Part shown: positions 1 through 60,935 of the stretch, piece after piece | Layout: each line of letters starts with the position of its first letter | Position numbering within the stretch: position 1 is the stretch's first letter | DNA from: a candidate division WOR-1 bacterium RIFCSPLOWO2_02_FULL_46_20 | GTDB taxonomy: Bacteria > Margulisbacteria > WOR-1 > O2-12-FULL-45-9 | Assembly (NCBI GenBank): GCA_001771365.1 | Contig: METP01000040.1 | Span: 1 to 60,935, forward strand | Length of the DNA stretch: 60,935 bases | Direction: 5' to 3' | Program-made: the position numbers and the translations under genes | The notes under the pieces: generated by a model | The model's input: only the letters and a program-made list of their open reading frames with translations | What the model was told of the DNA's origin: nothing | Databases searched by the model: none

Positions 1-1009
1 GGCCATGCTGATCCCTCCTGAAGGTTTAAAAGTAAAAGGCTACCGCATCTGGACCGTAGGCGACGATATCGCCTGGATGCAAATTGATAGCGACGGCAAG
101 CTTTGGGCTATTAATCCGGAAAACGGCTTATTTGGCGTAGCCCCCGGCACCAATACCCAAACCAACCCAACTATTATGGCTGCGATTAAAAAAGATACTA
201 TATATACCAACGTCCTGCTCAAACCCGATATGACTGTCTGGTGGGAAGGCGGAGATCCGCCGGTGCCCAAAGAGGGGATCAACTGGCAGGGCAAGCCCTG
301 GAAGCCGGGTACAGTTGACGAACACGGCGCGCCTAAAGTCGGCGCCCATCCAAACGCCAGATTTACCGTGCCAATCAAAAATGTTCCCAGTATTACCAAC
401 CGCCTGGAACACCATCATGGCGTTCCTATCTCAGCAATTATTTTTGGCGGCCGCCGCGAACATCTGGCCCCTTTAGTCTACGAATCATTTAACTGGCAGC
501 ACGGGGTTTTTGTCGGTGCCACCATGGCATCAGAAAGAACAGCCGCCCAATTTGGCAAGATTGGCGAAGTCAGGCGTGACCCCATGGCCATGCTCCCTTT
601 TTGCGGCTACAACATGGGTGATTATTTCGGGCATTGGCTAAAGCTCGGCAAAAAGATGTCCCCTCCCCCAAAGATTTTCCATGTCAACTGGTTTAGAAAA
701 GATGCCAACGGCAAGTTCCTGTGGCCCGGATTCGGAGATAATTTAAGGGTTCTAGAATGGATCATTGAGCGCTGCCGCGGCACGGTTAGGGCCAGGGAAA
801 CAGCCATTGGCTACCTGCCTAACGAAAAAGATATTGACTTAACCGGATTAAAATTGCCGGACCAAAACATGAAAAAACTTTTTGCCATTGATAAAAATGA
901 CTGGGCGGACGAGCTTAAGGGTATTGCCGAATTCTTCGCTGGATTCGGCGGCGATCTGCCAAAAGAAATGCAAGCCGAGTATAGGGCTCTGAAAAAACGG
1001 CTGGGTTAA
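1..1009 (+). CDS. pckG: Phosphoenolpyruvate carboxykinase (GTP), C-terminal part; 5' end lies upstream of the window
   Basis: The ORF is open to the window edge. The translation carries GTP-PEPCK hallmarks: NPENGLFGVAPGTN, IFGGRR and HVNWFRKD..GKFLWPGFGDNLRVLEW. Confidence 0.9.
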   Translation, partial: AMLIPPEGLKVKGYRIWTVGDDIAWMQIDSDGKLWAINPENGLFGVAPGTNTQTNPTIMAAIKKDTIYTNVLLKPDMTVWWEGGDPPVPKEGINWQGKPWKPGTVDEHGAPKVGAHPNARFTVPIKNVPSITNRLEHHHGVPISAIIFGGRREHLAPLVYESFNWQHGVFVGATMASERTAAQFGKIGEVRRDPMAMLPFCGYNMGDYFGHWLKLGKKMSPPPKIFHVNWFRKDANGKFLWPGFGDNLRVLEWIIERCRGTVRARETAIGYLPNEKDIDLTGLKLPDQNMKKLFAIDKNDWADELKGIAEFFAGFGGDLPKEMQAEYRALKKRLG

Positions 1010-1011
1010 CT

Positions 1012-1722
1012 ATGCCCGAAATCCGGCTCCAAAAATACTGCTCGGAAAATGGGTTGGCCTCTCGACGCAAGGCTGAAGAATATATTAAAAAAGGCTGGAT
1101 CAAAGTCAACGGCCGGGTTGTTACCGAGCTGGGCACAAAAATTGATCCGGAAAACGACAGGGTTGAACTCTGCCTAAAAGCCAAACAAGAACAACAAAGA
1201 TTTAACTACGTCTTGCTTAATAAACCAACCGGTTATGTGACAAATCTCCCTCAAAGCGGTGAAAAAGAGGCCAAAGAACTTTTACCCGCTAATTTTAGGG
1301 ACCTAAATCCCGTCGGCCGACTGGACAAAGACTCAGAAGGGCTCCTCTTGTTTACCAATGACGGCGTTGTCGCCCATCGCCTGTCCTCCCCCGCGTTTGA
1401 ACACGACAAAGAATACGAAGTAACGGTTGATAAGCCTATTGCCAGTGGCGTACTGGCTAAATATCGGCGGGGATTGGTAATTCTCGGAGAAAAAACAAAA
1501 CCAGTTGAAGTTATAAAACTAAGAGGAACAACTTACACCTTTATTTTGCGAGAGGGGAAAAACCGGCAAATCAGGCGGATGGCAAACAAATTTCACTATC
1601 GGGTGCTAAAATTAAAAAGAACCAGGCTCTGGCGCTTAAATCTTGGCAATTTAAAAACCGGTCAGCACAGGTCATTGTCAAATAAAGAAAGGGAAGAATT
1701 ACTGGCTACATTAAAAACTTAG
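1012..1722 (+). CDS. Pseudouridine synthase, RsuA/RluB/RluF family
   Basis: N-terminal S4-like segment (RLQKYCSENGLASRRKAEEYIKKGWIKVNG) followed by the catalytic-Asp motif GRLDKDSEGLLLFTNDG. The ATG lies 2 nt after the pck stop. Confidence 0.85.
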   Translation: MPEIRLQKYCSENGLASRRKAEEYIKKGWIKVNGRVVTELGTKIDPENDRVELCLKAKQEQQRFNYVLLNKPTGYVTNLPQSGEKEAKELLPANFRDLNPVGRLDKDSEGLLLFTNDGVVAHRLSSPAFEHDKEYEVTVDKPIASGVLAKYRRGLVILGEKTKPVEVIKLRGTTYTFILREGKNRQIRRMANKFHYRVLKLKRTRLWRLNLGNLKTGQHRSLSNKEREELLATLKT

Positions 1723-1743
1723 AAAAACTTATCGACGGAAATA

Positions 1744-1872
1744 TAGCGGGGGTGGGATTTTGTCCTGGTTGGAAGTTATCCGTCCCACACTTATTACGAT
1801 TAAATTGTATCAAGAACCGTGTAAACCAGCAAGCAAAAATGTAGTTGTTAATATTAACTCCTCATTCATCAA
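1744..1872. repeat. Repeat copy A: exact 17-nt copy of the tRNA-fMet 3' end (TAGCGGGGGTGGGATTT) plus ~110 nt homologous to copy B
   Basis: 1744-1760 is identical to 5859-5875. The following ~110 nt align by eye with 3803-3912 at roughly three-quarters identity. Confidence 0.7.
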
Positions 1873-1896
1873 GGCTTAGACAGGAAAGGAAGCAAT

Positions 1897-2343
1897 TCAC
1901 CAACACCTAAAATCATTGTGCCAATAGCCGGGATCAAAAGCATAGACCAGAGAGCTGTTGTTTGCGCCCTCAATTTTTTCGATTCCAACAGTTTGCGGCC
2001 CATGTGTACCCAGCCCTCTAAACAAGGATAAAAGCACATTGTCTATTTCCGGCACTTGAACGCTATATTGCTTATAAAATGTTTTTAACCGCGGATAAGA
2101 CAACGAGGTAATAATCCTAAATTCCACATAATAATCACCATGCTTACTGCAGGGTCCAAGATTGCCGAATTTCTTGATAAGCGGACCAACTCTTTTCGTT
2201 TGGGGAGGAAGCGGCATTCTATTCATCTGACCAGCAAAAGAATTTAAGCGATAATTATTAAGCAGATAAGGAAAAGGGAAACCCGCTACCCATAATAAAC
2301 CAGTAATTACTATAATAACTGTAAACAGAAAAAGTCTTTTCAT
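1897..2343 (-). CDS. Hypothetical protein with N-terminal membrane anchor
   Basis: 148-aa ORF with a hydrophobic N-terminus (LFLFTVIIVITGLLWVAGF). No recognisable motif. It lies inside the repeat-bounded cassette. Confidence 0.45.
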   Translation of the reverse strand: MKRLFLFTVIIVITGLLWVAGFPFPYLLNNYRLNSFAGQMNRMPLPPQTKRVGPLIKKFGNLGPCSKHGDYYVEFRIITSLSYPRLKTFYKQYSVQVPEIDNVLLSLFRGLGTHGPQTVGIEKIEGANNSSLVYAFDPGYWHNDFRCW

Positions 2344-2551
2344 AACAGGATTGACTTTGCCATTTGGTAAAACTCGGTTGTCTGTGTTGGTTTGCTTATT
2401 ACTCTAATTATTATTTCCATATCGCAATGATAACAGAATTGAAGTTAGTGTCAAGCGGAATGGGTGAAATTTCTCGTCATTAATCACGATAAACGGCCAA
2501 AGGACGAGCCGTTATTGTTGACGTCCGAAATGCCGATATTGCTGTAGCGTA

Positions 2552-2580
2552 TTGCAATCTGAAGCGATAAACGATATAAT
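2552..2580 (+). promoter_or_regulatory. Putative sigma-70 promoter of the fic gene (TTGCAA-17 nt-TATAAT)
   Basis: TTGCAA at 2552-2557, 17-nt spacer, TATAAT at 2575-2580, about 55 nt upstream of the fic ATG. Confidence 0.5.
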
Positions 2581-2592
2581 CGTATCACATAA

Positions 2593-2621
2593 TGAAGCGA
2601 TTAATCTGGCTAATCGCTTCA
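2593..2621. promoter_or_regulatory. Perfect 11-bp inverted repeat TGAAGCGATTA-N7-TAATCGCTTCA in the fic leader (operator or leader hairpin)
   Basis: Read directly from the sequence. It ends immediately before the GAGGGG Shine-Dalgarno sequence. A third half-site copy, TGAAGCGATA, sits at 2560-2569 between the -35 and -10 boxes. Confidence 0.6.
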
Positions 2622-2634
2622 GAGGGGTGCCTGA

Positions 2635-3759
2635 ATGAAATATATTTGGGAGCGCAAGAAGTGGTTTGATTTTGAGTATGACGAAACAGCCCTGCTTAAG
2701 CCCTTGAGCCAGCTGCGGGTCCTGGAGGGGAAATTATTGGGACGCGTCGCTTCCCTGGACATCAAGCTGGAGACAGAGGCCCAGGCTGATATTTTAGTCG
2801 AAGAAACCGTTCGCACCGCGGAAATTGAAGGACAAAAACTTGATCGTGAAGCGGTCCGTTCGTCGGTGGCCCTTAAGCTCGGGTTACCGCGAGGGATCGG
2901 CGTCCACGACAGAAACATTGACGGACTGGTGGATGTGCTGCTGGACGCGGTTCGTTTCCATGAAAAGCCTTTGACCTTGGAGCGGCTTAATGGTTGGCAG
3001 GCGGCCTTATTCCCCTCAGGTTATTCAGGTTTAAGAAAGATCAAAACGGGAAAATTGAGGGGCAAAGAGCCAATGCAAGTGGTGTCCGGTTCCATCGGCA
3101 GAGAAAAGGTGCACTTTGAGGCGATCCCCGGGGAACGCCTCCATGAAGAAATGCGGCTTTTCCTGAAGTGGTGGGAGACCTCGCGTGGCAGCCTGGACGG
3201 TATGCTGCGCGCGGCCGCGGCCCATTTGCGTTTTGTCACGATCCATCCTTATGAAGACGGCAATGGGCGTTTAGCCAGGGCGCTAACAGATATGGCCCTG
3301 GCCCAGGATGAAAAATTAAAGGTCAGGTATTACAGCGTCTCGTCGCAGATCATGCGCGCCAGGAACGAATATTACCAGATCTTGGAGGATGTGCAGCGCG
3401 GTCGCGTCAGCGCGACCGAATGGTATTTATGGTTCATCAAATGCGTGTTCGCGTCCATCAACCATTCGGAGGACAGTATTGCCAATGTGTTCAGGCGGGT
3501 TGAATTTTGGAATCAGCACGCGGCAGCGCAATTAAACGCGCGCCAGAAAAAAATCATCAGCCGCGTCTTAGAGGCGGGCCCCGGGAATTTTACCGGCGGT
3601 TTATCAACGCGCAAATACGTGAGCATCGCTAAAACCAGCCGCGCCACGGCCTTCCGCGAGATCGCCGATCTCCTGGACAAAAAAATCCTGCGCCAATTGC
3701 CCGGCAAGGGCCGCAGCGTCCACTATGACCTGATCTGGCCGCGAAAAAACGAGGAATAA
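2635..3759 (+). CDS. Fic family protein (Fic domain with N-terminal inhibitory-helix motif and C-terminal wHTH-like tail)
   Basis: Fic active-site motif HPYEDGNGRLAR (HxFx[DE]GNGRxxR with F->Y). Upstream TAEIEG matches the [ST]xxxE[GN] autoinhibition motif. The gene is visibly more GC-rich than its neighbours. Confidence 0.9.
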   Translation: MKYIWERKKWFDFEYDETALLKPLSQLRVLEGKLLGRVASLDIKLETEAQADILVEETVRTAEIEGQKLDREAVRSSVALKLGLPRGIGVHDRNIDGLVDVLLDAVRFHEKPLTLERLNGWQAALFPSGYSGLRKIKTGKLRGKEPMQVVSGSIGREKVHFEAIPGERLHEEMRLFLKWWETSRGSLDGMLRAAAAHLRFVTIHPYEDGNGRLARALTDMALAQDEKLKVRYYSVSSQIMRARNEYYQILEDVQRGRVSATEWYLWFIKCVFASINHSEDSIANVFRRVEFWNQHAAAQLNARQKKIISRVLEAGPGNFTGGLSTRKYVSIAKTSRATAFREIADLLDKKILRQLPGKGRSVHYDLIWPRKNEE

Positions 3760-3785
3760 GCTTAATCAGCTAATTTTTAGTTAAG

Positions 3786-3912
3786 TAGCGGGGGGCCGTT
3801 TTTGCCTTGGTTGGAAACCATCCGGCCTACCACACTTATTGCGATAAAATTATATCAGGAACCGTATAAACCGGCAAGTAAAATGCAATTATAAGCTTTA
3901 GTCCTCATTTTG
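3786..3912. repeat. Repeat copy B: degenerate copy of the tRNA-fMet 3' end (TAGCGGGGG) plus ~110 nt homologous to copy A
   Basis: 3786-3794 matches the first 9 nt of the tRNA 3'-end core. The remainder aligns with 1761-1872. Confidence 0.65.
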
Positions 3913-4129
3913 CCTAATCGTATGCCATAATTGCAAAAAAGGAAGTGGCATTTTTATGTCAAATTATTTATCAATAAAAAATAAATTTAATTTACCCCCC
4001 AAGCTATCTCAGGCTGTTCTATTTTCTATTATCGAAGAAAAAAACGCAACAAGAAGAAAATATAAGGTATGTTGGGTGGTAAATTATGATAAGCAAGCAA
4101 TTCTATCTGCTCCATAGAGGCGATGCTGC

Positions 4130-5266
4130 TTATTCAAGAAGTCCGATCTTTATCATCGCGGTTTCGGGCTCTGTTTGAACAATTTCCAGCGTTATATTTT
4201 GCCCATACCTAAATTGTGTTGCAGCGATTTGTTTTATCTGCCCCAGCGGCTGGTTCAGATCAACTCTTAATTTCTCCAAGATCGGAGCTCTGCTCTTTAA
4301 GTCATTATACGCAAAGGCCGTATCAATGACAATTTTCTCCGGCTCATCAAACAATTCTTCCGTCCGAGAAAGGATCGCCAGCAGGTTCACCAGTTGCGGC
4401 AAATATTCTACCTTAACCGGGGTAAAATAAGATGAGCCAATTGCAATCTCCGGGGTGACAATATCTTTAAGCAGCGGCCAACACCAGAAATATGCTCGGT
4501 CGAGCAGACGGCGAAAACCTTGTGAGCGGTTTAAGCCGGTTTCGCCAATCAGTTTGTCAAGCCGTGTAAAATCGCCTTCCTCCAGCCAGACATAATTGCA
4601 CGGGCCAAAAAGTTGCTGCAGCCTGTCCTGATCAGACAATTTAACTCCCTCTTGAACAAAACGCTGATATCTTTGCAGCAATCTTGAAAAAAGAATGCTG
4701 TGGAATTTATCGCCGATCGGCTTGGCAGCGGAATCAAGGGAATTAACAACGATCAAAGTTGATTTTTGCGCCCCGGTGAAAAGCTCCATCAAGTCGGCAA
4801 AATAAAGAAAGTCGATATCCGTAAAAAAGCCGTGATACCGGATAATGAATTCGACCCTTTTCCTGCTGACCGGCGGCTGAAGTCCAAGCTCCAGCCATAG
4901 TGCGTCATTCGATTTCAGAAATTGATAGCCGGCTTCAGAATGATTGCCGCCGGTATCTACGGCATAGCCGATATCATGCAAACGCATGCCGGTTTCCAAG
5001 GAAAACCGATCGGCAGAGCAAAGCGCTTCCAGGTTTTCCCTAACCCAGCGGATATGACCCAGATATTTCTGATGATCTTCATATCGGCGGTTTTCCGGCA
5101 GAAGTGCGTGATAGAAAGCGCCTATTCTGCCCCCTTCAAGATGATGAAATAATTCAACCGTCCTTTTTACATGAGCAAGTCGGTTCGCAGCAATGCCCAA
5201 AGACCTCTGTACCTGCCAGATCAGCCGCCGTTCTCGATATGAAAGAGTAATTGCGTTGGGTTTCAT
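4130..5266 (-). CDS. HD-domain protein with uncharacterised C-terminal domain
   Basis: 378-aa ORF. His...His-Asp pattern (HVKRTVELFHHL ... MRLHDIGYAVD ... YHGFFTDID) is typical of HD phosphohydrolases. The C-terminal ~200 aa has no motif I recognise. Confidence 0.6.
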   Translation of the reverse strand: MKPNAITLSYRERRLIWQVQRSLGIAANRLAHVKRTVELFHHLEGGRIGAFYHALLPENRRYEDHQKYLGHIRWVRENLEALCSADRFSLETGMRLHDIGYAVDTGGNHSEAGYQFLKSNDALWLELGLQPPVSRKRVEFIIRYHGFFTDIDFLYFADLMELFTGAQKSTLIVVNSLDSAAKPIGDKFHSILFSRLLQRYQRFVQEGVKLSDQDRLQQLFGPCNYVWLEEGDFTRLDKLIGETGLNRSQGFRRLLDRAYFWCWPLLKDIVTPEIAIGSSYFTPVKVEYLPQLVNLLAILSRTEELFDEPEKIVIDTAFAYNDLKSRAPILEKLRVDLNQPLGQIKQIAATQFRYGQNITLEIVQTEPETAMIKIGLLE

Positions 5267-5392
5267 TGCAGTATTCCCATGTATTTATCGACCGATTTTG
5301 CTCAAAATTGCACACATTATAGAATATGAGCTGGGCTATATAAGTAGATCGTGGGCAGGGGCGAGGGGGGCAAGCAGGAGTAAAAAAGACGA

Positions 5393-5737
5393 TTACCTAA
5401 TCATCGCCGACAATTGCTTGGCTAGATTATTCAGGGCTCGGTAAAATATCTCGTATTTTTCGGCACTGATAAGTTTCTTTGCCACGAATATCTGAAGACA
5501 GGCAACACACTCATAAACCGATCCTCTGGCCATAACATAGAAATTCTTCTTGTCTGATTTGTGGAATCTGCCTGCGCCTTCGGCAATATTTAAGGCAATT
5601 GAAGTTGACGCGCGCTGAAGCTGATCAATTATCCTAACGTTTCCTTTTTGGGTAACTGACTCCAAAAAGCTATCAACCTCTTGGATAAATTTTATCGCGT
5701 CTTTATAAACGGGGAAATCTTCAAAATCGAAAGGCAT
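5393..5737 (-). CDS. Four-helix-bundle protein (23S rRNA intervening-sequence protein family)
   Basis: 114 aa. The family-typical layout is present: FPVYKDAIKF ... STSIALNIAEGAGR ... FYVMARGSVYECVACLQI. Confidence 0.8.
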   Translation of the reverse strand: MPFDFEDFPVYKDAIKFIQEVDSFLESVTQKGNVRIIDQLQRASTSIALNIAEGAGRFHKSDKKNFYVMARGSVYECVACLQIFVAKKLISAEKYEIFYRALNNLAKQLSAMIR

Positions 5738-5858
5738 AGTGGGTTAATTATAACATTTTACCTTGTCCTCGTACTTGACCTTGTCCTATAAAAATCCGAA
5801 CAGAGAACAAGGACTAGGACAAGGAGATAAAAATCCTCACTTCGTTCGGATTTTTATC

Positions 5859-5932
5859 TAGCGGGGGTGGGATTTGAACCCACGGCCTTCAGGTTATGAG
5901 CCTGACGAGCTTCCAGGCTGCTCCACCCCGCG
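5859..5932 (-). tRNA. tRNA-Met (anticodon CAT), initiator type
   Basis: The reverse complement folds as a cloverleaf: CGCGGGG/TG/GAGC-AGCCTGGAA-GCTC/G/TCAGG-CTCATAA-CCTGA/AGGCC/GTGGG-TTCAAAT-CCCAC/CCCCGCT/A. The C1xU72 mismatch and A11:U24 pair are initiator hallmarks. No CCA is encoded. Confidence 0.9.
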
Positions 5933-5939
5933 TCGCTTG

Positions 5940-5948
5940 TGCTATAAT
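5940..5948 (+). promoter_or_regulatory. Extended -10 box TGCTATAAT, 6 nt upstream of the rpoN ATG
   Basis: TATAAT at 5943-5948 is preceded by TGC. The ATG is at 5955 and there is no Shine-Dalgarno sequence between them. Confidence 0.45.
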
Positions 5949-5954
5949 TGTACC

Positions 5955-7307
5955 ATGATTGAACTCAACGTTCAACACGACCTCAAGATGAGCCTGGAAC
6001 TCGCGCTCTCCCCTCGCCTGCTTCAAATGCTCAAAGTCTTAAGCCTGCCTTACAACGAATTGGTCGACAAAATCATCCAGGAGACCGAAGAAAACCCGGT
6101 GCTTGAAGTTGAGCGGCAGGATGAATATGCTGAATTTATCAAATATCTGGCTTCGGACAAAAAGATCAAGAATCAAATTGATTTTACGGAAATGCCGGGG
6201 TTGGAGAATATCGGCAATGTCGAAAAAAGCCTGGAAGATCACCTGCTGGAACAGCTGGAACTCGAAGACCTGGAAGGACTTCATTACAAAATCGCTAAAA
6301 GTATCATTGAAAATATCGATAATTTTGGTTTCGTCATAAATTACACCAAACTTCGCGAAAAAATCATGAAGGAGTTCGCTGTTTCCCGCCCCACAGTAGA
6401 CAAAGTCTTAAAAATCATCCAGACTTTTGAGCCGGATGGAGTCGGCGCCAGAAATCTAAAAGAATGTCTATTGATTCAGATTAACGAATATCACTTTGAC
6501 AATAAGGCTCTGCAGCAAGTTTTGAGCCAGGCCGTAGAAAACCATTTGGAAGATTTGGCCCAGGATAATTACAAAAAAATAGCCGGAGCACTGGGTCTGA
6601 CAGAAAATGGTGTCGTCGAAATTAAAAATTTCTTAAAAAACAACCTCAATGCCAACCCGGCCTCTGCTTTTGGCGGAGAAAACAGGCATGTTATCCCCTC
6701 TTTTGCCGTTGAAAAAGCCGACTCGGGTTACAAATTAATTAATCTGGAAACCCGTTACGGCCCCACGATAAACATATCGGATTATTACCTTAAAATGCTT
6801 AACAATCCAAAGACTGACGAAAAAACCAGGGAATTTCTCAAGGCCAAGCTCAAGACCGCCAAAAACCTGATTGAAGATTTTGCCAAAAGAGGTGAAACTT
6901 TACAAAAGATAGTCCGAAGAATAGTCGACTCCCAGGAAGAGTTCCTAAGCCGGGGGATTATCTGGCTGCGACCTTTGGCACAAAAAGAGCTGGCCGACGA
7001 GTTTGGGTTGCATCCGTCGACAATATCGAGAACGGTAGCCGCGAAGTATATCCAAACTCCGCAAGGGCTTTTTCCGCTAAAGGCCTTATGTCCCAGGGGA
7101 CCCAAGGGTTTAACCGTCATCAGGATTAAAGCCCTGCTGGCCGGCATAGTAAAAAATGAGGCTAAAGCAAAGCCCTTAACCGACGCTCAAATTATGGTCA
7201 TAATGAAACAGCAAGGGGCAAAGATCGATCGCCGAACCGTGGCTTATTATCGTAAGGAATTAAAAATTCCATCATCTAGCGAGAGGCAGTGTCATGAAAA
7301 AGAGTAA
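5955..7307 (+). CDS. rpoN: RNA polymerase sigma-54 factor
   Basis: N-terminal region I (LSPRLLQMLKVLSLPYNELVDKIIQETEENPVLE), a C-terminal HTH and an RpoN-box-like DRRTVAYYRKEL. The start is moved to Met-28 of the tracked ORF because its first 27 codons overlap the tRNA gene. Confidence 0.9.
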   Translation: MIELNVQHDLKMSLELALSPRLLQMLKVLSLPYNELVDKIIQETEENPVLEVERQDEYAEFIKYLASDKKIKNQIDFTEMPGLENIGNVEKSLEDHLLEQLELEDLEGLHYKIAKSIIENIDNFGFVINYTKLREKIMKEFAVSRPTVDKVLKIIQTFEPDGVGARNLKECLLIQINEYHFDNKALQQVLSQAVENHLEDLAQDNYKKIAGALGLTENGVVEIKNFLKNNLNANPASAFGGENRHVIPSFAVEKADSGYKLINLETRYGPTINISDYYLKMLNNPKTDEKTREFLKAKLKTAKNLIEDFAKRGETLQKIVRRIVDSQEEFLSRGIIWLRPLAQKELADEFGLHPSTISRTVAAKYIQTPQGLFPLKALCPRGPKGLTVIRIKALLAGIVKNEAKAKPLTDAQIMVIMKQQGAKIDRRTVAYYRKELKIPSSSERQCHEKE

Positions 7308-8673
7308 AAAAATAGGCAGCATTTTAGTCGTCGATGACGAAAAAAGCATGCGTGACTCAATGAACATGCTGCTACGCGACAATTATAATGTCCACATGGC
7401 TAAATCCGGCAAAGAAGCCATCAAGAGCGTAAAAAACCACAATATTGATCTCGTCCTTTTGGATATCCGCCTCCCTGAGATTGACGGTATTGAAGTTTTA
7501 AAGATTATCAAGGGAATTGACGACTCCATCGAAGTCATCATGGTGACCGCCGTCATCCTGGTCAAGCAGGCGGTAGAGGCTATCCGCATGGGCGCTTACG
7601 ACTACATTACAAAACCGTTTGATATAGACGCGCTGCAAGACCAAGTGTCCAAAGCTTTTGAAAAAAGAGCCTTGCAGCAAGAAAACATTCTATTGCGTAA
7701 AATGATTGAGAAAGATTACCAGTTTGAAAAGATCGTCGGCAAGAGCAAAGAGATTCGGGAAGTCTTTAAGGTCATTGATGATGTGGCGCGCAGCAATGCC
7801 AGCGTTTTACTTACAGGAGAATCCGGAACTGGAAAGGAGTTGGTTGCTCGAGCCATTCATAACCGCAGCCCTCGCAAAGACAAGCTGTTGGTGGCAATCA
7901 ATTGTGCCGCTATTCCAGAAAATCTCCTCGAGTCAGAGCTGTTTGGCCACGAACGTGGTTCTTTTACCGGCGCAACGGAGCGTCAAATCGGCAAATTTGA
8001 GATTGCCAACGGGGGGACTCTCTTCATGGACGAAATTGGCTCTATGCCCATGGCTATGCAAGCCAAGCTGCTGCGTGTTATCCAGGAAAAAGAGATCGAG
8101 CGCATTGGCGCGGGCCATTGCACTTCAATTGATGTTCGTATCATTTCGGCTACCAACTCAAATTTGCAGGCTGCCATAAAGAAATACAAATTTAGAGAGG
8201 ATCTTTTTTATCGTCTAAATGTTATACCCATCCACCTCCCTCCCTTGAGAGAAAGAAGGGAAGATATCCCATTATTGGCCAACCACTTCCTGCACAAATA
8301 TAACCGCGAATTTGGCAAAAAGATTAAAAACATTAAAAAAGAGGCCATGGATTTAATGGCCATCTATGATTGGCCGGGCAACATTCGTGAGCTGGAGAAT
8401 TTAATTGAACGCTTATCCGTTTTGTGTAAAGACAAATATATTGACGCAAACAGGCTCCCCTCAGAAATCAAAGGGGCGTTTGGCGCCAGGGCTGTCACTC
8501 GAGACGCTTCACTTTTTGAGGCTGTCCAAAAGTTTGAAGCCGAATTTATCCGCACTGCCTTGCGGCAGACTAGCGGCAGAAAAGGCAAAACCGCCCAATT
8601 GCTCGGCATCCACAGGAATACACTTATTAATCTTGAAAGAAAATTTGGCCTCAAGCAAAAACGCTTAAATTAG
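7294..8673 (+). CDS. Sigma-54-dependent response regulator (REC - AAA+ - Fis-type HTH; NtrC family)
   Basis: REC domain (ILVVDDE ... LLDIRLP), Walker A GESGTGKE, GAFTGA-type loop GSFTGA, Walker B LFMDEIG, and C-terminal HTH KTAQLLGIHRNTLINLERK. It overlaps the rpoN stop by 14 nt. Confidence 0.92.
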   Translation: MKKSKKIGSILVVDDEKSMRDSMNMLLRDNYNVHMAKSGKEAIKSVKNHNIDLVLLDIRLPEIDGIEVLKIIKGIDDSIEVIMVTAVILVKQAVEAIRMGAYDYITKPFDIDALQDQVSKAFEKRALQQENILLRKMIEKDYQFEKIVGKSKEIREVFKVIDDVARSNASVLLTGESGTGKELVARAIHNRSPRKDKLLVAINCAAIPENLLESELFGHERGSFTGATERQIGKFEIANGGTLFMDEIGSMPMAMQAKLLRVIQEKEIERIGAGHCTSIDVRIISATNSNLQAAIKKYKFREDLFYRLNVIPIHLPPLRERREDIPLLANHFLHKYNREFGKKIKNIKKEAMDLMAIYDWPGNIRELENLIERLSVLCKDKYIDANRLPSEIKGAFGARAVTRDASLFEAVQKFEAEFIRTALRQTSGRKGKTAQLLGIHRNTLINLERKFGLKQKRLN

Positions 8674-8716
8674 TGTGCGATTTGCCCCCGGATAAACTTG
8701 CTTTGCCCATCAACAT

Positions 8717-9136
8717 ATGCTAAATTTACTCTCTGAGCGTGGTAATAAATTTGCTGTTATTGCCACAGAGGTGATTAAAATGGTGACTGAATTTAGTCCC
8801 ACCGCCAGGAACAGAACAACCAAAGAATGGACCCCGGCCAGGGAATTTCTGCCTATTATTTTGGGGAAACAAATCGGCGGAGAATTAAAAGGCAAAGAGC
8901 TGGAAAAGCTGGCGCTTTTTGAAAAGGGCTTAGCCAATGAGCTTAAACAAGATGACACAATTGAACAAGCCATTACAAAGATTGTCAGGATGGCCGTGGC
9001 CGCGGAGTTTGGGGCGTCATTAGTAGCCGCCTCTGGCGCCAAACAAATGGTCGCGACAATAGCCCGGGGTATCTTGAATGATTCAGAACTACGCAAACAA
9101 GCGCTGATCATTGTCGATCGCTTTGCCCATGCATAA
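8717..9136 (+). CDS. Hypothetical protein (139 aa) between the two regulators
   Basis: An ORF with no recognisable motif. Its stop overlaps the ATG of the next gene (ATGCATAA). The start is uncertain; an internal Met occurs at 8780. Confidence 0.45.
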   Translation: MLNLLSERGNKFAVIATEVIKMVTEFSPTARNRTTKEWTPAREFLPIILGKQIGGELKGKELEKLALFEKGLANELKQDDTIEQAITKIVRMAVAAEFGASLVAASGAKQMVATIARGILNDSELRKQALIIVDRFAHA

Positions 9137-10391
9137 TATTTTAATCGTCGACGATGAGTATTCCATCAGGGAATCCTTCTCTTTAATCCTCGAAGGAACC
9201 CACAAAATATTATTAGCGGCATCCGGAGAGGTCGCGCTCAAAACAATAGCTGACCAGAAAGTTGACATGGCCTTTCTGGATATTCGTATGCCGGGCATGA
9301 ATGGCCTGGAAACCCTCAAAAGGATTAAAGAGATTGACCCGGATATTGAAGTCGTTATGGTCACGGCAGTCAACGACGTGCAAAAAGCCAGTGAAGCCAT
9401 CAAGCTCGGGGCGCGCGATTATGTAATTAAACCTTTCGATGTGGACCATATCACCAAACTGGCTCAACAAATCCTAAGGAAAAAAAGCATTCAGCAACAA
9501 AGCGAAAAAATTCAAAACATAGCCGGACTAAAACTACCTGAACTTATCGGCCCAGGCGAAAAAATACTGGCGGTTATAAAATCCCTTGGCGAGATCAAAG
9601 ACCATGAGCGTGTGCTCATTAGCGGGGAAACTGGCACAGAGAAAGAAACTATCGCCCAAATTATTCACGCTAAAAGCAGTCAGAGCACCCTGCCCTACCA
9701 GGCCACGCAGCTCTCCAGCCTAATGACACCAGCCAGGATAAAAGCTTTGCTTTTTGGCTGGGGCAAAGGGGAGAGCACCGTCGCGCTTGATGCCAAAAGC
9801 GGGCTTATTGAGCAGGTTAAAGGCGGAACACTTTTTATAGATAACATCGAAACCCTGCCGGCAGAAATTTTTAAAACAATTTCTTCATTAGAATTTTCTC
9901 GCAGCGATGATTCAACAAAAATACCCCTCAAGGCGCGCCTTATTTGCGGTTCCAGTTCTAATCTGGAAAGCACTATGCAGGCTTTCTTTGCTCAAGCTCA
10001 CATCCAGGTTCCTGCCTTGCGCGAAAGAAACTCAGACATCCCCTTTCTCATCAATCATTTTGTTGAACAATACGGCACACAGTATGGCCAGGATACCAGG
10101 ATCAGCACCGAAGCCCTGAAAGCTTTGAACAGTTACACCTGGCCAGGCAATACGCAACAATTAGCAAGTGTAATCAAACGGCTTGTCCTTTGTTCTTCGA
10201 CAGGAAAAGTAGATGTGGACGACCTGCCCCTCGATATCCTCCTTAAAACCAGCGAAGCAGCCGGCAGCAATTTTATTTCCGCTTTTGAAAAAGAATATAT
10301 TCGCGCTACATACAAAAAGTGTGGCAAGAACAAAGAAAAAGCTGCCAACCTCCTGGAAATTAACCCCTATTTGCTGGAAACAAAGTTGTAA
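9129..10391 (+). CDS. NtrC-like response regulator with degenerate AAA+ domain (no GAFTGA loop)
   Basis: REC domain (ILIVDDE ... FLDIRMPGMNG) and C-terminal HTH (KEKAANLLEINPYLL) are intact. Walker A reads GETGTEKE, Walker B reads LFIDNIE, and the GAFTGA position reads GWGKGESTV. An alternative start is at 9111. Confidence 0.8.
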   Translation: MHNILIVDDEYSIRESFSLILEGTHKILLAASGEVALKTIADQKVDMAFLDIRMPGMNGLETLKRIKEIDPDIEVVMVTAVNDVQKASEAIKLGARDYVIKPFDVDHITKLAQQILRKKSIQQQSEKIQNIAGLKLPELIGPGEKILAVIKSLGEIKDHERVLISGETGTEKETIAQIIHAKSSQSTLPYQATQLSSLMTPARIKALLFGWGKGESTVALDAKSGLIEQVKGGTLFIDNIETLPAEIFKTISSLEFSRSDDSTKIPLKARLICGSSSNLESTMQAFFAQAHIQVPALRERNSDIPFLINHFVEQYGTQYGQDTRISTEALKALNSYTWPGNTQQLASVIKRLVLCSSTGKVDVDDLPLDILLKTSEAAGSNFISAFEKEYIRATYKKCGKNKEKAANLLEINPYLLETKL

Positions 10392-10397
10392 GCAACC

Positions 10398-10482
10398 TGC
10401 CCGGAGCCGGAGTCGAACCGGCACGGCTTATGCAACCGAGGGATTTTAAGTCCCTTGCGTCTACCAATTCCGCCACCCGGGC
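10398..10482 (-). tRNA. tRNA-Leu (anticodon TAA)
   Basis: The reverse complement reads GCCCGGGTGGCGGAATTGGTAGACGC-AAGGGA-CTTAAAA-TCCCT, then a long variable arm, then CCGGT-TCGACTC-CGGC..TCCGGGCA. This is a class II tRNA, 85 nt long. Confidence 0.9.
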
Positions 10483-10491
10483 AAAGAGAAA

Positions 10492-10941
10492 CTACGGCAC
10501 AAGGCGTTTTTTCTTCTTGATGCCCTGCTTAGTTTCAATATTACGCTTCCAGTCCTGCAGCTTTTCATCGCTCTGCTTCAAAAACTGGGTGATCTTATCT
10601 TCAAAAGTCCCGGGGGTTGGCCTATCCTTCTGATCCCTTGGAGTTCTTCTCCTCATCATCGTCTGCTGCTGTTGCTGCTGCCACTCCGGTTTTCCAACCT
10701 GTTTCATAGAAAGGTCGTATTTTCCTGTCTTGGCAGAACCTAATACTTTAACTTTAACCGTATCCCCCACATTAAGATGCTTACTTATGTCTTTCACATA
10801 AGTATCCGCTATCTGGGAGATATGAACCAAACCAGCATTGCCTTCGGGCAATTCGACAAACGCGCCAAACGCCGCCAGACCCGTTACTTTTCCTTCAATT
10901 TCTGATCCAATATCAATCGGCAAACTCGTTTCACCTCCCAA
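10492..10941 (-). CDS. S1 RNA-binding domain protein
   Basis: S1 fold signature GSEIEGKVTGLAAFGAFVELPEGNAGLVHISQIADTYVKD...GDTVKVKVL, followed by a basic or Gln-rich tail. Confidence 0.8.
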   Translation of the reverse strand: MGGETSLPIDIGSEIEGKVTGLAAFGAFVELPEGNAGLVHISQIADTYVKDISKHLNVGDTVKVKVLGSAKTGKYDLSMKQVGKPEWQQQQQQTMMRRRTPRDQKDRPTPGTFEDKITQFLKQSDEKLQDWKRNIETKQGIKKKKRLVP

Positions 10942-11194
10942 TAACTTTATAAGCTTTTTCGGCTTTTTTGACGAATCCTAACCTGGTTCTGGCAAGTTCT
11001 TCAATCAACCTGTCGCCCTGCAACCTATTCAACCTATCGGTTAAATAATGATCCCGCTCGTTGCCCTGTTCGATATCAATCGTAACCCGTTGAATCTGTT
11101 GCTTTAATTCCAGATTATTCATTATATCCTGTCGGATAAAAAAAATAAAGTAAATGATAATCAGGATAAATAATATAAGACCTAATCTATTCAT
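10931..11194 (-). CDS. Septum formation initiator (FtsB/DivIC family)
   Basis: 87 aa with an N-terminal TM helix, a coiled coil, and the C-terminal ARTRLGFVKKAEKAY motif typical of FtsB/DivIC. Confidence 0.6.
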   Translation of the reverse strand: MNRLGLILFILIIIYFIFFIRQDIMNNLELKQQIQRVTIDIEQGNERDHYLTDRLNRLQGDRLIEELARTRLGFVKKAEKAYKVIGR

Positions 11195-11197
11195 TGA

Positions 11198-11989
11198 TTA
11201 CAAAAACATACCCAGATACCAGACTAGAATCTTCTGGCCAAAAAACAAAGTGATTACACCTCCGGCGGCCAGAGCCGGGCCAAAGGGGACATAGTCCCCC
11301 ATTTTCACCTTGCCAAACCCCAGCAAGACTAAGGCAACTATCGCTGCCAATAAATAAGCCAGAAAGAGCGCCAGCCACAACCCCCGCCAACCAAAGGCTG
11401 CCCCTAACATAGCACCTAAATATAAGTCCCCTTCTCCCATAGCGTCTTTTTTAAATAACATTTTGCCCACGGAACCTATTAAGTAAAGAATAAAAAAACC
11501 CAGCCCCGCGCCAATAAGCGCGGACAGAAAAAGATTCAACCCCCCGGAAAGATTAAACAGCAAACCGACGGCAACACCTAAATAACTCGCCACGCTTGGA
11601 ATAACTTGATGCTCCAAATCAACAAAAAAGATAACTATCAAAAGCGACAGAAAAATCAGAGAAAAAGCAAAGGCAAAAGAAGACGTAAGCGGCGGGAAAG
11701 CTAAAGCGGAAGCAACGAATACACCCCCGCTTATAGTTTCAACTAATGGATAACGAAAAGAGACCGCCGCCTGGCAATACCCGCATGTCCCTCTTATGAG
11801 AAAATAACCAATAATGGGGATTAAGTCAATTACGCCCAACCTATGATTACAGTGGGGACAATGCGAACCCGGAAAAACAATCGATTCTTCACGCGGCATA
11901 CGGTGGATACACACATTTAGAAAACTGCCAACAAACGCTCCGATAATAAAAAGAGAGATTAAATACATTCTGTTTTTAAGCCGGCGCAC
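11198..11989 (-). CDS. pilD: Prepilin peptidase (A24 family)
   Basis: Paired Cys motifs (CPHCNH ... CGYC), multiple TM helices, and active-site Asp contexts (FVDLEHQ and AMGEGDLYLG). The tracked start is a GTG; an ATG alternative is at 11968. Confidence 0.85.
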   Translation of the reverse strand: MRRLKNRMYLISLFIIGAFVGSFLNVCIHRMPREESIVFPGSHCPHCNHRLGVIDLIPIIGYFLIRGTCGYCQAAVSFRYPLVETISGGVFVASALAFPPLTSSFAFAFSLIFLSLLIVIFFVDLEHQVIPSVASYLGVAVGLLFNLSGGLNLFLSALIGAGLGFFILYLIGSVGKMLFKKDAMGEGDLYLGAMLGAAFGWRGLWLALFLAYLLAAIVALVLLGFGKVKMGDYVPFGPALAAGGVITLFFGQKILVWYLGMFL

Positions 11990-11993
11990 ATCC

Positions 11994-12022
11994 TTGACAT
12001 TAGAATACCGTGATTATATAGT
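11994..12022 (+). promoter_or_regulatory. Putative sigma-70 promoter of lipA (TTGACA-17 nt-TATAGT)
   Basis: TTGACA at 11994-11999, 17-nt spacer, TATAGT at 12017-12022, about 48 nt upstream of the lipA ATG. Confidence 0.5.
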
Positions 12023-12070
12023 AATTTAAGGCTGAAGTCAAAATCTGACGCCTCGAGGAAATAAGCAAAA

Positions 12071-12910
12071 ATGCCCCTGCCAAATTATTTAGTTAAAAAG
12101 ATTCCCAAACTACGGAATATTCGCAAAATCAGGCGAATAATTGATGATTGCCACATCAACTCCGTGTGCGAATCTGCCAAATGCCCGAATATCGGCGAGT
12201 GTTTTTCTCAGAATACTTTAACCTTTATGATACTGGGTGATATTTGCACCCGCCATTGCCGATTTTGCGGCGTGGCCAAAGGTTCGCCTCTATCCGTTGA
12301 TCCTGAGGAACCGCAAAGAATTGCCCGGGCTGTCAAAAAACTCGGTTTGAAATATGTCGTTGTCACTTCAGTAACGCGCGATGATCTGGCTGATGGCGGG
12401 GCAAGTCAATTCGCCGAAGTCCTCTTACAACTCCAAACTTCCAACTCCGCGCTCCGAACCGAAGTCCTTATTCCCGATTTTCAAGGAAATAAAGCTGCTC
12501 TACAGACAGTTCTTGCTGCCAAGCCCTTTGTCCTCAATCACAATATTGAAACCATTCCCAGACTATATTTAACCATTCGGCCGGAGGCTGGCTTCAGGCG
12601 CTCTTTGGAACTTTTGTCCTGGGTAAAACGTCAAAAATCGAGCATTTACACAAAGAGCGGCTTTATGGTAGGATTGGGTGAGAAAAAAGAAGAGATTTTT
12701 GATGTCCTGATAGAGCTACGTTCCGCGGGGTGCGACGTAGTTACCATAGGACAGTATCTGGCGCCGACCAGGGCGCATTTTCAGGTGCAAAGGTTTGTCG
12801 AACCGGATGAGTTTTGCGAATATGAATCTTTTGGCAAAAAAATGGGCTTAAAGGTTTTTGCCGGACCCTTTGTGCGCAGTTCATACCGCGCGGGAGAAAT
12901 TGTTAAATGA
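12071..12910 (+). CDS. lipA: Lipoyl synthase
   Basis: Two cluster motifs are present: CESAKCPNIGEC and the radical-SAM CTRHCRFC. Length and C-terminal SSYRA match the family. Confidence 0.92.
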   Translation: MPLPNYLVKKIPKLRNIRKIRRIIDDCHINSVCESAKCPNIGECFSQNTLTFMILGDICTRHCRFCGVAKGSPLSVDPEEPQRIARAVKKLGLKYVVVTSVTRDDLADGGASQFAEVLLQLQTSNSALRTEVLIPDFQGNKAALQTVLAAKPFVLNHNIETIPRLYLTIRPEAGFRRSLELLSWVKRQKSSIYTKSGFMVGLGEKKEEIFDVLIELRSAGCDVVTIGQYLAPTRAHFQVQRFVEPDEFCEYESFGKKMGLKVFAGPFVRSSYRAGEIVK

Positions 12911-14076
12911 AACAGTCTGAACGATTGGCAAAATTACCGGTTTATGTTTTTGCTTTGCTGGATAAACTTAAGGCCGAAGCACGAGCTCAGGGTAAGGATT
13001 TAATCGATTTGACCATTGGCTCACCCAGCCACCTGCCGCCCAAAGAGGCCATCGACGCTCAGACTAAAGCACTCAAAGATCCTGCTTGCCATAAATACTC
13101 CAGTTTTGAAGGGGATCCCGCTTTTATTGCTGCAGTAATAGATTGGTGTAAAAACCAATACAATATTGACATAAAAAAGGATGAAGTTGTAATCCTGGTT
13201 GGCAGCAAGGAAGGCCTGGCTCATTTTTATCTTGCTTATCTCAACCCGGGCGACACAATCTTGGTTCCCATGCCTATTTATCCATCACACTTTAGGGCGC
13301 CTCTGCTTGTTGGCGGAGTGACAGAGATAATGCCAACCGATGAAAAGAATAATTTTCTGCCTGACCTGGATAAAATTGATACAAAGGTAGCTGATCGGGC
13401 TAAGATTATCACCCTTACCTATCCTACAAACCCTACGGCAGCGGTTGCGCCAAAAGAATTTTTTGCCAAAGCCGTGCAATTTGCCAAAAAACACGATTTA
13501 ATCCTTATTCACGACTTTGCCTACGCAGAATTATACTTCGAAGGTAAAAAACCTGTTTCTTGTCTGTCAATTCCGGGCGCAAAAGACGTTTGCATTGAAT
13601 TCCATAGCCTGTCAAAAACCTTTGGCATGGCTGGCTGGCGTCTTGGGTTTGCCGTGGGAAACGCGGCGCTTGTCGGCTCGCTAAAAAGCATTAAGACCAA
13701 TTTGGACTATGGTCCTTTTGGCGCAACGGTAAAAGCTGGCATAGCCGCTTTAAAAGTAAAAGGTAGTTATTTAAAAAAAATGCGCGCCGGTTATCAAAAA
13801 AAACGGGATATTGTTGTGGAGGGCCTAAATTGTCTGGGCTGGAAACTTAAGAAACCTCAAGCAACTTTTTACCTTTGGGTCCCGGTGCCCAAAGGCTTTA
13901 CTTCCATGTCCTTTGTTGAGCATCTTATGGATAAAACGGGGGTGGTTGTTTCTCCCGGCACCGGCTTTGGCGACTCGGGTGAGGGCTTTGTGCGTTTTGC
14001 CTTAGTCGAAAGTGATGAAAAGATAAAAGAGACCGTTTCACGACTAAAAAAGGCAGGCATCAGGTACAATGGTTAA
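12907..14076 (+). CDS. PLP-dependent aminotransferase, class I/II (LL-diaminopimelate/aspartate aminotransferase-like)
   Basis: N-terminal LAKLPVYVFALLD...DLIDLTIGSP and the PLP-lysine context SLSKTFGMAGWRLGF. It overlaps the lipA stop by 4 nt. Confidence 0.85.
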   Translation: MKQSERLAKLPVYVFALLDKLKAEARAQGKDLIDLTIGSPSHLPPKEAIDAQTKALKDPACHKYSSFEGDPAFIAAVIDWCKNQYNIDIKKDEVVILVGSKEGLAHFYLAYLNPGDTILVPMPIYPSHFRAPLLVGGVTEIMPTDEKNNFLPDLDKIDTKVADRAKIITLTYPTNPTAAVAPKEFFAKAVQFAKKHDLILIHDFAYAELYFEGKKPVSCLSIPGAKDVCIEFHSLSKTFGMAGWRLGFAVGNAALVGSLKSIKTNLDYGPFGATVKAGIAALKVKGSYLKKMRAGYQKKRDIVVEGLNCLGWKLKKPQATFYLWVPVPKGFTSMSFVEHLMDKTGVVVSPGTGFGDSGEGFVRFALVESDEKIKETVSRLKKAGIRYNG

Positions 14077-15064
14077 ACCAATTATCGGTCTTACTATGGG
14101 AGATCCGGCTGGGATTGGCCCCGAAATCTGTGCTCGGGCGTTAACCAACTATGAAATCCAGGCCATTGCCAATTGTCTGATTGTCGGCGACCGCAAATCA
14201 ATCCGCGAAGGCATAAAAGTTTCCAAAATTCCTGACATTGAGATTAACTCTATTAATAATGTTTCTGAAGCAAAATTCCGCCGCGGCACGATTGACGTAT
14301 TAGATCTTAACAATGTAAACGTGTCACGCCTCAAGGTCGGACAGGTCTCAAAGGCGGCCGGCAAAGCCTCGGTTGAGTATATTGAAAAAGCAATCCAACT
14401 TGCTAAAGATGGAAAGATTGACGCTATGGTTACCGGACCGATAAATAAAGAAGCCGCGGCAAAAGCCGGTTGTAAATTCAAAGGGCACACTGAGCTTATC
14501 GCCGCCAGAACCAAGGCCAAAGAGTATGGCATGATGTTTGCTTCTGATTCCCTCTGGATCATGCTCGTTACCACCCACATACCGCTTAAGAATGTAAGTA
14601 AAAGTTTAAACATAAAGAATGTTTTAAGGGCGATCAAACTCGCCCACGAAACACTTTTAAAATCAAAAGGAAAAAAACCCAAAATCGGCGTCGCCGGGCT
14701 TAATCCTCACGCCGGAGAAGCCGGTTTATTTGGCAACGAAGAAATTAAAATTATAAAACCGGCGGTGGACGAGGCAAAAAAAATGGGCATTAATGTCAAA
14801 GGGCCGATATCTCCCGATGCCCTGTTCTATTTAGCCAACATCGGTATGTTTGACATTATCGTCGCCATGTATCATGACCAGGGGTTGATCCCACTGAAGC
14901 TGTTGTCTTTCAACCATTCAGTCAATGTTACTGTGGGTTTACCGATAATTCGAACCTCGGTTGATCATGGCACCGGTTTTGACATTGCCGGCAAAGGCTG
15001 GGCCAATCCCCAAAGCATGATTGAAGCGATTAAAGTTGCCGCCCATTTTGCCAAGACCAAATAA
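14069..15064 (+). CDS. pdxA: 4-hydroxythreonine-4-phosphate dehydrogenase
   Basis: Motifs GDPAGIGPEI, GLNPHAGE and VDHGTGFDIAGKG. The pdxA-rsmA gene order is conserved. Confidence 0.9.
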   Translation: MVKPIIGLTMGDPAGIGPEICARALTNYEIQAIANCLIVGDRKSIREGIKVSKIPDIEINSINNVSEAKFRRGTIDVLDLNNVNVSRLKVGQVSKAAGKASVEYIEKAIQLAKDGKIDAMVTGPINKEAAAKAGCKFKGHTELIAARTKAKEYGMMFASDSLWIMLVTTHIPLKNVSKSLNIKNVLRAIKLAHETLLKSKGKKPKIGVAGLNPHAGEAGLFGNEEIKIIKPAVDEAKKMGINVKGPISPDALFYLANIGMFDIIVAMYHDQGLIPLKLLSFNHSVNVTVGLPIIRTSVDHGTGFDIAGKGWANPQSMIEAIKVAAHFAKTK

Positions 15065-15903
15065 TGGTCGCGAGTCGCGAATCGCGAGTCCCCAGTCTGT
15101 CCCGGATAACAAAAGAGCTTCTGGCTAGTTACAATCGACATCCACGCAAACGTCTGGGCCAACACTTTCTAACCGACCCTCAAGTTTTACAAAGAATTAT
15201 CAACGCGGCAGAACTTGACATAGACGACCTGGTGATTGAGATCGGCTCCGGCCTTGGCGTCGTTACTTCAGAAATCGCTAAATTGGTCTATCATTTAGTC
15301 GCTATAGAAATTGACAAAGAATTACTAAAGATCAGCAAAGATGTGCTCAAGCTCTTTCACAATATCAGCTTTGAGCCCAAAGACATTTTAAAAATCGATC
15401 TCCATGAGCTGGCTCTGGGCAGGAAATATAAGATTATTGGCAATCTCCCCTATTATATTACTGCCCCAATAATAGAAAAGATTCTCGAGGCAAAAGATAA
15501 AGCAGAGTTAGCTGTGTTGATGGTACAAAAAGAAGTAGCTGAGAGGATGGCGGAGGCTCCCGGCTCAAAAAAATATGGCTCCTTTTCTGTTTTTGTGCAG
15601 TATCATGCTGAGGTTAAATTAAATTCTTTTGTCTCCAAATCTTCTTTTCTCCCCTGGCCGGAAGTTGGCTCTGCCCTTGTGGTTTTAAAACCCCACCAAA
15701 CACCAAAATACAAAGTTAAAGATGAAAAACTGTTTTTTGACATTGTCCATGCGGCTTTTCAACAGAGAAGGAAACAGTTGAGCAACTCCTTGTCCGAATT
15801 CAAGATTGAGGGAATTGATATTGATTTGAGCCGCAGGCCGGAAACTTTAGGCATTGATGAGTTTGTGAAAATCACCAATTACTGCTATAATCCATCGTCA
15901 TGA
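15064..15903 (+). CDS. rsmA: 16S rRNA (adenine1518/adenine1519-N6)-dimethyltransferase
   Basis: Motifs LGQHFL, EIGSGLG (SAM binding) and GNLPYYIT. The start overlaps the pdxA stop (TAATG). Confidence 0.9.
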   Translation: MVASRESRVPSLSRITKELLASYNRHPRKRLGQHFLTDPQVLQRIINAAELDIDDLVIEIGSGLGVVTSEIAKLVYHLVAIEIDKELLKISKDVLKLFHNISFEPKDILKIDLHELALGRKYKIIGNLPYYITAPIIEKILEAKDKAELAVLMVQKEVAERMAEAPGSKKYGSFSVFVQYHAEVKLNSFVSKSSFLPWPEVGSALVVLKPHQTPKYKVKDEKLFFDIVHAAFQQRRKQLSNSLSEFKIEGIDIDLSRRPETLGIDEFVKITNYCYNPSS

Positions 15904-15918
15904 TAACAAAAGCAAGTG

Positions 15919-17100
15919 TTATAGGTGCTGTTCTCGAAACGCTACAAAATGCCCATATGTTGGCTTCCAGACAAATGGGTAAACATACATGCGGTCCGGT
16001 TGTCCATAATCAATCACCAAAAGATCCGCATCTTCTTCTCCCTTCCAGCTACCACTGCTGAAATAGCGAACTCGGCCACCTAATTCTTCATCGTAGTAAA
16101 CTTTCTTAACAAGCTCATCAATCGTGAAAGAGAATCCTGCTCCATGGTCGTGTCCACGGATATAAATCATGGGCTTTTCCTTTGAGAATTGCTCCAGTCC
16201 CATCGACGCACGCCCTGTCTGACATTGTTTAAAAACCTCCCTGACCCTATCAAGCACCGCATCCTGCTTGTAAATTTTCCATTCATCACGACCGGTTCCT
16301 TGACTCTTTATGGCAAACCATAATCTCTCCGCCAGTTCCATCCAATGCATAAAATTGGGCCAAAGCCTGCTAAATATTTTCTTCTCCAAAAAAGTTAAAA
16401 CTTTGACAATCCTATCTCCGCTCTTTTTTCCTTTCACGCTATGACGATCGGCTTGATGCCCATGTTCAATATACACTTTTCCGTCAAAATAGGTCCCGGC
16501 TGGTGGCAAATAAACATTTAGTTGCAGTTTCTCTCTCCGACGGGCAACATCATCCAGGGCGCCATCATGGTTGCCAACAATCTGCAAAACTTTCGGCAAA
16601 AAATCAATTGCGTTCATAATAAGATGGTTCGCTGCCTGGATTTGGGGGAAGTTGGCTTTCCAGACAAGCAGGTCAAAATAATCTCCGTTATGAACAACAG
16701 GAGCCTGCAGCTTTCTGATTAGCCAGTATAAGCGCAACAAATCATCCGTGCGGGGGTGTGCCTCACCACGCATATGCACGTCAGAGATGACAAAAGCCAG
16801 CTTTGTTTCTTGTTCGGATGTTGGCTCCAGGGTAATCTCCCTGGAGGGCAAAACATTGATGGTATAAGGCGCGCAAAATCTGGGATCAAAAGAGCGACGA
16901 ATACCGCTCATAGATAATTTTCGTGCGTTCTGGATCTCTTCCTCTAGCAACCTAAGTTGAGCAATAGTCTGAGGATGTCTCTCCATTATCTTTGTCCTTG
17001 TAGCCTCCGCCCCTCTTTTGTTTAGATCACGCAGCATGCCGCCAGCCACAGCATCCAGGGCCCGCAGGCGGAGAAAAGGGTTAAAAACAAAGGTCTTCAC
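15919..17100 (-). CDS. Metallophosphoesterase (calcineurin/LpxH-like fold) with ~100-aa N-terminal extension
   Basis: Ordered metal-ligand motifs ISDVHM, NGDYFD, GNHDG, EHGHQ and RGHDHG. Confidence 0.75.
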   Translation of the reverse strand: MKTFVFNPFLRLRALDAVAGGMLRDLNKRGAEATRTKIMERHPQTIAQLRLLEEEIQNARKLSMSGIRRSFDPRFCAPYTINVLPSREITLEPTSEQETKLAFVISDVHMRGEAHPRTDDLLRLYWLIRKLQAPVVHNGDYFDLLVWKANFPQIQAANHLIMNAIDFLPKVLQIVGNHDGALDDVARRREKLQLNVYLPPAGTYFDGKVYIEHGHQADRHSVKGKKSGDRIVKVLTFLEKKIFSRLWPNFMHWMELAERLWFAIKSQGTGRDEWKIYKQDAVLDRVREVFKQCQTGRASMGLEQFSKEKPMIYIRGHDHGAGFSFTIDELVKKVYYDEELGGRVRYFSSGSWKGEEDADLLVIDYGQPDRMYVYPFVWKPTYGHFVAFREQHL

Positions 17101-17113
17101 TCTCCCAGGAAAG

Positions 17114-17413
17114 CTATGGGCAACAGCGGAGGCCTTTTTCTAGCTTAACAATAAACGCCCTGTTTTCTCCAAAAGAGAGCCGCCTCAAAAAGTTTTCTCC
17201 CCAGCCTACATTAGCTCTGGTCTGCACCCCATCTGGAGAATATAGCTTGTATCGTCTTTGAAAAAGTCTGTAGCCATTTGCGCCTACCACATGTCCAAGC
17301 CTCTTTGCCATAAGCAAATTATTTAAGCGGGCGCGCGCCTGCTGCTTTAATGATTTTACGTTTATCCTTCCCCCGTGTAGCTTTAATGTTGCTCGATTTA
17401 AAAAATATGCCAT
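17114..17413 (-). CDS. Hypothetical small basic protein
   Basis: 99-aa ORF, 13 nt upstream of and co-directional with the metallophosphoesterase gene. No motif recognised. Confidence 0.4.
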   Translation of the reverse strand: MAYFLNRATLKLHGGRINVKSLKQQARARLNNLLMAKRLGHVVGANGYRLFQRRYKLYSPDGVQTRANVGWGENFLRRLSFGENRAFIVKLEKGLRCCP

Positions 17414-17476
17414 ATTAGCTCCTCTTATCTATATAATTCGCCATTTTTAACTGATAATTTCACAATTTCCACTAAT

Positions 17477-17505
17477 TTGACTTTGCAAAACATTCTAACT
17501 ATAAT
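17477..17505 (+). promoter_or_regulatory. Near-consensus sigma-70 promoter of mdh (TTGACT-17 nt-TATAAT), implying a leaderless transcript
   Basis: TTGACT at 17477-17482, 17-nt spacer, TATAAT at 17500-17505. The best mdh ATG (17513) lies 7 nt after the -10 box. Confidence 0.55.
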
Positions 17506-17512
17506 GACCACT

Positions 17513-18439
17513 ATGAACGCTAAAATAAGCGTAATTGGCGCAGGAAACGTTGGCGCAGAGGTGGCCAGGCGGATCGTGGAAAAAGAGCTGGCCGACGTTG
17601 TACTGGTTGATATCATCGAAGGCATTCCCCAAGGCAAAGCCCTGGATATGCTCCAGGCTGGTCCGATTGTTGGCTACAACAGTATCATTACCGGGACCAA
17701 CGATTTCGCAGAGATTAAAGATTCACAAGTTGTCGTTGTCACTGCCGGTTTAGCCAGAAAACCCGGCATGAGCCGGGATGACCTGCTGCAGAAAAACGCC
17801 GCGATCGTTACCTCGGTTGTTGAGAATATCAAAAAGTATGCGCCGGATTCAATAATTTTAACCGTTACCAATCCCCTGGACACCATGACATATCTGGCCT
17901 GGAAAGTTTCTGGTTTCGCGCCAAACCGGATATTGGGCATGGCCCCCCTTCTGGATCTGGCCAGGATGTCGGCTTTTATCGCTATGGAGTTAAATGTGCC
18001 GGTTACTGAAGTTAAATCCATGGTCTTAGGAACACACGGAGATTTAATGGTCCCAGTCCCCAGCCAAACAACTGTCTCCGGCAAACCAATTTCAGAACTT
18101 ATATCCAAAGATAAAATAGACAAAATTGTAGACCGGACCCGCGATGGCGGGGCAGAGATTGTCGGTTATTTAAAAACCGGCTCAGCCTACTACGCCCCTT
18201 CAGCCGCGGCCGCTTATATGGTTGAAGCAATATTAAAAGATAAAAAAGAAATCATTTCGGCCTCTGTCTATGCCAACGGAGAATATGGGTTAAAAAATCT
18301 TTATATTGGTCTACCGGCAAAAATAGGCGAGAAGGGCGTTGAAAATATTGTTGAGATTAAGCTAACCATAGAAGAAAAACGAGCCCTGCAAAAGTCAGCT
18401 GAAGCCATACGAGAAAACAATGGCAAAATTATTCAATAA
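17513..18439 (+). CDS. mdh: Malate dehydrogenase (LDH-like, NAD-dependent)
   Basis: MNAKISVIGAGNVGA Rossmann start, TNPLD, and the catalytic His context LGTHGDLMVP. The tracked TTG start at 17477 coincides with the -35 box, so I prefer 17513. Confidence 0.88.
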   Translation: MNAKISVIGAGNVGAEVARRIVEKELADVVLVDIIEGIPQGKALDMLQAGPIVGYNSIITGTNDFAEIKDSQVVVVTAGLARKPGMSRDDLLQKNAAIVTSVVENIKKYAPDSIILTVTNPLDTMTYLAWKVSGFAPNRILGMAPLLDLARMSAFIAMELNVPVTEVKSMVLGTHGDLMVPVPSQTTVSGKPISELISKDKIDKIVDRTRDGGAEIVGYLKTGSAYYAPSAAAAYMVEAILKDKKEIISASVYANGEYGLKNLYIGLPAKIGEKGVENIVEIKLTIEEKRALQKSAEAIRENNGKIIQ

Positions 18440-18444
18440 CAATT

Positions 18445-18464
18445 CCCCACATTTTAATGTGGGG
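18445..18464. repeat. Palindromic hairpin CCCCACATTTTAATGTGGGG just after the mdh stop
   Basis: Read directly from the sequence. It is a member of the CCCCA...TGGGG hairpin family and may act as a terminator, although the T-tract is poor. Confidence 0.5.
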
Positions 18465-18499
18465 TTACATAATTTTCCTCAAAAGAGGGATAATGGGCG

Positions 18500-18519
18500 C
18501 CCCATAATAAATTATGGGG
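18500..18519. repeat. Palindromic hairpin CCCCATAATAAATTATGGGG overlapping the fumarase Shine-Dalgarno sequence
   Basis: Near-perfect 20-nt palindrome. Its 3' arm contains GGGG (18516-18519), 8 nt upstream of the ATG at 18528. Confidence 0.55.
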
Positions 18520-18527
18520 AATAAATC

Positions 18528-19370
18528 ATGCGTGAAATCGTAGCCAAAAGGATTGGCGAGGTAGTGAAAAAACTTTGCGTAGAAGCCAATACCAATCTTT
18601 CTGAAGATGTTGCTGAGGCTATAAAAAAAGCTCTTAACAAAGAAAAATCCCCCACCGGTCAAGAAATTCTGCGACAGATTCAAAATAATGCCGGGGTGGC
18701 CTGGCGCGAAAAACTTCCTTTATGTCAGGATTGCGGCCTGGTCATCGTTTTTGTTGAGGTGGGCCAGGAAGTACACATTATTGACGGCACAATAGAAGAA
18801 GCTGTTAACAACGGGGTTAGAGATGGCTATAAAGACGGCTACTTGAGAAAATCAGCAGCTAAAGATCCGGTTAAAAGAGGCAACACCGGAGATAATACTC
18901 CTGCCATTATCCACACTGAAATCGTCCCTGGTGAAAACATTAAAATCAGGCTGTTAACCAAGGGGGGCGGCGCTGAAAACTGCAGCGCCATCAGGATGTT
19001 TAAGCCCACCTCAACCAAAGAAGAGATAAATAATTTTATTCTGGAGACGGTGGAGAAGGCTGGCCCCAATGCCTGCCCCCCGATTATTGTTGGAGTTGGC
19101 GTCGGGGGAACCTTTGACTATGCCGCTCTACTGGCAAAAAAATCGTTGCTCCGCCAGGTTGGGGAAAGAAATAGCGACAAAGAAACCGCCGAATGGGAAA
19201 ATGAGCTCCTGGTAAAAATCAACAAGACCGGCATTGGTCCAATGGGGCTGGGCGGGACAACGACAGCTCTGGCGGTCCAAATTGAAAAGTATCCCTGCCA
19301 TATATCGAGCTTACCGGTCGCGGTAAATATCGAATGTCATGCGCACAGATATAAAGAAGCGTTCATATGA
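18528..19370 (+). CDS. Fe-S type hydro-lyase (class I fumarate/tartrate hydratase), alpha subunit
   Basis: PLCQDCG cluster-ligand context, 280 aa, followed by the overlapping beta-subunit gene. Confidence 0.88.
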   Translation: MREIVAKRIGEVVKKLCVEANTNLSEDVAEAIKKALNKEKSPTGQEILRQIQNNAGVAWREKLPLCQDCGLVIVFVEVGQEVHIIDGTIEEAVNNGVRDGYKDGYLRKSAAKDPVKRGNTGDNTPAIIHTEIVPGENIKIRLLTKGGGAENCSAIRMFKPTSTKEEINNFILETVEKAGPNACPPIIVGVGVGGTFDYAALLAKKSLLRQVGERNSDKETAEWENELLVKINKTGIGPMGLGGTTTALAVQIEKYPCHISSLPVAVNIECHAHRYKEAFI

Positions 19371-19909
19371 AATCCGTAATCCAGAAAATTCAATCTCCAA
19401 TAACTGATCAAGCGGTAAAAGCCTTAAATATTGGAGACAAAGTGTTAATTTCAGGTAAAATTATTGTGGCTCGGGATTCGGCTCATCAGCTTTTTGGCAA
19501 AAACCTACCTTTTAAACCCAGGGGCGCGACTTTGTACTACGCCTCCCCCAGCCCAACCAGGAAAGGCCAAATTATCGGCTCCATCGGCCCCACCACCTCT
19601 ACCCGCATGGATCGCTTTACCCCCGATCTACTGAAACTCGGGGTAAAAATAACCATTGGTAAAGGCTATCGTGGAAAAGAGGTAATTGCTGCCATGAAAA
19701 AATATAAGGCTGCTTATCTTGTTGTGCCAGGCGGTATTGCCGCCGCCAATTCAAAATATATTAAAAAATCAACCGTCATTGCCTATCCCGACCTCGGTTC
19801 CGAAGCGGTTTTGGAACTGGAGGTCGTCGACTTTCCAGCCATTGTTGCCATTGATTCCAAGGGTCATGACCTGTTTGTCCAAGGCAAAAAGAAATACAGT
19901 GTTAAATAG
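19367..19909 (+). CDS. Fe-S type hydro-lyase (class I fumarate/tartrate hydratase), beta subunit
   Basis: GPTTSTRMD motif, 180 aa, 4-nt overlap with the alpha subunit gene. Confidence 0.88.
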   Translation: MKSVIQKIQSPITDQAVKALNIGDKVLISGKIIVARDSAHQLFGKNLPFKPRGATLYYASPSPTRKGQIIGSIGPTTSTRMDRFTPDLLKLGVKITIGKGYRGKEVIAAMKKYKAAYLVVPGGIAAANSKYIKKSTVIAYPDLGSEAVLELEVVDFPAIVAIDSKGHDLFVQGKKKYSVK

Positions 19910-20666
19910 ATTTAAAATAGTTTTACCGTCATTGGTCGTTGGTTTATTAGTCATTAATCATTCTGCCTCCATAGCGAAGGAGTATGATGGAATTTGGTTT
20001 ATGGGTTTCAACCTCAAGCATGAATTGCTGCAAAACGATAAAGTCCGCGGTGCCATTATCCGCGTAATTGATCGAGAGTACAGCGAAGAAACCGCGCCAA
20101 TCAGTATTATACCCCCCGGCATGCTGGGTTATGACCCGGATCTGGGAGCCCAGCCTCACGACACAAAAGAGGCCAAAGCTATGATGAAAGAAGCCGGCTA
20201 TCCAATAAACGATGAACGAATAAAAAAACTCTCCATCTTGCACACTGACGGCGTAAAGACTATCGCCATGGCCGAGAGAATAATTAATAACTTGAAAAAT
20301 ATCGGTATGAAAGTCGAAGCAACAAAGGTCAGCTTTGAAAATGAAGAAGAATGGGTAGAAGAATTAACCTCCGGCAATCACGATTTCTTTCTCATGGGTT
20401 ACAAAGCCGGCATCTCGCAGCTATTTACCGAAGAGGCTAACGCGGCACGATTTGACAGCTACAGCTTAATTGAACCGCTCTTCGCCAGCAGCGGTGAAGC
20501 CAACTTTACCGGCTACAGCAAAGCGGAAGTTGATAATCTTTTAGCCAAACTTACCGGCATTAATCTCGCGCTCCAAAGCGAACGGCATATAAAGCTCAAA
20601 CAGATCAATCAGCTGCTTGCCAAAGATCTACCGGTGGTCGTGCTTTTTTATATCGAGAAACTATGA
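19899..20666 (+). CDS. Half-size family-5 (peptide/nickel type) solute-binding-protein-like protein
   Basis: The sequence resembles only the C-terminal half of SBP_bac_5 proteins (EAKAMMKEAGYP..., HDFFLMGY..., AEVDNLLAKL..., LAKDLPVVVLFY). I chose the GTG at 19899 because it gives a hydrophobic N-terminus (FKIVLPSLVVGLLVI). The tracked TTG at 19719 lies inside the fumarase beta gene. Confidence 0.5.
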   Translation: MLNRFKIVLPSLVVGLLVINHSASIAKEYDGIWFMGFNLKHELLQNDKVRGAIIRVIDREYSEETAPISIIPPGMLGYDPDLGAQPHDTKEAKAMMKEAGYPINDERIKKLSILHTDGVKTIAMAERIINNLKNIGMKVEATKVSFENEEEWVEELTSGNHDFFLMGYKAGISQLFTEEANAARFDSYSLIEPLFASSGEANFTGYSKAEVDNLLAKLTGINLALQSERHIKLKQINQLLAKDLPVVVLFYIEKL

Positions 20667-20677
20667 ATGACGCAAAA

Positions 20678-20697
20678 CCCCATACTGAAGTATGGGG
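20678..20697. repeat. Palindromic hairpin CCCCATACTGAAGTATGGGG
   Basis: Read directly from the sequence. It is followed by the same AATAAA context as the hairpin at 18500. Confidence 0.5.
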
Positions 20698-20717
20698 AAT
20701 AAAACCAGAAAAAAATT

Positions 20718-20737
20718 CCACACACTTTAGTGTGTGG
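20718..20737. repeat. Palindromic hairpin CCACACACTTTAGTGTGTGG
   Basis: Read directly from the sequence. It sits immediately upstream of a TATAAT box (20739-20744) and the ATG at 20753. Confidence 0.5.
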
Positions 20738-20752
20738 TTATAATATACAACA

Positions 20753-20977
20753 ATGGACTCCATCGATGTCTTTTTAAAAGTTAAGAAAGAAGACATCTAT
20801 CTAATTTGCCCGTACTTTGAGGCTTTTGAAGGTATGGCTGCCATCCGCACGCCAGAACCGGCTGAGGGACCATATGCGACATTGAAACTTATGGTTTCTC
20901 CTGATTTCAAAGATGATTTTGACAAGTTGCTGGCCAGCCTAAAAGGGAGGCTCGATTTTGAACAAATATCTGGATAA
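20753..20977 (+). CDS. DUF4911-like small protein
   Basis: 74 aa. The N-terminal pattern (FLKVKKEDIYLICPYFEAFEGMAAIRT) matches my memory of this family, which commonly sits next to yqeG-like genes. Confidence 0.55.
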   Translation: MDSIDVFLKVKKEDIYLICPYFEAFEGMAAIRTPEPAEGPYATLKLMVSPDFKDDFDKLLASLKGRLDFEQISG

Positions 20978-21467
20978 ATTTAAAGATTTTTTTCAGCCCA
21001 ATGAGGTTGTCAAAAATATCCACGAGATAGATTTTGCCAGGCTCAAAAGTCAGGGCATTACCGCTCTAATTATGGATATTGATGAAACCTTAATCCCCCG
21101 CACGTTCCATGATGTTTCGCCCGAAGTTTTTGAGTGGGTGGTTGCGCGCAAAGAAGAGGGCTTTAAACTCTGTTTGACCTCAAACAGCCGTCATCCTTTG
21201 CGGGTAAAGTACATCGGCGATACTCTTAATGTCCCCTCTATGTCGCTCGGACTTAAACCTTTACCTTTTGCCTTTTGGAAATCAATGGAAACATTGGGTT
21301 CTAAACCGGAAAACACGGCTATGATCGGAGATCAACTATTTATGGATATTTTAGGTGCCAACCTGGTCAAGCTCTATTCAATTTACGTTAAACCCATGAC
21401 TCCAGAAACTTTTCTGCCGAGGATATGGATGCGGCGGGCTGAAGAGTGGCTCTTAAAGGAAGTTTAA
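20958..21467 (+). CDS. YqeG-family HAD-IIIA phosphatase
   Basis: HAD motif I MDIDETL, motif II LTSNS and motif IV-like IGDQLFMD. 169 aa. Confidence 0.8.
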   Translation: MNKYLDKFKDFFQPNEVVKNIHEIDFARLKSQGITALIMDIDETLIPRTFHDVSPEVFEWVVARKEEGFKLCLTSNSRHPLRVKYIGDTLNVPSMSLGLKPLPFAFWKSMETLGSKPENTAMIGDQLFMDILGANLVKLYSIYVKPMTPETFLPRIWMRRAEEWLLKEV

Positions 21468-22063
21468 ACTAAGCTTTTCAACGCCTGTTTGACAATACTT
21501 TCAACATTGCTTGTGGCAAGATCAACACCTGATTTCATAATCGTTTCGCGGGCTTCGCCTGGGGAATAACCAAGGGAAATTAGAGCAGAGATCGCATCCG
21601 AAACTACAGCTTCGTCACCCGGAATGCCTAGCGTCATCTCGGATGGTGTTAAAGCATAAGCCTTGGCTACTTTTTCTTTTAATTCAATAACCAATTTCTG
21701 GGCAGTTTTCTTACCTATCCCTGGAACAGAAGTGATCAAATCAGCATTGCCTTGAGCAATGGCCGCGGCCAGCTTATCAATTGGAAAAGCGGAGAGAATC
21801 GCCATAGAGGCTTTGGGCCCCACTCCACTCACCGTCAGCAAGAGAGAAAAAAGTTTTCTTTCTTCCTTTGACAGGAAACCGTAGAGCGAGATATTATCCT
21901 CCCTAACAACCTGATAAGTAAAAAGCTTGGCCGCTTCGCCAATTTTGGGCAGGCGCGATAGTGTGGAGCTGGTAACATTAACATGATAACCAACATTGCC
22001 CACATCAATCACAATGTAGTTCTTATCAATATGTTCTAATATCCCATTAAGATGCGAGATCAT
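21464..22063 (-). CDS. ruvA: Holliday junction branch migration complex subunit RuvA
   Basis: MISHLNGIL...VGYHV N-terminal OB fold, HhH motifs (VSGVGPKAS, VPGIGKKTAQKL) and the C-terminal domain. Confidence 0.9.
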   Translation of the reverse strand: MISHLNGILEHIDKNYIVIDVGNVGYHVNVTSSTLSRLPKIGEAAKLFTYQVVREDNISLYGFLSKEERKLFSLLLTVSGVGPKASMAILSAFPIDKLAAAIAQGNADLITSVPGIGKKTAQKLVIELKEKVAKAYALTPSEMTLGIPGDEAVVSDAISALISLGYSPGEARETIMKSGVDLATSNVESIVKQALKSLV

Positions 22064-22551
22064 AAGCTTGTTAGTTTACAGGAGTGCTGGTGGCAGATGG
22101 CAATAGCCAAAGCGTCGGCCGCATCGTCAGGTTTAGGCAGAAAAGAGAGTCCGAGTAATTGTTTAACCATGGCTTGAATCTGTTTTTTATCGGCCCGACC
22201 ATAGCCGGTAATGGCTATTTTTACTTCGAGCGGAGTATATTCTGCCACCTGAATTTTTCCTTCAGCCGCAGCCAGGAGGGTCATCCCCCTCGCCGCCCCT
22301 ACTGATATGGCGGTTTTGACGTTTTTGCCAAAGAAAACTTTCTCAATAGCCACTATCTGCGGCTTATAATCTTTGATCAGTCTTTTTAGCTCGTTGTAGA
22401 TAATACGCAGTCTGCCTTGAGAACTTTCTGTGGTGGAGGTATAAATAACGCCGTAGTCAACAAATACTAGCTTGCCATTCTTCTCTGTGATCAACCCGTA
22501 GCCAGTTGACGCTGTTCCCGGGTCAATTCCCAATGTAAGCATTGTATTCAT
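22060..22551 (-). CDS. ruvC: Crossover junction endodeoxyribonuclease RuvC
   Basis: LGIDPGTASTGYG, VAIEKVFF and DAADALAIAICH motifs. The start is ambiguous between 22551 and 22542. The tracked 22590 start would overlap the upstream gene. Confidence 0.88.
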   Translation of the reverse strand: MNTMLTLGIDPGTASTGYGLITEKNGKLVFVDYGVIYTSTTESSQGRLRIIYNELKRLIKDYKPQIVAIEKVFFGKNVKTAISVGAARGMTLLAAAEGKIQVAEYTPLEVKIAITGYGRADKKQIQAMVKQLLGLSFLPKPDDAADALAIAICHQHSCKLTSL

Positions 22552-22573
22552 TTTAGCACGGATCGGGGTGAGG

Positions 22574-25500
22574 TTAAAGGCTGATCTCAACGTTACCAGT
22601 GATATCGGTCAGGCGGTAATTTGGAGAAGAGCTAATCTCTCGATCGGCCCGCAGAGTCAGATCAACAAAATCGCTTAAAGCATATTTGGTTCTCAAAGAA
22701 TAGGCTGATTTCTCCGTTGTCGCTCCGGAATAAGATTTAGAATAAGTATACTCAAAATCAACGCGCAGTTTGTCGCCCAAATGGTAAATTATCCCGGCTC
22801 CCGGAGAAAATGTATAGGTTATCTGCGAAAGGAGATAATCTGTTGTCCGACTATAAGCTCCGGAAAGAGAAAATGTCCATATCTCCTGCGGGTTCCAGAT
22901 ACCCTTAAGGGCGGCGGTATGGGTTTTGGTATCGGTAAGGTTGGCCAAGGCCTCCATTGTTCCCTGATCGATTTTTTGATAGGTGTAACGCGAATCGATT
23001 GAAAATTTTTCAGAAAGAGAGCTCTTAATAACAGCCTCAAATTTATTCCCCACATCCCTCCCTTGAGTATAGGTATGGGGTTCCTGAGTCGAGGATAAAG
23101 TTCTTGAATCACCCTTTTCCACTAAATAGTTAAATTCCGTGGAAAGAATCTGAAAAGGGGCCATTTTTATGGTGTAAAGGATCGAATTGGTATCCAGGCT
23201 GTTCTCCTTAACCGCATAATTGGGAGAATCGCTTTTATAAATACTATAAGAGTTGCCCAACTTGTAAATTAAACCCAAGAGGGCGTATTGGACCGGGATT
23301 ATATTTATCTCCGCCTGCTGCTGTTCATTGTTATAACTTAACCCCTGGGTCCTAACAATGCGGGTAAAATTTGGCTTATATAAGTAACGTAAGCGTATGG
23401 CTTTAATCGGCCTATAATCAAGGGAAAATGATCCCGCTTGCTTAGAAACTGCTTCGGAAGTGGCTGAAAACTCTTCCAATACAGATGTAATAGTATATTT
23501 CCCGTCCGTTTTCAAGGTTTCATTGGGTTGAGCACGATATGACAGATCAAGCACGTCAGTGTTGCCTTGTAGGCTATCCACAATTTTGTTCAAAGAAGAA
23601 GAAACGAAATATTGTTTGGACGGCGTGGCAGACAAATTTAAGTTATAAGTGCGACGATATGGCTGCAACCCGCCGGGCTCCTGACGATTCTCCAGCTCAA
23701 CGTTTGAGGAAAAAGTAACCTTATCAAGCCCAACCGTTGCGACGCCAACATTCACCTTCCTATAATTAGTTGCTTCTTTCGTGAGTGAGCCGCTCAACCA
23801 TTTTTCAAGCGTCCCCTTTAGGCTTCCGGAAAGAAAGCCTATTTGATGGATCATCTCAGTAGAATTTTTCGTAATAACCCTCTTGATTGAACTGCCGGTT
23901 ACCGGATCATTGCTCTCATCGATTTCTGAAAAGTTGTATTCGAGTGACGGCAGCTGCTCCGGAATTAATTGAAAGCCGGCTGTTTTGTAAATATTTTCGT
24001 AAACAATTCCTCTTTGCGTGTATTTTTCATACCCATAATTACCCTTACCGCCAAAAAGAGAACCTGGCCGAAAGCTTAAAGTTCCACTATACTCCCAGAC
24101 GGCCTGTTTTGGCTCTGGCTCCGCGATAGGACGATAGCTAGAGCCAATCTTTTTCACATGCATATCAATGCCCAGTGGACCAAGAGTCGAATTAACGTTG
24201 AATTTCGCGGCTCTGCCGCTTTCCTTGGTTGAAGCGGCAGAAAGTATATTTAAATTATTGGCTGAATAGGCTATTTCACCATCAACGGCAATATTGTCCA
24301 AAATAAAGCTCCCATCTACGCCAACCACGGAGTGGCTTTGCGGATCAAAGGCCTCTTGGCTCATGCTGCTCCGAATTGTTTGCGCTCCGACAAAACTATC
24401 AGAATCGTCCAGGTAGGTTGCTCCGAGTTTAATGCCAGACCGGGGTTTAATAAATCCCCGCAAGCCGTATGTCGCATGCTGATAAACCGTTTGTCGGTAA
24501 TCATAGTAAATATTGAGAACGGATTTTGTATTAATAATCTTTTTAATAAAGGAGATTGTCCCTGCCTGATAATCAATCGTGTAATCTTCGCCGCGGCTTT
24601 GCAGGATACCGTCTAAATAAATTCTTTCGCTATCAATAACAACCGGTGAGTATCCCAGTTTGTACGGTCCCTGCGTCCCATCTCCATACATCCGGCTGAA
24701 TTTTGAATAGCCCTTGGGTGAAGAATAAAGCGCGGAGAACCCCCATTGACCATAATCTCCCCTAACTCTTGCCCCGGAGAGTACTTTGTTTAACTTTGCA
24801 AACTCGGCTTCAGTTAAGTCTGCGGTAAAATCACCCAGGTAGGCTTCTGTGCTGGCTCGCTTTAAAAGTATGGAGATTTTTTCTTCGTTTTCTCCAACCT
24901 GGGAAACTCCTATAGCATTAGTTTTATATAGAGTGGCATCAATATCCGTACCTGCCGTGCTGCCGGAAATATTCACACGCAAAGTTTCCTCTCTGCTTTG
25001 AGTAGTCCCTGCCGTATATCCCTCTTTTGAACCCTCCAGTGTGCGGGTTTTAAAACTGATGCTCTGGCTCCCTTTAATTACCAAAGGAGAGGCTTCCGGA
25101 CTCATAACCTCTCCTTCGGTACTAATCAACAACGATATTGTTTCTTCTTCTGCATCGACAGCTGACTCCTTGGCTTCCGTAAAGATAATATCTTCATAAA
25201 GTGAAACAATTGACTCCTCCTCAGCCGAAATCTTCTCTTTAAATGCCTGATACCAAACAACACTCTTTGACAAAACATGGCCAGGATATCTTATCCAAAC
25301 AACAAAAAAATGTCCGCCATCTTTATAATCGCCCGGAATTTCAAACTTGCCCCACCAATGCCCCTGGCGATATTCCATGGGAATTTTTAAATCGCGATCA
25401 GAATATATGGTTATCTTTTGGGCAGGCTTAAAGGTGCGCAGGCGTAACGTTATCGTTTCTCCAATGGCTGGCGGATAATCAGGATAGTAACTTAACCCAT

Positions 25501-25624
25501 ACTCGTCCGTATAAATTGATCTTTCGTAGAATAGATTTTTTGCCGTTTCTGCCCGTGCCGAAGCACAGACAAATATAACAATGATTGAAACAGTTAAAAC
25601 ATTCAATTTCCAAGGCATTCGCAT
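22574..25624 (-). CDS. Large secreted protein (1016 aa), putative outer-membrane beta-barrel with N-terminal Ig-like domain
   Basis: Signal peptide (VSIIVIFVCASARAE). The C-terminal ~800 aa is rich in alternating Y/T/S/G beta-strand-like segments (YTYSKSY, YSLRTKYALS). No named family recognised. Confidence 0.6.
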   Translation of the reverse strand: MRMPWKLNVLTVSIIVIFVCASARAETAKNLFYERSIYTDEYGLSYYPDYPPAIGETITLRLRTFKPAQKITIYSDRDLKIPMEYRQGHWWGKFEIPGDYKDGGHFFVVWIRYPGHVLSKSVVWYQAFKEKISAEEESIVSLYEDIIFTEAKESAVDAEEETISLLISTEGEVMSPEASPLVIKGSQSISFKTRTLEGSKEGYTAGTTQSREETLRVNISGSTAGTDIDATLYKTNAIGVSQVGENEEKISILLKRASTEAYLGDFTADLTEAEFAKLNKVLSGARVRGDYGQWGFSALYSSPKGYSKFSRMYGDGTQGPYKLGYSPVVIDSERIYLDGILQSRGEDYTIDYQAGTISFIKKIINTKSVLNIYYDYRQTVYQHATYGLRGFIKPRSGIKLGATYLDDSDSFVGAQTIRSSMSQEAFDPQSHSVVGVDGSFILDNIAVDGEIAYSANNLNILSAASTKESGRAAKFNVNSTLGPLGIDMHVKKIGSSYRPIAEPEPKQAVWEYSGTLSFRPGSLFGGKGNYGYEKYTQRGIVYENIYKTAGFQLIPEQLPSLEYNFSEIDESNDPVTGSSIKRVITKNSTEMIHQIGFLSGSLKGTLEKWLSGSLTKEATNYRKVNVGVATVGLDKVTFSSNVELENRQEPGGLQPYRRTYNLNLSATPSKQYFVSSSLNKIVDSLQGNTDVLDLSYRAQPNETLKTDGKYTITSVLEEFSATSEAVSKQAGSFSLDYRPIKAIRLRYLYKPNFTRIVRTQGLSYNNEQQQAEINIIPVQYALLGLIYKLGNSYSIYKSDSPNYAVKENSLDTNSILYTIKMAPFQILSTEFNYLVEKGDSRTLSSTQEPHTYTQGRDVGNKFEAVIKSSLSEKFSIDSRYTYQKIDQGTMEALANLTDTKTHTAALKGIWNPQEIWTFSLSGAYSRTTDYLLSQITYTFSPGAGIIYHLGDKLRVDFEYTYSKSYSGATTEKSAYSLRTKYALSDFVDLTLRADREISSSPNYRLTDITGNVEISL

Positions 25625-25697
25625 ACTCCCATGCTATATATCGTCAATTTCTAGCTCGGATTTCAAAATTTGCCCGCCATGATATAATAAATAATCT

Positions 25698-26567
25698 ATG
25701 TTTAAGGTAATTATTGCCATCATACTCCTGGTCTGCAGCTTAGCCAATAGTTCGCAGGCTGAATTTACTCAGGCAAAATTCACCAAATTGCGGCAAAAGC
25801 TCGACGCGCTTGTCCTCCCCTATGGTGTCAAAGTTGGCTTATGTTTTATAGACCTGCAAAACGGCAAAGAGCTCCAAATAAACGGCAAAAATAAATTCCC
25901 CGCAGCCTCTGTGGCTAAATTACCGGTTATGGCCACTGGTTTTCATTTGGCCGAATCGGGCAAATTGGATTTGGGCCAGAAAGTAAAATTTAAAGAAAAA
26001 GATAAGCTTGCTGGCTCTGGTGTTTTACGCTGGATGAAAGCAGGCAATGCGTATACCATCAAGAATCTAATCCGCCTAACTATCGTTTTATCAGACAATA
26101 CCGCCACCAGAATGGCCGTACGACAAATCGGCCTGGAAGAAATCAATAATTATCTGAAAAAATGCGGGCTGAACGATACTGTTATTGTCGACGACACCAT
26201 GCTCAACGACCCGGCCCTGACTCAAAATTATAATACTACAACCCCGTATGATATGGCCCGGCTAGTTGCCCTGATAAAAAATTCCGCTTATTTTAGCGCG
26301 GCATCAAAAAAACAAATGTTGGCTTACATGAAATTCCAACGCTATCGCTGGGGCCTCTGGAAAGGGGTGCCCAAAGGGATTAAAATCGCGAATAAAACGG
26401 GAAACCTGGACAGGGTGCTTAATGACGTTGGAATAGTTTATGCTCCATCCGGCAATTACGCGCTCGCAATCTTTACTCATGGCTTTCAAAAAAATAAAAC
26501 TGCCAGAAAAGTGATCAATGAAATATCAAAAGTTGTTTACACGGTTTTTGAATCTGCTAATAAATAG
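25698..26567 (+). CDS. Class A beta-lactamase-related serine hydrolase
   Basis: Signal peptide, S-x-x-K (SVAK), SDN (LSDNTAT) and KTG (NKTGN) motifs in canonical order. An extended -10 box TGATATAAT lies 9 nt upstream of the ATG. Confidence 0.8.
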   Translation: MFKVIIAIILLVCSLANSSQAEFTQAKFTKLRQKLDALVLPYGVKVGLCFIDLQNGKELQINGKNKFPAASVAKLPVMATGFHLAESGKLDLGQKVKFKEKDKLAGSGVLRWMKAGNAYTIKNLIRLTIVLSDNTATRMAVRQIGLEEINNYLKKCGLNDTVIVDDTMLNDPALTQNYNTTTPYDMARLVALIKNSAYFSAASKKQMLAYMKFQRYRWGLWKGVPKGIKIANKTGNLDRVLNDVGIVYAPSGNYALAIFTHGFQKNKTARKVINEISKVVYTVFESANK

Positions 26568-26602
26568 TCCGAAAGCTGTTGAATTCCCCTGTAGCCGTCT
26601 CC

Positions 26603-28048
26603 CTATTTGCTTTGTAGTCCCTCACCCTTTTTTATAAGACTCGCATTAATATTATCCTCGCCCTGATTAATGGCCTGGGTCACGGCCATATCACACAACT
26701 CGAGCGATAAGCGGGGGTTTCCCATTGAAACCTCAAAAATCTTTTCCAGCGCCGAAGCGGTAAAGGGATGGGTCCCTTTCCCCCCCGCATCTTCAACTCG
26801 GGCAATTAGCAAAGTCTTAAGATCATCAAAATCCAAGTTATCCAAAGAAATATTCAGAACCAGGCGTTCATAAAGCGGCTTTATCTCATTTTTTAATTTA
26901 TAAACAGTTTCTGGCAGACCGGCCATAACCAAAATCACATTATCCATATCACCCAATGTGCGCAAGGGATGCTCCATTTCGGCCGTAAACTCGTGCGCTT
27001 CGTCCAATAGCAAGACCAGATTTTTCCCCATTTTCTTGCGTAAACTGTCCAAATAGTAGATATTATATTCGGTTTTATCGTCTGTTTTATGGCCCATGCT
27101 GCTAATAATAAACTTGAGTAATTGGCTAAATTCCTGAGGCGGGCGCGAAAGATAGACAGGGTGTAACGCTTGAGGGAGATAGGCGCCTAACCAGCGCAAC
27201 AAAGTTGTCTTGCCACTTCCCAAAGGCCCCACCACCAAGATGTGGCCGCTGCGTGAGCTGATTTTTTCCAATATCTGCTTAACTTCTTTTTTGTATCCAG
27301 TAAAAAGTTCCGGATGACAATCCAGAGTAAACGGATTATTATGCCAACCCATTTTGTCGTACCAGATCTTTTGTTCTTCGGAAACCGCCTGCCACATCTT
27401 TAGCCCTACCCGCGCGCCGCAATGCGGACAGAATTCCTCATTGGCCGGAAGCTTGGCTTTGCACTTGAAGCAAACAAGCTTGCGTGTGCTTCGGCCAAAG
27501 ATTTTATCTATAGCTCCCTTTATAAAAATAATTAAAAACACCAGGAAAACAACCGAAGCTATCCCGCCCAACAAAGTTACTCCAAAAACACCAATGTATG
27601 GCTGCCACCAGGAGCGGGCTTCTTGTTCCTTTATCTTGGACTGGATCATGGTTACATAAGACAAGGCCTCATTATTTTCAGAATCAAGCTCCAAAATCTT
27701 TGTAAAAGCTGCCAGGGCTTTCTCCAGGGCGGCTTCTTGAAAGGCCCCTTTCCCCTCGGCCAAATATTTATCGATTTCCTCAGTTTCTTTTACTCGAGTC
27801 TTGATTGAAACCACATTTGTTTCGCGAAGAATACTATTCTTCAGCTCCAAAGCTTCTTTATGCTTGGGATCAATTTTTAAAGTGGCGGAAAGGTTTTTTA
27901 AAGCCCCCTTCAGATCTCCGCTGATATACTGGATCGCGGCTTTATTAAAATATTCTTGTGCCGCGGTCGGCTTGCCAAAACTGGCTGATTGAATAGAGAA
28001 AAATAAAACAGAGGCAATAATTAAGATGCTCTGAATTGTTCTCGCCAT
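26603..28048 (-). CDS. Membrane-anchored TPR - TM - zinc-ribbon - AAA ATPase (ExeA/MshM-like)
   Basis: Signal-like N-terminus, TPR-like helices (aa ~30-140), a TM helix (GVFGVTLLGGIASVVFLVFLIIFI), a zinc ribbon CFKC...CPHC, Walker A GPLGSGKTT and Walker B LLLDEAH. Confidence 0.75.
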   Translation of the reverse strand: MARTIQSILIIASVLFFSIQSASFGKPTAAQEYFNKAAIQYISGDLKGALKNLSATLKIDPKHKEALELKNSILRETNVVSIKTRVKETEEIDKYLAEGKGAFQEAALEKALAAFTKILELDSENNEALSYVTMIQSKIKEQEARSWWQPYIGVFGVTLLGGIASVVFLVFLIIFIKGAIDKIFGRSTRKLVCFKCKAKLPANEEFCPHCGARVGLKMWQAVSEEQKIWYDKMGWHNNPFTLDCHPELFTGYKKEVKQILEKISSRSGHILVVGPLGSGKTTLLRWLGAYLPQALHPVYLSRPPQEFSQLLKFIISSMGHKTDDKTEYNIYYLDSLRKKMGKNLVLLLDEAHEFTAEMEHPLRTLGDMDNVILVMAGLPETVYKLKNEIKPLYERLVLNISLDNLDFDDLKTLLIARVEDAGGKGTHPFTASALEKIFEVSMGNPRLSLELCDMAVTQAINQGEDNINASLIKKGEGLQSK

Positions 28049-28746
28049 TAGAGTTTCCTTTTCTTGGCCTTTATTACCATGTCTAGCCTGCTTAGCATTG
28101 TTTTTATTTCCATGCTGTCTGGATACGTTCTGAATATGGCCAACAACTGCGCCCTGGCTTTTTCATATTCCTGCCCGGCTATATATTGTCTTACAACTGG
28201 CAGAAAATGAACCAAACTAACCGGCCCTTTCGGTTTAGCCACAGATTTCTTCCGCGGAACAACCTTTTTACCAGGCTCAACTTTGGAACCAACAACCGGC
28301 TCCTTCAGAACGCTTGCCTCAGCCGTGGGTATTTTAACTAACTTCTCTGTCAATTCAACTTCGGTTGTAGGCCCTAAGCCAATGAGCGTTACCAAAGCCG
28401 GCTCACCGACGTAAAAAGGCTGGGTTTCACCCTCAAAAATTTTTCCCTCAATATCAGTGGCAGTAAGTTTAGCATGATAGGTTCCTTTTTTAAAGCCATA
28501 GGGGATTTCCCAATGGCTATGCCAGGTATAGGTTCTTCGCTCAAAACTCAGTTTAATTCTTTCGCCATCTGGCATGGCGGCGATAACTTGGGTGGTATCT
28601 ATCGGCGCCCCCACCACAACATGCACCACATCACCCGGCAAATAAACCTTTAGCCCTGGGTTATATCGTGGATTTTCAAATTCCTCTTGAGGGTAAACAG
28701 GAATAATCAACAAGAAAACAAAACAAAGTATAACAAAATATCTCAT
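28048..28746 (-). CDS. Secreted hypothetical protein (Ig-like N-terminal domain, helical C-terminus)
   Basis: Signal or anchor sequence (FVILCFVFLLIIPVYP). The WEIPYGFKKGTY segment resembles FEIPGDYKDGGH in the 1016-aa protein. Its stop shares one nt with the downstream ATG (TAATG). Confidence 0.55.
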   Translation of the reverse strand: MRYFVILCFVFLLIIPVYPQEEFENPRYNPGLKVYLPGDVVHVVVGAPIDTTQVIAAMPDGERIKLSFERRTYTWHSHWEIPYGFKKGTYHAKLTATDIEGKIFEGETQPFYVGEPALVTLIGLGPTTEVELTEKLVKIPTAEASVLKEPVVGSKVEPGKKVVPRKKSVAKPKGPVSLVHFLPVVRQYIAGQEYEKARAQLLAIFRTYPDSMEIKTMLSRLDMVIKAKKRKL

Positions 28747-28749
28747 TAA

Positions 28750-29754
28750 TTACCGCACTTCTCCCTCAAGCGCTAATGTCGGTTTGCCGTTTATTGAAAA
28801 AGAGACATAACTGGTTGCCAGGCCAGGATCATTATAATAGGCATGGTAAGCATAATCTACTCGAAAACCAGCAGTTCCAAGCGATACTCCCGCCGATGGG
28901 TTCCAATTAGTTTGCGTGCCGGAGGATGCGTCAACACTCTGGTCCATCCCTGCTCTTAGCATAAAAAATTCATTCATTTTATATTCGGCACCTATGTGCA
29001 TGGTGACCGGCCGCCCGCTTTGCACTGGCAGATCGGCATCGTAGGCAATTAAAAGTTTATTCCCGAATCGCATTGGCTTGACGGCTATGCCAACTTTGTG
29101 CACGCTGGCGATGGCCTCTTCCGCACCACTTGAGTATCGCACCACTCCTCCCAAATCTACCGGAAGAAAATTCTGGCGGTTATAGCCAAAACTCAAATAA
29201 GGGTTATATATATATTTTATGCCAAAGTCTGAGCTCCAGCCGGTAGAAGTCTGTGTCGCCCCACCTGTCCAACCGCGGCTAAAATATTTTAGGTTTATGC
29301 CAAAAAAGACATTTCGGGAATATCCAAAAAATCTTGCCAGGGGGGTGCTGTAAGTTAAAACAAAAAGCGTATCATGATAATCGGCGAAAACACCCGTGGA
29401 ACCAACAAAAGTTAATACCTGGCTAACGCCGGTATTTACAAAACCCGCTCCCACCACCCCAAAAGAGCCAGGGATAACACCACAGTATTCAGTATAGTAA
29501 ACATCCCCCAAAAGATTTGTGTACATTGTCATCGCCTGAGGAGCTTTAATAGCCGCTATCCCTGCCGGATTTATAAAGGCGCCATCTGCATCATCAGCTA
29601 TGGCGGTATTTGCTCTGCCCATGCCCAAAGGCCGCGCCCCCCCACCAATGATCATTGGATCATCTGTTGTACCCACAATAGCGGAAATTGCCGGACAACT
29701 CCCAAAAGCAAGCAAGGTAAGCACCACCATAAAAACAATTGCTAAACGTATCAC
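28750..29754 (-). CDS. FadL/PorV-like outer-membrane beta-barrel protein
   Basis: Signal peptide, then the hatch motif GGGARPLGMGRANTAIADDADGAFINPAGIA (compare FadL [24 protein letters not shown]). Alternating aromatic beta-strands run to the C-terminus. Confidence 0.65.
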   Translation of the reverse strand: MIRLAIVFMVVLTLLAFGSCPAISAIVGTTDDPMIIGGGARPLGMGRANTAIADDADGAFINPAGIAAIKAPQAMTMYTNLLGDVYYTEYCGVIPGSFGVVGAGFVNTGVSQVLTFVGSTGVFADYHDTLFVLTYSTPLARFFGYSRNVFFGINLKYFSRGWTGGATQTSTGWSSDFGIKYIYNPYLSFGYNRQNFLPVDLGGVVRYSSGAEEAIASVHKVGIAVKPMRFGNKLLIAYDADLPVQSGRPVTMHIGAEYKMNEFFMLRAGMDQSVDASSGTQTNWNPSAGVSLGTAGFRVDYAYHAYYNDPGLATSYVSFSINGKPTLALEGEVR

Positions 29755-30890
29755 TGATGTATCACCCCATATTTCATCTGCTTAATAAATTCTTTCTGGC
29801 CATCAACTACGCGATAAATGCGAACAAAATAAACTCCGGCTCCAGCCACTGATTTAAAGGAGGTAATGCCATTCCAAACTACATTGTTTTCGCCGGCCTG
29901 CCCACCCTCGCTTCCCATGGGCAAAACTGTGGACCAAATCATTTCTCCTCTCATGGTGAAAACTTGAATCATAATCTCTGCATCCTGACTTAATTCGTAG
30001 GAAATACTGGCGGCCGCCGCTGGTATTTCGCCTTCAGGCATGCCAGGGATAGCCGTTGGTTTTGATATCTGGGCTTCCACCTCAAGCACCTCTTTTTCAA
30101 CTTTAAACCCTTCACTAAGGCTCCCACCTTTACCATCCTCATTTTCTACCTTAACATCCCAACGTCCGGCGGCTTTGCCTGTCAGATCAAACTGACAGGT
30201 GATCTTAGTTGACGATTTAACCACAATATTTGTGCCAATTATATCGCCCTCACCAGGCTTAGACAACATAGCCCTTGCCCCACTAATAAAATATTTTCCG
30301 GAAATTTCAACAGCGACATTACCGGTATCGTAGGCTTTTTTAGGGGTGATTCCTCCTACCTCCGGCCCACGATGACGTATATCTAAAGCAAGAGGCAGTG
30401 TGCCAGAGCGTCCATCAGGATTAGTTATGGTAATGCTCCACAATCCTTTTGTAACATCAGTTATATCAAAGAGACAAGTGATCTTGGTGGTGCTATGAAC
30501 TGTTACATTTGTGGCGGCAATATCTGCTTCCCCGGATGAGCTCAACTTTAAAGTCGCACCATCGACAAAATTATATCCGTTGACCGTAAGCGAAACTGAA
30601 CCATCATTTACCGCAGACTGCGGCCCAATTGACGTAATGTTGGGGGCTAGAATTACCAATGAGAGGCGAACACATTTTAAAAATCCTTCGCCGATTTTAT
30701 AATTTGAGTTGTAAGGTTCCCCCAAACGGAGCCCACGGGCAATCCCCCGAAGACTAAATGACGTTGAAGTGCCGACAGCTGTACCCGCGCCAAAAGCCTG
30801 GGCAGTAAGCTTATAACTAGTACTGTTACTTACCGCAAAAGAAGCACCACACCAAAGTATGGCTAAAACAATTAATACAGTTTTTTTCAT
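29751..30890 (-). CDS. Cell-surface protein: two IPT/TIG Ig-like repeats plus a FlgD-Ig / T9SS-CTD-like C-terminal domain
   Basis: Signal peptide and two ~85-aa repeats (ITSIGP...SLTVNGYNF...TKITCLFD...ITITNPDG, and ITPKK...AVEISGKYF...TKITCQFD...VKVENEDG). The C-terminus reads ISYELSQDAEIMIQVFTMRGEMIW...VVWNG...GVYFVRI. Confidence 0.7.
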   Translation of the reverse strand: MKKTVLIVLAILWCGASFAVSNSTSYKLTAQAFGAGTAVGTSTSFSLRGIARGLRLGEPYNSNYKIGEGFLKCVRLSLVILAPNITSIGPQSAVNDGSVSLTVNGYNFVDGATLKLSSSGEADIAATNVTVHSTTKITCLFDITDVTKGLWSITITNPDGRSGTLPLALDIRHRGPEVGGITPKKAYDTGNVAVEISGKYFISGARAMLSKPGEGDIIGTNIVVKSSTKITCQFDLTGKAAGRWDVKVENEDGKGGSLSEGFKVEKEVLEVEAQISKPTAIPGMPEGEIPAAAASISYELSQDAEIMIQVFTMRGEMIWSTVLPMGSEGGQAGENNVVWNGITSFKSVAGAGVYFVRIYRVVDGQKEFIKQMKYGVIHQ

Positions 30891-33844
30891 TTACCCGCCT
30901 TGGTTTGTTCTAATGCCGCGACTTTAGCAGATAACTCTTCAATTTTTTTCTGCTGTTCCTGAACAGTTTTAGCCAGCAACGCGGTTAAGTGTCCGTAAGA
31001 AACACTTAAATCTCCTTCCTCTCCATGGACAACTTCTGGAATTACTTCCTTCAGTTCTTGAGCGACAAACCCAATGTCAGCTTGGCCGGATTCTGTCCAC
31101 TGATAGTTAACCGGCCGCAACTTCATAAGCTCTTCTGTTCCATAATTAATAGCGCTAATATTAGTTTTTTTTGAGCGGTCCGAAGCATCTGTAAAAACTC
31201 CAGCCGCAGTCAGTTTTGCGCCTGAGTCGTCATAGATAGAATCGCCTGTACCGGCATTGTTTATCTCCAGGGCATACAAATTATTGGTGGCGTCATCGTA
31301 ATCTATCAGCACCCCTTTTGCGTTTGCGGCATTAGCTACTTCTACTTCTAGCCTGGCAAATGGTTCTATTGTCCCTATGCCTACTTGACCTAGGCTGTTT
31401 ATTCTCATTCTCTCAACAGCCGCAGCTTCGTTTCTCATCGTATGAAATACTAACGCGCCATCAGTTGAGCCATCGGTAGCGTCTTCCAACACTGCTCCAA
31501 TAGCGGCGATATTTTCTCTTTCATTCCCTCCGGTCTTATCGTTTTCCTGCCGGAAAGTTAATAGCGGGCCAGACCCAATAGCCGCTGTCCCTGTGACGGC
31601 ATGAGTGATTCCTGTTATCTTACTTAAACTGCTATTATTGCCATCATTACCAGCTATTTCAAACTTGGAATCAGGTATGCTAGTACAAAATCCCATTACG
31701 CCTGAAACCGGGTTCAACATTAAAAAGGTATTACCACCATCTCCTATCCAGATATTCTCGGCTACTCCGCTACCCCCCTTCTCTGTCAATATCTGAAAAG
31801 TACCGCCTGTAGTGTAAAACCTGAGTCTTTCGTAATTAGTCGTTTCATCTGCTGTGCCATACATGTATATGTCACTTGATAGCAGGTTGTATTTTAGAAT
31901 TCCTGTTGGGTCTATTTCTAAATTGCCGGAACTACCCACTTCAAAACTAACATAGTTACTCGCATCGTATCCAAGTCTCAATTGTTCAGTTGTACCAATA
32001 ACATGTAAAGCGGCTAAAGGCGCCGCCGTCCCGATACCGACGCTATCTGCAGATCCATCAACAAACAAAGTATTAGCATCAAAGTTCACATCATAGTCGT
32101 TTTGGGTTACTTCTAAAGTCGTATCCAGGGTTATAGTGTCAGCAAGCTGGGCAGCATTTATGGTATCAGCAGCAATAGCGCCAGAAGTTACTACCCCGGT
32201 CCCAAAATCTGCGGCAGCAATAGTTCCATCAACTATCTTGGCTGAAGTTACACTATTATCTCCAACAACTACAGCGGTTAAATTGGAACCATCCACTGCC
32301 GGCAGCCTGGCGCTTCCATCCAACTGTACAATTTTGCTTGCTGTTGTACCCACATCAACTGCTAAAGCAGATCCATTGCCTCCTGTTAATCCAGTTCCGG
32401 CAACATCGCTGCCTAATTTCGCGGCAGTTACGCTCGTCGCGGCTAACTGGGCTGTCCCGACGCCCCCCGCATCAATTGAGATTGTTCCGGTTGCGGTTAT
32501 TGGCCCGCCGATTAATCCGGTTCCGGTACTAACCGAAGTCACAGTTCCACTTGTTCCAGCTGCAGCAGTAATCTGAGTTGTTCCATCCGGGAATTTGATC
32601 CCGCCAGTTCCTTTAGATTCAATGGTTCCCGCAACTGTGAGCTTCGAAGCTGGCTCCGCGGTACCGACGCCAACTTTATTTGCCCCCGCATCAACATAAA
32701 GCGTATCCATATCCACTGCCATGGTTCCGGTTACGGTAAGGTCGCTCGGAAAAGTATAAACCCCGGCACCAAAGGTGCCAGTTGTAACATTGGCCGCCGC
32801 CAGGCTGGATATTGAAAGATTGAGTAATTGACTCCCATCCACTACCGGCAGCCTGGCGCTTCCATCTAACTGTATAATCTGACTTGCTCCAGTTCCTACG
32901 TCCAGTCTTGCGGTAGGAATAGTCCCTGCTCCAGAAGGTATGTTGGCCAACGAGGTTAAGGCTGCACCTGATACTTTCCCAGCTGTCGAGATCGTTGCTA
33001 ATTTAGTATCTACAATAGCCGCACCGGCATTAATATCCGCATTAACAATCTCTCCATCCAGTATCTTTACCGAGGTTACCGCATTGGTAGCAATCTTGGT
33101 CGCAATTATTCCATAGTCCGCAATTTGAGCAGTCCCCAAGTTTGTAAGATTTGCTCCATCAAGATTACTAAAATAAGCAGATGACAAAGCTGGAATTTTG
33201 CCTGTAGCAGAATCAATAGCCGCCACACTTAACTTGGCTGCGGTTACGGCTTCATTAGTAATCATGCCAGTAGTAATTGTCAAAGCATCAGAAGCATCTG
33301 CTTGATGTGAGGAAGCATGTGCCCCGGGAAGAATAGTTCCGATCACCTTACTCCCGGACAGAGAGACAATTTTGGCGTCCGTCACTGAAGAGTCGGCAAG
33401 TTTGGCGGTCGTAACCGCTTTATCAGAGATTTTAGCAGTACTAATTGAACCATCATCAACACTATCCGCCAGGGCTGATCTAAAAGCGTACCCTACCGAA
33501 ACAAGCTGGGTGCGCGGACTTAGGGTTTCATCTCCGATAGAAACCTCAATATATCTGGAGGAAGCGCTAAAAACACCTGAAGATAAAGCCGTAGCACCGC
33601 CTAGAAGAACACTGAAGACGCCCTGGCTATCGGGGGTAACGCTGTGGCTTTCTGGCCCCCAAAGTTTATTTCCGTCCGTAGCAGCGTCATAAAGGCTAAA
33701 ACTTATGGTTTTCGCGCTGGTGATAGCGGTGCCACTGGCATCAGTCAACCTCCCTTCATATGAAATTTTTTCAGGCACCGCCCCCCACCCCACACCCATT
33801 ACCACCAAACTAGAAATCAAGAAACAAAAAATTCTCTTTAACAT
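30887..33844 (-). CDS. Secreted tail-fibre-like protein with C-terminal peptidase-S74 intramolecular chaperone domain
   Basis: Signal peptide; many A/T/G/S/V-rich repeats (..AVT.AKLA..SVT.AKI..); a duplicated QLDGSARLP[AV]VDGS module. The last ~98 aa (SDRSKKTNISAINYG...LRPVNYQW...IGFVAQELKEVIPEVV...VSYGHLTALLAKTVQEQQKKIEEL) match the autoproteolytic chaperone domain. AAGGAGG lies upstream of the ATG. Confidence 0.8.
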   Translation of the reverse strand: MLKRIFCFLISSLVVMGVGWGAVPEKISYEGRLTDASGTAITSAKTISFSLYDAATDGNKLWGPESHSVTPDSQGVFSVLLGGATALSSGVFSASSRYIEVSIGDETLSPRTQLVSVGYAFRSALADSVDDGSISTAKISDKAVTTAKLADSSVTDAKIVSLSGSKVIGTILPGAHASSHQADASDALTITTGMITNEAVTAAKLSVAAIDSATGKIPALSSAYFSNLDGANLTNLGTAQIADYGIIATKIATNAVTSVKILDGEIVNADINAGAAIVDTKLATISTAGKVSGAALTSLANIPSGAGTIPTARLDVGTGASQIIQLDGSARLPVVDGSQLLNLSISSLAAANVTTGTFGAGVYTFPSDLTVTGTMAVDMDTLYVDAGANKVGVGTAEPASKLTVAGTIESKGTGGIKFPDGTTQITAAAGTSGTVTSVSTGTGLIGGPITATGTISIDAGGVGTAQLAATSVTAAKLGSDVAGTGLTGGNGSALAVDVGTTASKIVQLDGSARLPAVDGSNLTAVVVGDNSVTSAKIVDGTIAAADFGTGVVTSGAIAADTINAAQLADTITLDTTLEVTQNDYDVNFDANTLFVDGSADSVGIGTAAPLAALHVIGTTEQLRLGYDASNYVSFEVGSSGNLEIDPTGILKYNLLSSDIYMYGTADETTNYERLRFYTTGGTFQILTEKGGSGVAENIWIGDGGNTFLMLNPVSGVMGFCTSIPDSKFEIAGNDGNNSSLSKITGITHAVTGTAAIGSGPLLTFRQENDKTGGNERENIAAIGAVLEDATDGSTDGALVFHTMRNEAAAVERMRINSLGQVGIGTIEPFARLEVEVANAANAKGVLIDYDDATNNLYALEINNAGTGDSIYDDSGAKLTAAGVFTDASDRSKKTNISAINYGTEELMKLRPVNYQWTESGQADIGFVAQELKEVIPEVVHGEEGDLSVSYGHLTALLAKTVQEQQKKIEELSAKVAALEQTKAGK

Positions 33845-34010
33845 ATTTATCGGCCTCCTTTAATTTGACTTACTTACATGATACGCGCGAATTTTTATCA
33901 ACTACATGAAATCTTTGCACGCACCTCTACTTTTGTCAATATACAGCTTATCGGCAATACGCAATATAGACATCGACAACACAAAGTGGTCTACGAAGTT
34001 TACGAAGCAG

Positions 34011-34280
34011 TTAGTATACAGTCTGAAAACAGTTAAATTCTCCTGTGGCCGGCTCCCAGTTGATCTTTTTATCGCTAATATGGTGAGACATCGATTTCTC
34101 CAGCTCCGCCAGGAATTCTTTTAGCGCGGCTTCTTTCCCTTCGGCCACCAGCTCCACTCTGCTATCAGCACAATTCTTGACCCAACCGTTTAGCCCGTAC
34201 CGTTTAGCAACGATCACCGAAGTGTAGCGGAAACCCACACCCTGGACGTTACCGAAATAGTATATATGGACACGTTTCAT
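34011..34280 (-). CDS. acyP: Acylphosphatase
   Basis: 89 aa with the VQGVGFRY motif and GWVKN. Confidence 0.88.
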   Translation of the reverse strand: MKRVHIYYFGNVQGVGFRYTSVIVAKRYGLNGWVKNCADSRVELVAEGKEAALKEFLAELEKSMSHHISDKKINWEPATGEFNCFQTVY

Positions 34281-34288
34281 GTTTTACG

Positions 34289-34314
34289 ATACTGCAGATT
34301 AAAATCTGCAGTAT
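34289..34314. repeat. 12-bp-stem palindrome ATACTGCAGATT-AA-AATCTGCAGTAT between hppA and acyP
   Basis: Read directly from the sequence. It lies between the hppA stop (34330) and the acyP start (34280) on the minus strand, so it may be a terminator or processing hairpin. Confidence 0.5.
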
Positions 34315-34329
34315 ATAATTCCCCACAAT

Positions 34330-36339
34330 TCATTGTGAGATATTAAAAATTGACATTATTATCGGATAATACTTTACAATTACAGGACTAAAGACCAGCG
34401 CCACAATTGACATCAGTTTGAGTAAAATATTAATTGATGGGCCAGAGGTATCTTTAAATGGGTCCCCCACCGTATCGCCAACAACTGCCGCCGCGTGAAC
34501 AGGGGTTCCTTTGCCGCCAAGAAAACCATCTTCAATAATCTTCTTGGCGTTGTCCCAGGCTCCGCCGCTGTTTGACATCATAATGGCCAGTAAAACGCCC
34601 GTACCAAGAGAGCCGGCCAGAAAACCACCCAGTGCGGTCGGACCAATCAACAAGCCAACCAGAAGCGGCACTGCCACGGCCATAGCCCCGGGGACAATCA
34701 TTTCCTTAATCGCGGCACTGGTAGAAATATCAACACAACGCTGAATATCCGGTTTGGCCCGACCCTCCATCAGACCGATGATTTCCTTGAACTGGCGTCT
34801 AACCTCGGCCACCATGGCATGGGCTGCCCGGCCTACTGCCTGCATGGTCAGAGCAGAAAAGATAAAAGGCATGAGCGCGCCAATAAAAAAGCCGACCACT
34901 ACCCTTATGCTAAGCAAATTAATACTGGTAATGCCAACTGTTTGGGTGTAAGCGGCAAACAAAGCTAAGGCAGTTAGCGCAGCCGAGCCTATGGCAAAAC
35001 CCTTGCCGATTGCCGCGGTTGTGTTGCCCAGAGAATCCAGCTTGTCAGTAATTTTTCTGGCGGCGGGAGGCTGGTTGGACATTGTCACAATGCCGCCGGC
35101 ATTATCCGCGATCGGGCCATAAGCATCAACGGACATAATGACACCGATTGTCCCCAACATGCCTACAGCAGAGATGGCCACGCCATACAGCCCGACAAAA
35201 TAATAGGAAACAAGTAAGGCAACGCAAATTGAGAGCATCGGCAAGGCAGTGCTCATCATCCCAATTGCTAATCCATTAATGATAAGAGTAGCCGGACCTG
35301 TGACCGCAGAACGAGCCAGATTCTCAACTGTCTTTCCAGAGGTAAAATATTCAGAAAACAAGCCAATGGCCACCCCAACTAAAATGCCTGAGAGTATTGC
35401 CCAAAACACCCCCGGGTTTCCGGGTAACAACTGATTAACAATATAATATGAAGCGGCGATAAAAAGGGCGCCGGCAACATAAGTCGCATTTCTCAAAGCA
35501 TTGGCCGGATTGGTATTCTTAAACACCTCGATAAACAGGGTCCCAACAAAAGAAGAGATTAATCCGGCAACAATTAGAATGAGCGGCAAGATCATCCAGG
35601 CAAAAGTGTTGGTTGTCATTAAAACACCAAGCGTAATGGTCGCAACCACAGCGCCGACGTATGATTCAAAAAGATCCGCCCCCATGCCTGCCACGTCGCC
35701 AACGTTATCGCCAACATTGTCGGCGATAACAGCCGGGTTGCGAGGATCGTCTTCGGGAATTCCGGCTTCAACTTTCCCGACCAGGTCAGCGCCAACATCC
35801 GCTGATTTGGTATAAATACCGCCGCCCACCCTGGCAAACAAGGCGATGGAGGAAGCTCCCATGGAGAAACCAGACACAACCAGGGCTTTGGTTTTTAAGT
35901 CCGGAATTAGGAGCCAAACTAAACCCAGGCCAATAATGCCTAAACTGGCAACCGTCATACCCATAACAGCACCACCCTTAAAGGCTGTGGCTAAAGCTTT
36001 TCCTTGATTATTATGAGCGGCCGCCTCAGCTGTCCTGACATTGGCCTGCGTGGCCGCGCTCATACCGATAAAACCGGCCAGCATAGAGGATAATCCGCCG
36101 GCAACATAAGCCAAAGCAACGGAACTGCCAATAAAGTAGTAAATGGCGGCAAAAACAATTACCAGGAAAAGGAAAAGGCTTAGGTACTGACGCCGCAAAT
36201 AAGCCATAGCCCCGGACTGAATGGCCGTGGCAATTTCCTGCATACTTTGAGACTCAACCTTGATCCGCAAAACACCCCAAAAAAGATAAAAAGCATACCC
36301 TAACCCAAGCAAACCCGAAAGCACTATCCATTGTTCCAT
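34330..36339 (-). CDS. hppA: Membrane-bound proton/sodium-translocating pyrophosphatase
   Basis: 669 aa and polytopic, with GGIYTKSADVGADLVGKVE, DNVGDNVGD and GDTVGDPFKDTSGPS motifs. Confidence 0.93.
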   Translation of the reverse strand: MEQWIVLSGLLGLGYAFYLFWGVLRIKVESQSMQEIATAIQSGAMAYLRRQYLSLFLFLVIVFAAIYYFIGSSVALAYVAGGLSSMLAGFIGMSAATQANVRTAEAAAHNNQGKALATAFKGGAVMGMTVASLGIIGLGLVWLLIPDLKTKALVVSGFSMGASSIALFARVGGGIYTKSADVGADLVGKVEAGIPEDDPRNPAVIADNVGDNVGDVAGMGADLFESYVGAVVATITLGVLMTTNTFAWMILPLILIVAGLISSFVGTLFIEVFKNTNPANALRNATYVAGALFIAASYYIVNQLLPGNPGVFWAILSGILVGVAIGLFSEYFTSGKTVENLARSAVTGPATLIINGLAIGMMSTALPMLSICVALLVSYYFVGLYGVAISAVGMLGTIGVIMSVDAYGPIADNAGGIVTMSNQPPAARKITDKLDSLGNTTAAIGKGFAIGSAALTALALFAAYTQTVGITSINLLSIRVVVGFFIGALMPFIFSALTMQAVGRAAHAMVAEVRRQFKEIIGLMEGRAKPDIQRCVDISTSAAIKEMIVPGAMAVAVPLLVGLLIGPTALGGFLAGSLGTGVLLAIMMSNSGGAWDNAKKIIEDGFLGGKGTPVHAAAVVGDTVGDPFKDTSGPSINILLKLMSIVALVFSPVIVKYYPIIMSIFNISQ

Positions 36340-36449
36340 TATTCATTTCCCCTTTCTGTTAGCTAACAACTTCTTTGTTGTAAGTCGTTTGCCGTAGGCG
36401 AAGGTACTGTGTCGTTAGTTAATTATAGTATATGTTATAATGACTCGCA

Positions 36450-37028
36450 ATGTTCACCATTACCGAACGCCAGTATAAGATCATCATGAAACAGGCCCAG
36501 GCTGGTTATCCTCAAGAAACCGGGGGTATCCTTGGTGGGCGGGAAAACACGATTCTTGGAGTTTTGCCGATTGCCAACAAAGTCATAAAAAACAATACGG
36601 AGATCTTTGGCATTACCGGCGACGACATTGAGCGCGCTTATTACTTTCTAGTTAAGCATAAGTTGGAATTTCTGGGATTATATCACTCTCACCCCAAAGG
36701 GATCCCCTACCCTTCCGCTCAAGATTTATCTCACAATCAAAAGCACCTGTTCATTGTCGGCCTCCAAGATCGTTACAACCCCGAACTTTATGCCTGGCGG
36801 GTAGAGGAGGGGAAAGTTTATGCTGAGAACATAAAAATCATCAGCGACATCGGCATCTCGGTTATCGATATTACTACCGGCAAACCAAAGTTGTCGGAGA
36901 ATATCAGCCGGGAGGAAATGGATAGATTGGCGCAAATGATTGATGATTGGGTTACCGGCAAGGAGCCGGAATATCCCAGGATGGGTCCCGTTATGTGGGA
37001 CGCTTCAAGTTTTTCTACGTTAGCCTGA
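36450..37028 (+). CDS. JAB/MPN (JAMM) domain metalloprotease-like protein with C-terminal extension
   Basis: Glu in PQETGGIL plus the HSHPKGIPYPSAQD motif (HxHx7Sx2D). TGTTATAAT lies 8 nt upstream of the ATG. Confidence 0.8.
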   Translation: MFTITERQYKIIMKQAQAGYPQETGGILGGRENTILGVLPIANKVIKNNTEIFGITGDDIERAYYFLVKHKLEFLGLYHSHPKGIPYPSAQDLSHNQKHLFIVGLQDRYNPELYAWRVEEGKVYAENIKIISDIGISVIDITTGKPKLSENISREEMDRLAQMIDDWVTGKEPEYPRMGPVMWDASSFSTLA

Positions 37029-37764
37029 GCCGCTTATAGCAGTAAAACAGACTGCTCGGGTAGCGCCTGTGTTTCCAGCAACCCCTGGCCAAAACTTCGA
37101 TTTTCTTGCTTAGTTCGGATTTGATTTGCCGTCGTTGTTCATCAGTTAGGTTTAATCTCAACAATTTTTCCAGTGTTTTGACCCGAAATCGGTCCATGCC
37201 CCAATATTGGCGCGATAGCTGGTCAGCGTGGCCGCCTCTTTTTGTGATCAACGGCTCATCGAGAAAGGCAATGGGATATTTTAGACTCATACGCAACCAA
37301 AGGTCATAGTCTTCACAAACAGGCAGGCTTTCGTTAAATCCCCCCAATCCTTCAAATATTTCACGTTCCATCAAAATTGAAGAACAACTGATAATGCACA
37401 GCGGCAAACACTTTTCAAAGATCCAACCATGATATTTCTGATGCTTTCTCATTGGATTAAGATGTTCGCCGTTTCTAACCCATTTTTCATTGGTGTAGCA
37501 GATTTTAAATTCGGGGTAGTCGTGCAAAAATCCCAACTGCGTCTCAAGTTTCCGCTTATCCCACAGGTCATCTGAATCAAGAAAGGCGATGTATTGGCCG
37601 GAAGCTTGCTCAACCCCAAAATTCCGCGCCGCCGAAACACACCCGGAATAATCTTCAACAACGATAATTTCCAGGTCCTTAATTGTCTGCGCTTCAACTG
37701 ACCCGATTGCTTCTTTGGTAAACTCCGGACGATCATAGGTGGGGATAATAACTGAAACCAACAT
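37015..37764 (-). CDS. Glycosyltransferase family 2
   Basis: VSVIIPTYDRPE and FLDSDDLW motifs. The start is set at the Met preceding VSVIIPTYD; the tracked ORF extends to 37824. Confidence 0.85.
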   Translation of the reverse strand: MLVSVIIPTYDRPEFTKEAIGSVEAQTIKDLEIIVVEDYSGCVSAARNFGVEQASGQYIAFLDSDDLWDKRKLETQLGFLHDYPEFKICYTNEKWVRNGEHLNPMRKHQKYHGWIFEKCLPLCIISCSSILMEREIFEGLGGFNESLPVCEDYDLWLRMSLKYPIAFLDEPLITKRGGHADQLSRQYWGMDRFRVKTLEKLLRLNLTDEQRRQIKSELSKKIEVLARGCWKHRRYPSSLFYCYKRLRLT

Positions 37765-37865
37765 AACTCTAATATTAGCATAAACAGTGCCCTCAAGACC
37801 TGCTACACCTTGCATCCTCCTCAATTTAGAAGTAAAATCTACTTAGTGACACTCAGGAGCTTTTT

Positions 37866-38123
37866 ATGAGCCAACAAAATATCTGCCAGAGCTGCTCAAT
37901 GCCGCTGCGTTCTGAAAATGATCTGGGCACAAACGCAGACGGCACAAAAAACCGGGATTATTGTCATTTCTGTTTTAAGGCCGGTAAATTTACTGACGAT
38001 GGCATTACCATGGAGCAAAAGATTGAAAAAATGGTTGGTCTGGCAAAAGAAATGAACATTTCGGAAGATCGAGCTCGAGAGATGGCTAAAAATATTTTGC
38101 CCACCCTTCAACGCTGGAAATAA
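37866..38123 (+). CDS. Putative zinc-ribbon domain protein
   Basis: 85 aa with CQSC...(21 aa)...CHFC, a pattern typical of small zinc-ribbon proteins. It is directly upstream of cstA. Confidence 0.6.
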   Translation: MSQQNICQSCSMPLRSENDLGTNADGTKNRDYCHFCFKAGKFTDDGITMEQKIEKMVGLAKEMNISEDRAREMAKNILPTLQRWK

Positions 38124-38125
38124 AC

Positions 38126-39742
38126 ATGAATTCGCTGTTCGTCGCGATCTTTGGCTTAACCCTCTCTGCCCTGGGCTACCGCTTTTATGCCACTTTTATT
38201 GAGAAAAATATCTGGCGGGTTGATTATAATAAAAAAACTCCGGCCGTTGTCAAAGACGACGGGTTGGATTATGTGGCGGCCAAACATTGGACAATACTTT
38301 TTGGCCACCACTTTGCCTCCATTGCCGGTGCCGGCCCAATAATCGGTCCGGTTATCGCCTGTGCTCTATTTGGCTGGGGCCCGGCCATATTATGGATCAT
38401 TATCGGTTCAATATTTATCGGAGGTATACATGATTATTCTTCACTGATGCTTTCAGTCAGGCACAACGGCAATAGCGTCGGTCACATTGCCCAAAGCGTG
38501 ATCAGCCGCCGCAGTCGATTGGTTTTTTCCTGTTTTCTATTGCTCGCTTTAGTTTTGGTAGTCGCGGTATTTGCCGCGGTTACTGCCAAAACCTTGGTCG
38601 AAGAGCCAAAGATAGTTATTCCAACTTTTAGCGTGCTGGTCGCGGCAATTATCCTGGGCTTCATGCTCTACCGCTGGCATATTAACCAATGGTTGGCTAC
38701 CTTGACCGGCTTAATTATCATGGGTATATCAATCTACCTGGGCTTGATCTTCCCTGTTGTCATAAACAGCTCTCAAGCCACAAGCCTCTGGATCTGTGTT
38801 TTACTGGCTTACGCCTTTATTGCTTCAGTCGTACCGGTAAACATTATGCTGCAGCCAAGGGATTATTTGTCCGCCTTTATCCTCTTCTTTGGGCTGGTGC
38901 TGGGTTATTTAGGAATTATTGTATCCTTACCAAAGATGAACGCCCCAATGTTTATCAACTTCCAAAGCGTTCAAGGTAATCTCTGGCCCATGATGTTTGT
39001 AATCATTGCTTGCGGCGCCATCTCCGGGTTTCACTCTTTAATTTCATCCGGTACAACGTCAAAACAATTACCGCGCAAAAAAGACGCGAAAATTGTTGCT
39101 TTTGGCGGCATGATTCTTGAAGGCGTGCTTTCTCTATTGGCTATAATATCAGTCTGTGCCGGATTGTCGTGGATTGGCGGCACTCCCGGCCTGGTTTATC
39201 CGGAACTCATGGAGAAGAGCGGCTGGATTGTAACCTTTGGCAAAGGTTTTGGCCAGCTGGTCGCCCCGCTGGTTGGCGCGACCGTCGGTTCGTTAATCGC
39301 CATGTTTACCTTAAGCTCTTTTGTTTTAACAACGCTGGACAGCGCCACCCGGATTGCCCGCTACGTAGCCGAGGAATTACTTGGTGACGGGCTTGGCCTA
39401 AAAATTTTCAAAAATAAATATATATCTACACTAACTGTTGTTTTAGCCGCTCTCTGGCTGGCGCTTGGTTCGTGGACAGCTCTCTGGCCGGTTTTTGGCG
39501 CTGCCAACCAGTTAATCGCGGCTTTGGTGCTTTTATTGGCCTCTGTTTATCTTTTTCAAAAAAACAGGCCAACGCTTTACACCTTTGTTCCAGCCATTTT
39601 TATGATTATCACAACAATCGCTGCCCTGATCTATCAAATGATCGGATTTTTCCAGGCTAATAATTATCTTCTCTTTAGCCTTACAATCGTTTTGCTGGTT
39701 TTGGCCGCAGACATGTTAATTGAAGCCGGTAAAAGCGTGTAA
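38126..39742 (+). CDS. cstA: Carbon starvation protein A family transporter
   Basis: 538 aa and polytopic, with HFASIAGAGPIIGPV and GFHSLISSGTTSKQ motifs. Confidence 0.88.
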   Translation: MNSLFVAIFGLTLSALGYRFYATFIEKNIWRVDYNKKTPAVVKDDGLDYVAAKHWTILFGHHFASIAGAGPIIGPVIACALFGWGPAILWIIIGSIFIGGIHDYSSLMLSVRHNGNSVGHIAQSVISRRSRLVFSCFLLLALVLVVAVFAAVTAKTLVEEPKIVIPTFSVLVAAIILGFMLYRWHINQWLATLTGLIIMGISIYLGLIFPVVINSSQATSLWICVLLAYAFIASVVPVNIMLQPRDYLSAFILFFGLVLGYLGIIVSLPKMNAPMFINFQSVQGNLWPMMFVIIACGAISGFHSLISSGTTSKQLPRKKDAKIVAFGGMILEGVLSLLAIISVCAGLSWIGGTPGLVYPELMEKSGWIVTFGKGFGQLVAPLVGATVGSLIAMFTLSSFVLTTLDSATRIARYVAEELLGDGLGLKIFKNKYISTLTVVLAALWLALGSWTALWPVFGAANQLIAALVLLLASVYLFQKNRPTLYTFVPAIFMIITTIAALIYQMIGFFQANNYLLFSLTIVLLVLAADMLIEAGKSV

Positions 39743-39749
39743 AAGAAGA

Positions 39750-40598
39750 ATGAGTAAGGCTTATATCAACGGTAAAATCATCCCTTTAAAAGATGCCAAA
39801 ATTTCCGTCCTGGATCGGGGGTTGTTATACGGCGACGGTGTTTTTGAGTCCCTGCGCACTTACAACGGCCGCCCATTTCTCCTTGAAGAGCATATTAAAA
39901 GACTGTTAAAAGGTTTAAAAACGCTTAAAATTAGGTCTCCATTAAGCGCCAAACAATTTAAACTGGCTGTTTTAAAAACTTTAGCCAGTAATAAATTTAA
40001 AGAATCATATATCAAGATCATTGTTACGCGCGGAGAAGCGCAAGGCCACGGACTAGACCCGGCCCAAACCTCAGGAAGACCAACTCTAATTATGCTGGTG
40101 GAAGAACAAAAACCAACCCCTAAAAAACTTTATGTTCAAGGCTGGAAAGTAATTATCAGTTCGATTATCAAACCAAATGCGCCGACTTCACGAATTAAAA
40201 CATTAAATTATGCGGACAACATCCTGGCCAAACTGGAAGCTAAAAAGAACGGGGCAAACGAAGCTTTTCTACTGGACAAGAACGGCGATGTCGCGGAAGG
40301 AACAGTCAGCAATGTTTTTATTGTTAAACGCGGCAATCTTTATACCCCAGCCAAAGAATCTCCTATTCTCCCCGGATTAACCAGAGAGTTGGTAATTAAG
40401 TTGGCTAAGCAATCGGCTTCCCGGGTTTTTGAAAAGAATTTATCCCCTGAAGAACTCTACGCCGCTGACGAGTGTTTTATTACATTGAGTGGCATCGGCA
40501 TTGTGCCAATTACCAGTGTTTGGAATAAAAAGATTGGCAATGGTAAGTGCGGCCACATAACCGCTTCGTTGATCAAACTCTACGGCAGCATGACGTAG
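39750..40598 (+). CDS. Class IV aminotransferase (branched-chain amino acid / D-amino acid aminotransferase or ADC lyase family)
   Basis: DRGLLYGDGVFE, EGTVSNVF and ILPGLTR motifs. The start is set at MSKAYING. Confidence 0.82.
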   Translation: MSKAYINGKIIPLKDAKISVLDRGLLYGDGVFESLRTYNGRPFLLEEHIKRLLKGLKTLKIRSPLSAKQFKLAVLKTLASNKFKESYIKIIVTRGEAQGHGLDPAQTSGRPTLIMLVEEQKPTPKKLYVQGWKVIISSIIKPNAPTSRIKTLNYADNILAKLEAKKNGANEAFLLDKNGDVAEGTVSNVFIVKRGNLYTPAKESPILPGLTRELVIKLAKQSASRVFEKNLSPEELYAADECFITLSGIGIVPITSVWNKKIGNGKCGHITASLIKLYGSMT

Positions 40599-41353
40599 CG
40601 GAATTTTTTTGTACTGGGGTTACTCCTTACGGTAACTTTTACTCTATAAGCTTTCCAGATGTTTTCCGGCGTCACCACTTTTTCCGGTGGTCCCTCGGCA
40701 ACCAGCTCCCCCCGTTTCATCAGAATTAACTTGGAGCAAAAACGCGAAGCCAGGTTAAGATCGTGAAAAGTAGCAATAATTGACCTGTGTTTACGCAATT
40801 TTTTTAATAACTTACAGATTTTCATTTGATAACGGATATCCAGATGCGAAGTCGGCTCGTCCAGCATGAGGACTCGCGGCTCTTGAGCCAGCGCCCGGGC
40901 AATAGCCGCCCTTTGGAATTCACCGCCGGATAACTCGCTGATAGGGCGATCTTTAAGGTTCCCTATCTTGAGTTCATCAATCGCCCATTGTGCGGCCTCA
41001 CGATCATCTTCACTTTCAAAAGAAAAGCGCTCAAGGTAAGGGGTGCGTCCGAGTAAAACCAGTTCCTCAACAGTAAATCCATCAACCGGCTCCATTAGTT
41101 GGGGCACAAAAGCAACGCGCCTGGCCAGTTCCCGCCGGTCAAGGTTCTCAACCTTATGATTACCAACCATTATCGTACCATTTTGTATTTTGATGAGGCC
41201 TATAATGGTGCGCAGCAAGGTTGTTTTACCTGATCCGTTTGGACCCACAATTCCGACAAATTCTCCATCGGCCACCGAGAAGGAAATATTTTTAATAATA
41301 GGTTTCCTGGGAACATAGCCGCAAACCAAATTTTCTACTCGCAATATGCTCAT
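40580..41353 (-). CDS. ABC transporter ATP-binding protein (iron-siderophore/cobalamin type)
   Basis: Walker A GPNGSGKTT, signature LSGGEFQR and Walker B LMLDEPTSHLD. Confidence 0.9.
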   Translation of the reverse strand: MSILRVENLVCGYVPRKPIIKNISFSVADGEFVGIVGPNGSGKTTLLRTIIGLIKIQNGTIMVGNHKVENLDRRELARRVAFVPQLMEPVDGFTVEELVLLGRTPYLERFSFESEDDREAAQWAIDELKIGNLKDRPISELSGGEFQRAAIARALAQEPRVLMLDEPTSHLDIRYQMKICKLLKKLRKHRSIIATFHDLNLASRFCSKLILMKRGELVAEGPPEKVVTPENIWKAYRVKVTVRSNPSTKKFRYVMLP

Positions 41354-42333
41354 TTACCTTCTGTCCTTCGCCGCCTTAGTAAATACAAGAAGAAAGGAGC
41401 ACCAACCAAAGCCATGATAATTCCAATCGGGACCTCCATAGGAGATAAGACTGTTCTGGAAATTGTGTCGGCCAGAACCATTAACACCATCCCCGATAAA
41501 GCTGAAACAGGAATAAGCAGGCGGTGGTTTGGCCCGATAATCAATCTCATCCAGTGCGGAATTATCAAGCCGACAAAACCGATGATGCCGGAAACAGAAA
41601 CTGCCGCGGCTGTCATAAGCGAGGCGGCACCAACCAAAACAAAACGAGTGTTTTCAACGTCAACACCCAGCGTTTGAGCCATTTCTTCACCCAGCAGCAA
41701 AGCATTTAGTTCTTTAGAAAAGAAATACGCCGCCCCGGCACCCACAATACAGTAAGGCAAAACCGTGGTAACGTTTGACCAACTGGCTGAAGATAAGCTT
41801 CCCAGCAACCAGAAATAGATGGATTGTAGATTACCGGTGATAATGATAATTAAGGCCAGGATGGCCGCGCAAAAAGCTGACAGGGCCACTCCGGCCAGGA
41901 TTAAAGTTTCAGGAGATGTTTTCCCCGACACCTGAGATAGTTTATACACTACTATAACCGAAATTAAAGAAAATAAGAAAGCTGTGGCCGGCACTGAGCT
42001 CATGCCAAAAATAACAAACTGGGCGCCCAGGGCAATTGAGATTGAGGCACCCACCCCTGCCCCAGCTGAAATGCCGAGGATATACGGGTCGGCTAAAGGA
42101 TTTCTTAGTGTGCCCTGCAGTATTACACCGGAAACAGACAATAAAAGACCGATTAATGCCGCCAGGACAACCCGAGGCAACCTAATTTGCCACAGAATTT
42201 CACTTCCCCAAAGATCACCAGGAGGGATAAAGACCGAACCCAAAAAGAGAGAGATCACCATTGCAGCCAGAAGCAGGACAAACAAACCAAAAATCGCGAT
42301 CAGGCTTTCGTTTTTATTAAACTTGCGCATCAT
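41350..42333 (-). CDS. FecCD/BtuC-family ABC permease
   Basis: Polytopic, with RNPLADPYILGISAGAG and a C-terminal GAPFFLYLL. Confidence 0.9.
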   Translation of the reverse strand: MMRKFNKNESLIAIFGLFVLLLAAMVISLFLGSVFIPPGDLWGSEILWQIRLPRVVLAALIGLLLSVSGVILQGTLRNPLADPYILGISAGAGVGASISIALGAQFVIFGMSSVPATAFLFSLISVIVVYKLSQVSGKTSPETLILAGVALSAFCAAILALIIIITGNLQSIYFWLLGSLSSASWSNVTTVLPYCIVGAGAAYFFSKELNALLLGEEMAQTLGVDVENTRFVLVGAASLMTAAAVSVSGIIGFVGLIIPHWMRLIIGPNHRLLIPVSALSGMVLMVLADTISRTVLSPMEVPIGIIMALVGAPFFLYLLRRRRTEGK

Positions 42334-42360
42334 CTATGCCGTATTCTACACAAAACAACG

Positions 42361-43212
42361 TTATTTGTAAACAAAATTCGCTATTTTGTCAACTGCTTCA
42401 ACCACCCGCGGCCCGGGCCGAGATAGGAGATCCTCATCTATGAACAATACTCTATTTTTACGCACTGCTTCCAGGCTGCGCCAGCGGCTATTTTTTTTCA
42501 TCTCATCCCGGCTAACCAGGCCATCAGGGATAATAATGTACTGCGGATTTTCGGCCACCAGTTTTTCAAAGCTGTATTGCGGATAAACGGCTTTGGCCGC
42601 CGCAGCCACATTTTTTATGGCCGCCCGCTTCAGGATGTCATCGATAAAAGTCTCTCCACCCGCTACCACCAGCGGGTTCAGCCCAACAATAACCAGGGCT
42701 TTTCTCTCAATTTCGGCCGGGTTCCACAACTTAAGCACCTCCATAAGACTGGGGCGATATTCATTGGTCCGGGCTTTAATAGTCTGCAGCTGCCGCAGCA
42801 TTCGCTTTGTCACATCTTTGGCTTTTTCTTGTGTTCCGGTTTTTTCGCCCAAGGCAATGATGCTCTCCATGACCCCATCAATTGTCTTAGGGTTGATTGT
42901 AAAAACTGGTAATCCATACTTTTTAAATCGCCCAACATCTTTATTTTGCAAATCTCCAAACATAACCACCAGATCCGGCTTGAGCGAGACAATCTTCTCA
43001 AGATTCAAAAAGAATCCGCCGATTTTCTCTTTGTTTTTAGCTTCGGGAGGATAATTACAGTTGCTGGTAACGCCGACCACGCGAGCTTCCAGGCTTAAGG
43101 CATAAAGCATTTCTGTAATAGACGGCAGCCCAGAAACTATCCGCCTCGGCTGCTCTGCCTGAGCGCTAATAGCAATTATAAATATAAAGAATATTAGCGT
43201 AAGTTTTCTAAT
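42361..43212 (-). CDS. BtuF-like periplasmic substrate-binding protein; apparent non-canonical (ATT) start
   Basis: The first ATG/GTG/TTG (43110) falls inside the conserved RIVSGLPSITEMLYALSLEARVVGVT motif. The open frame continues upstream through a signal-peptide-like RKLTLIFFIFIIAISAQA with no canonical start; an ATT at 43212 precedes it. Confidence 0.6.
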   Translation of the reverse strand: MRKLTLIFFIFIIAISAQAEQPRRIVSGLPSITEMLYALSLEARVVGVTSNCNYPPEAKNKEKIGGFFLNLEKIVSLKPDLVVMFGDLQNKDVGRFKKYGLPVFTINPKTIDGVMESIIALGEKTGTQEKAKDVTKRMLRQLQTIKARTNEYRPSLMEVLKLWNPAEIERKALVIVGLNPLVVAGGETFIDDILKRAAIKNVAAAAKAVYPQYSFEKLVAENPQYIIIPDGLVSRDEMKKNSRWRSLEAVRKNRVLFIDEDLLSRPGPRVVEAVDKIANFVYK

Positions 43213-44045
43213 ATAATATCTCCCTGGCTAAAACCATTGGCCTGAGCCAGACAGGGACATTTCACCTTAAGCAAAAAATAGATATTTTTCTTTTCAGTAT
43301 CAAGCGTCTCGTAATTCCCCTGACCTTTGGCAATCACCATATCTGCTTTTTTGAACAATCGCTTAAACTCTTTGGTGCCACGCGCCATTGTAGTGCCGGC
43401 ATGATCGGAACCGCTCTTAATAACCTTGACCACCTTATCCAAGCCGACCATCCTGGCATCGGCCATTAAAACATCATTAAGCACCGGTTCACTTTTGACC
43501 GCAAAGACAACGCCAACCTGCTTAATCAATTCTTCAATTAAAACTTTATCAAAAACAATCTCACCCACATTATCCCCTATATATAATAGGAGTTTAGCCC
43601 TTTTTAGCTCCCGCTTAAAGCGTTGATAATCAGAAACCGCAAACTTTTGCTTTATCACATCTTTGACAGTTTGCTTAACATCAAATTCGGCCAAAGCGCC
43701 CAGATCAATAATATTGCCGGCAATGGCTAACCGGATCGCCATCAAGAGAGGATCAGCCGCTTTGGCAACGAGACTTTTTAAATATGGATAAAGCGCCAAT
43801 GCCTCACGGTTGTTTTGCAGTTTAGGCTTTTTGTAAAGATCCTTGATCCCGGTCATTTTTTGAATTACGTCGTGAGCAAATTTGGTGGCTTCAGGCGGAG
43901 TCATCTGGTGGATATCAACCTTTGCCAGTTTCTTAATTACGGCAGAAAGAATATCCTGGCGCCGTTTTTCCGATCTTTCTACGCGTTGGAGAATTTCAAT
44001 CGTCTGGCGGATTATACAGCTTACACATTCCAGAAAGGCCTTCAC
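43194..44045 (-). CDS. DUF89 (ARMT1-like damage-control phosphatase) family protein
   Basis: 283 aa. N-terminal C..C (ECVSC), GDNVGEIVFDKVLIEEL and KGQGNYETL patterns are typical of DUF89. Confidence 0.65.
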   Translation of the reverse strand: MKAFLECVSCIIRQTIEILQRVERSEKRRQDILSAVIKKLAKVDIHQMTPPEATKFAHDVIQKMTGIKDLYKKPKLQNNREALALYPYLKSLVAKAADPLLMAIRLAIAGNIIDLGALAEFDVKQTVKDVIKQKFAVSDYQRFKRELKRAKLLLYIGDNVGEIVFDKVLIEELIKQVGVVFAVKSEPVLNDVLMADARMVGLDKVVKVIKSGSDHAGTTMARGTKEFKRLFKKADMVIAKGQGNYETLDTEKKNIYFLLKVKCPCLAQANGFSQGDIILENLR

Positions 44046-44051
44046 AAAGAC

Positions 44052-46274
44052 TCACTCAACCCCTTTGTCCTTGAGGCTTTCTGCGGTGGCTAAAATTCGG
44101 CGAGGTTTGTTTTCCCCTTCAGGCACAGAGACGATTCCGGCTGCCTCCATCTCATCCATCAAGCGGGCGGCACGATTGTAACCAATCCTGAATTTTCTTT
44201 GGACATACGAGGTTGACGCCTGGCCCGTGGCCACAATCAGCTTGGCCACCTCGCCAAACAAAGTGTCTTTGCCCTCCCCCTCCCCGTCGCCAACTCCAGG
44301 CGCATCTGCCGGACCAAAGTCAATTGCTTTAATCGTCTCAATTTCTTCAATATATTCCGGTTTGCATTGCTTCTTGATAAAATCAATAACCCTTTCTGTT
44401 TCCGCATCAGTCACAAAAGAACCTTGTAAGCGGGTTGGCTTCATCGCGCCAATTGGGTTGTAAAGCATGTCGCCGCGACCTAATAGTTTTTCAGCACCAG
44501 AGCTGTCCAAGATTACGCGGGAATCAATTTGGGTGGCCACGGCAAAAGCAATGCGAGATGGAATATTGGCCTTGATTAAACCTGTAATAACATCGACAGA
44601 GGGCCTTTGGGTGGCAATAACCATGTGAATCCCGGTCGCTCTGGCCATCTGGGCAATGCGGCAGATCGCCCCTTCAACTTCGTTAGCCGCCACCATCATT
44701 AGATCGGCTAACTCATCAACAATTACGACTAGGCGCGGCAGCTTATCTTCTTCTTTTGATCTTTTGTTATTGTAAGAAAGGATATCGCGCGCGCCGGCAG
44801 CATGAAAAAGTTCGTAACGGCGATTCATTTCCTGCAGCACCCAAACCTTTAAGGTTATCGCCGCCTTTTTGACATTCGTTACAACCGGAGTCAGTAAATG
44901 GGCAATCCCATTGTAAATCGATAACTCAACCATTTTTGGATCAATCATAATAAATTTAACTTCATTTGGCGCTGCCCGCAATAAAATACTGGTAATTATA
45001 GAATTAACACAAACACTTTTACCCGATCCTGTTGTCCCGGCAATCAGCATATGCGGCATGGCGGCAAGGTCACCGATAACCGGATGCCCGGATAAGTCTT
45101 TACCTAGACAGAAAGCCAGCTTTGAGGCTTTGTGTTGAAAAGCCTTACTCTGAGCAATCTCTTTTAATCTAACTGGCGTAACTAACGGATTAGGCACCTC
45201 AATGCCAACCACCGATTTGCCCGGCACGGGAGCTTCGATCCTGATCCCTTGCGCTGCCAGGGCCAGAGAAATGTCGTTAGATAAATTATGGATGCGGTTA
45301 ACTTTAACCCCAGGCTCAGGTTGCAGCTCATAGCGGGTAACAGCCGGACCCTGATAGATAGCCACAACATGAGCACCAACGCCAAAGCTGCGCAAAGCGG
45401 CCTCAAGTTGCTCTTTTCTGGCATTAATCTCCGCCTGCATTGTCTGGGCTTGTTTGAGCTCTTCCGCTGTGGGATCTTCCAGCAAAGAAAGCGGCGGAAG
45501 CTTATAGTCACCGTGCACCTGCATCTTTTCCTGTACAACCCTTGGCTCTTTGTGCGCGGTCAGATACGGCTCCCGCTTGTCCTTATACTCTTTTTCTTCT
45601 TTTGATATCGTTGACGAAATAATAATCGGCGGCGGGGGAGTTTTAAGATCTTCTTTCTTCTCCGGTTCTTTAGCCAGGAGGGGTTCTTTTTTGCCTGGCG
45701 GCACCTCGCCTACGGACTCTCCCGGAATAAGAAGATGTCTTATCCAGGCGATTAAGTTTAAAACCGTAACATTAAAAACCATCAAAAGCCCGATAATCGC
45801 TGCCGCCGACAGGACAATGTACGACCCTACAGTCCCAACCGTTCTGGTTAATGCATATATTGCGCTGTAGCCAATGACCCCTCCCCCTCCCTGAAAATAG
45901 ATCGCTTCCGCCCCTGTAAAATAGAGGGGAGCATAAAACTGGGCAACCGCAATGTAAGTTACAAAAAGGATCGATAGACCAATCAAACGAACCGTTAATT
46001 CTTTTACTTCGTGCCGCAACAGCAAAATAAACCCGTAAGCCGCGATAAATAGGGGGAGCACCAATACGCCAATGCCCAACGCCGAACGAAAGATGGTTTT
46101 TACAATAAATAAGCCAACTAAGCCGGTAGAGGTAGATAGATTAGAAACGAAAACAAAAATCGCCAGAGCCAATAGCAGAATTCCAACAATATCCTGCTTA
46201 AATTTAGACGGCACTTCGCGCTCTTCCTTCTTATTGTTACTAACCCTGCTCCTCGTCTTACGTTTTGGGGGCAT
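44052..46274 (-). CDS. ftsK: DNA translocase FtsK
   Basis: N-terminal TM helices, a Pro/Lys/Glu-rich linker, Walker A GTTGSGKS, Walker B VVIVDELADLM and the gamma-domain wHTH (STSYVQRKFRIGYNRAARLMDEME). Confidence 0.93.
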   Translation of the reverse strand: MPPKRKTRSRVSNNKKEEREVPSKFKQDIVGILLLALAIFVFVSNLSTSTGLVGLFIVKTIFRSALGIGVLVLPLFIAAYGFILLLRHEVKELTVRLIGLSILFVTYIAVAQFYAPLYFTGAEAIYFQGGGGVIGYSAIYALTRTVGTVGSYIVLSAAAIIGLLMVFNVTVLNLIAWIRHLLIPGESVGEVPPGKKEPLLAKEPEKKEDLKTPPPPIIISSTISKEEKEYKDKREPYLTAHKEPRVVQEKMQVHGDYKLPPLSLLEDPTAEELKQAQTMQAEINARKEQLEAALRSFGVGAHVVAIYQGPAVTRYELQPEPGVKVNRIHNLSNDISLALAAQGIRIEAPVPGKSVVGIEVPNPLVTPVRLKEIAQSKAFQHKASKLAFCLGKDLSGHPVIGDLAAMPHMLIAGTTGSGKSVCVNSIITSILLRAAPNEVKFIMIDPKMVELSIYNGIAHLLTPVVTNVKKAAITLKVWVLQEMNRRYELFHAAGARDILSYNNKRSKEEDKLPRLVVIVDELADLMMVAANEVEGAICRIAQMARATGIHMVIATQRPSVDVITGLIKANIPSRIAFAVATQIDSRVILDSSGAEKLLGRGDMLYNPIGAMKPTRLQGSFVTDAETERVIDFIKKQCKPEYIEEIETIKAIDFGPADAPGVGDGEGEGKDTLFGEVAKLIVATGQASTSYVQRKFRIGYNRAARLMDEMEAAGIVSVPEGENKPRRILATAESLKDKGVE

Positions 46275-46313
46275 TTGCTAGGAAGTATAGCAAATTATCC
46301 CGGACCGGACAAG

Positions 46314-47129
46314 TTAAGCTTTTTGCGTCCCAAACCTCGTTAACGTTACCCCACCCAAGCCAACACAACCAGCCACTGCTTTAACAATAAAACCGACAAA
46401 GGGGACCAGGCCAATTAAAGACAAAATAACAACACCAAGCAGGGTTTCAATCATCAGAGTCATTTTCTTTTGCTTAAAGGCGAGCAAAACTTTTTTGCCA
46501 ATAAAATTGGCTGCAGCTAAGTAGCCAATTAAGCCGGCAGAAACAAAAACAATGCCCCAAACAGGGATTAAAACTATGCCGACAATTGAAATCGCCAAAA
46601 GAATGGCGATCGGCACAAAAAGGAGTAAGGCTAACAAACCGATCCCAAAGTTTTTGCCAGGCTCTTTTTGGATTATACCTGAGATATTGCCCAATTGTGT
46701 GGGAAACAGTGCAACAAGAATAATAACTAAAACGAGAAAGCCAACAAAGCTTAAGATGCTAAACACAATCATCCCCTTGCCCACAAAAGCCCCCATGGCC
46801 AATCCACCGGGCAAGGCAATTTCTGTAACATCCCCTTTGACCATAGCCCCGGGACCTTTTTCAATATTACCTCCAACAGATACAACATTGCCATCGACCA
46901 AAGCCCCATCTTTTAGATAGACCGACCCGCCCACTGCCACGACATCTTCCAAAACTTTACCGTAAACAGTAACCGAGCCGCCGACTGACACGGCAGACTT
47001 TACTTCTATCCCAACCGGGACCTCAATATTTTTACCAACTTTGACCAACGCTTGCTGGTCCGCCAAGGCCACACTGCCAAAACAAACAACAGTCCCGATC
47101 AAAAGCAACACAAAGACTTTTCTTAACAT
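46314..47129 (-). CDS. Bactofilin-like (beta-helical repeat) domain protein with C-terminal transmembrane region
   Basis: Signal or anchor sequence, a repetitive VGGSVTVYGKV..DVVAVGGSVYL..GNVVSVGGNI segment, then 4-5 hydrophobic helices. GGAGG lies 7 nt upstream of the ATG at 47129. Confidence 0.6.
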   Translation of the reverse strand: MLRKVFVLLLIGTVVCFGSVALADQQALVKVGKNIEVPVGIEVKSAVSVGGSVTVYGKVLEDVVAVGGSVYLKDGALVDGNVVSVGGNIEKGPGAMVKGDVTEIALPGGLAMGAFVGKGMIVFSILSFVGFLVLVIILVALFPTQLGNISGIIQKEPGKNFGIGLLALLLFVPIAILLAISIVGIVLIPVWGIVFVSAGLIGYLAAANFIGKKVLLAFKQKKMTLMIETLLGVVILSLIGLVPFVGFIVKAVAGCVGLGGVTLTRFGTQKA

Positions 47130-47237
47130 CAAAACACCTCCAGGATTTGAGTGAATTATACGCACAGAAAAAAAGAGAGTCAACCGGAAATTTCGCACGC
47201 AATCTTTCACTGTTCTGTTATAATATATGTTGTCCTC

Positions 47238-47879
47238 ATGAAAACACTTTGGAACAGCCTGAGAAGATTATATTTTAATTATGTTCATTATAATGACCGA
47301 AGAGCAATCTGGAACGCCATAAGAAAGAGCTTAAGGCTTGAGGCCAGCCAGGCTCCTCTCCTCTCCTTCGCACCGGGAGAAACATCCAAAGCCAAACCGC
47401 GCCGGGAAAAAGAGGGTTTTTTCGCCAAATACTGTCAAGGGCAGGGCTTAGATATCGGCTATGGCGGCGATTTATTATCGTCCAACTGTCAGGGCTGGGA
47501 TTATGCGGACGGTAACGCGCAATATTTAAAAGGTGTGCCTGACTCAAGCTTTGACTTTGTCTACGCTTCGCACATTTTGGAGCATGTGCGCAATCCAACC
47601 GTAGCCATCAAAAACTGGTGGCGGGTACTAAAGACCAACGGCTACCTTATTGTTGCAATACCAGAGAGAAATCTATATGAGAAAAGAACCAGGCTCCCTT
47701 CTCACCGTAATAACGACCACAAACATTTTTTCCTGTTGGAAAATGACGAAGCCCCCGACACCATAGGGCTATGCCCCTTTATCAAGCGAACGCTCCCCCA
47801 GCATCAAATAGTTTACGCCAGGGTTTGCGGCAGCAACGACGAATACGCCATTGAAGCGGTGGTTAAAAAGATCAAATAG
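47238..47879 (+). CDS. Class I SAM-dependent methyltransferase
   Basis: Motif I GLDIGYGG and post-I/II FDFVYASHILEH. The start is set at MKTLWNSL. Confidence 0.75.
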   Translation: MKTLWNSLRRLYFNYVHYNDRRAIWNAIRKSLRLEASQAPLLSFAPGETSKAKPRREKEGFFAKYCQGQGLDIGYGGDLLSSNCQGWDYADGNAQYLKGVPDSSFDFVYASHILEHVRNPTVAIKNWWRVLKTNGYLIVAIPERNLYEKRTRLPSHRNNDHKHFFLLENDEAPDTIGLCPFIKRTLPQHQIVYARVCGSNDEYAIEAVVKKIK

Positions 47880-47925
47880 GCCAATGGTTTTCTGCAAAAT
47901 ATGTTCAGACACCACCCGCGCCATA

Positions 47926-48558
47926 TTAACTTATTATCTGGATCACTATCTGGTAGCCGTTATAAAGCACTTTTTGACCTGTCTTCCTGGCCCAATCGAG
48001 CACATATTTTCCTTTGCCAACATCGGTAAAGTTATCATCAATCGCGATCAAAGGTTCAATGCTTTGTCTCAGTATTTCTTTAATACTTCCCAACTCTTTT
48101 AAGTGATGCGCCATGCTGGGCTCAGGATTGCTTGGATCAAGATCGTAACTATCGAGATAAACAAGATCAACCGGCGCCTCTATTTTTTTAAGCTTGGTTA
48201 CGGAATCACCCAACATTTGTACCAGCGGGACGGTCGACCATGGAAATTTTTTTCTCAATATTTTTTTTGACCTGTTTAAATGAAAAATATTGTTATCAAG
48301 GGAGATTAGCTTGCCGTCGAAGAAATTTAAAAATTCGTAAAAAAGCAGCGAGCTCTGCCCTGCCCCCCAATCATTTTCCTGGCGCTGACAGCCCGTCTCA
48401 ACAATTACAAAGTTATTTGATTTTTTGAAAAGCAAGGATTCAAAAATTATTTTAAATCCACTAAACCGATCAACCCGTTGCCCCCGGCTATAAAGCCCTT
48501 CCGACAAAGGCTGCTTATAATTATCTTCAAAATATTTAAGATACTCTTTTGCCTGCAT
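47926..48558 (-). CDS. Class I SAM-dependent methyltransferase (O-methyltransferase-like)
   Basis: FVIVETGCQ (motif I-like) and VDLVYLDSYD motifs. 210 aa. Confidence 0.65.
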   Translation of the reverse strand: MQAKEYLKYFEDNYKQPLSEGLYSRGQRVDRFSGFKIIFESLLFKKSNNFVIVETGCQRQENDWGAGQSSLLFYEFLNFFDGKLISLDNNIFHLNRSKKILRKKFPWSTVPLVQMLGDSVTKLKKIEAPVDLVYLDSYDLDPSNPEPSMAHHLKELGSIKEILRQSIEPLIAIDDNFTDVGKGKYVLDWARKTGQKVLYNGYQIVIQIIS

Positions 48559-48632
48559 ATGGAACCCTTATAATAACACGTCCGGGGGGCGGTGGCTCCG
48601 GGAGCGCGATACCAAAATTTCCTGCGGAAATT

Positions 48633-48703
48633 TTGCCGGGCAGGGACTCGAACCCCGATAGGTAGAATCAAAATCTACTGGCTTGCCATTAGCCGACCCG
48701 GCA
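48633..48703 (-). tRNA. tRNA-Gln (anticodon TTG)
   Basis: The reverse complement folds as TGCCGGG/TC/GGCT-AATGGCA-AGCC/A/GTAGA-TTTTGAT-TCTAC/CTAT/CGGGG-TTCGAGT-CCCTG/CCCGGCA/A. The U1-A72 pair is typical of bacterial tRNA-Gln. Confidence 0.85.
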
Positions 48704-48751
48704 ATATTAGTTTGTCGATTATAACAGCCTACCTGAAATTTTTCAATAAAA

Positions 48752-51700
48752 ATGGCGACAAAGAGAGAGATGTTGACACAATTTCAACCAGGCAGATCAA
48801 GCGCTCTGGACACCACTTGGTGGCAGAGGCACGGCTCCCGCGCGCTCACCTGGATATTTCACAAAATTCTTAAGCGGCCCAATCGCCAGGCTCTAGCCGA
48901 GAGTTTAAAGGAAGACAGTTCAAAGCTTGGCCTGGAACAAAAAAAACAACTCCTCCAATTATTGCGGGAACACAAGCTAATTTACCCGAAATATACAAGC
49001 CGCAGCATTTACGACTTGCCCCTGGAAGAATTAAAACACTATCACCTGAGAAAATTAATATCCAGAAAACAGTTGGAAGGTTTTATTGAAGCTTTCAATG
49101 ACACATTCAAAGAGCTTTTCATTATTAACTTCTCAGCCGGCCAATTTAGCGTCACCCATCCTCCTGGAGAGCAAAGCGGCCTGGCAATTGAACCACTAAA
49201 TCTCGAAGATCCAATAGTTACGCCGAATTTGGCTGCTTATGTCCACAATGTTTTGCTGGCCACCAACCGCCCCCTCTCTTTTCTTGAAATCAAAGCGGAA
49301 ATAGCAAAACAATTGCTAAGAGGGGAAAGAATCAAGGAAAAAGATCTTGGTATCGCCATTGGGGATCTCAAAGCCAGGAAAGTTATTTTCGCTACCAGCG
49401 GCACAAAAAAAAACGGCCCTCGTTATTTTTTAAAAGACCGCCTGGATGAAGTACTCCATCGCACCGTTTATCGTTATAAAAGCAACGAAGGCGAAACAGA
49501 ATACATTTATAACAAAGAAGCCAATCAATTGATCGAAGAAGGAAAAGCTTTCGCGCTGATGGACCCAGACGGCCACACCTCTGTCATGCCAGAAACAGGC
49601 TTTAGAAAAGAAGCAACAAACTATGTTCAGGTAAAAACTTTGCAAAAAATAGCGCTCTGGGTGCACCAGGAAAACATACCTGAACTGATAGAACAAGGGC
49701 ATCTAGTAAAGGGGTTGGAAGACGGCACCTTTGCAGAATGCTATGTGCAGGCCAAAGCCCAACAACATCCTGAATTTGCCTGCTTAATATTCAATCGTTT
49801 TGCCCGGGTTTATCTCACCCGCAAATATGCAGACAATTTTGATGAAAAATACGCGCAACTTAGAGCCGCCTTTGAAGCCCGGTTAACCTTTGGAGGCATG
49901 GAACCAATATTGGACCTGTTGCACGAAGCCAGAACTGTAGCCAGTATAGGCGGTAATTCCACCACCGTGGTTATTGCCTTATTCAAACACGCCAAAGCCC
50001 TGCCTCTTCTTGAAGAAACAGGCTGTTTTCGCCCAGATGACCTCCAGGACATTGAGCATTGCTTCCGCCGCTTTGATTTTGTCGATCGCTTTCCTTTATT
50101 GTTTACTCCCGGATACAGCTATTCTCTACAGAATTTTATACACTTTATTTACGACCAAACCGTGCACTTTGAATCATTCCAATTGCTGTTGACAGGCAAG
50201 TTAAGCTCCTTAAGGCGCCTAGCTAACGCTCGCCTTCCCCTGGTTGACCCGCTTAGAAGACAAATTGAATTGATTTATGCTCCTCTGGCCGAAAAATGCG
50301 GCTATATCGACCTGGCCAACAATATGCGCGATTTTGTAGCCAAGCTCACCGATCCGGAAGCTTATGCCGCCACCTTAGCGATCATGGAAAAAGCCATGGG
50401 AATGGGATATAACCAGGCACGGCTGCACGTCGCAACGCAAGCCGCGGAGATAAAGGCCATCATCGCGGAAAACAGCGGCTCGATTGTTTCAGACACCTTC
50501 ACCAGAATTAAAGAGGTTGCCGCTCATCAGAAAAAAAACCAACAAAGGGGAAACAGGGAAGCCCCTCGCACTACTGATTTTATGGGCATAAGATACATTT
50601 GTAAAACTATAGGCGAAGCCTATCAAATAGCGGCTGAGCTCCAAAGCCACCTCGACCTTGCCCAGGCAAAAGAGATCCCTCCTGACAAAAAGCCTATTCA
50701 AGACAACCTTCAACGCGCCAGAAAAAGCGGCTGGCAGGGGTGGCGGGGCTATTTTTATGACCCATCACAGAATCAAGGTGCGGCTAAGCGGCGAGTTTTC
50801 TCCATACAGATTCTAACTGAAGAGATGTTAAAAGAAGATAAAAAGGGCCAATCCGCCCATTGGTGGATGAAAGCCGCTCGTGCCGCAGAAGTGGCCAGCA
50901 GGGAGCTTTCCAGTGTCTACAATCAACAGCATTTTGACCCTCCCCCCATAGACGAATATACCGGCAATGCAGAAGATGATTATTATATTGATCGCAGCGA
51001 AGCCAATAAATATCAGCGTGTTTTTGTCTATTTTGACCACTGGCAGGACGATTCTTTTTCAATTAAAGGCTCAACCTTCCCCGGCCACGGCTTCCTTCCT
51101 ATGTTTCGACTAGGACGGGGCGCGATCCTGGCCGATGCCGCGGCTTTTCGAGCGTTTGATACCAGCCTGGTTACAGATGTTGATTTCGCGGAAGTCTATC
51201 GTTTTGACCAAGATGGGCACGGAAAAATAATTTTTACCAGCGCAAGACAAGGAGCTTCGCGCGCGGCTCTGACAGAGACCGTCCAAAATGCTTCATTAAT
51301 TGTTTTTAAAACAGGAAGAGAGTTAACAGAAGAAGAATTAATAAAGATTTTACGATCCACAAAGAGTTTTAGAACCTCTTTCCTGGCCAAATTAAGACTG
51401 GAATTAAACAAACCACACAAGCCAAGCCGGGAACAAATAAAGACCAGGGGTCAGGATGATCCTATAGCAAAGAAAATTGATACTGCGGCAAAGAGGCAAC
51501 AGATAATAACGCTCACCGGTCTCCGGGATGAAAATGAAGTTTTTGAAGCCATCGGCCTGGGCCTAATAGATCTAGCTACAATTGAAGAAGCCTTAGGCAT
51601 ACTTACTACCAGGGTAGATCTTTCCACTTCGGGAGAAAATTTATCGTTAAAAATTGACACGCCGGATTGTTTGGGGCTCTTTTCCTATATCCTTAACCAG

Positions 51701-52177
51701 CAAACACCAGAGGCTTTTCACATTCTCGCTGCGAGCGCCCAGGTAATAACCCGGGCCCAGGGTGTTTCTCCTGCCACTTTGCAAATAACGCTTAGGCCCA
51801 AAGGCGCAAAAACCCCCTCTTTAAACTGTATGCAGGTGCGGACCGATATCGAGAACTTTCATCGAAGAGGAGAAACCTTTACTGACAGGCACAGGAGGGG
51901 GCAGGAAACAACATCTTTAAAAATAAACTTGTCTTTAACCAATCGCGGAAATTGGAATATCCTGCGCGAGATCGCTCGCCTTGCCGCCGAGTTTGACTTT
52001 AATATTTTAAGCTTCAATCTCCCTAACGCGTCGGAATCTAAAGATGGCGAAATTATCATAGAAGCTACTCAGCAAGTCGGGACAAAAGAAGATATTGTTG
52101 AACACATGAAAACTGCCTTTCACGAGGGGCTCCAATCATTCAAGGGATTCCGCTTTAGTCTTGAGGAAATCAGTTAG
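48752..52177 (+). CDS. Highly divergent long RelA/SpoT-homologue-like protein (N-terminal extension, degenerate HD, synthetase-like, TGS-like and ACT-like regions)
   Basis: IELIYAPLAEKCGY, TRIKEVAAHQKK, TDFMGIRYI...EAYQIAAELQSHL, FSIQILTEEM and SAHWWMK line up in order with the RSH motifs IYAPLAHRLG, RxKxxxSIxxKM, DxxGxRxI...CY...G..H, E[IV]QIRT and AAHWxYK. A TGS-like VFVYF...LIVFKTG segment and a C-terminal ACT-like segment follow. Confidence 0.65.
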   Translation: MATKREMLTQFQPGRSSALDTTWWQRHGSRALTWIFHKILKRPNRQALAESLKEDSSKLGLEQKKQLLQLLREHKLIYPKYTSRSIYDLPLEELKHYHLRKLISRKQLEGFIEAFNDTFKELFIINFSAGQFSVTHPPGEQSGLAIEPLNLEDPIVTPNLAAYVHNVLLATNRPLSFLEIKAEIAKQLLRGERIKEKDLGIAIGDLKARKVIFATSGTKKNGPRYFLKDRLDEVLHRTVYRYKSNEGETEYIYNKEANQLIEEGKAFALMDPDGHTSVMPETGFRKEATNYVQVKTLQKIALWVHQENIPELIEQGHLVKGLEDGTFAECYVQAKAQQHPEFACLIFNRFARVYLTRKYADNFDEKYAQLRAAFEARLTFGGMEPILDLLHEARTVASIGGNSTTVVIALFKHAKALPLLEETGCFRPDDLQDIEHCFRRFDFVDRFPLLFTPGYSYSLQNFIHFIYDQTVHFESFQLLLTGKLSSLRRLANARLPLVDPLRRQIELIYAPLAEKCGYIDLANNMRDFVAKLTDPEAYAATLAIMEKAMGMGYNQARLHVATQAAEIKAIIAENSGSIVSDTFTRIKEVAAHQKKNQQRGNREAPRTTDFMGIRYICKTIGEAYQIAAELQSHLDLAQAKEIPPDKKPIQDNLQRARKSGWQGWRGYFYDPSQNQGAAKRRVFSIQILTEEMLKEDKKGQSAHWWMKAARAAEVASRELSSVYNQQHFDPPPIDEYTGNAEDDYYIDRSEANKYQRVFVYFDHWQDDSFSIKGSTFPGHGFLPMFRLGRGAILADAAAFRAFDTSLVTDVDFAEVYRFDQDGHGKIIFTSARQGASRAALTETVQNASLIVFKTGRELTEEELIKILRSTKSFRTSFLAKLRLELNKPHKPSREQIKTRGQDDPIAKKIDTAAKRQQIITLTGLRDENEVFEAIGLGLIDLATIEEALGILTTRVDLSTSGENLSLKIDTPDCLGLFSYILNQQTPEAFHILAASAQVITRAQGVSPATLQITLRPKGAKTPSLNCMQVRTDIENFHRRGETFTDRHRRGQETTSLKINLSLTNRGNWNILREIARLAAEFDFNILSFNLPNASESKDGEIIIEATQQVGTKEDIVEHMKTAFHEGLQSFKGFRFSLEEIS

Positions 52178-52991
52178 CCGTTTTATAAAATTGTTTAATC
52201 CGTTGCTCTTGCCCGGCAGTTAGCTTCTGCTTCCTTCGCTTCATCATTGCCTTAGCACCGGCTAAAAATTTCTCTAATTCATATTTCTCCCCACCCCAAC
52301 TAAACGCTGGCACTTTTTTGGGCGTCACCCCGCCGCCAAACACATTCGCCCCCACCCCGATCACCGCACCGGTTGTAATCAGCGTGCCAATGCCGGTTTT
52401 TACAAAATCACCAATAAAACAGCCCATAAATGTCTGGCCTGTGTCAACGCCTCCAACTTTAACTGAGCCGTAATTATTTTTTAGATTGGAGTTGGTCGTC
52501 CCTGCCCCCAGATTTACCCATTCGCCTATATAAGAATGACCAATAAAACCGTAATGCGCCTTGTTAGAATAGCCGTGGAAAATTGAATGCATCACTTCGC
52601 CGCCAATCCGGCACTCCGGACCGATGGATAACGGCCCTCGAAGATAACTTAGCGGCTTAATGATCGTTCCCTTGCCAATATAAATCGGCCCCTGACGCGC
52701 GTCCAGTACGCAGCCGGCCTCAACCTCGGCACCTTTCTCAATTAAAACATTTTTTTTATCATAAAAAACTACAGAAGAGTGAACCTTGCCTCTGATTCCT
52801 TTGCCCAAAACCTTTAAGTCTTTTTCCAGGTCTTGCTTAAGATAAACAATTAAATCCCAAACGTGCTTAATTTTTCTTTCCGGGTGATCCTTGAGCATCC
52901 TGGCCCCGCACCTCAAATCTCCCTTTGCCCTTAAACAATCAAGGGAATATAATTGGGATTCCGAATTTTTCATTAATTCGTCATTAGTCAT
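52170..52991 (-). CDS. Hexapeptide-repeat (left-handed beta-helix) transferase-like protein
   Basis: A run of [LIV]G-type hexapeptide repeats (IGPECRIGGEVMHSIF...IGHSYIGEWVNLGAGT...). It resembles the C-terminal half of sugar-nucleotidyl/acyl transferases. Confidence 0.6.
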   Translation of the reverse strand: MTNDELMKNSESQLYSLDCLRAKGDLRCGARMLKDHPERKIKHVWDLIVYLKQDLEKDLKVLGKGIRGKVHSSVVFYDKKNVLIEKGAEVEAGCVLDARQGPIYIGKGTIIKPLSYLRGPLSIGPECRIGGEVMHSIFHGYSNKAHYGFIGHSYIGEWVNLGAGTTNSNLKNNYGSVKVGGVDTGQTFMGCFIGDFVKTGIGTLITTGAVIGVGANVFGGGVTPKKVPAFSWGGEKYELEKFLAGAKAMMKRRKQKLTAGQEQRIKQFYKTAN

Positions 52992-52994
52992 TAG

Positions 52995-54215
52995 TTATTC
53001 TGCCTTGCGTTTATATTTTGGGTCTTCAAACGAATAGGTAAACTGCGTATGTTTCTCGTATCTGCCCTCAAGAATGGCCACTACATCTTCGATAAAAACA
53101 ATCTCTTCGTCAGTTGGGATCACCAACACCTTAACCGGTGAATCGTCAGCCGAGATCAGTTCTTCTTTTTCACGACTAACGGCCTTTTCGTTTTTCTTTT
53201 TATCCAGCTTAACCCCCACACCTTCCAGGTTTTCTAAAACTCTCTCGCGCAGCTTCCAGTTTAATTCCCCGGCTCCGGCGGTAAACACCAGCGCGTCAAC
53301 ACTGCCCAATTCCGCCAGATAAGCTCCAATATATTTTTTTAAACGATAGACCTCTATTTCGATAGCCAGTTGTGAGCGTTTATCTCCGGATTGCGCGGCT
53401 TTTTCAATGTCGCGGCGATCCGTATATTTGCCGGTAATACCCAGCAACCCGGATTTTTTATTGAGAATCGAATCTATTTGTTCCGCATAAAAGCCCTCTT
53501 TTTCAATCATAAAAATAATTATCGCCGGATCTATGTCGCCACAGCGCGTTCCCATTACCGCGCCCTCAAGCGGCGTCAGCCCCATGCTGGTATCAACAGA
53601 AACTCCCCCTTTAATGGCCGTGAGACTGACTCCGTTGCCAATATGCAAAGTTATTAAATTTACTTCCGACGGTTTTTTATTTAAAAGAACAGCGGCGCGA
53701 CAGGAAACATAAAGATGCGAAGTGCCGTGAAAACCATAACGGCGAACCCCATACATGCCATACCACTCATAGGGAACGGGATAAAGATAGGCCTTCTCCG
53801 GCATGGTCTGGTGAAAAGCCGTATCAAAGACAGCGATATGGGGGATGTTGGGAAAGGCTTCTTTGGCTGCTTCGATACCGGAAATATTGGGGGGGTTATG
53901 CAGGGGAGCCAGATCCTGGACACTTCTAATAGCTTCTAAAACTTCCTCATTTATTAAGACTGAGTTTTTAAATTTTTCTCCGCCATGAACTATGCGATGG
54001 CCGACGGCAGAAATCTCCGACAGGTCCCTTATCACCGCATTTTCGCCCGTGGTTAATGTCTCAATAATTTGCCCGAGCGCTGTTCTGTGGTCAGGACAAA
54101 CATCTCCCGGGCCAATGCGCTCAACCACCCCTTTGGTCAAAGTTTGTCTCTTTTCCCAGAGGTAGAGCTTATATTTTACCGATGAACTACCGCAATTTAA
54201 CGCCAGAATTATCAT
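52995..54215 (-). CDS. ackA: Acetate kinase
   Basis: ILALNCGSSSVKY, GHRIVHGG, FDTAFHQTMP and RRYGFHGTSH motifs. Confidence 0.93.
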   Translation of the reverse strand: MIILALNCGSSSVKYKLYLWEKRQTLTKGVVERIGPGDVCPDHRTALGQIIETLTTGENAVIRDLSEISAVGHRIVHGGEKFKNSVLINEEVLEAIRSVQDLAPLHNPPNISGIEAAKEAFPNIPHIAVFDTAFHQTMPEKAYLYPVPYEWYGMYGVRRYGFHGTSHLYVSCRAAVLLNKKPSEVNLITLHIGNGVSLTAIKGGVSVDTSMGLTPLEGAVMGTRCGDIDPAIIIFMIEKEGFYAEQIDSILNKKSGLLGITGKYTDRRDIEKAAQSGDKRSQLAIEIEVYRLKKYIGAYLAELGSVDALVFTAGAGELNWKLRERVLENLEGVGVKLDKKKNEKAVSREKEELISADDSPVKVLVIPTDEEIVFIEDVVAILEGRYEKHTQFTYSFEDPKYKRKAE

Positions 54216-54975
54216 CTATTATTTGTCCTTCTTTATCAACAATCAAGGCTCGCACATTTAAACCATGCTGAGGGCCCAAAACAAAAATTGCCGTAGACAG
54301 AGCGTCAACCGTCGCCGCATTAGTGCCAACTACGGTTACGCTCTGACACAAGTCGGCCGGCCGGCCTTTCCGCGGGTCTATGATGTGCTGGCCGCGTTCG
54401 TAATTGCCGGAGGTAGACAAACTTTCCTCATCTTTTAGCTCAATCGTGCCAAGAATCTTATCCTTGTCTAGCGGATGTCGAACCCCAACTGTCCAAGTTC
54501 TATCGCCGAAGACGGCAATACTGGAACGCATGTCTATTATACCGCTTTCCGCGCCCGATTTCATTATGAGCTGTCGCGCTTTTTCAACAGCAAACCCCTT
54601 GCCAATGCCCCCCAGGTCTATCTTTCCGGAATGTCTAATATTAAACGCGCCACCGCTCAACCTAAAAATTTCGTCTGCCAGCTTAAGGCACTCGGCGGTC
54701 TCCGGGGAAAGCTCAAGCCCGGCCCCTTTGTTTAATAAACTAACTTCACTCTCCGGCTTAAATGTGCTGAGAAGCCGATCGAATCGTTTTATTTCATTAA
54801 ACGCCAGGGTTACCAAACGGTGGGCATTTGGCCCGTGGACCTTCACCCGAACCGGCGTACCCATAATAAAATCATTTTTCTCAGCGTCCATTTGCCCTCT
54901 GGAGTAAATCCGGGCCAAAGAAAATGCGACCAAAAGCAACCCGATTAATAATAAATACGGCAGACGTAGTTTCAT
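54187..54975 (-). CDS. apbE: FAD:protein FMN transferase (ApbE family)
   Basis: Signal or lipoprotein-like start MKLRLPYLLLIGLLLVAF, plus GGIGKGFAVEKA and STSGNYER motifs. Confidence 0.82.
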   Translation of the reverse strand: MKLRLPYLLLIGLLLVAFSLARIYSRGQMDAEKNDFIMGTPVRVKVHGPNAHRLVTLAFNEIKRFDRLLSTFKPESEVSLLNKGAGLELSPETAECLKLADEIFRLSGGAFNIRHSGKIDLGGIGKGFAVEKARQLIMKSGAESGIIDMRSSIAVFGDRTWTVGVRHPLDKDKILGTIELKDEESLSTSGNYERGQHIIDPRKGRPADLCQSVTVVGTNAATVDALSTAIFVLGPQHGLNVRALIVDKEGQIIDDNSGVKLR

Positions 54976-55022
54976 AATTCCCCTGTGTATGATATAATAT
55001 ATGAGGTTAATAGACAATTGAT

Positions 55023-55958
55023 ATGAACAAGGTTAAGAGCCTAAATCGCAAAGATCTCCTCGGCCTCAAAGATCTATCCGTTGAGGAAATAAAATTAATT
55101 CTCCGTACAGCCCACTCGATGAAAGAAGTCGCCGCCAGACCAATTCCCAAAGTCCCAACCTTACTCGGAAAACACATCATTACTTTGTTTTTTGAAGCCA
55201 GTACCCGAACCAGAACGTCTTTTAATATGGCAGCCAAGATCCTCTCAGCCAATATTACCAACATAGCTATATCTTCAAGCAGCGTAACAAAAGGTGAAAG
55301 CCTGATAGACACTGTCAAAAATCTGGAGGTTATGGGGGTCGATGCTATTATTATCAGACACCCCATGGGCGGGGCTCCGCTCCTGGCCGCACGCAATTGC
55401 AAAGCTTCAATAATAAGTGCCGGAGACGGATTTAATGAGCATCCCACTCAGGGTTTACTGGATATTTTTACCATGCAAGAAAAGAGAGGTAAGCTAAAAG
55501 ATAAGAAGATTTTGATTGTCGGTGATATTTCTCACTCTCGCGTGGCCCGCTCCAATATCTGGGGCTTAACCAAACTAGGCGCCAAAGTCACAGTGGTCGG
55601 CCCACCCACCATGATACCCAGGGGGATTGAAGAGATGGGGGTCAACGTTTCCTACAATTTAGACGACGAGATCAAAGAGGCTGATTTTATAAATATGTTA
55701 AGAATCCAAAATGAACGCCAGGAAAAAGGACTCTTCCCCTCGATTGAAGAATACCATAAACTTTATGGCCTAAACAAAGAACGAATGAAATATGCCAAGA
55801 AAGATGTCCTGGTTATGCATCCCGGGCCCATCAACCGCGGAGTGGAGATTACCTCCGAAGTCGCCGATGGGCCATACAATGTTATTTTAGAACAGGTCAC
55901 CAACGGGGTAGCGGTTAGGTCTGCGCTACTTTTTTTGCTCCTGGGCGGGAAAACCTAA
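55023..55958 (+). CDS. pyrB: Aspartate carbamoyltransferase catalytic subunit
   Basis: STRTR, HPTQ and HPGPINRG motifs. An extended -10 box TGATATAAT is at 54990-54998. Confidence 0.93.
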   Translation: MNKVKSLNRKDLLGLKDLSVEEIKLILRTAHSMKEVAARPIPKVPTLLGKHIITLFFEASTRTRTSFNMAAKILSANITNIAISSSSVTKGESLIDTVKNLEVMGVDAIIIRHPMGGAPLLAARNCKASIISAGDGFNEHPTQGLLDIFTMQEKRGKLKDKKILIVGDISHSRVARSNIWGLTKLGAKVTVVGPPTMIPRGIEEMGVNVSYNLDDEIKEADFINMLRIQNERQEKGLFPSIEEYHKLYGLNKERMKYAKKDVLVMHPGPINRGVEITSEVADGPYNVILEQVTNGVAVRSALLFLLLGGKT

Positions 55959-56499
55959 ACGATCTTCGATGGATCGGACACGGCCCAATCTCAACAATTT
56001 TACCGCGGTGAAACTCTGTGCCATATCCTTTATGAAGATCAAAACGATAATCCGGATATTTTCTATGGTAGCGCAGCATCAACCAATCCCTGGTAACTTT
56101 GGCGATAATTGAGGCGGCGGCGATTGAAGCATATTTTCCGTCTCCGCCAATAATACTTTGTGAAGGGATGTCTAAATCCAAAGCCATGCGCCGACCATCG
56201 ATCAAAAGATAATCTGGAGCAACAGATAAATTCTCAACCGCCAACTTCATAGCCAGGAGATTGGCTTTACCAATATTTATTTTATCAATTAATTTATGAT
56301 TTACTTTCCCTATCCCCACACCTATCGCCCTGGCCTGGATTTCCAGAAATAGCTCCTCACGTCTCCTGGGGGATAATAATTTTGAATCGGCCAATCCTTT
56401 GATTTCAATTTCTGGAGATAGAATTACCGCGGCAGCCACAATCGGTCCGGCTAAAGGGCCGCGACCCGCTTCGTCAACTCCGGCAACAAGCCTAAACAT
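55915..56499 (-). CDS. rnhB: Ribonuclease HII
   Basis: AGVDEAGRGPLAGP, DSK and HRRSF motifs. The 3' end overlaps the pyrB 3' end by 44 nt (convergent). Confidence 0.9.
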   Translation of the reverse strand: MFRLVAGVDEAGRGPLAGPIVAAAVILSPEIEIKGLADSKLLSPRRREELFLEIQARAIGVGIGKVNHKLIDKINIGKANLLAMKLAVENLSVAPDYLLIDGRRMALDLDIPSQSIIGGDGKYASIAAASIIAKVTRDWLMLRYHRKYPDYRFDLHKGYGTEFHRGKIVEIGPCPIHRRSFRFSRPGAKKVAQT

Positions 56500-56513
56500 G
56501 CTGCTAAATTATA

Positions 56514-57029
56514 TCATATGAGGCCAAATTTGGTCAGCGGCCAGATGCGGATAAAGGCTGGGCCGATTAAGTTTTCTTTGGGCAAGAGCCCCCAGTAGCG
56601 ACTATCGGCGGAAGCGGGACGATTATCGCCAAGGACCAAAAAATAGTCCTGGGGAATATTAACCGGGCCAAAATCAAAAAAGTCCTTGTTCATGGAGTGA
56701 GTTTCTACTATCGCCTCATCGTTTATATAAACAACGCCATTCTTCATCTCAAACTTTTCCCCGGGTAAACCCATTGTCCGTTTAATTAAGTCTTTTTTGT
56801 CTCGGGCACCAGAATTAACCTGGCGAAAAACAATAATTTCCTGCCTCTTGGGTTCACGAAAATGAAAAACAACCTTATTTACCACAATTCGGTCATGAAT
56901 ATCTAAAGTAGGCTCCATTGAACCGGAGGGGATCCAAAATACCTGGAGAAAAAATGCGCGAATGATCAAAGCCAAGATAAAGGCGACTGCAATAGTCTCA
57001 AACCAGTCAAAAAACCAGTTCTTCTTCAA
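56514..57029 (-). CDS. lepB: Signal peptidase I
   Basis: IPSGSMEPTL (catalytic Ser), KR...GLPGE and GDNRPASADSR motifs. Confidence 0.9.
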   Translation of the reverse strand: MKKNWFFDWFETIAVAFILALIIRAFFLQVFWIPSGSMEPTLDIHDRIVVNKVVFHFREPKRQEIIVFRQVNSGARDKKDLIKRTMGLPGEKFEMKNGVVYINDEAIVETHSMNKDFFDFGPVNIPQDYFLVLGDNRPASADSRYWGLLPKENLIGPAFIRIWPLTKFGLI

Positions 57030-57034
57030 AAGCT

Positions 57035-57382
57035 TTAAACCCCTTCTTCTACTTTGGTTGCCTGGCTGCCAATGCGCTCACGCAGGTAATATAATTTGGC
57101 GCGTCTAACTTTACCGCTGCGAAGAACCTCAATCTTTTCCAGCCTGGGTGAATGTAACACAAAGGTACGCTCAACTCCCACACCTTGAAATATCTTTCTC
57201 GCGGTAAAAGTTTCTCTTGATCCTCCACCCTGGCGCTTAATAACAATGCCTTCAAACCCATGCAGCCTTTCTTTGCCACCCTCAACAATTTTTGAGTAAA
57301 CCTTTACTGTATCCCCCACATTAAACTGTGGAATTTCTTTTTTCATTTGCGCTTTTTCAATCTCTTGTATAATGAGACTCAT
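57035..57382 (-). CDS. rplS: 50S ribosomal protein L19
   Basis: [12 protein letters not shown]...[15 protein letters not shown]. An AAGGAGG overlaps the trmD stop. The ATG at 57382 is preferred over the TTG at 57391, which lies only ~3 nt from the Shine-Dalgarno sequence. Confidence 0.9.
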
Positions 57383-57399
57383 TTCAATCAAAATCCTCC

Positions 57400-58617
57400 T
57401 TATCGACCCAACAACCTGTCCAGTATTATAGCATTTGCGGAGCGAACTGACAAATGATTATACTCATCTTTTCCGATAATTGGCTCTAAAATCAGGTCAA
57501 ATCGCTCAAAAACTTCGTCTGCTATACCCCAACCTGTACCAATCACTAACAAATATGGCTGCTTTGCCCCGCTCATTTCCCTTTTTAAATCCTTAAATTT
57601 AGTCTTACCGACTGCCTTTGCCGACGTTCCAACTACCGTTGGCTTCTGGCCTTCAGCTCGGATTATTTCATCGATTGTTTCGTCTAACGATTCTTTAATA
57701 GAGATCAACTTAAACGCTTCCGCCCGCGTCCAATTAAACTCAAGGCTGCTATCGTCCATCCAAAAGCTGCGAATAAGCTCGGCAAACTCTCTTTGCGCCG
57801 GCAAGGGATTAACCACATAATATTTTTTAATCCCAAAAGTGCAGGCGCATCTGGCAATATCGTGCAGATCAAACCCGGTAATACAGGTTGAGACGATATC
57901 TTGTCTTTTGTTGTACACGGGGTAATGCAGCAAAGCAAGATAGACATTGGCCTTAGCCAATAAGTCAGGCCGGCGCTGTCGCGTCTTTATTAGCGCCTGT
58001 TCGCGTCGCCACTTGGCAATCTCCGCATGGTTGCCGGAGAGTAAAACGTCAGGGACCTTCTTGCCGGAAAACTCCTCCGGCCTGGTGTAGCTTGGGAAAT
58101 CAAGCAAGCCATCATAATAAGAATCTTGCTTAACCGACTCGGATTCTTTAACCACGCCGGGGATGTGCCTGGCGACCGCGTCAATCAAAACCATGGCAGG
58201 TATTTCTCCTCCGGTTAGAACATAATCCCCAATTGATATTTCTTCATCAACCATTTCCCTCACCCGTTCGTCTACCCCTTCATAATGCCCGCAGAGTAGA
58301 ACTAGATGTTCCTGTTTCGCCAGCTCATTAACCTTTTGCTGGGTAAGCTGTTTGCCCGTCGGGCACAATAAAATGACGGACGAGGGACGATTGACGATGG
58401 ACGATAATGCCCGAGCAACAACATCAACTTTCATGACCATTCCCGGTCCGCCGCCATACGGAGTATCATCTGCGGTTTTGTGTTTATCCGAGGTAAAATC
58501 GCGGAGATTAACCACCTCTAAACTTAAAAGGCCCTTTTGCTGGGCCTTTTTAAGTAAACTCTCATTTGTTGGTCCCTGAAACATTTCAGGGAATAGGGTC
58601 AAAACATCAATCCGCAT
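57400..58617 (-). CDS. trmD: tRNA (guanine37-N1)-methyltransferase TrmD fused to a second SPOUT-like domain (Tm1570 / Methyltrn_RNA_4-like)
   Basis: Residues 1 to ~235 are canonical TrmD ([33 protein letters not shown]). An extra ~170 aa ([28 protein letters not shown]...LLVIGTGWG...[14 protein letters not shown]) resembles the stand-alone SPOUT protein encoded next to trmD in Thermotoga. Confidence 0.85.
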
Positions 58618-58644
58618 TTTATCCCGAGAACTGTCGAGGAAGCA

Positions 58645-59079
58645 TTACAGCTGGCGAATATCTTGAACGATTCCGTCCTTAACAATAATTTCAGCGCCGC
58701 CAACTTTTTTGTAAAGATTATCTCCAACCTCTACATTTACCGGACCTTCAAGCGGACCCTGGACGAATTCTGTTCCCAATTGTAATTTTTTTGCTTCTTC
58801 GATCTTCAGCATCAGATCAACTTTGGCTGCTGATTGTCTGTTTCTTTCATCTTCGATCTGGTGCTTAAAGGCAACGGCTTTTTGGTTTAGGCCTTTCTGT
58901 TTCAGGTTTTCCAACTGGGTTTTGCCCCTCTCTACCATTTGAGAAGCCTGGTTTTCAAGGTTGCCCACCGCTCTTTCTAATTCTTTTACCAGGTTCTGCC
59001 TGAAGGCTTCGGTCACAATCGCCTTGACCATAACTACTCTTTTTAATTCAACTGAATTGCTGCTCTGCTTTTCCGCCAT
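58645..59079 (-). CDS. YlqD-like protein
   Basis: Its position between the KH-protein gene and trmD matches Firmicute ylqD. It has a coiled-coil-rich centre. AAGGAGG lies 5 nt upstream of the ATG at 59079. Confidence 0.55.
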   Translation of the reverse strand: MAEKQSSNSVELKRVVMVKAIVTEAFRQNLVKELERAVGNLENQASQMVERGKTQLENLKQKGLNQKAVAFKHQIEDERNRQSAAKVDLMLKIEEAKKLQLGTEFVQGPLEGPVNVEVGDNLYKKVGGAEIIVKDGIVQDIRQL

Positions 59080-59326
59080 GATTTCCTCCTTTATCATCAC
59101 TTAAAATTTCGACTGAGACCCTTTTGTTTTGTTTGGCCGCCGCGGCATTAGTAATAGCTCTGATGGAATTGGCGATCCTGCCCTCACGCCCAATAACCTT
59201 GCCCACATCATCAGGGGCTGTCGTTATCTCCAGGAGGGTAACAGTTTCTCCAACAGTTTCCTTAACCATAACCTGTTCCGGCTTATCTACCAACGCTTTA
59301 GCCATATACTCAACTAGCTCTTTCAT
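59048..59326 (-). CDS. KH-domain RNA-binding protein (YlqC/UPF0109 family)
   Basis: GxxG loop in VGKVIGREGRIANSIR, located directly downstream of rpsP. Confidence 0.85.
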   Translation of the reverse strand: MKELVEYMAKALVDKPEQVMVKETVGETVTLLEITTAPDDVGKVIGREGRIANSIRAITNAAAAKQNKRVSVEILSDDKGGNHGGKAEQQFS

Positions 59327-59748
59327 GCTTTCTGCTCTTCCTGCCTCACCTCTTCTGGATTCATTTCGGCCTCTGGCGGCGCATCAACCGGCTTTTCTTC
59401 CTCGGCCGGCTTTTTTGTTTCGGCCGGTTTTGCACCTTCTTTCCCGGCTTCCGCTTTTAACTCTATCTTAGACTTCTTTTTTGGCAGTAAGGCTAGATTA
59501 ACCGGGGGTAAAATTCCTACTTTACCCAGGAGAAGCCTAACTTTATCAGTAGGTTTTGCTCCTTTTTTAATCCAGGCCAGGGTTTTTTCCTTATCCACAT
59601 CAAAAACCGATGGCTCCTTTAGAGGATTATAGGTACCTAAAATCTCAATGATACTGCTGGCGCTGGCGGCCGACTCATCTTGAACCACAACCCGGTAAAA
59701 GGGCTTGCTTTTTGCCCCTTTTCTCTGTAATTTAATTTTTGCTGCCAA
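59323..59748 (-). CDS. rpsP: 30S ribosomal protein S16 with a Lys/Glu/Ala/Pro-rich C-terminal extension
   Basis: MAAKIKLQRKGAKSKPFYRVVV...GTYNP core, followed by a ~55-aa low-complexity tail. Confidence 0.9.
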   Translation of the reverse strand: MAAKIKLQRKGAKSKPFYRVVVQDESAASASSIIEILGTYNPLKEPSVFDVDKEKTLAWIKKGAKPTDKVRLLLGKVGILPPVNLALLPKKKSKIELKAEAGKEGAKPAETKKPAEEEKPVDAPPEAEMNPEEVRQEEQKA

Positions 59749-59802
59749 AGTAATTTACTCCTTTCAGTTTATCTGTTGGTAATTATAGCAAATTTTGCTT
59801 GA

Positions 59803-60840
59803 TCAGGCAAGACGTGAGAGGTAATACTTATAAGAAGCCTTCAAATCCTCAACCGCGTCCCCACCAAACTTCTCAAGCAAGGCATTGGCAATTTCGAGCG
59901 CCGCGACCGCTTCACCAATCACCGCAGCCGGCTCAACGGCACAAACATCCGAACGCTCCACCAGCGCTTCGCACACCTTTTTAGAAACGAGATCAACTGA
60001 TTTAAGGGGTTTTTTTAGAGTGGCTATCGGTTTCATGGCTGCCCTAATAATTATTGGCTCGCCATTGGTCATACCGCCCTCCAGCCCTCCGGCATTGTTG
60101 GTGGCGCGATAATACCCTTTTCCTGGTGAATAAAAAATCTCGTCGTGGACTTTGGAGCCCGGGAGGCTGGCAACGCCAAAACCAAGGCCAATCTCAACCC
60201 CCTTAATTGCGGGGATCGCCATTACGGCCCGGGCCAGATTTCCGTCGAGACGCCTATCCCAATGAACATGGCTGCCCAAGCCTACCGGCGCACCGGTTAC
60301 TGTAATTTCAAAAATACCGCCAAGAGTATTGCCTTCTTCCGCAGCCCTATCAATAGCTTTTTTCCATTCTGTTTTGTTTTTCGCTTTACCAATTTGCAGG
60401 ACTTCGCTGAAAACATTGATTCTGAATTCCGCCAGCAACTTCTTGGCAATAGCCCCCACCGCTACCTTAACCGCAGTCTCCCTGGCGGAGGCCCGCTCAA
60501 GAATATTTCTAATGTCTTTCTGGTTATACTTAACCGCTCCGGCCAGATCGGCATGCCCGGGGCGGAGACGGGTAATTGTTTTATCAAAAAGTTCCGTGCT
60601 GCGATTGGTGATACGCAAGGCTATGGGGCTGCCAATGGTTTTACCGGCTCGAACTCCAGAGGTAATTTCAACTTTATCTTTTTCCAGCTTCATCCGTTTC
60701 CCACGGCCATAACCTTGCTGTCGTCTTTCAAGTTCTCGATTAATCTCTTCTTCTGAAAGGAGTAAATTAGCTGGACAGCCTTCAAGAATAGCCACCAAGG
60801 CTGGTCCGTGCGATTCACCGGCGGTGAGAAACCTTAACAT
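59803..60840 (-). CDS. aroC: Chorismate synthase
   Basis: [13 protein letters not shown] start, plus RPGHAD and GGMTNGEPI motifs. The tracked ORF extends 21 codons further upstream (60903). Confidence 0.92.
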
Positions 60841-60935
60841 AGCAAGGCGATTATAGCACGCCGGAAAGAGCAATGGCAATAAATTCCCACACCAAAACCC
60901 CACCTGCTCAAGCGGGGCATTAGACCCCGCTCTTC

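Follow-up and report, generated by a model that had tools for sequence, protein, structure and literature searches.

ExeA-type ATPases are secretin helpers. In Flavobacterium, the gene for a type IX secretion system (T9SS) cargo precedes that for the cognate shuttle barrel, and five operons continue with the gene for the TPR-containing tether PorE (PMC12618676). The mosaic adhesive trimer (MAT) fibres of Bdellovibrio carry an N-terminal domain that is bound by an as yet unidentified surface element (PMC10769870). Here we analyse a five-gene operon of a candidate division WOR-1 bacterium in which type IX secretion-like parts are joined to a type II secretion-type ATPase, a combination that is apparently undescribed. 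The most likely role of this five-gene module is to fix a phage-like fibre to the outer membrane. Our literature search found no paper describing the five-gene combination. The preliminary description had not recognised the combination as a named system; the design of the module nevertheless parallels the T9SS operons of cargo, cognate shuttle barrel and TPR envelope tether PorE, and its ATPase is of the GspA/ExeA type. Public databases label its components only 'hypothetical protein', 'AAA family ATPase/ExeA', 'long-subunit fatty acid transport protein' or 'PorV/PorQ family protein'.

The window (the whole analysed stretch of 60,935 nucleotides) contains the five genes, here P1 to P5, with the following features.

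33845..33862, minus strand: ribosome-binding site AAGGAGG, 8 nt 5′ of the P1 start codon (sequence reading)
30887..33844, minus strand: P1, 985-aa MAT-type fibre (ORF listing, PHROGs and PDB matches)
33440..33781, minus strand: P1 N-terminal domain, residues ~22-135 (NCBIfam Bdello_MAT_N)
30890..31183, minus strand: P1 S74 intramolecular chaperone/autoprotease, residues 888-985 (Pfam PF13884; catalytic motif SDRSKK at 888)
29751..30890, minus strand: P2, 379-aa adaptor protein, probable function (profile searches; AlphaFold2 mean pLDDT 81)
30651..30839, minus strand: P2N motif, residues 18-80 (repeated S-x-S/N-Y/F-x-L units with GEGFL at the end)
29754..30017, minus strand: P2 C-terminal β-sandwich, residues 292-379 (T9SS type-A C-terminal domain (CTD)/FlgD_ig-like)
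28750..29754, minus strand: P3, 334-aa PorV/PorQ-family outer-membrane barrel with a GTG start (NCBIfam PorV_fam; N-terminal motif GGGARPLGMGRA...FINPAG)
28048..28746, minus strand: P4, 232-aa periplasmic protein with a signal peptide (AlphaFold2 mean pLDDT 66)
26603..28048, minus strand: P5, 481-aa inner-membrane ATPase (Pfam, hydrophobicity and motif positions)

The ORF listing bears out the five tightly coupled genes that the preliminary description had reported at these positions. Three of the junctions also read as described there, with an ATGA overlap between P1 and P2, a 3-nt gap (TTA) between P3 and P4 and TAATG between P4 and P5; the P2/P3 overlap, however, is GTGA rather than ATGA. 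The perfect AAGGAGG is, as claimed, confined to the P1 ATG, and partial Shine-Dalgarno-like strings accompany P3 (GGGGTGA), P4 (GAGGGAG) and P5 (AAGGAAA). P1 to P4 each have one N-terminal hydrophobic segment and P5 has two, the second at residues 150-186 with basic residues after it, and signal peptides are predicted from sequence for all five. A Pfam scan of the ~36 larger ORFs of the window detected no genes for secretins, sortases, the T9SS core or phage functions, in agreement with the initial account, and identified the neighbours as housekeeping genes (RuvA/C, FtsK, pyrophosphatase, CstA, rpoN and others).

P1 begins with a signal peptide and a conserved N-terminal domain, continues as a β-helical shaft and ends in an S74 self-cleaving chaperone. 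The S74 assignment was upheld by a Peptidase_S74 match well over the cut-off (PF13884, E=1e-12, 48.6 bits against 22) and by an SDxxxK motif at residue 888. PHROGs tail-fibre families align to residues 381-982, and the PDB matches are the Bdellovibrio MAT fibres Bd2133 (8OND, E=1.2e-9) and Bd3182 (8OJN, E=0.002). The N-terminal domain matches Bdello_MAT_N with E=7e-10 at a sub-threshold 39 bits (curated cut-off 60), so that P1 resembles MAT fibres both in this domain and by its PDB matches. The same domain occurs at 30 loci across phyla, is common to all fibres adjoining the cassette and shares 44-61% identity with the N-termini of giant proteins that flank related cassettes (L001, L003, L008, L010 and L012). 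P1 itself lacks a CTD.

Such a domain is instead found at the end of P2, which runs from a signal peptide and the P2N motif through two TIG/Ig domains to a T9SS type-A-like CTD. The TIG domain called earlier scores over the Pfam cut-off (E=2e-5). Among ten members of the P2 family, the C-terminus matches TIGR04183 in nine (best E=9e-6), the C-terminal region of the PorU model in eight and PF18962 in six; P2 of the window scores 15.1 bits against TIGR04183, under the curated cut-off of 23. AlphaFold2 modelling of P2 alone gives pLDDT below 50 for residues 15-77, above 90 for the remainder and about 90 for the C-terminal domain, and the P2N motif is thus predicted to be disordered in isolation. 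The motif is also present in small proteins of Zixibacteria and Ignavibacteria that consist of a signal peptide and a dockerin. A MAT-N fibre gene ends directly upstream of the P2N-motif gene in 47 of 61 evaluable cases and starts directly downstream in 6 of 62, indicating that the motif goes with the fibre and that what varies is the end used for anchoring, dockerin or CTD. This association suggests that P2 is probably the adaptor tying P1 to the barrel. The Ig folds of the 'Ig-fold adhesin' described previously are real, but the CTD-like end and an N-motif linked to MAT-type fibres across phyla fit an adaptor or anchor better than an independent adhesin.

P3 had been described as FadL/PorV-like, and only the second half of that label survives. 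It matches PorV_fam over profile positions 9-325 of 326 (E=8e-21) with 75 bits against a curated cut-off of 90, whereas the FadL-type Toluene_X model reaches 17 bits of the 29.7 needed. Relatives at 25-28% identity score 120-127 bits against PorV_fam, over the cut-off, and the sole PDB match of the P3 family profile is F. johnsoniae PorV (6H3I_F, E=1.6e-5). Judged by their profile matches, P2 and P3 look like a T9SS cargo/shuttle pair.

The P4 model places an Ig-like β-sandwich at residues 34-121 and a three-helix TPR-like C-terminus at 182-231, with a Lys/Pro-rich linker (125-175) that is disordered between them; fold comparison returned no significant match and no functional clue. The P4 family has 73 representatives among 1.84 billion, and WOR-1/Saganbacteria loci encode a fusion of P4 with a P5-like TPR-TM segment, the ATPase being encoded separately at the WOR-1 loci. 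P5 consists of a signal-like N-terminus, periplasmic TPRs (30-140), a transmembrane segment (~150-178), a cytoplasmic zinc ribbon (193-210) and an AAA_22 domain (234-472). Its earlier classification as an ExeA-like ATPase was confirmed by Pfam (AAA_22 E=2e-13, plus TPR and zinc ribbon), and homologues carry the JGI name 'type II secretory pathway predicted ATPase ExeA'. Across 27 homologues there is little or no variation in the zinc-ribbon motifs (CFKC, residue 193; CPHC, residue 207), in Walker A (GPLGSGKT, residue 274) or in Walker B (VLLLDE, residue 345).

We then compared related genomes for co-conservation of the genes, on which the original proposal depended. P2-P3-P4-P5 occur in the same order and on the same strand, overlapping or abutting, in more than 20 independent contigs of Margulisiibacteriota (Margulisbacteria), Saganbacteria and WOR-1, an arrangement far beyond chance. 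The flanking housekeeping genes vary between these loci, and a large fibre sharing the P1 N-terminal domain nearly always adjoins the cassette, either directly upstream of P2 (the window and L042-L044) or directly downstream of P5 (L001, L003, L008, L010 and L196). The C-terminal part of these fibres ranges from 600 to more than 3800 aa. Some cassettes lack P2 (L005 and L013), and L009 has a CTD protein nearby in place of a recognisable fibre. At a second, simpler type of locus (L160, L163, L025 and L023), the gene for a CTD-ended surface protein of 1085-1619 aa overlaps the start of a PorV_fam barrel-TPR fusion and the ATPase follows; these barrels score 120-127 bits (cut-off 90), and the L163 cargo reaches 27.4 bits against PF18962 (cut-off 27). 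A CTD protein followed by a PorV-like barrel is also encoded in Saganbacteria (L158) and Elusimicrobia (L174). Collectively, these results show that the five genes are a real, conserved module of Margulisbacteria and Saganbacteria, with an invariant core of a CTD surface protein, a PorV-like barrel fused to TPR and a TPR-TM-zinc-ribbon ExeA-like ATPase.

On balance, we think that the operon represents a variant of a Margulisbacteria/Saganbacteria-specific module for mounting large proteins on the outer membrane. In the mechanism proposed here, the gene linkage, family assignments and topology are observed, and every physical contact, the role of ATP and the outer-membrane route are inferred. 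The working core would be a surface protein with a CTD-like end, a PorV/PorQ-family barrel encoded directly downstream, periplasmic TPR modules and an inner-membrane ATPase protein that presents TPRs to the periplasm and a zinc ribbon with an ExeA/GspA-type ATPase to the cytoplasm. Sec would carry all five products into the periplasm, where the P3 barrel may receive the P2 CTD as PorV/PorQ receive the CTDs of PorU/PorZ in type IX secretion. The P2N motif would bind P1 at the fibre base, where the conserved N-terminal domain lies, and the S74 chaperone would aid trimerisation of P1 and then cleave itself off at Ser888. Through these docking, binding and trimerisation steps, the fibre would come to stand on the cell surface, with P2 holding it and P3 in turn anchoring P2. 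P4, with its Ig and TPR domains, and P5 would bridge the inner membrane to the barrel and use ATP either for assembly or for release of the barrel-cargo complex. Several observations weigh against this reading: no product of the operon looks like a translocon that could pass a folded fibre, P1 lacks a CTD, the P1 N-terminal domain, P2 CTD and P3 of the window score under the curated cut-offs, some cassettes lack P2 or a recognisable fibre, and the scanned ORFs include no secretin for an ExeA-type ATPase to assist.

The strongest competing explanation, which we regard as unlikely but deserving serious weight, is that a complete T9SS (SprA/Sov translocon and PorKLMN) is encoded elsewhere in the genome and that the operon is an ordinary sub-module of it, with P2 and the larger CTD proteins as cargo, P3 as a cargo-dedicated PorV/PorQ-paralogue shuttle and P4 and P5 as PorE-like tethers. 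The T9SS-type CTD and PorV/PorQ matches suit this explanation, and cargo, cognate shuttle and sometimes PorE form an established T9SS operon design (PMC12618676), but the core genes are absent from the scanned window ORFs and from the Pfam-annotated 20-kb flanks of related loci. Moreover, review abstracts confine T9SS to Bacteroidota and the FCB superphylum, our literature search found no paper tying T9SS to the phyla studied here, and PorV relatives of Balneolales and other T9SS-bearing lineages lack an ExeA-like neighbour.

The ExeA/GspA-type ATPase suggests another owner for part of the module: a type IV pilus or T2SS-like machine (compare GspA/GspB and MshM/MshN) could use the ATPase and TPR parts to export or position the CTD protein and barrel with no T9SS-like step. 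Two loci point this way, as the L160 trio is located between two pseudopilin genes and a PilM-PilN fusion plus a T2SS-M-like gene, and genes for a T2SSE ATPase and a prepilin peptidase occur close to the L005 cassette. We consider the proposal improbable, given that the window and most other loci lack pilus genes near the cassette, a secretin is absent from every flank examined as well as from the window scan, and P5 has a topology opposite to that of ExeA, with TPRs replacing the peptidoglycan-binding domain.

Incidental adjacency, with P3 as a FadL-type channel for hydrophobic compounds and P5 as an unrelated STAND/AAA or defence ATPase, is very improbable in light of more than 20 loci that show strict synteny and translational coupling and include gene fusions. 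The weak Toluene_X match on P3 and the JGI name of one orthologue ('long-subunit fatty acid transport protein') favour a channel, yet Toluene_X is sub-threshold and PorV_fam surpasses it by ~17 orders of magnitude in E-value; nSTAND models match P5 weakly, but PADLOC gave no meaningful match. A prophage or tailocin remnant, with P1 as a phage tail fibre and the downstream genes as phage accessory or assembly functions, is scarcely credible: P1 does match 20 PHROGs families (15 of them tail families), chiefly by way of the shaft and S74 end, but P2, P3 and P4 match none and P5 only generic AAA+ families, pattern scans of 2.9 million viral contigs revealed no relative of the P1 N-terminal domain or P2N motif, all five proteins carry predicted signal peptides among housekeeping neighbours, and the cassette is conserved in chromosomal contexts.

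An ORF listing returned the five coupled genes at exactly the positions first read from the sequence:

30887-33844, minus strand: P1, fibre, 985 aa
29751-30890, minus strand: P2, Ig-domain protein and probable adaptor, 379 aa
28750-29754, minus strand: P3, barrel, 334 aa, GTG start
28048-28746, minus strand: P4, predicted periplasmic protein, 232 aa
26603-28048, minus strand: P5, predicted inner-membrane ATPase, 481 aa

The junctions agree with the preliminary description at P1/P2 (ATGA), P3/P4 (a 3-nt gap) and P4/P5 (TAATG); that between P2 and P3, given there as ATGA, is GTGA, the start codon of P3 being GTG. Reading of the sequence confirmed that a perfect AAGGAGG precedes P1 alone, and the internal genes P3, P4 and P5 carry partial ribosome-binding strings. 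Scans for sigma-70 promoters, terminators and sigma-54 promoters stayed at chance level (for sigma-54, nothing above chance upstream of P1), so it is solely the gene spacing that argues for a single transcription unit. All five products carry predicted signal peptides, signal-like in P5, in line with the proposed envelope targeting. The remaining genes of the window are housekeeping genes (RuvC/RuvA, FtsK, H+-pyrophosphatase, CstA, rpoN with two activators, PEPCK, acetate kinase, signal peptidase and others), and base composition is uniform along its whole length.

Related loci (numbered L001 onwards) were gathered by exact protein look-up, ATPase patterns, patterns of the P1 N-terminal domain and barrel patterns, and the window proteins were then searched against all of them. 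Conserved linkage had been set beforehand as the check on the module, and P2, P3, P4 and P5 (hereafter the cassette) follow one another in the same order on one strand in more than 20 independent contigs, where the genes mostly overlap or abut and the flanking genes vary by locus. The P5 ATPase has about 78 strong homologues, those named being mostly from Margulisbacteria/Margulisiibacteriota and Saganbacteria, and of 1.84 billion cluster representatives only 73 belong to the P4 family, which makes the cassette a rare one, confined to these lineages. Two or more cassettes can occur in one genome (in tandem at L014; at L017 and L151; at L001 and L160). The proposal of an undescribed envelope module for a surface fibre is therefore upheld, and the module is conserved; the barrel type and the adhesin role need revising, as P3 and P2 resemble the shuttle and cargo parts of T9SS (type IX secretion). 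The parts of the module are known from elsewhere, a T9SS-like shuttle and cargo together with a type II secretion-type ATPase, and we found no paper on their combination.

P3 had been called a FadL/PorV-like barrel. The FadL-type family PF03349 (Toluene_X) scores 17.2 bits against a cut-off of 29.7 and covers residues 44–76 only, whereas the PorV/PorQ model NF033709 fits end to end (E=8e-21, 75 bits against a cut-off of 90, profile positions 9–325 of 326); cassette relatives from L020 and L025 exceed that cut-off at 120 and 127 bits. The sole PDB match of a P3 family profile from 14 orthologues is Flavobacterium PorV (6H3I_F), FadL chains being absent from its PDB matches at E<=1. Model scores and synteny together rule out a FadL transporter with chance neighbours.

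P2 comprises a signal peptide, two Ig domains of TIG type and a C-terminal beta-sandwich; the 'choice-of-anchor Z' repeat is a further match of the two Ig domains. Its AlphaFold2 model (pLDDT 81) contains three confident Ig-like domains, with residues 15–77 below 50. Among ten orthologues, nine match the T9SS type-A sorting domain TIGR04183 in their C-terminal domain at E<0.05 (best E=9e-6), eight match there the C-terminal part of the PorU model and six Pfam Por_Secre_tail (PF18962); the P2 of the window itself scores 15.1 bits against the TIGR04183 cut-off of 23. Foldseek with the P2 model gave generic tandem-Ig matches only, PorU coming second at a TM-score of 0.25, which is not decisive, and a P2 profile searched against PDB sequences gave weak IPT/TIG matches and nothing else.

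A second, simpler locus type occurs in the same phyla, at L160 (same genome as L001), L163/L020, L023, L025/L162 and L018. The L018 contig starts inside the barrel gene, which places its cargo outside view; in the four second-type loci with a visible upstream gene, the cargo is a surface protein of 1085–1619 aa ending in a T9SS-type CTD (C-terminal sorting domain), and that of L163 reaches the Pfam threshold for Por_Secre_tail (27.4 against 27). The end of the cargo gene overlaps the beginning of the gene for a PorV_fam barrel with a C-terminal TPR domain (120–127 bits, above the cut-off), and a TPR-TM-Zn-ribbon-AAA_22 ATPase comes after this fusion. CTD cargo, barrel-TPR and TPR-linked ATPase thus form the invariant core. 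WOR-1 loci encode the ATPase by a gene of its own and join P4 to a P5-like TPR-TM segment and a receiver domain; together with the barrel-TPR fusions, this ties barrel, P4 and P5 to one another through their TPR parts. The receiver domain on the fused protein hints at regulation of the module by phosphorylation. REC domains or two-component gene pairs also recur beside the cassette (L018 2879-3283, L042 14676-16169, and the flanks of L196-L198). A CTD protein followed by a PorV-like barrel, and no ATPase, was seen at one Saganbacteria and one Elusimicrobia locus, and relatives of PorV in Balneolales and in further groups with T9SS had no ExeA-like ATPase neighbour.

The pairs known from T9SS (PorV with type-A CTD cargo, PorU–PorV, PorZ–PorQ) share with the module a PorV/PorQ barrel directly after a CTD-like protein, and T9SS cargo/shuttle operons share a cargo-dedicated barrel, one barrel gene per cargo gene, with a TPR envelope partner in the operon. 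By analogy, the closest precedent is the design of Flavobacterium johnsoniae operons, which encode T9SS cargo, its cognate shuttle barrel and then the TPR-containing tether PorE (PMC12618676). The Flavobacterium cargo-dedicated shuttles are of PorP/SprF type with type-B CTDs, however, whereas the module pairs a PorV/Q-like barrel with a type-A-like CTD, and its envelope partner is an inner-membrane ATPase where the T9SS operons have PorE, a peptidoglycan-binding lipoprotein. P1, the main cargo of the window, carries no CTD and seems to be carried by an adaptor, unlike T9SS cargo. Moreover, the phyla of the module lie outside Bacteroidota/FCB, to which reviews limit T9SS, and no T9SS core gene was found among scanned ORFs or flanks: SprA/Sov, PorK/L/M/N and PorU were absent from the roughly 36 window ORFs scanned and from the annotated flanks of related loci. 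The earlier statement that secretin, T9SS core and exosortase are missing from the window accordingly held among those ORFs. We found no paper tying T9SS to these phyla, and searches of the literature on PorV relatives and on secretion systems in these phyla turned up no account of the module.

From its N-terminus, which is signal-like, P5 leads through TPR repeats, a single long hydrophobic helix with basic residues behind it and a CxxC...CxxC zinc ribbon to an AAA_22 ATPase. The Walker A/B ATPase recognised at the outset is secure (PF13401, E=2e-13, 51 bits against a cut-off of 27), with GPLGSGKT and VLLLDE invariant in 27 homologues, and its description as ExeA-like agrees with JGI labels of the homologues as ExeA. 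Against the PDB, a P5 profile matched TPR repeats and, weakly, RadA zinc-ribbon and Cdc6-type ATPase chains; no ExeA/GspA chain was among the matches. GspA/ExeA is paired with GspB/ExeB in type II secretion, and MshM is linked to a TPR partner, MshN, in the MSHA pilus. Like these ATPases, P5 combines an AAA_22/COG3267 domain, in which an NPF-containing segment precedes Walker A, with a membrane anchor, a domain for protein interaction in the periplasm and a TPR link, and it is occasionally found in a pilus-like cluster. Its order is nevertheless reversed: GspA/ExeA runs from an N-terminal cytoplasmic ATPase through one TM helix to a C-terminal periplasmic peptidoglycan-binding domain, with GspB and secretin as partners, whereas P5 runs from an N-terminal periplasmic TPR region through the TM helix and zinc ribbon to a C-terminal ATPase. 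It has TPR repeats instead of the peptidoglycan-binding domain, an extra zinc ribbon and a PorV-like barrel as partner, without secretin or GspB; P5 gave no PG_binding match, and neither secretin nor GspB was among the scanned window ORFs. With this reversed order and no PG_binding match, we rejected the full GspA/ExeA architecture for P5. The best NCBIfam model for its ATPase domain is that of the XrtA/PEP-CTERM system-associated ATPase (TIGR03015), which the stand-alone ATPase of WOR-1 loci matches end to end, yet every score lies below the cut-off of 324.5 bits (74.6 for P5, 220 for the stand-alone protein), and the window yielded neither an exosortase nor a PEP-CTERM protein. In its AlphaFold2 model (pLDDT 66), P4 has an Ig-like sandwich joined by a disordered Lys/Pro-rich linker to three TPR-like helices; it matches no family, has no fold match at E<=1e-3 and does not resemble GspB/OutB.

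The C-terminus of P1 is a Peptidase S74 chaperone with a Ser-Lys motif, predicted to cleave itself. The assignment made beforehand is well supported (PF13884, E=1e-12, 48.6 bits against a cut-off of 22), the SDxxxK motif reading SDRSKK at residues 888–893. In PDB sequence searches the shaft matched the MAT (mosaic adhesive trimer) fibres Bd2133 (8OND, E=1.2e-9, residues 384–451) and Bd3182 (8OJN, E=0.002, residues 584–683), indicating homology of the predicted shaft to solved MAT fibres. The first approximately 135 residues match the Bdellovibrio MAT N-domain model NF053851 at 39 bits (E=7e-10), below the cut-off of 60; the match spans residues 14–89 of the N-domain and is specific, NF053851 being the sole NCBIfam family matched. 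Bdellovibrio MAT fibres share with P1 a signal peptide, a conserved N-domain of about 130 aa, a shaft resembling Bd2133/Bd3182 and an S74 end with SDxxxK. They differ in that the P1 N-domain match is under the NCBIfam cut-off, in that the host of P1 is no known predator, and in that the P1 gene sits in an operon with candidate anchoring parts, an arrangement unreported for Bdellovibrio MAT. The N-terminal 130 or so residues of P1 recur at 44–61% identity in large proteins neighbouring the cassette, which are 600 to more than 3800 aa long and wholly different past the N-domain. Such a protein lies directly before P2 in the window and in WOR-1/Saganbacteria loci L042-L044, and directly after P5 in L001, L003, L008, L010 and L196; in L197 an S74 fibre precedes P2, as in the window. 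Collagen-like Gly-X-Y runs come directly after the N-domain at L001 (11436 onward), L010 (2969 onward) and L012 (10380-18350), and fit a trimeric stalk in these giant fibre paralogues. Margulisbacteria include ectosymbionts that attach to other cells, and the presence of several cassettes per genome, each by a different giant fibre, suggests an attachment toolkit.

Residues 381–982 of P1 match phage tail-fibre families in a PHROGs search, and phage S74 fibres and spikes (K1F endosialidase, the T5 L-shaped fibre) have the same C-terminal S74 domain and beta-helical shaft. P1, unlike them, has a Sec signal peptide, a cellular N-terminal domain and a chromosomal, non-phage context. P2–P4 match no phage family, all five products carry signal peptides, and pattern scans of viral contigs found no relative of the P1 N-domain or of P2N, the motif of about 60 residues at the N-terminus of P2; we therefore rejected a phage remnant. 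A defence system was dismissed for want of any meaningful PADLOC match.

P2N consists of repeated S-x-S/N-Y/F-x-L units with GEGFL at its end. It recurs in proteins of 160–250 aa that contain, besides the motif, only a signal peptide and dockerin repeats, and which in Zixibacteria and Ignavibacteria are encoded directly after MAT-type N-domain fibres. A genome scan with the dockerin-type motif alone gave 77 new loci: of 61 motif genes with enough upstream sequence, 47 have an N-domain fibre gene ending immediately upstream, only 6 of 62 have one starting immediately downstream, and a barrel or ATPase is a same-strand neighbour in none. Adjacency of motif and fibre without barrel or ATPase indicates that fibre and motif protein form an older, wider two-gene unit. 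The other end of the motif protein is exchangeable, being dockerin in Zixibacteria/Ignavibacteria and Ig spacers with a CTD in P2. A constant end that would bind the fibre base and a variable end that would bind the local anchor is the pattern expected of an adaptor, as judged from sequence, and P2 is probably one. P2N and two dockerin proteins also resemble PamT, the chaperone-usher-like donor-strand pilus tip protein of Candidate Phyla Radiation bacteria. The similarity is restricted to the signal peptide and first strands, and at 15–18 bits against the NF058579 cut-off of 240 it is too weak to use. Work on Bdellovibrio MAT fibres has left open what holds their conserved N-terminal domain on the cell surface (PMC10769870); P2N, fused here to a putative outer-membrane docking domain, is a testable candidate partner for it.

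How the module might work is suggested by the linkage of the genes, by the family assignments at the strengths given above, by the predicted topology and by the intact catalytic motifs. The P2 CTD would dock onto P3, as the CTDs of PorU and PorZ do on PorV and PorQ, and the P2N motif would bind the base of trimeric P1. P1 would trimerize, after which its S74 chaperone would cleave itself off. P4 and P5 could bridge the periplasm by TPR contacts, with ATP hydrolysis driving assembly or release. Among P1–P5, no component resembles a translocon for a folded fibre. Were T9SS present in these genomes, the module would be a cargo-dedicated shuttle with an unusual ATPase tether; were it absent, the trio of CTD cargo, barrel and ATPase would be a display system of its own kind. 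That the module is such a self-contained system of a new kind we hold only tentatively, at clearly less than even odds. The trio could then be a relative or forerunner of the T9SS shuttle step. Equally doubtful, though worth stating whole, is a joint reading in which, in lineages without the T9SS translocon, CTD cargo, a PorV/PorQ-like barrel and a TPR-linked ExeA-like ATPase would make up an undescribed, self-contained, ATP-driven outer-membrane display or secretion system, and P2N would be the general anchor partner of MAT-type N-domains, those of Bdellovibrio included. In the module, phyla that are sister to Cyanobacteria have a PorV/PorQ-type barrel and a T9SS-like sorting domain coupled to a type II secretion-type ATPase, which bears on the origin of T9SS shuttle and attachment parts and on whether these could function without the proton-driven T9SS motor.

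Several observations concern the surroundings of the cassette. In the window, a 1016-aa protein (22574-25624, minus strand) has a signal peptide and a weak DUF7840 match only, and may be a large outer-membrane protein; its stop overlaps the ruvC start, ruvA comes next, and we rejected it as a translocon because it is not co-conserved with the cassette. Between this gene and the P5 stop, on the opposite strand (25698-26567, plus), lies a class A beta-lactamase-family gene with a signal peptide, whose adjacency to the cassette is not kept in other loci. At L160 (305-2922 and 10321-12939), in one Margulisiibacteriota genome, the trio lies between pseudopilin genes and a PilM–PilN fusion with T2SS-M-like genes, and the L005 cassette is near a T2SSE ATPase and prepilin peptidase; most loci, the window included, have no pilus-like neighbours. 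SLH-domain proteins near the cassette of a Margulisiibacteriota contig (L197 11683-16391) fit tethering of the outer membrane to peptidoglycan via SLH, as in Cyanobacteria and Negativicutes, which may account for the Negativicutes label on some of these MAGs. Contigs from bins labelled Methanobacteriota and Altiarchaeota (L021 9803-11197 and L022 2150-3553) encode TM, zinc-ribbon and ExeA-like ATPase proteins of 464–467 aa with 44% identity to P5 residues 192–472 and no PorV-like neighbour; either the module is present in archaea or the contigs are mis-binned. Elsewhere in the window are a protein with Fic/DOC and DUF4172 domains (2635-3759, plus) and a 1141-aa protein (48752-52177, plus) whose sole recognisable part is a RelA/SpoT-like nucleotidyltransferase region at residues 584–708. 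The rpoN gene and two sigma-54 activator response regulators occupy 5874-10391 (plus); at L005 the synteny of PEPCK, rpoN, activators, aminotransferase and PdxA is kept, but a P3-P4-P5 cassette is inserted beside rpoN.

What the first reader, a model, noticed from the sequence alone, without database searches (positions are those of the whole stretch)
48752..52177. 1141-aa RelA/SpoT-like protein with ~450-aa novel N-terminal extension and substituted catalytic motifs
Seen in sequence: ordered matches to long-RSH landmarks. These are IELIYAPLAEKCGY (end of the HD domain); TRIKEVAAHQKK and TDFMGIRYI...EAYQIAAELQSHL (synthetase core, about 50261-50875); FSIQILTEEM where RSH enzymes have E[IV]QIRT; SAHWWMK for AAHWxYK; a TGS-like block VFVYF...FRLGRGAILADAAAF...LIVFKTG (about 51017-51315); and a terminal ACT-like block. 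The His-Asp hydrolase signature is not visible. The conserved acidic residue and Arg of the EIQIRT strand read S and L. YQSLHT has no clear counterpart. The N-terminal ~450 aa has no RSH equivalent and includes a winged-helix-like stretch (LSFLEIKAEIAKQLL...DLKARKVIFAT). Inference: this is a stringent-response-type protein that is catalytically rewired, a pseudo-enzyme or sensor, or an alarmone enzyme with altered chemistry.
Basis: partly seen in the sequence, partly recalled or inferred. Interest (0 to 1): 0.65.

Follow-up and report, generated by a model that had tools for sequence, protein, structure and literature searches.

The report
Rewired RelA/SpoT-like protein of Saganbacteria
This 1141-residue protein from an uncultured groundwater bacterium is a true but very divergent relative of the stringent-response enzymes RelA/SpoT; its hydrolase half is dead, it has an extra winged-helix front end, and the essential catalytic glutamate of its synthetase pocket is a serine while a new glutamate sits at a neighbouring pocket position.

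Summary
The ORF (48752-52177, +) is real and intact in several independent metagenomes. It is a full-length long RelA/SpoT homolog (RSH). Profile-profile alignment to canonical long RSHs gives probability 100%, E 3e-44, and is collinear from HD to ACT. The AlphaFold model (pLDDT 84.5) best matches full-length SpoT, RelA and Rel.

YQSLHT does have a counterpart (GWQGWRGY, Tyr to Trp). The RSH-free N-terminus is about 340 aa, not 450, because residues 341-520 are a degenerate HD domain.

The protein is the positional ortholog of a Saganbacteria/Margulisbacteria-specific long RSH. Distant orthologs keep the catalytic Glu (RelSeq E323). This subclade (15 of 15) has Ser/His/Ala there, and 13 of 15 have gained a Glu at the phosphate-contacting position after K243. 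ATP/Mg ligands and the stacking aromatic residue are conserved. Active-site positions are more conserved than the rest of the domain.

The tRNA-sensing TGS histidine and the zinc-finger cysteines are absent. The two leading readings, close in likelihood, are a rewired but working pyrophosphokinase with a relocated carboxylate, and an ATP-binding pseudo-synthetase. I class it as a new variant of a known kind, of moderate interest.

The parts
48752..52177 (+). Complete ORF of 1141 aa plus TAG stop; divergent long RelA/SpoT homolog ('A-type')
48812..49156 (+). aa 21-135: clade-specific N-terminal helical domain plus beta-hairpin (TWWQRHGSRALTW...NR...HYHLRK...AGQFS). Also found at the N-terminus of the short ~530-aa C-type paralogs. 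No known relative.
49220..49456 (+). aa 157-235: winged-helix domain (NRPLS motif; topology H-S-H-H-S-S)
   Evidence: Hop2 winged helix 2mh2 E 1.3e-4; MCM4 winged helix 0.003; ZBP1 Z-alpha 0.01; TBPIP, Pfam; secondary structure
49457..49771 (+). aa 236-340: four ~25-aa beta-hairpin-plus-helix repeats. P0003 and P0005 carry about 60 extra residues here, which I read as two more units. No family match.
49772..50311 (+). aa 341-520: pseudo-HD domain. The helical fold is kept. Residues equivalent to RelSeq H53, H77-D78, E81-D82 and D144 are all replaced.
50312..50911 (+). aa 521-720: RelA_SpoT synthetase (SYN) domain. Together with the pseudo-HD domain it is the most conserved of the named domains.
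50504..50515 (+). R585-I-K587-E588, equivalent to RelSeq R241-P-K243-H244. The ATP-phosphate ligands are kept. The clade-specific Glu588 sits at a phosphate-contacting position.
50576..50593 (+). D609...R614, equivalent to RelSeq D264...R269 (Mg2+ ligand and Arg). D609 is invariant in the subclade (15 of 15); R614 is Arg in 14 of 15 (Lys in P0015).
50726..50749 (+). S659-G-W661-Q-G-W-R665-G, equivalent to NGYQSIHT (acceptor 'G-loop'). The stacking Tyr308 is Trp, and His312 is Arg.
50801..50818 (+). S684-I-Q686-I-L688-T689, equivalent to E323-I-Q-I-R327-T. The catalytic Glu is Ser (codon TCC, at least 2 substitutions away from GAA/GAG).
51008..51319 (+). aa 753-856: TGS-like beta-grasp domain with inserted loops. 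D795 matches the Asp of DFAY. There is no conserved counterpart of the CCA-stacking His (EcRelA H432).
51320..51601 (+). aa 857-950: helical linker domain, aligned with the RSH alpha-helical domain
51602..51877 (+). aa 951-1042: beta-beta-alpha-beta-beta-alpha domain at the position of the RSH zinc-finger/conserved-cysteine domain. It lacks the CCxPxPGD...H...C residues and has an ACT-like 'IDTPDCLGLFSYIL' start.
51899..52174 (+). aa 1050-1141: C-terminal ACT/RRM-like beta-alpha-beta-beta-alpha-beta domain
52170..52991 (-). Convergent hexapeptide-repeat transferase gene whose 3' end overlaps the RSH gene by 8 bp. It is a conserved neighbour (synteny marker) and no functional link is implied.

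Best explanation
WHAT IT IS (shown; confidence about 0.95)
This is the Saganbacteria/Margulisbacteria-specific ortholog of a long RelA/SpoT homolog. Its architecture, N- to C-terminus, is:
- novel N-terminal domain
- winged helix
- four beta-hairpin/helix repeats
- pseudo-HD
- SYN
- TGS-like
- helical
- Cys-less equivalent of the zinc-finger domain
- ACT/RRM
It sits in a conserved chromosomal slot: FtsK ... RSH, then convergent hexapeptide transferase, ackA, apbE and OTCase. The hydrolase is dead, as in E. coli RelA.

HOW IT MOST LIKELY WORKS (inferred; the confidence value refers to this part)
The SYN pocket is still functional.
- It keeps the ATP/Mg2+ ligands (R585, K587, K595, D609, R614), the base-stacking aromatic residue (W661), Q686, T689 and the HW motif.
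- The general-base/Mg2+ ligand Glu of all other RSHs (RelSeq E323) is Ser684.
- In the same subclade a Glu has appeared at position 588 (RelSeq His244), the residue after the phosphate-binding Lys. That position contacts the phosphates of bound pppGpp in RelSeq.

I infer that the catalytic carboxylate has been relocated. On this reading the protein remains a Mg2+-dependent pyrophosphokinase of the alarmone-synthetase type. Its acceptor site is remodelled: K297, Y299, H312 and R327 are all replaced, and the G-loop reads GWxGWRGYF.

Activation is probably not by deacylated tRNA on the ribosome, because the TGS histidine and the zinc-finger cysteines have no conserved counterpart. Control would instead come from the clade-specific N-terminal module (winged helix plus repeats) and the ACT-like C-terminal domains.
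For: Identity
- Pfam RelA_SpoT scores above its cut-off.
- The family profile hits 1vj7 at E 1.6e-10.
- hhalign of the family (23 sequences) against canonical long RSHs (31 sequences) gives probability 100%, E 3.2e-44, 634 aligned columns, collinear from HD to ACT.
- The AF2 model has pLDDT 84.5 and pTM 0.70. Its best Foldseek hits are full-length SpoT 7qpr (E 2e-18, 863 columns), ribosome-bound RelA 5iqr, Rel 6yxa and RelSeq 1vj7.

Orthology
- The same flanks occur in five other genomes.
- Both flanks of the window match the locus of P0023 (WOR-1 DG_54_3), which keeps Glu323.
- An NJ tree shows the Ser clade as monophyletic and nested among Glu-containing relatives.

Pocket maintained
- R241, K243, K251, D264 and R269 are kept in at least 13 of 15 members. 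W308 is kept in 15 of 15.
- The 19 active-site positions have a mean major-residue frequency of 0.775, against 0.573 for the whole domain. None of 20000 permutations reached that value.
- SYN and pseudo-HD are the most conserved of the named domains.

Swap
- Position 244 is Glu in 13 of 15 A-type members and in 0 of 45 others.
- Position 323 is Ser/His/Ala in 15 of 15 A-type members and Glu/Asp in all others.
- His244 is listed among the residues that hydrogen-bond the phosphates of pppGpp in the RelSeq synthetase site, and Glu323 lies within ionic reach of Lys243/Lys251 (PMC13299517).

CTD
- The TGS histidine and ZFD cysteines are not conserved. The role of this histidine is described in PMC7797070.
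Against: - Glu323 is regarded as essential. RelSeq E323Q and B. subtilis Rel E324V are synthetase-dead (PMC13299517; PMC7098656).
- No RSH is known to work without this Glu (my knowledge).
- Two of 15 subclade members have no carboxylate at either position: P0011 (Ser/Ser) and P0014 (Thr/Ser). So whatever function persists there does not need Glu588.
- The two changes each arose once, at the base of one clade. Their coupling is therefore a single evolutionary event and is not statistical proof.
- I could not read model coordinates, so the Glu588-Ser684-Mg2+ geometry is unverified.
- Glu588 lies on the ATP-phosphate side and may not replace the proposed general-base role toward the acceptor 3'-OH.
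- No expression or biochemical data exist. Only DNA metagenomes hold the sequence.
Confidence: 0.45

Rival explanations
1. Doubly dead long RSH (an '[hs]' type). The SYN domain is a pseudo-synthetase that still binds Mg-ATP and/or an alarmone but does not catalyse transfer. The protein acts as a nucleotide sensor, scaffold or regulator. Its output would go through the winged-helix/repeat module or through partner proteins. Any alarmone would come from the Glu-containing short C-type or other paralogs found in the same phylum.
For: - Glu323 is replaced in 15 of 15 members, and mutating it kills known enzymes.
- P0011 and P0014 have no carboxylate at 244 or 323, yet keep intact full-length genes.
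- Several pppGpp/GDP-contacting residues are replaced: W185N, K297Q/E, Y299N, H312R, R327L.
- Paralogous RSH types with intact Glu exist in Margulisiibacteriota at another locus (hisG/panD).
- Conserved binding residues combined with a lost catalytic residue is the usual pattern of ligand-binding pseudoenzymes (established knowledge).
Against: - A clade-specific gain of a Glu next to the phosphate-binding Lys, kept in 13 of 15 members, is hard to explain for a pure binder. A carboxylate there should repel phosphates unless it holds a metal (inference).
- The acceptor loop is more conserved in this clade than in the Glu-containing orthologs.
- Co-occurrence of a catalytically intact paralog in the same genome was not shown. 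None is in this window, and none was retrieved for this MAG.
Confidence: 0.4
2. An ordinary, catalytically intact Rel/RelA that merely carries an N-terminal fusion. On this view the apparent substitutions are alignment artefacts.
For: The domain order is fully collinear with canonical long RSHs. D264, R241, K243 and K251 are intact.
Against: - Three independent alignments place Ser684 on Glu323: HMMER profile against 1vj7, MAFFT with 60 relatives and hhalign. The flanking Q686 and T689 anchor the strand.
- There is no acidic residue at -2 or +2 on that strand.
- The HD catalytic residues are all missing.
- TIGR00691 scores 32 bits against a cut-off of 499.
Confidence: 0.03
3. A mobile or defence-associated RSH, either a toxSAS/CapRel-like effector or part of a defence island. 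The suggestion comes from the tRNA gene and the variable region immediately upstream.
For: - tRNA-Gln lies 47 bp upstream.
- In the P0002 genome the upstream side carries restriction-modification and AbiTii genes.
- There is a weak PADLOC hit to PDC-S33 at 13.6 bits.
Against: - The gene itself is a fixed part of a conserved core-genome slot in at least 6 genomes. Only the upstream neighbours vary.
- It has the long multi-domain architecture and no bicistronic antitoxin partner.
- The PADLOC score is insignificant and covers only the generic SYN fold.
- GC content is the same as its surroundings.
Confidence: 0.03
4. The match to RSH motifs is coincidental and the protein is unrelated.
For: Single-sequence phmmer against PDB finds nothing. 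The Pfam score is only 2.6 bits above its threshold.
Against: Profile and structure evidence is overwhelming.
Confidence: 0.01

Closest known systems
E. coli RelA, type RelA[hS] (monofunctional long RSH with a pseudo-hydrolase domain)
   Same: - Same domain order: HD-like, SYN, TGS, helical, ZFD position, ACT/RRM.
- The HD domain is kept as a fold but its catalytic residues are lost (Atkinson 2011, PMC3153485).
- The ATP ligands and the Asp (RelSeq D264) are kept.
   Different: - The catalytic Glu (RelSeq E323) is Ser.
- Tyr308 is Trp, His312 is Arg and Arg327 is Leu.
- There is no conserved counterpart of the CCA-stacking TGS histidine (H432) and no ZFD cysteines.
- It carries an extra ~340-aa N-terminal module with a winged helix.
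- Sequence similarity is far below the family cut-off: TIGR00691 32 bits against 499, NF008124 13 bits against 728.
Glu-containing 'B-type' orthologs in sister lineages, e.g. KPJ69739.1 of candidate division WOR-1 bacterium DG_54_3 (P0023). It is annotated only as a hypothetical or RelA/SpoT-domain protein.
   Same: - Same genomic slot on both flanks.
- Same length and full architecture, including the N-terminal domain, winged helix, repeats, pseudo-HD, Trp308, Met/Leu327 and the Cys-less CTD.
   Different: - B-type proteins keep Glu323 and have Ser/Thr/Ala/Gly/Asn (Asp in P0021) at position 244.
- The window's A-type has Ser323 and Glu244, plus a distinct GWxGWRGYF acceptor loop.
- Identity between the two types is only about 19-22%.
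Long RSHs with a degenerate synthetase: Moraxellaceae SpoT[Hs]
   Same: A long RSH in which conserved SYN sites have been lost during lineage-specific evolution (PMC3153485).
   Different: Those proteins keep an active hydrolase and coexist with an active RelA. Here the hydrolase is dead too, and the SYN pocket is not decaying but strongly conserved.
Small alarmone synthetases and toxSAS (RelQ, RelP, CapRel, FaRel2)
   Same: They share the SYN fold (Foldseek E 1e-4 to 1e-5; PDB profile hits 6fgj and 8pu3).
   Different: Those are single-domain proteins and keep the catalytic Glu (for the relatives sampled; otherwise my knowledge). The toxSASs lie in toxin-antitoxin operons (PMC7229694). This protein is a core-genome, multi-domain long RSH.

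Membership tests
RSH superfamily (RelA_SpoT/SYN nucleotidyltransferase fold) | Significant match to the SYN domain profile or fold | tested here: met
   PF04607 scores 29.6 bits against a GA of 27, and 4 of 4 close homologs match with a best E of 1.1e-9. The profile hits 1vj7 at E 1.6e-10. Foldseek hits RelSeq, Rel and the SAS structures.
Long RSH (Rel/RelA/SpoT architecture) | Collinear HD - SYN - TGS - helical - ZFD - ACT/RRM domain order | tested here: met
   hhalign gives probability 100%, E 3.2e-44, query 365-1107 against template 41-716. Foldseek aligns 863 columns to full-length SpoT 7qpr. Pfam itself detects only the SYN domain.
Long RSH (Rel/RelA/SpoT architecture) | Conserved Cys/His of the ZFD ('CC') domain (CCxPxPGD...H...C) | tested here: not met
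   The aligned region (aa 951-1042) has no conserved Cys or His. Two members (P0003, P0005) lack the last two domains altogether.
Catalytically competent (p)ppGpp synthetase | Mg2+-binding Asp (RelSeq D264) and ATP-phosphate ligands R241, K243, K251 | tested here: met
   D609, R585, K587 and K595 are conserved in at least 13 of 15 subclade members.
Catalytically competent (p)ppGpp synthetase | Catalytic Glu of the E-x-Q-x-R-T strand (RelSeq E323; E323Q and E324V are inactive) | tested here: not met
   Ser684 in the window; Ser/His/Ala in 15 of 15 A-type members; Glu/Asp in all 45 other relatives. Essentiality is from PMC13299517 and PMC7098656.
Catalytically competent (p)ppGpp synthetase | Acceptor (guanine nucleotide) site: stacking Tyr308 plus K297/Y299/K304/N306/H312/R327 | tested here: inconclusive
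   An aromatic residue is kept as the invariant Trp661. The other contacts are replaced or variable: Q650, N652, R657, S659, R665, L688. Substrate cannot be deduced from sequence.
(p)ppGpp hydrolase (HD domain) | Metal and catalytic residues H53, H77-D78, E81-D82, D144, N148 (RelSeq numbering) | tested here: not met
   All are replaced and not conserved in A-, B- and C-type proteins. HD_4 is detected only weakly, at E 0.0068, in 2 of 4 homologs.
Ribosome/deacyl-tRNA-activated stringent factor (RelA/Rel mechanism) | TGS histidine that stacks on the tRNA CCA end (EcRelA H432, BsRel H420) | tested here: not met
   It aligns to an unconserved position next to an 11-residue insertion. The nearby conserved residue is Glu814. 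The role of the histidine is from PMC7797070. Alignment confidence in this stretch is low.
Ribosome/deacyl-tRNA-activated stringent factor (RelA/Rel mechanism) | Binding to the ribosomal A site and activation by starved ribosomes | not testable with these tools
   Needs biochemistry or cryo-EM.
toxSAS / defence RSH | Small single-domain SYN protein in a conserved bicistronic toxin-antitoxin or defence operon | tested here: not met
   It has the long architecture and a core-genome synteny, with no conserved upstream or downstream partner other than convergent housekeeping genes. PADLOC gives only 13.6 bits.
Winged-helix (Hop2/MCM-WH/Z-alpha-like) domain, aa 157-235 | Profile match and H-S-H-H-S-S topology | tested here: met
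   2mh2 at E 1.3e-4, MCM4 at 0.003 and ZBP1 at 0.01. TBPIP in Pfam at 0.0066 in 2 of 16 members. Nucleic-acid binding itself was not tested.

The most novel reading that the evidence does not exclude
This would be a long RSH whose catalytic carboxylate has migrated from the beta-strand position (E323) to the loop after the phosphate-binding Lys (E588), with the acceptor loop rebuilt as GWxGWRGYF. It would then make a product other than canonical (p)ppGpp, such as a different pyrophosphorylated nucleotide or a non-nucleotide acceptor. It would be switched by its winged-helix/repeat N-terminal module binding nucleic acid rather than by starved ribosomes. That would amount to a previously unseen input-output logic for a stringent-response enzyme in a phylum sister to Cyanobacteria.
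Probability: 0.2. Interest if true: 0.75.

Novelty: new variant of a known kind. Interest (0 to 1): 0.55.

Why it matters
Long RSH enzymes are the master switches of bacterial starvation signalling. Their catalytic Asp/Glu pair and their ribosome/tRNA sensing elements are treated as near-universal.

This protein belongs to an uncharacterised RSH radiation found in Margulisbacteria and Saganbacteria and in many contigs of unknown taxonomy:
- long A- and B-type proteins of about 1100 aa
- short C-type proteins of about 530 aa
- further odd forms

The members looked up are annotated at most generically (hypothetical, RelA/SpoT-domain, HD-domain or (p)ppGpp-synthetase-type protein). The papers I could search do not mention them.

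Within one orthologous gene, a subclade has replaced the supposedly indispensable Glu, yet the rest of the pocket stays under selection and a Glu has been gained next door. That gives two possible outcomes, both useful:
- a natural experiment on whether the RSH active site tolerates relocation of its carboxylate
- the first long RSH in which both catalytic halves have become sensors

It also bears on how lineages sibling to the Cyanobacteria regulate growth arrest.

Tried and rejected
- Single-sequence phmmer against PDB found nothing. Only profiles worked.
- The first AlphaFold run, with 4 sequences, was poor (pLDDT 56) and I did not use it.
- A word-indexed homolog search with the 23-sequence alignment added no new family members.
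- The GTDB genome scan and the metagenome scan returned only loci I already had. I therefore could not inspect the rest of this MAG for a second RSH.
- A search with the C-type alignment retrieved no C-type protein named for this MAG. This is inconclusive.
- There is no other RSH in the 60.9-kb window.
- The N-terminal domain (aa 21-135) and the beta-hairpin/helix repeats gave no credible Pfam or PDB match.
- Foldseek output is dominated by RSH hits, so the N-terminal module could not be fold-matched separately.
- Literature searches for Margulisbacteria or Saganbacteria together with ppGpp, stringent response or RelA found nothing relevant. The supplementary tables of the RSH classification paper are not held.
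- Only DNA metagenomes contain the sequence, so there is no expression evidence.
- I considered and rejected four readings: assembly or sequencing error at codon 684 (TCC is at least 2 changes from a Glu codon, there are no variants there, and the Ser is conserved in orthologs), a defence/toxSAS role (and synteny), an ordinary Rel with a fusion, and chance motif order.

Full report
**1. The observation**

The ORF 48752-52177 (+) encodes 1141 aa. It differs at four residues from the database protein 'hypothetical protein A3J44_04465' of candidate division WOR-1 bacterium RIFCSPHIGHO2_02_FULL_45_12. NCBI taxonomy places that organism in Candidatus Saganbacteria, within the Cyanobacteriota/Melainabacteria group.

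Independently assembled contigs from four groundwater or soil metagenome runs carry the same intact gene. They show 8 SNPs, four at third codon positions and four conservative replacements. None affects codons 588 or 684. Ser684 is encoded by TCC, at least two substitutions away from a Glu codon. The feature is therefore real and not an assembly artefact.

**2. Is it an RSH?**

Pfam finds only RelA_SpoT, just above threshold: 29.6 bits against 27, aa 584-708. NCBIfam's long-RSH model scores 32 bits against a cut-off of 499. phmmer against PDB finds nothing.

Profiles settle the question.
- A 4-sequence family profile hits the RelSeq catalytic fragment 1vj7 at E 1.6e-10 over residues 141-354, and also hits RelA and Rel structures.
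- An exhaustive profile search of 1.84 billion representatives gives 1063 hits. These run from close relatives through a large divergent clade down to canonical long RSHs.
- hhalign of a 23-sequence family alignment against 31 canonical long RSHs gives probability 100%, E 3.2e-44 and 634 aligned columns. Window residues 365-1107 align with template residues 41-716, that is, from the HD domain through the ACT domain.
- With the deeper alignment, AlphaFold gives pLDDT 84.5 and pTM 0.70.
- The best PDB fold matches are full-length SpoT (7qpr, E 2e-18, 863 columns), ribosome-bound RelA, B. subtilis Rel and the RelSeq NTD.

**3. Domain map (window aa)**

- 21-135: helical domain plus hairpin, with no known relative.
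- 157-235: winged helix. Hop2 winged helix 2mh2 at E 1.3e-4, plus MCM4 and Z-alpha winged helices.
- 236-340: four beta-hairpin-plus-helix repeats. Two homologs carry about 60 extra residues here.
- 341-520: pseudo-HD.
- 521-720: SYN.
- 721-752: a clade-specific conserved QxFD...Y linker.
- 753-856: TGS-like beta-grasp.
- 857-950: helical domain.
- 951-1042: a beta-beta-alpha-beta-beta-alpha domain in the place of the zinc-finger domain.
- 1050-1141: ACT/RRM.

The RSH-free N-terminal extension is therefore about 340 aa.

**4. Catalytic residues**

I aligned 60 relatives with RelSeq and cross-checked.

Hydrolase:
- The residues equivalent to H53, H77-D78, E81-D82 and D144 are all replaced and are not conserved.
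- This makes the domain a pseudo-hydrolase, as in E. coli RelA[hS] (PMC3153485).

Synthetase, residues kept:
- R241 is R585, K243 is K587, K251 is K595, D264 is D609 and R269 is R614.
- NGYQSIHT corresponds to SGWQGWRG, so Tyr308 is the invariant Trp661.
- Q325 is Q686 and T328 is T689.
- AAHWxYK corresponds to SAHWWMK.

Synthetase, residues changed:
- E323 is Ser684 and R327 is Leu688.
- According to Hogg et al., as summarised in PMC13299517, D264 and E323 are the two essential carboxylates. E323Q is inactive.
- B. subtilis Rel E324V is also synthetase-dead (PMC7098656).

**5. Evolutionary context**

The relatives fall into tiers.
- A-type: 15 cluster representatives of about 1100 aa when full-length. 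The named members are Margulisiibacteriota or WOR-1. This group includes the window's protein.
- B-type: about 1100 aa with the same architecture, for example KPJ69739 of WOR-1 DG_54_3.
- C-type: about 530 aa, consisting of the same N-terminal domain, pseudo-HD and SYN but no CTD. It also occurs in Margulisiibacteriota.
- Further odd forms.
- Canonical RSHs.

Trp308, Leu/Met327 and the pseudo-HD are shared by A, B and C types. Only the A-type lacks Glu323: Ser in 13 members, His in 1 and Ala in 1. All 45 other sequences have Glu, or Asp in one case. In an NJ tree the A-type is monophyletic and nested among Glu-containing relatives.

The A- and B-types are positional orthologs. The window reads ABC transporter, FecCD, binding protein, ARMT1, FtsK, a variable region with tRNA-Gln, the RSH, then convergent hexapeptide transferase, ackA, apbE and OTCase. 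The B-type locus of P0023 has the same genes on both sides. Four other A-type loci share the downstream block.

The C-type genes sit elsewhere, between hisG and panD, so they are paralogs. The Glu-to-Ser change is therefore a derived state within a vertically inherited core gene.

**6. Is the pocket decaying?**

It is not. Within the A-type, SYN and pseudo-HD are the most conserved of the named domains, at mean pairwise identity 0.37-0.38 against 0.20-0.30 for the other named domains. Nineteen active-site positions have a mean major-residue frequency of 0.775 against 0.573 for the whole domain. None of 20000 permutations reached that value. The Glu-containing B-type shows a similar excess.

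There is also a reciprocal change. The residue after the phosphate-binding Lys (RelSeq His244) is Glu in 13 of 15 A-type proteins, and is never Glu in the 45 others, where it is most often Ser. In the RelSeq-pppGpp structure, His244 is listed among the residues that bond the alarmone's phosphates. Glu323 lies within ionic reach of Lys243 and Lys251 (PMC13299517).

The acceptor loop is also A-type-specific and tightly conserved as GWxGWRGYF.

**7. Interpretation**

What is shown:
- It is a bona fide, lineage-specific long RSH ortholog.
- Its hydrolase is dead.
- Its SYN pocket is maintained under selection.
- The canonical catalytic Glu is missing.
- Its N-terminal module contains a winged helix.

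What is inferred (confidence 0.45): the carboxylate has been relocated to position 588, and the protein still catalyses Mg2+-dependent pyrophosphoryl transfer, probably with altered acceptor binding. This is analogous in principle to the catalytic-residue migration known in other enzyme families (my knowledge).

The main rival (0.40) is an ATP- or alarmone-binding pseudo-synthetase that acts as a sensor or regulator. Three points favour it:
- Glu323 is known to be essential.
- P0011 and P0014 have no carboxylate at either position.
- Glu-containing paralogs exist in the phylum.

The two changes each occurred once, so their coupling is suggestive and not statistical proof. I could not inspect model coordinates.

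**8. Regulation**

The TGS histidine stacks on the tRNA CCA end in RelA/Rel, and H432E or H420E abolishes activation (PMC7797070). It has no conserved counterpart here. The conserved cysteines and histidine of the zinc-finger domain are also absent. Two homologs lack the last two domains entirely.

Canonical activation by starved ribosomes is therefore unlikely, though it remains untested. The clade-specific N-terminal domain is shared with the CTD-less C-type, which suggests it works together with the catalytic core. The winged helix and the ACT-like domains are the candidate input modules (inference).

**9. Comparison with known systems, and novelty**

The closest described kind is RelA[hS]. 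The loss of conserved SYN residues recalls Moraxellaceae SpoT[Hs] (PMC3153485). The current classification counts 13 long-RSH, 30 SAS and 11 SAH subfamilies (PMC7229694). I could not check whether this clade is among them, because the supplements are not held.

I found no paper linking Margulisbacteria or Saganbacteria with ppGpp or RSHs. The named database entries I looked up are 'hypothetical' or carry only generic RelA/SpoT-domain, HD-domain or (p)ppGpp-synthetase-type labels.

The protein is not a defence or toxSAS element (and synteny). I rate it a new variant of a known kind. It is of moderate-to-good interest for RSH specialists and is directly testable by simple biochemistry.

Noticed in passing
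window 46314-48704: The stretch between ftsK and the RSH gene is variable between genomes. In this window it holds a membrane protein with VGGSV-type repeats (46314-47210, -), two small methyltransferase-like genes (47151-47879 +; 47926-48558 -, no Pfam hit) and tRNA-Gln (48632-48704, -). In the P0002 genome (L001) the same side carries restriction-modification, AbiTii and GIY-YIG genes. In P0023 (L008) ftsK is directly adjacent. It looks like an insertion hotspot next to a fixed core gene.
   Followed up: partly
window 52170-52177 (and L001, L006, L008, L014): The RSH gene and the convergent hexapeptide/NTP_transf_4 gene overlap at their 3' ends by 4-8 bp in five of six genomes, leaving no room for a terminator between them. 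The window's copy of that neighbour is 273 aa and matches only Hexapep. Some orthologs are 361 aa with an NTP_transf_4 domain.
   Followed up: partly
proteins P0020-P0054 (C-type); loci L010-L013: There is a family of ~530-aa proteins with the same novel N-terminal domain, pseudo-HD and SYN, with intact Glu323 and Trp308 and no C-terminal domains. It sits in a conserved hisG - (long PRPP synthetase) - gene - small ORF - panD context, and at least one member is from Margulisiibacteriota. It is probably an active, unclassified small or medium RSH.
   Followed up: partly
proteins P0041 (5805 aa), P0060 (1975 aa), P0065, P0088, P0123; P0048/P0051/P0057: The exhaustive search also recovered giant proteins of 1.5-5.8 thousand aa with an embedded RSH HD/SYN-like module. 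It recovered ~770-aa HD+SYN proteins with apparent N-terminal signal peptides as well, for example from 'Candidatus Orphnella occulta'. These are unusual RSH architectures.
   Followed up: no
window 57400-58617 (-): TrmD (tRNA m1G methyltransferase) and a Methyltrn_RNA_4 domain are fused in one 405-aa ORF here. In the syntenic locus L006 they are two separate adjacent genes (212 and 184 aa).
   Followed up: no
window 22574-33844 (-): A block of large genes with little or no annotation: a 1016-aa ORF with no Pfam hit; a TPR/zinc-ribbon/AAA_22 STAND-like ATPase (26603-28048); two ORFs with no hit; a TIG-domain protein; and a 985-aa protein ending in a Peptidase_S74 intramolecular-chaperone domain, as in phage tail-spike or fibre proteins. 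It may be a surface-fibre or prophage-remnant cluster.
   Followed up: no
window 2635-3759 (+): A Fic/DOC family protein with an N-terminal DUF4172 domain, a putative AMPylase or toxin-like enzyme.
   Followed up: no
window 5874-10391 (+): Sigma-54 (rpoN) is followed by two sigma-54-dependent response regulators. The second (9111-10391) shows no Fis-type HTH_8 domain in Pfam. The listed rpoN ORF start (TTG at 5874) overlaps tRNA-Met (5859-5932, -), so the true start is probably further downstream.
   Followed up: no
window 19719-20666 (+): An ORF that matches only the middle of the SBP_bac_5 solute-binding family (profile positions 196-349) and overlaps the end of the fumarase beta-subunit gene. 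It may be a truncated gene or a mis-called start.
   Followed up: no
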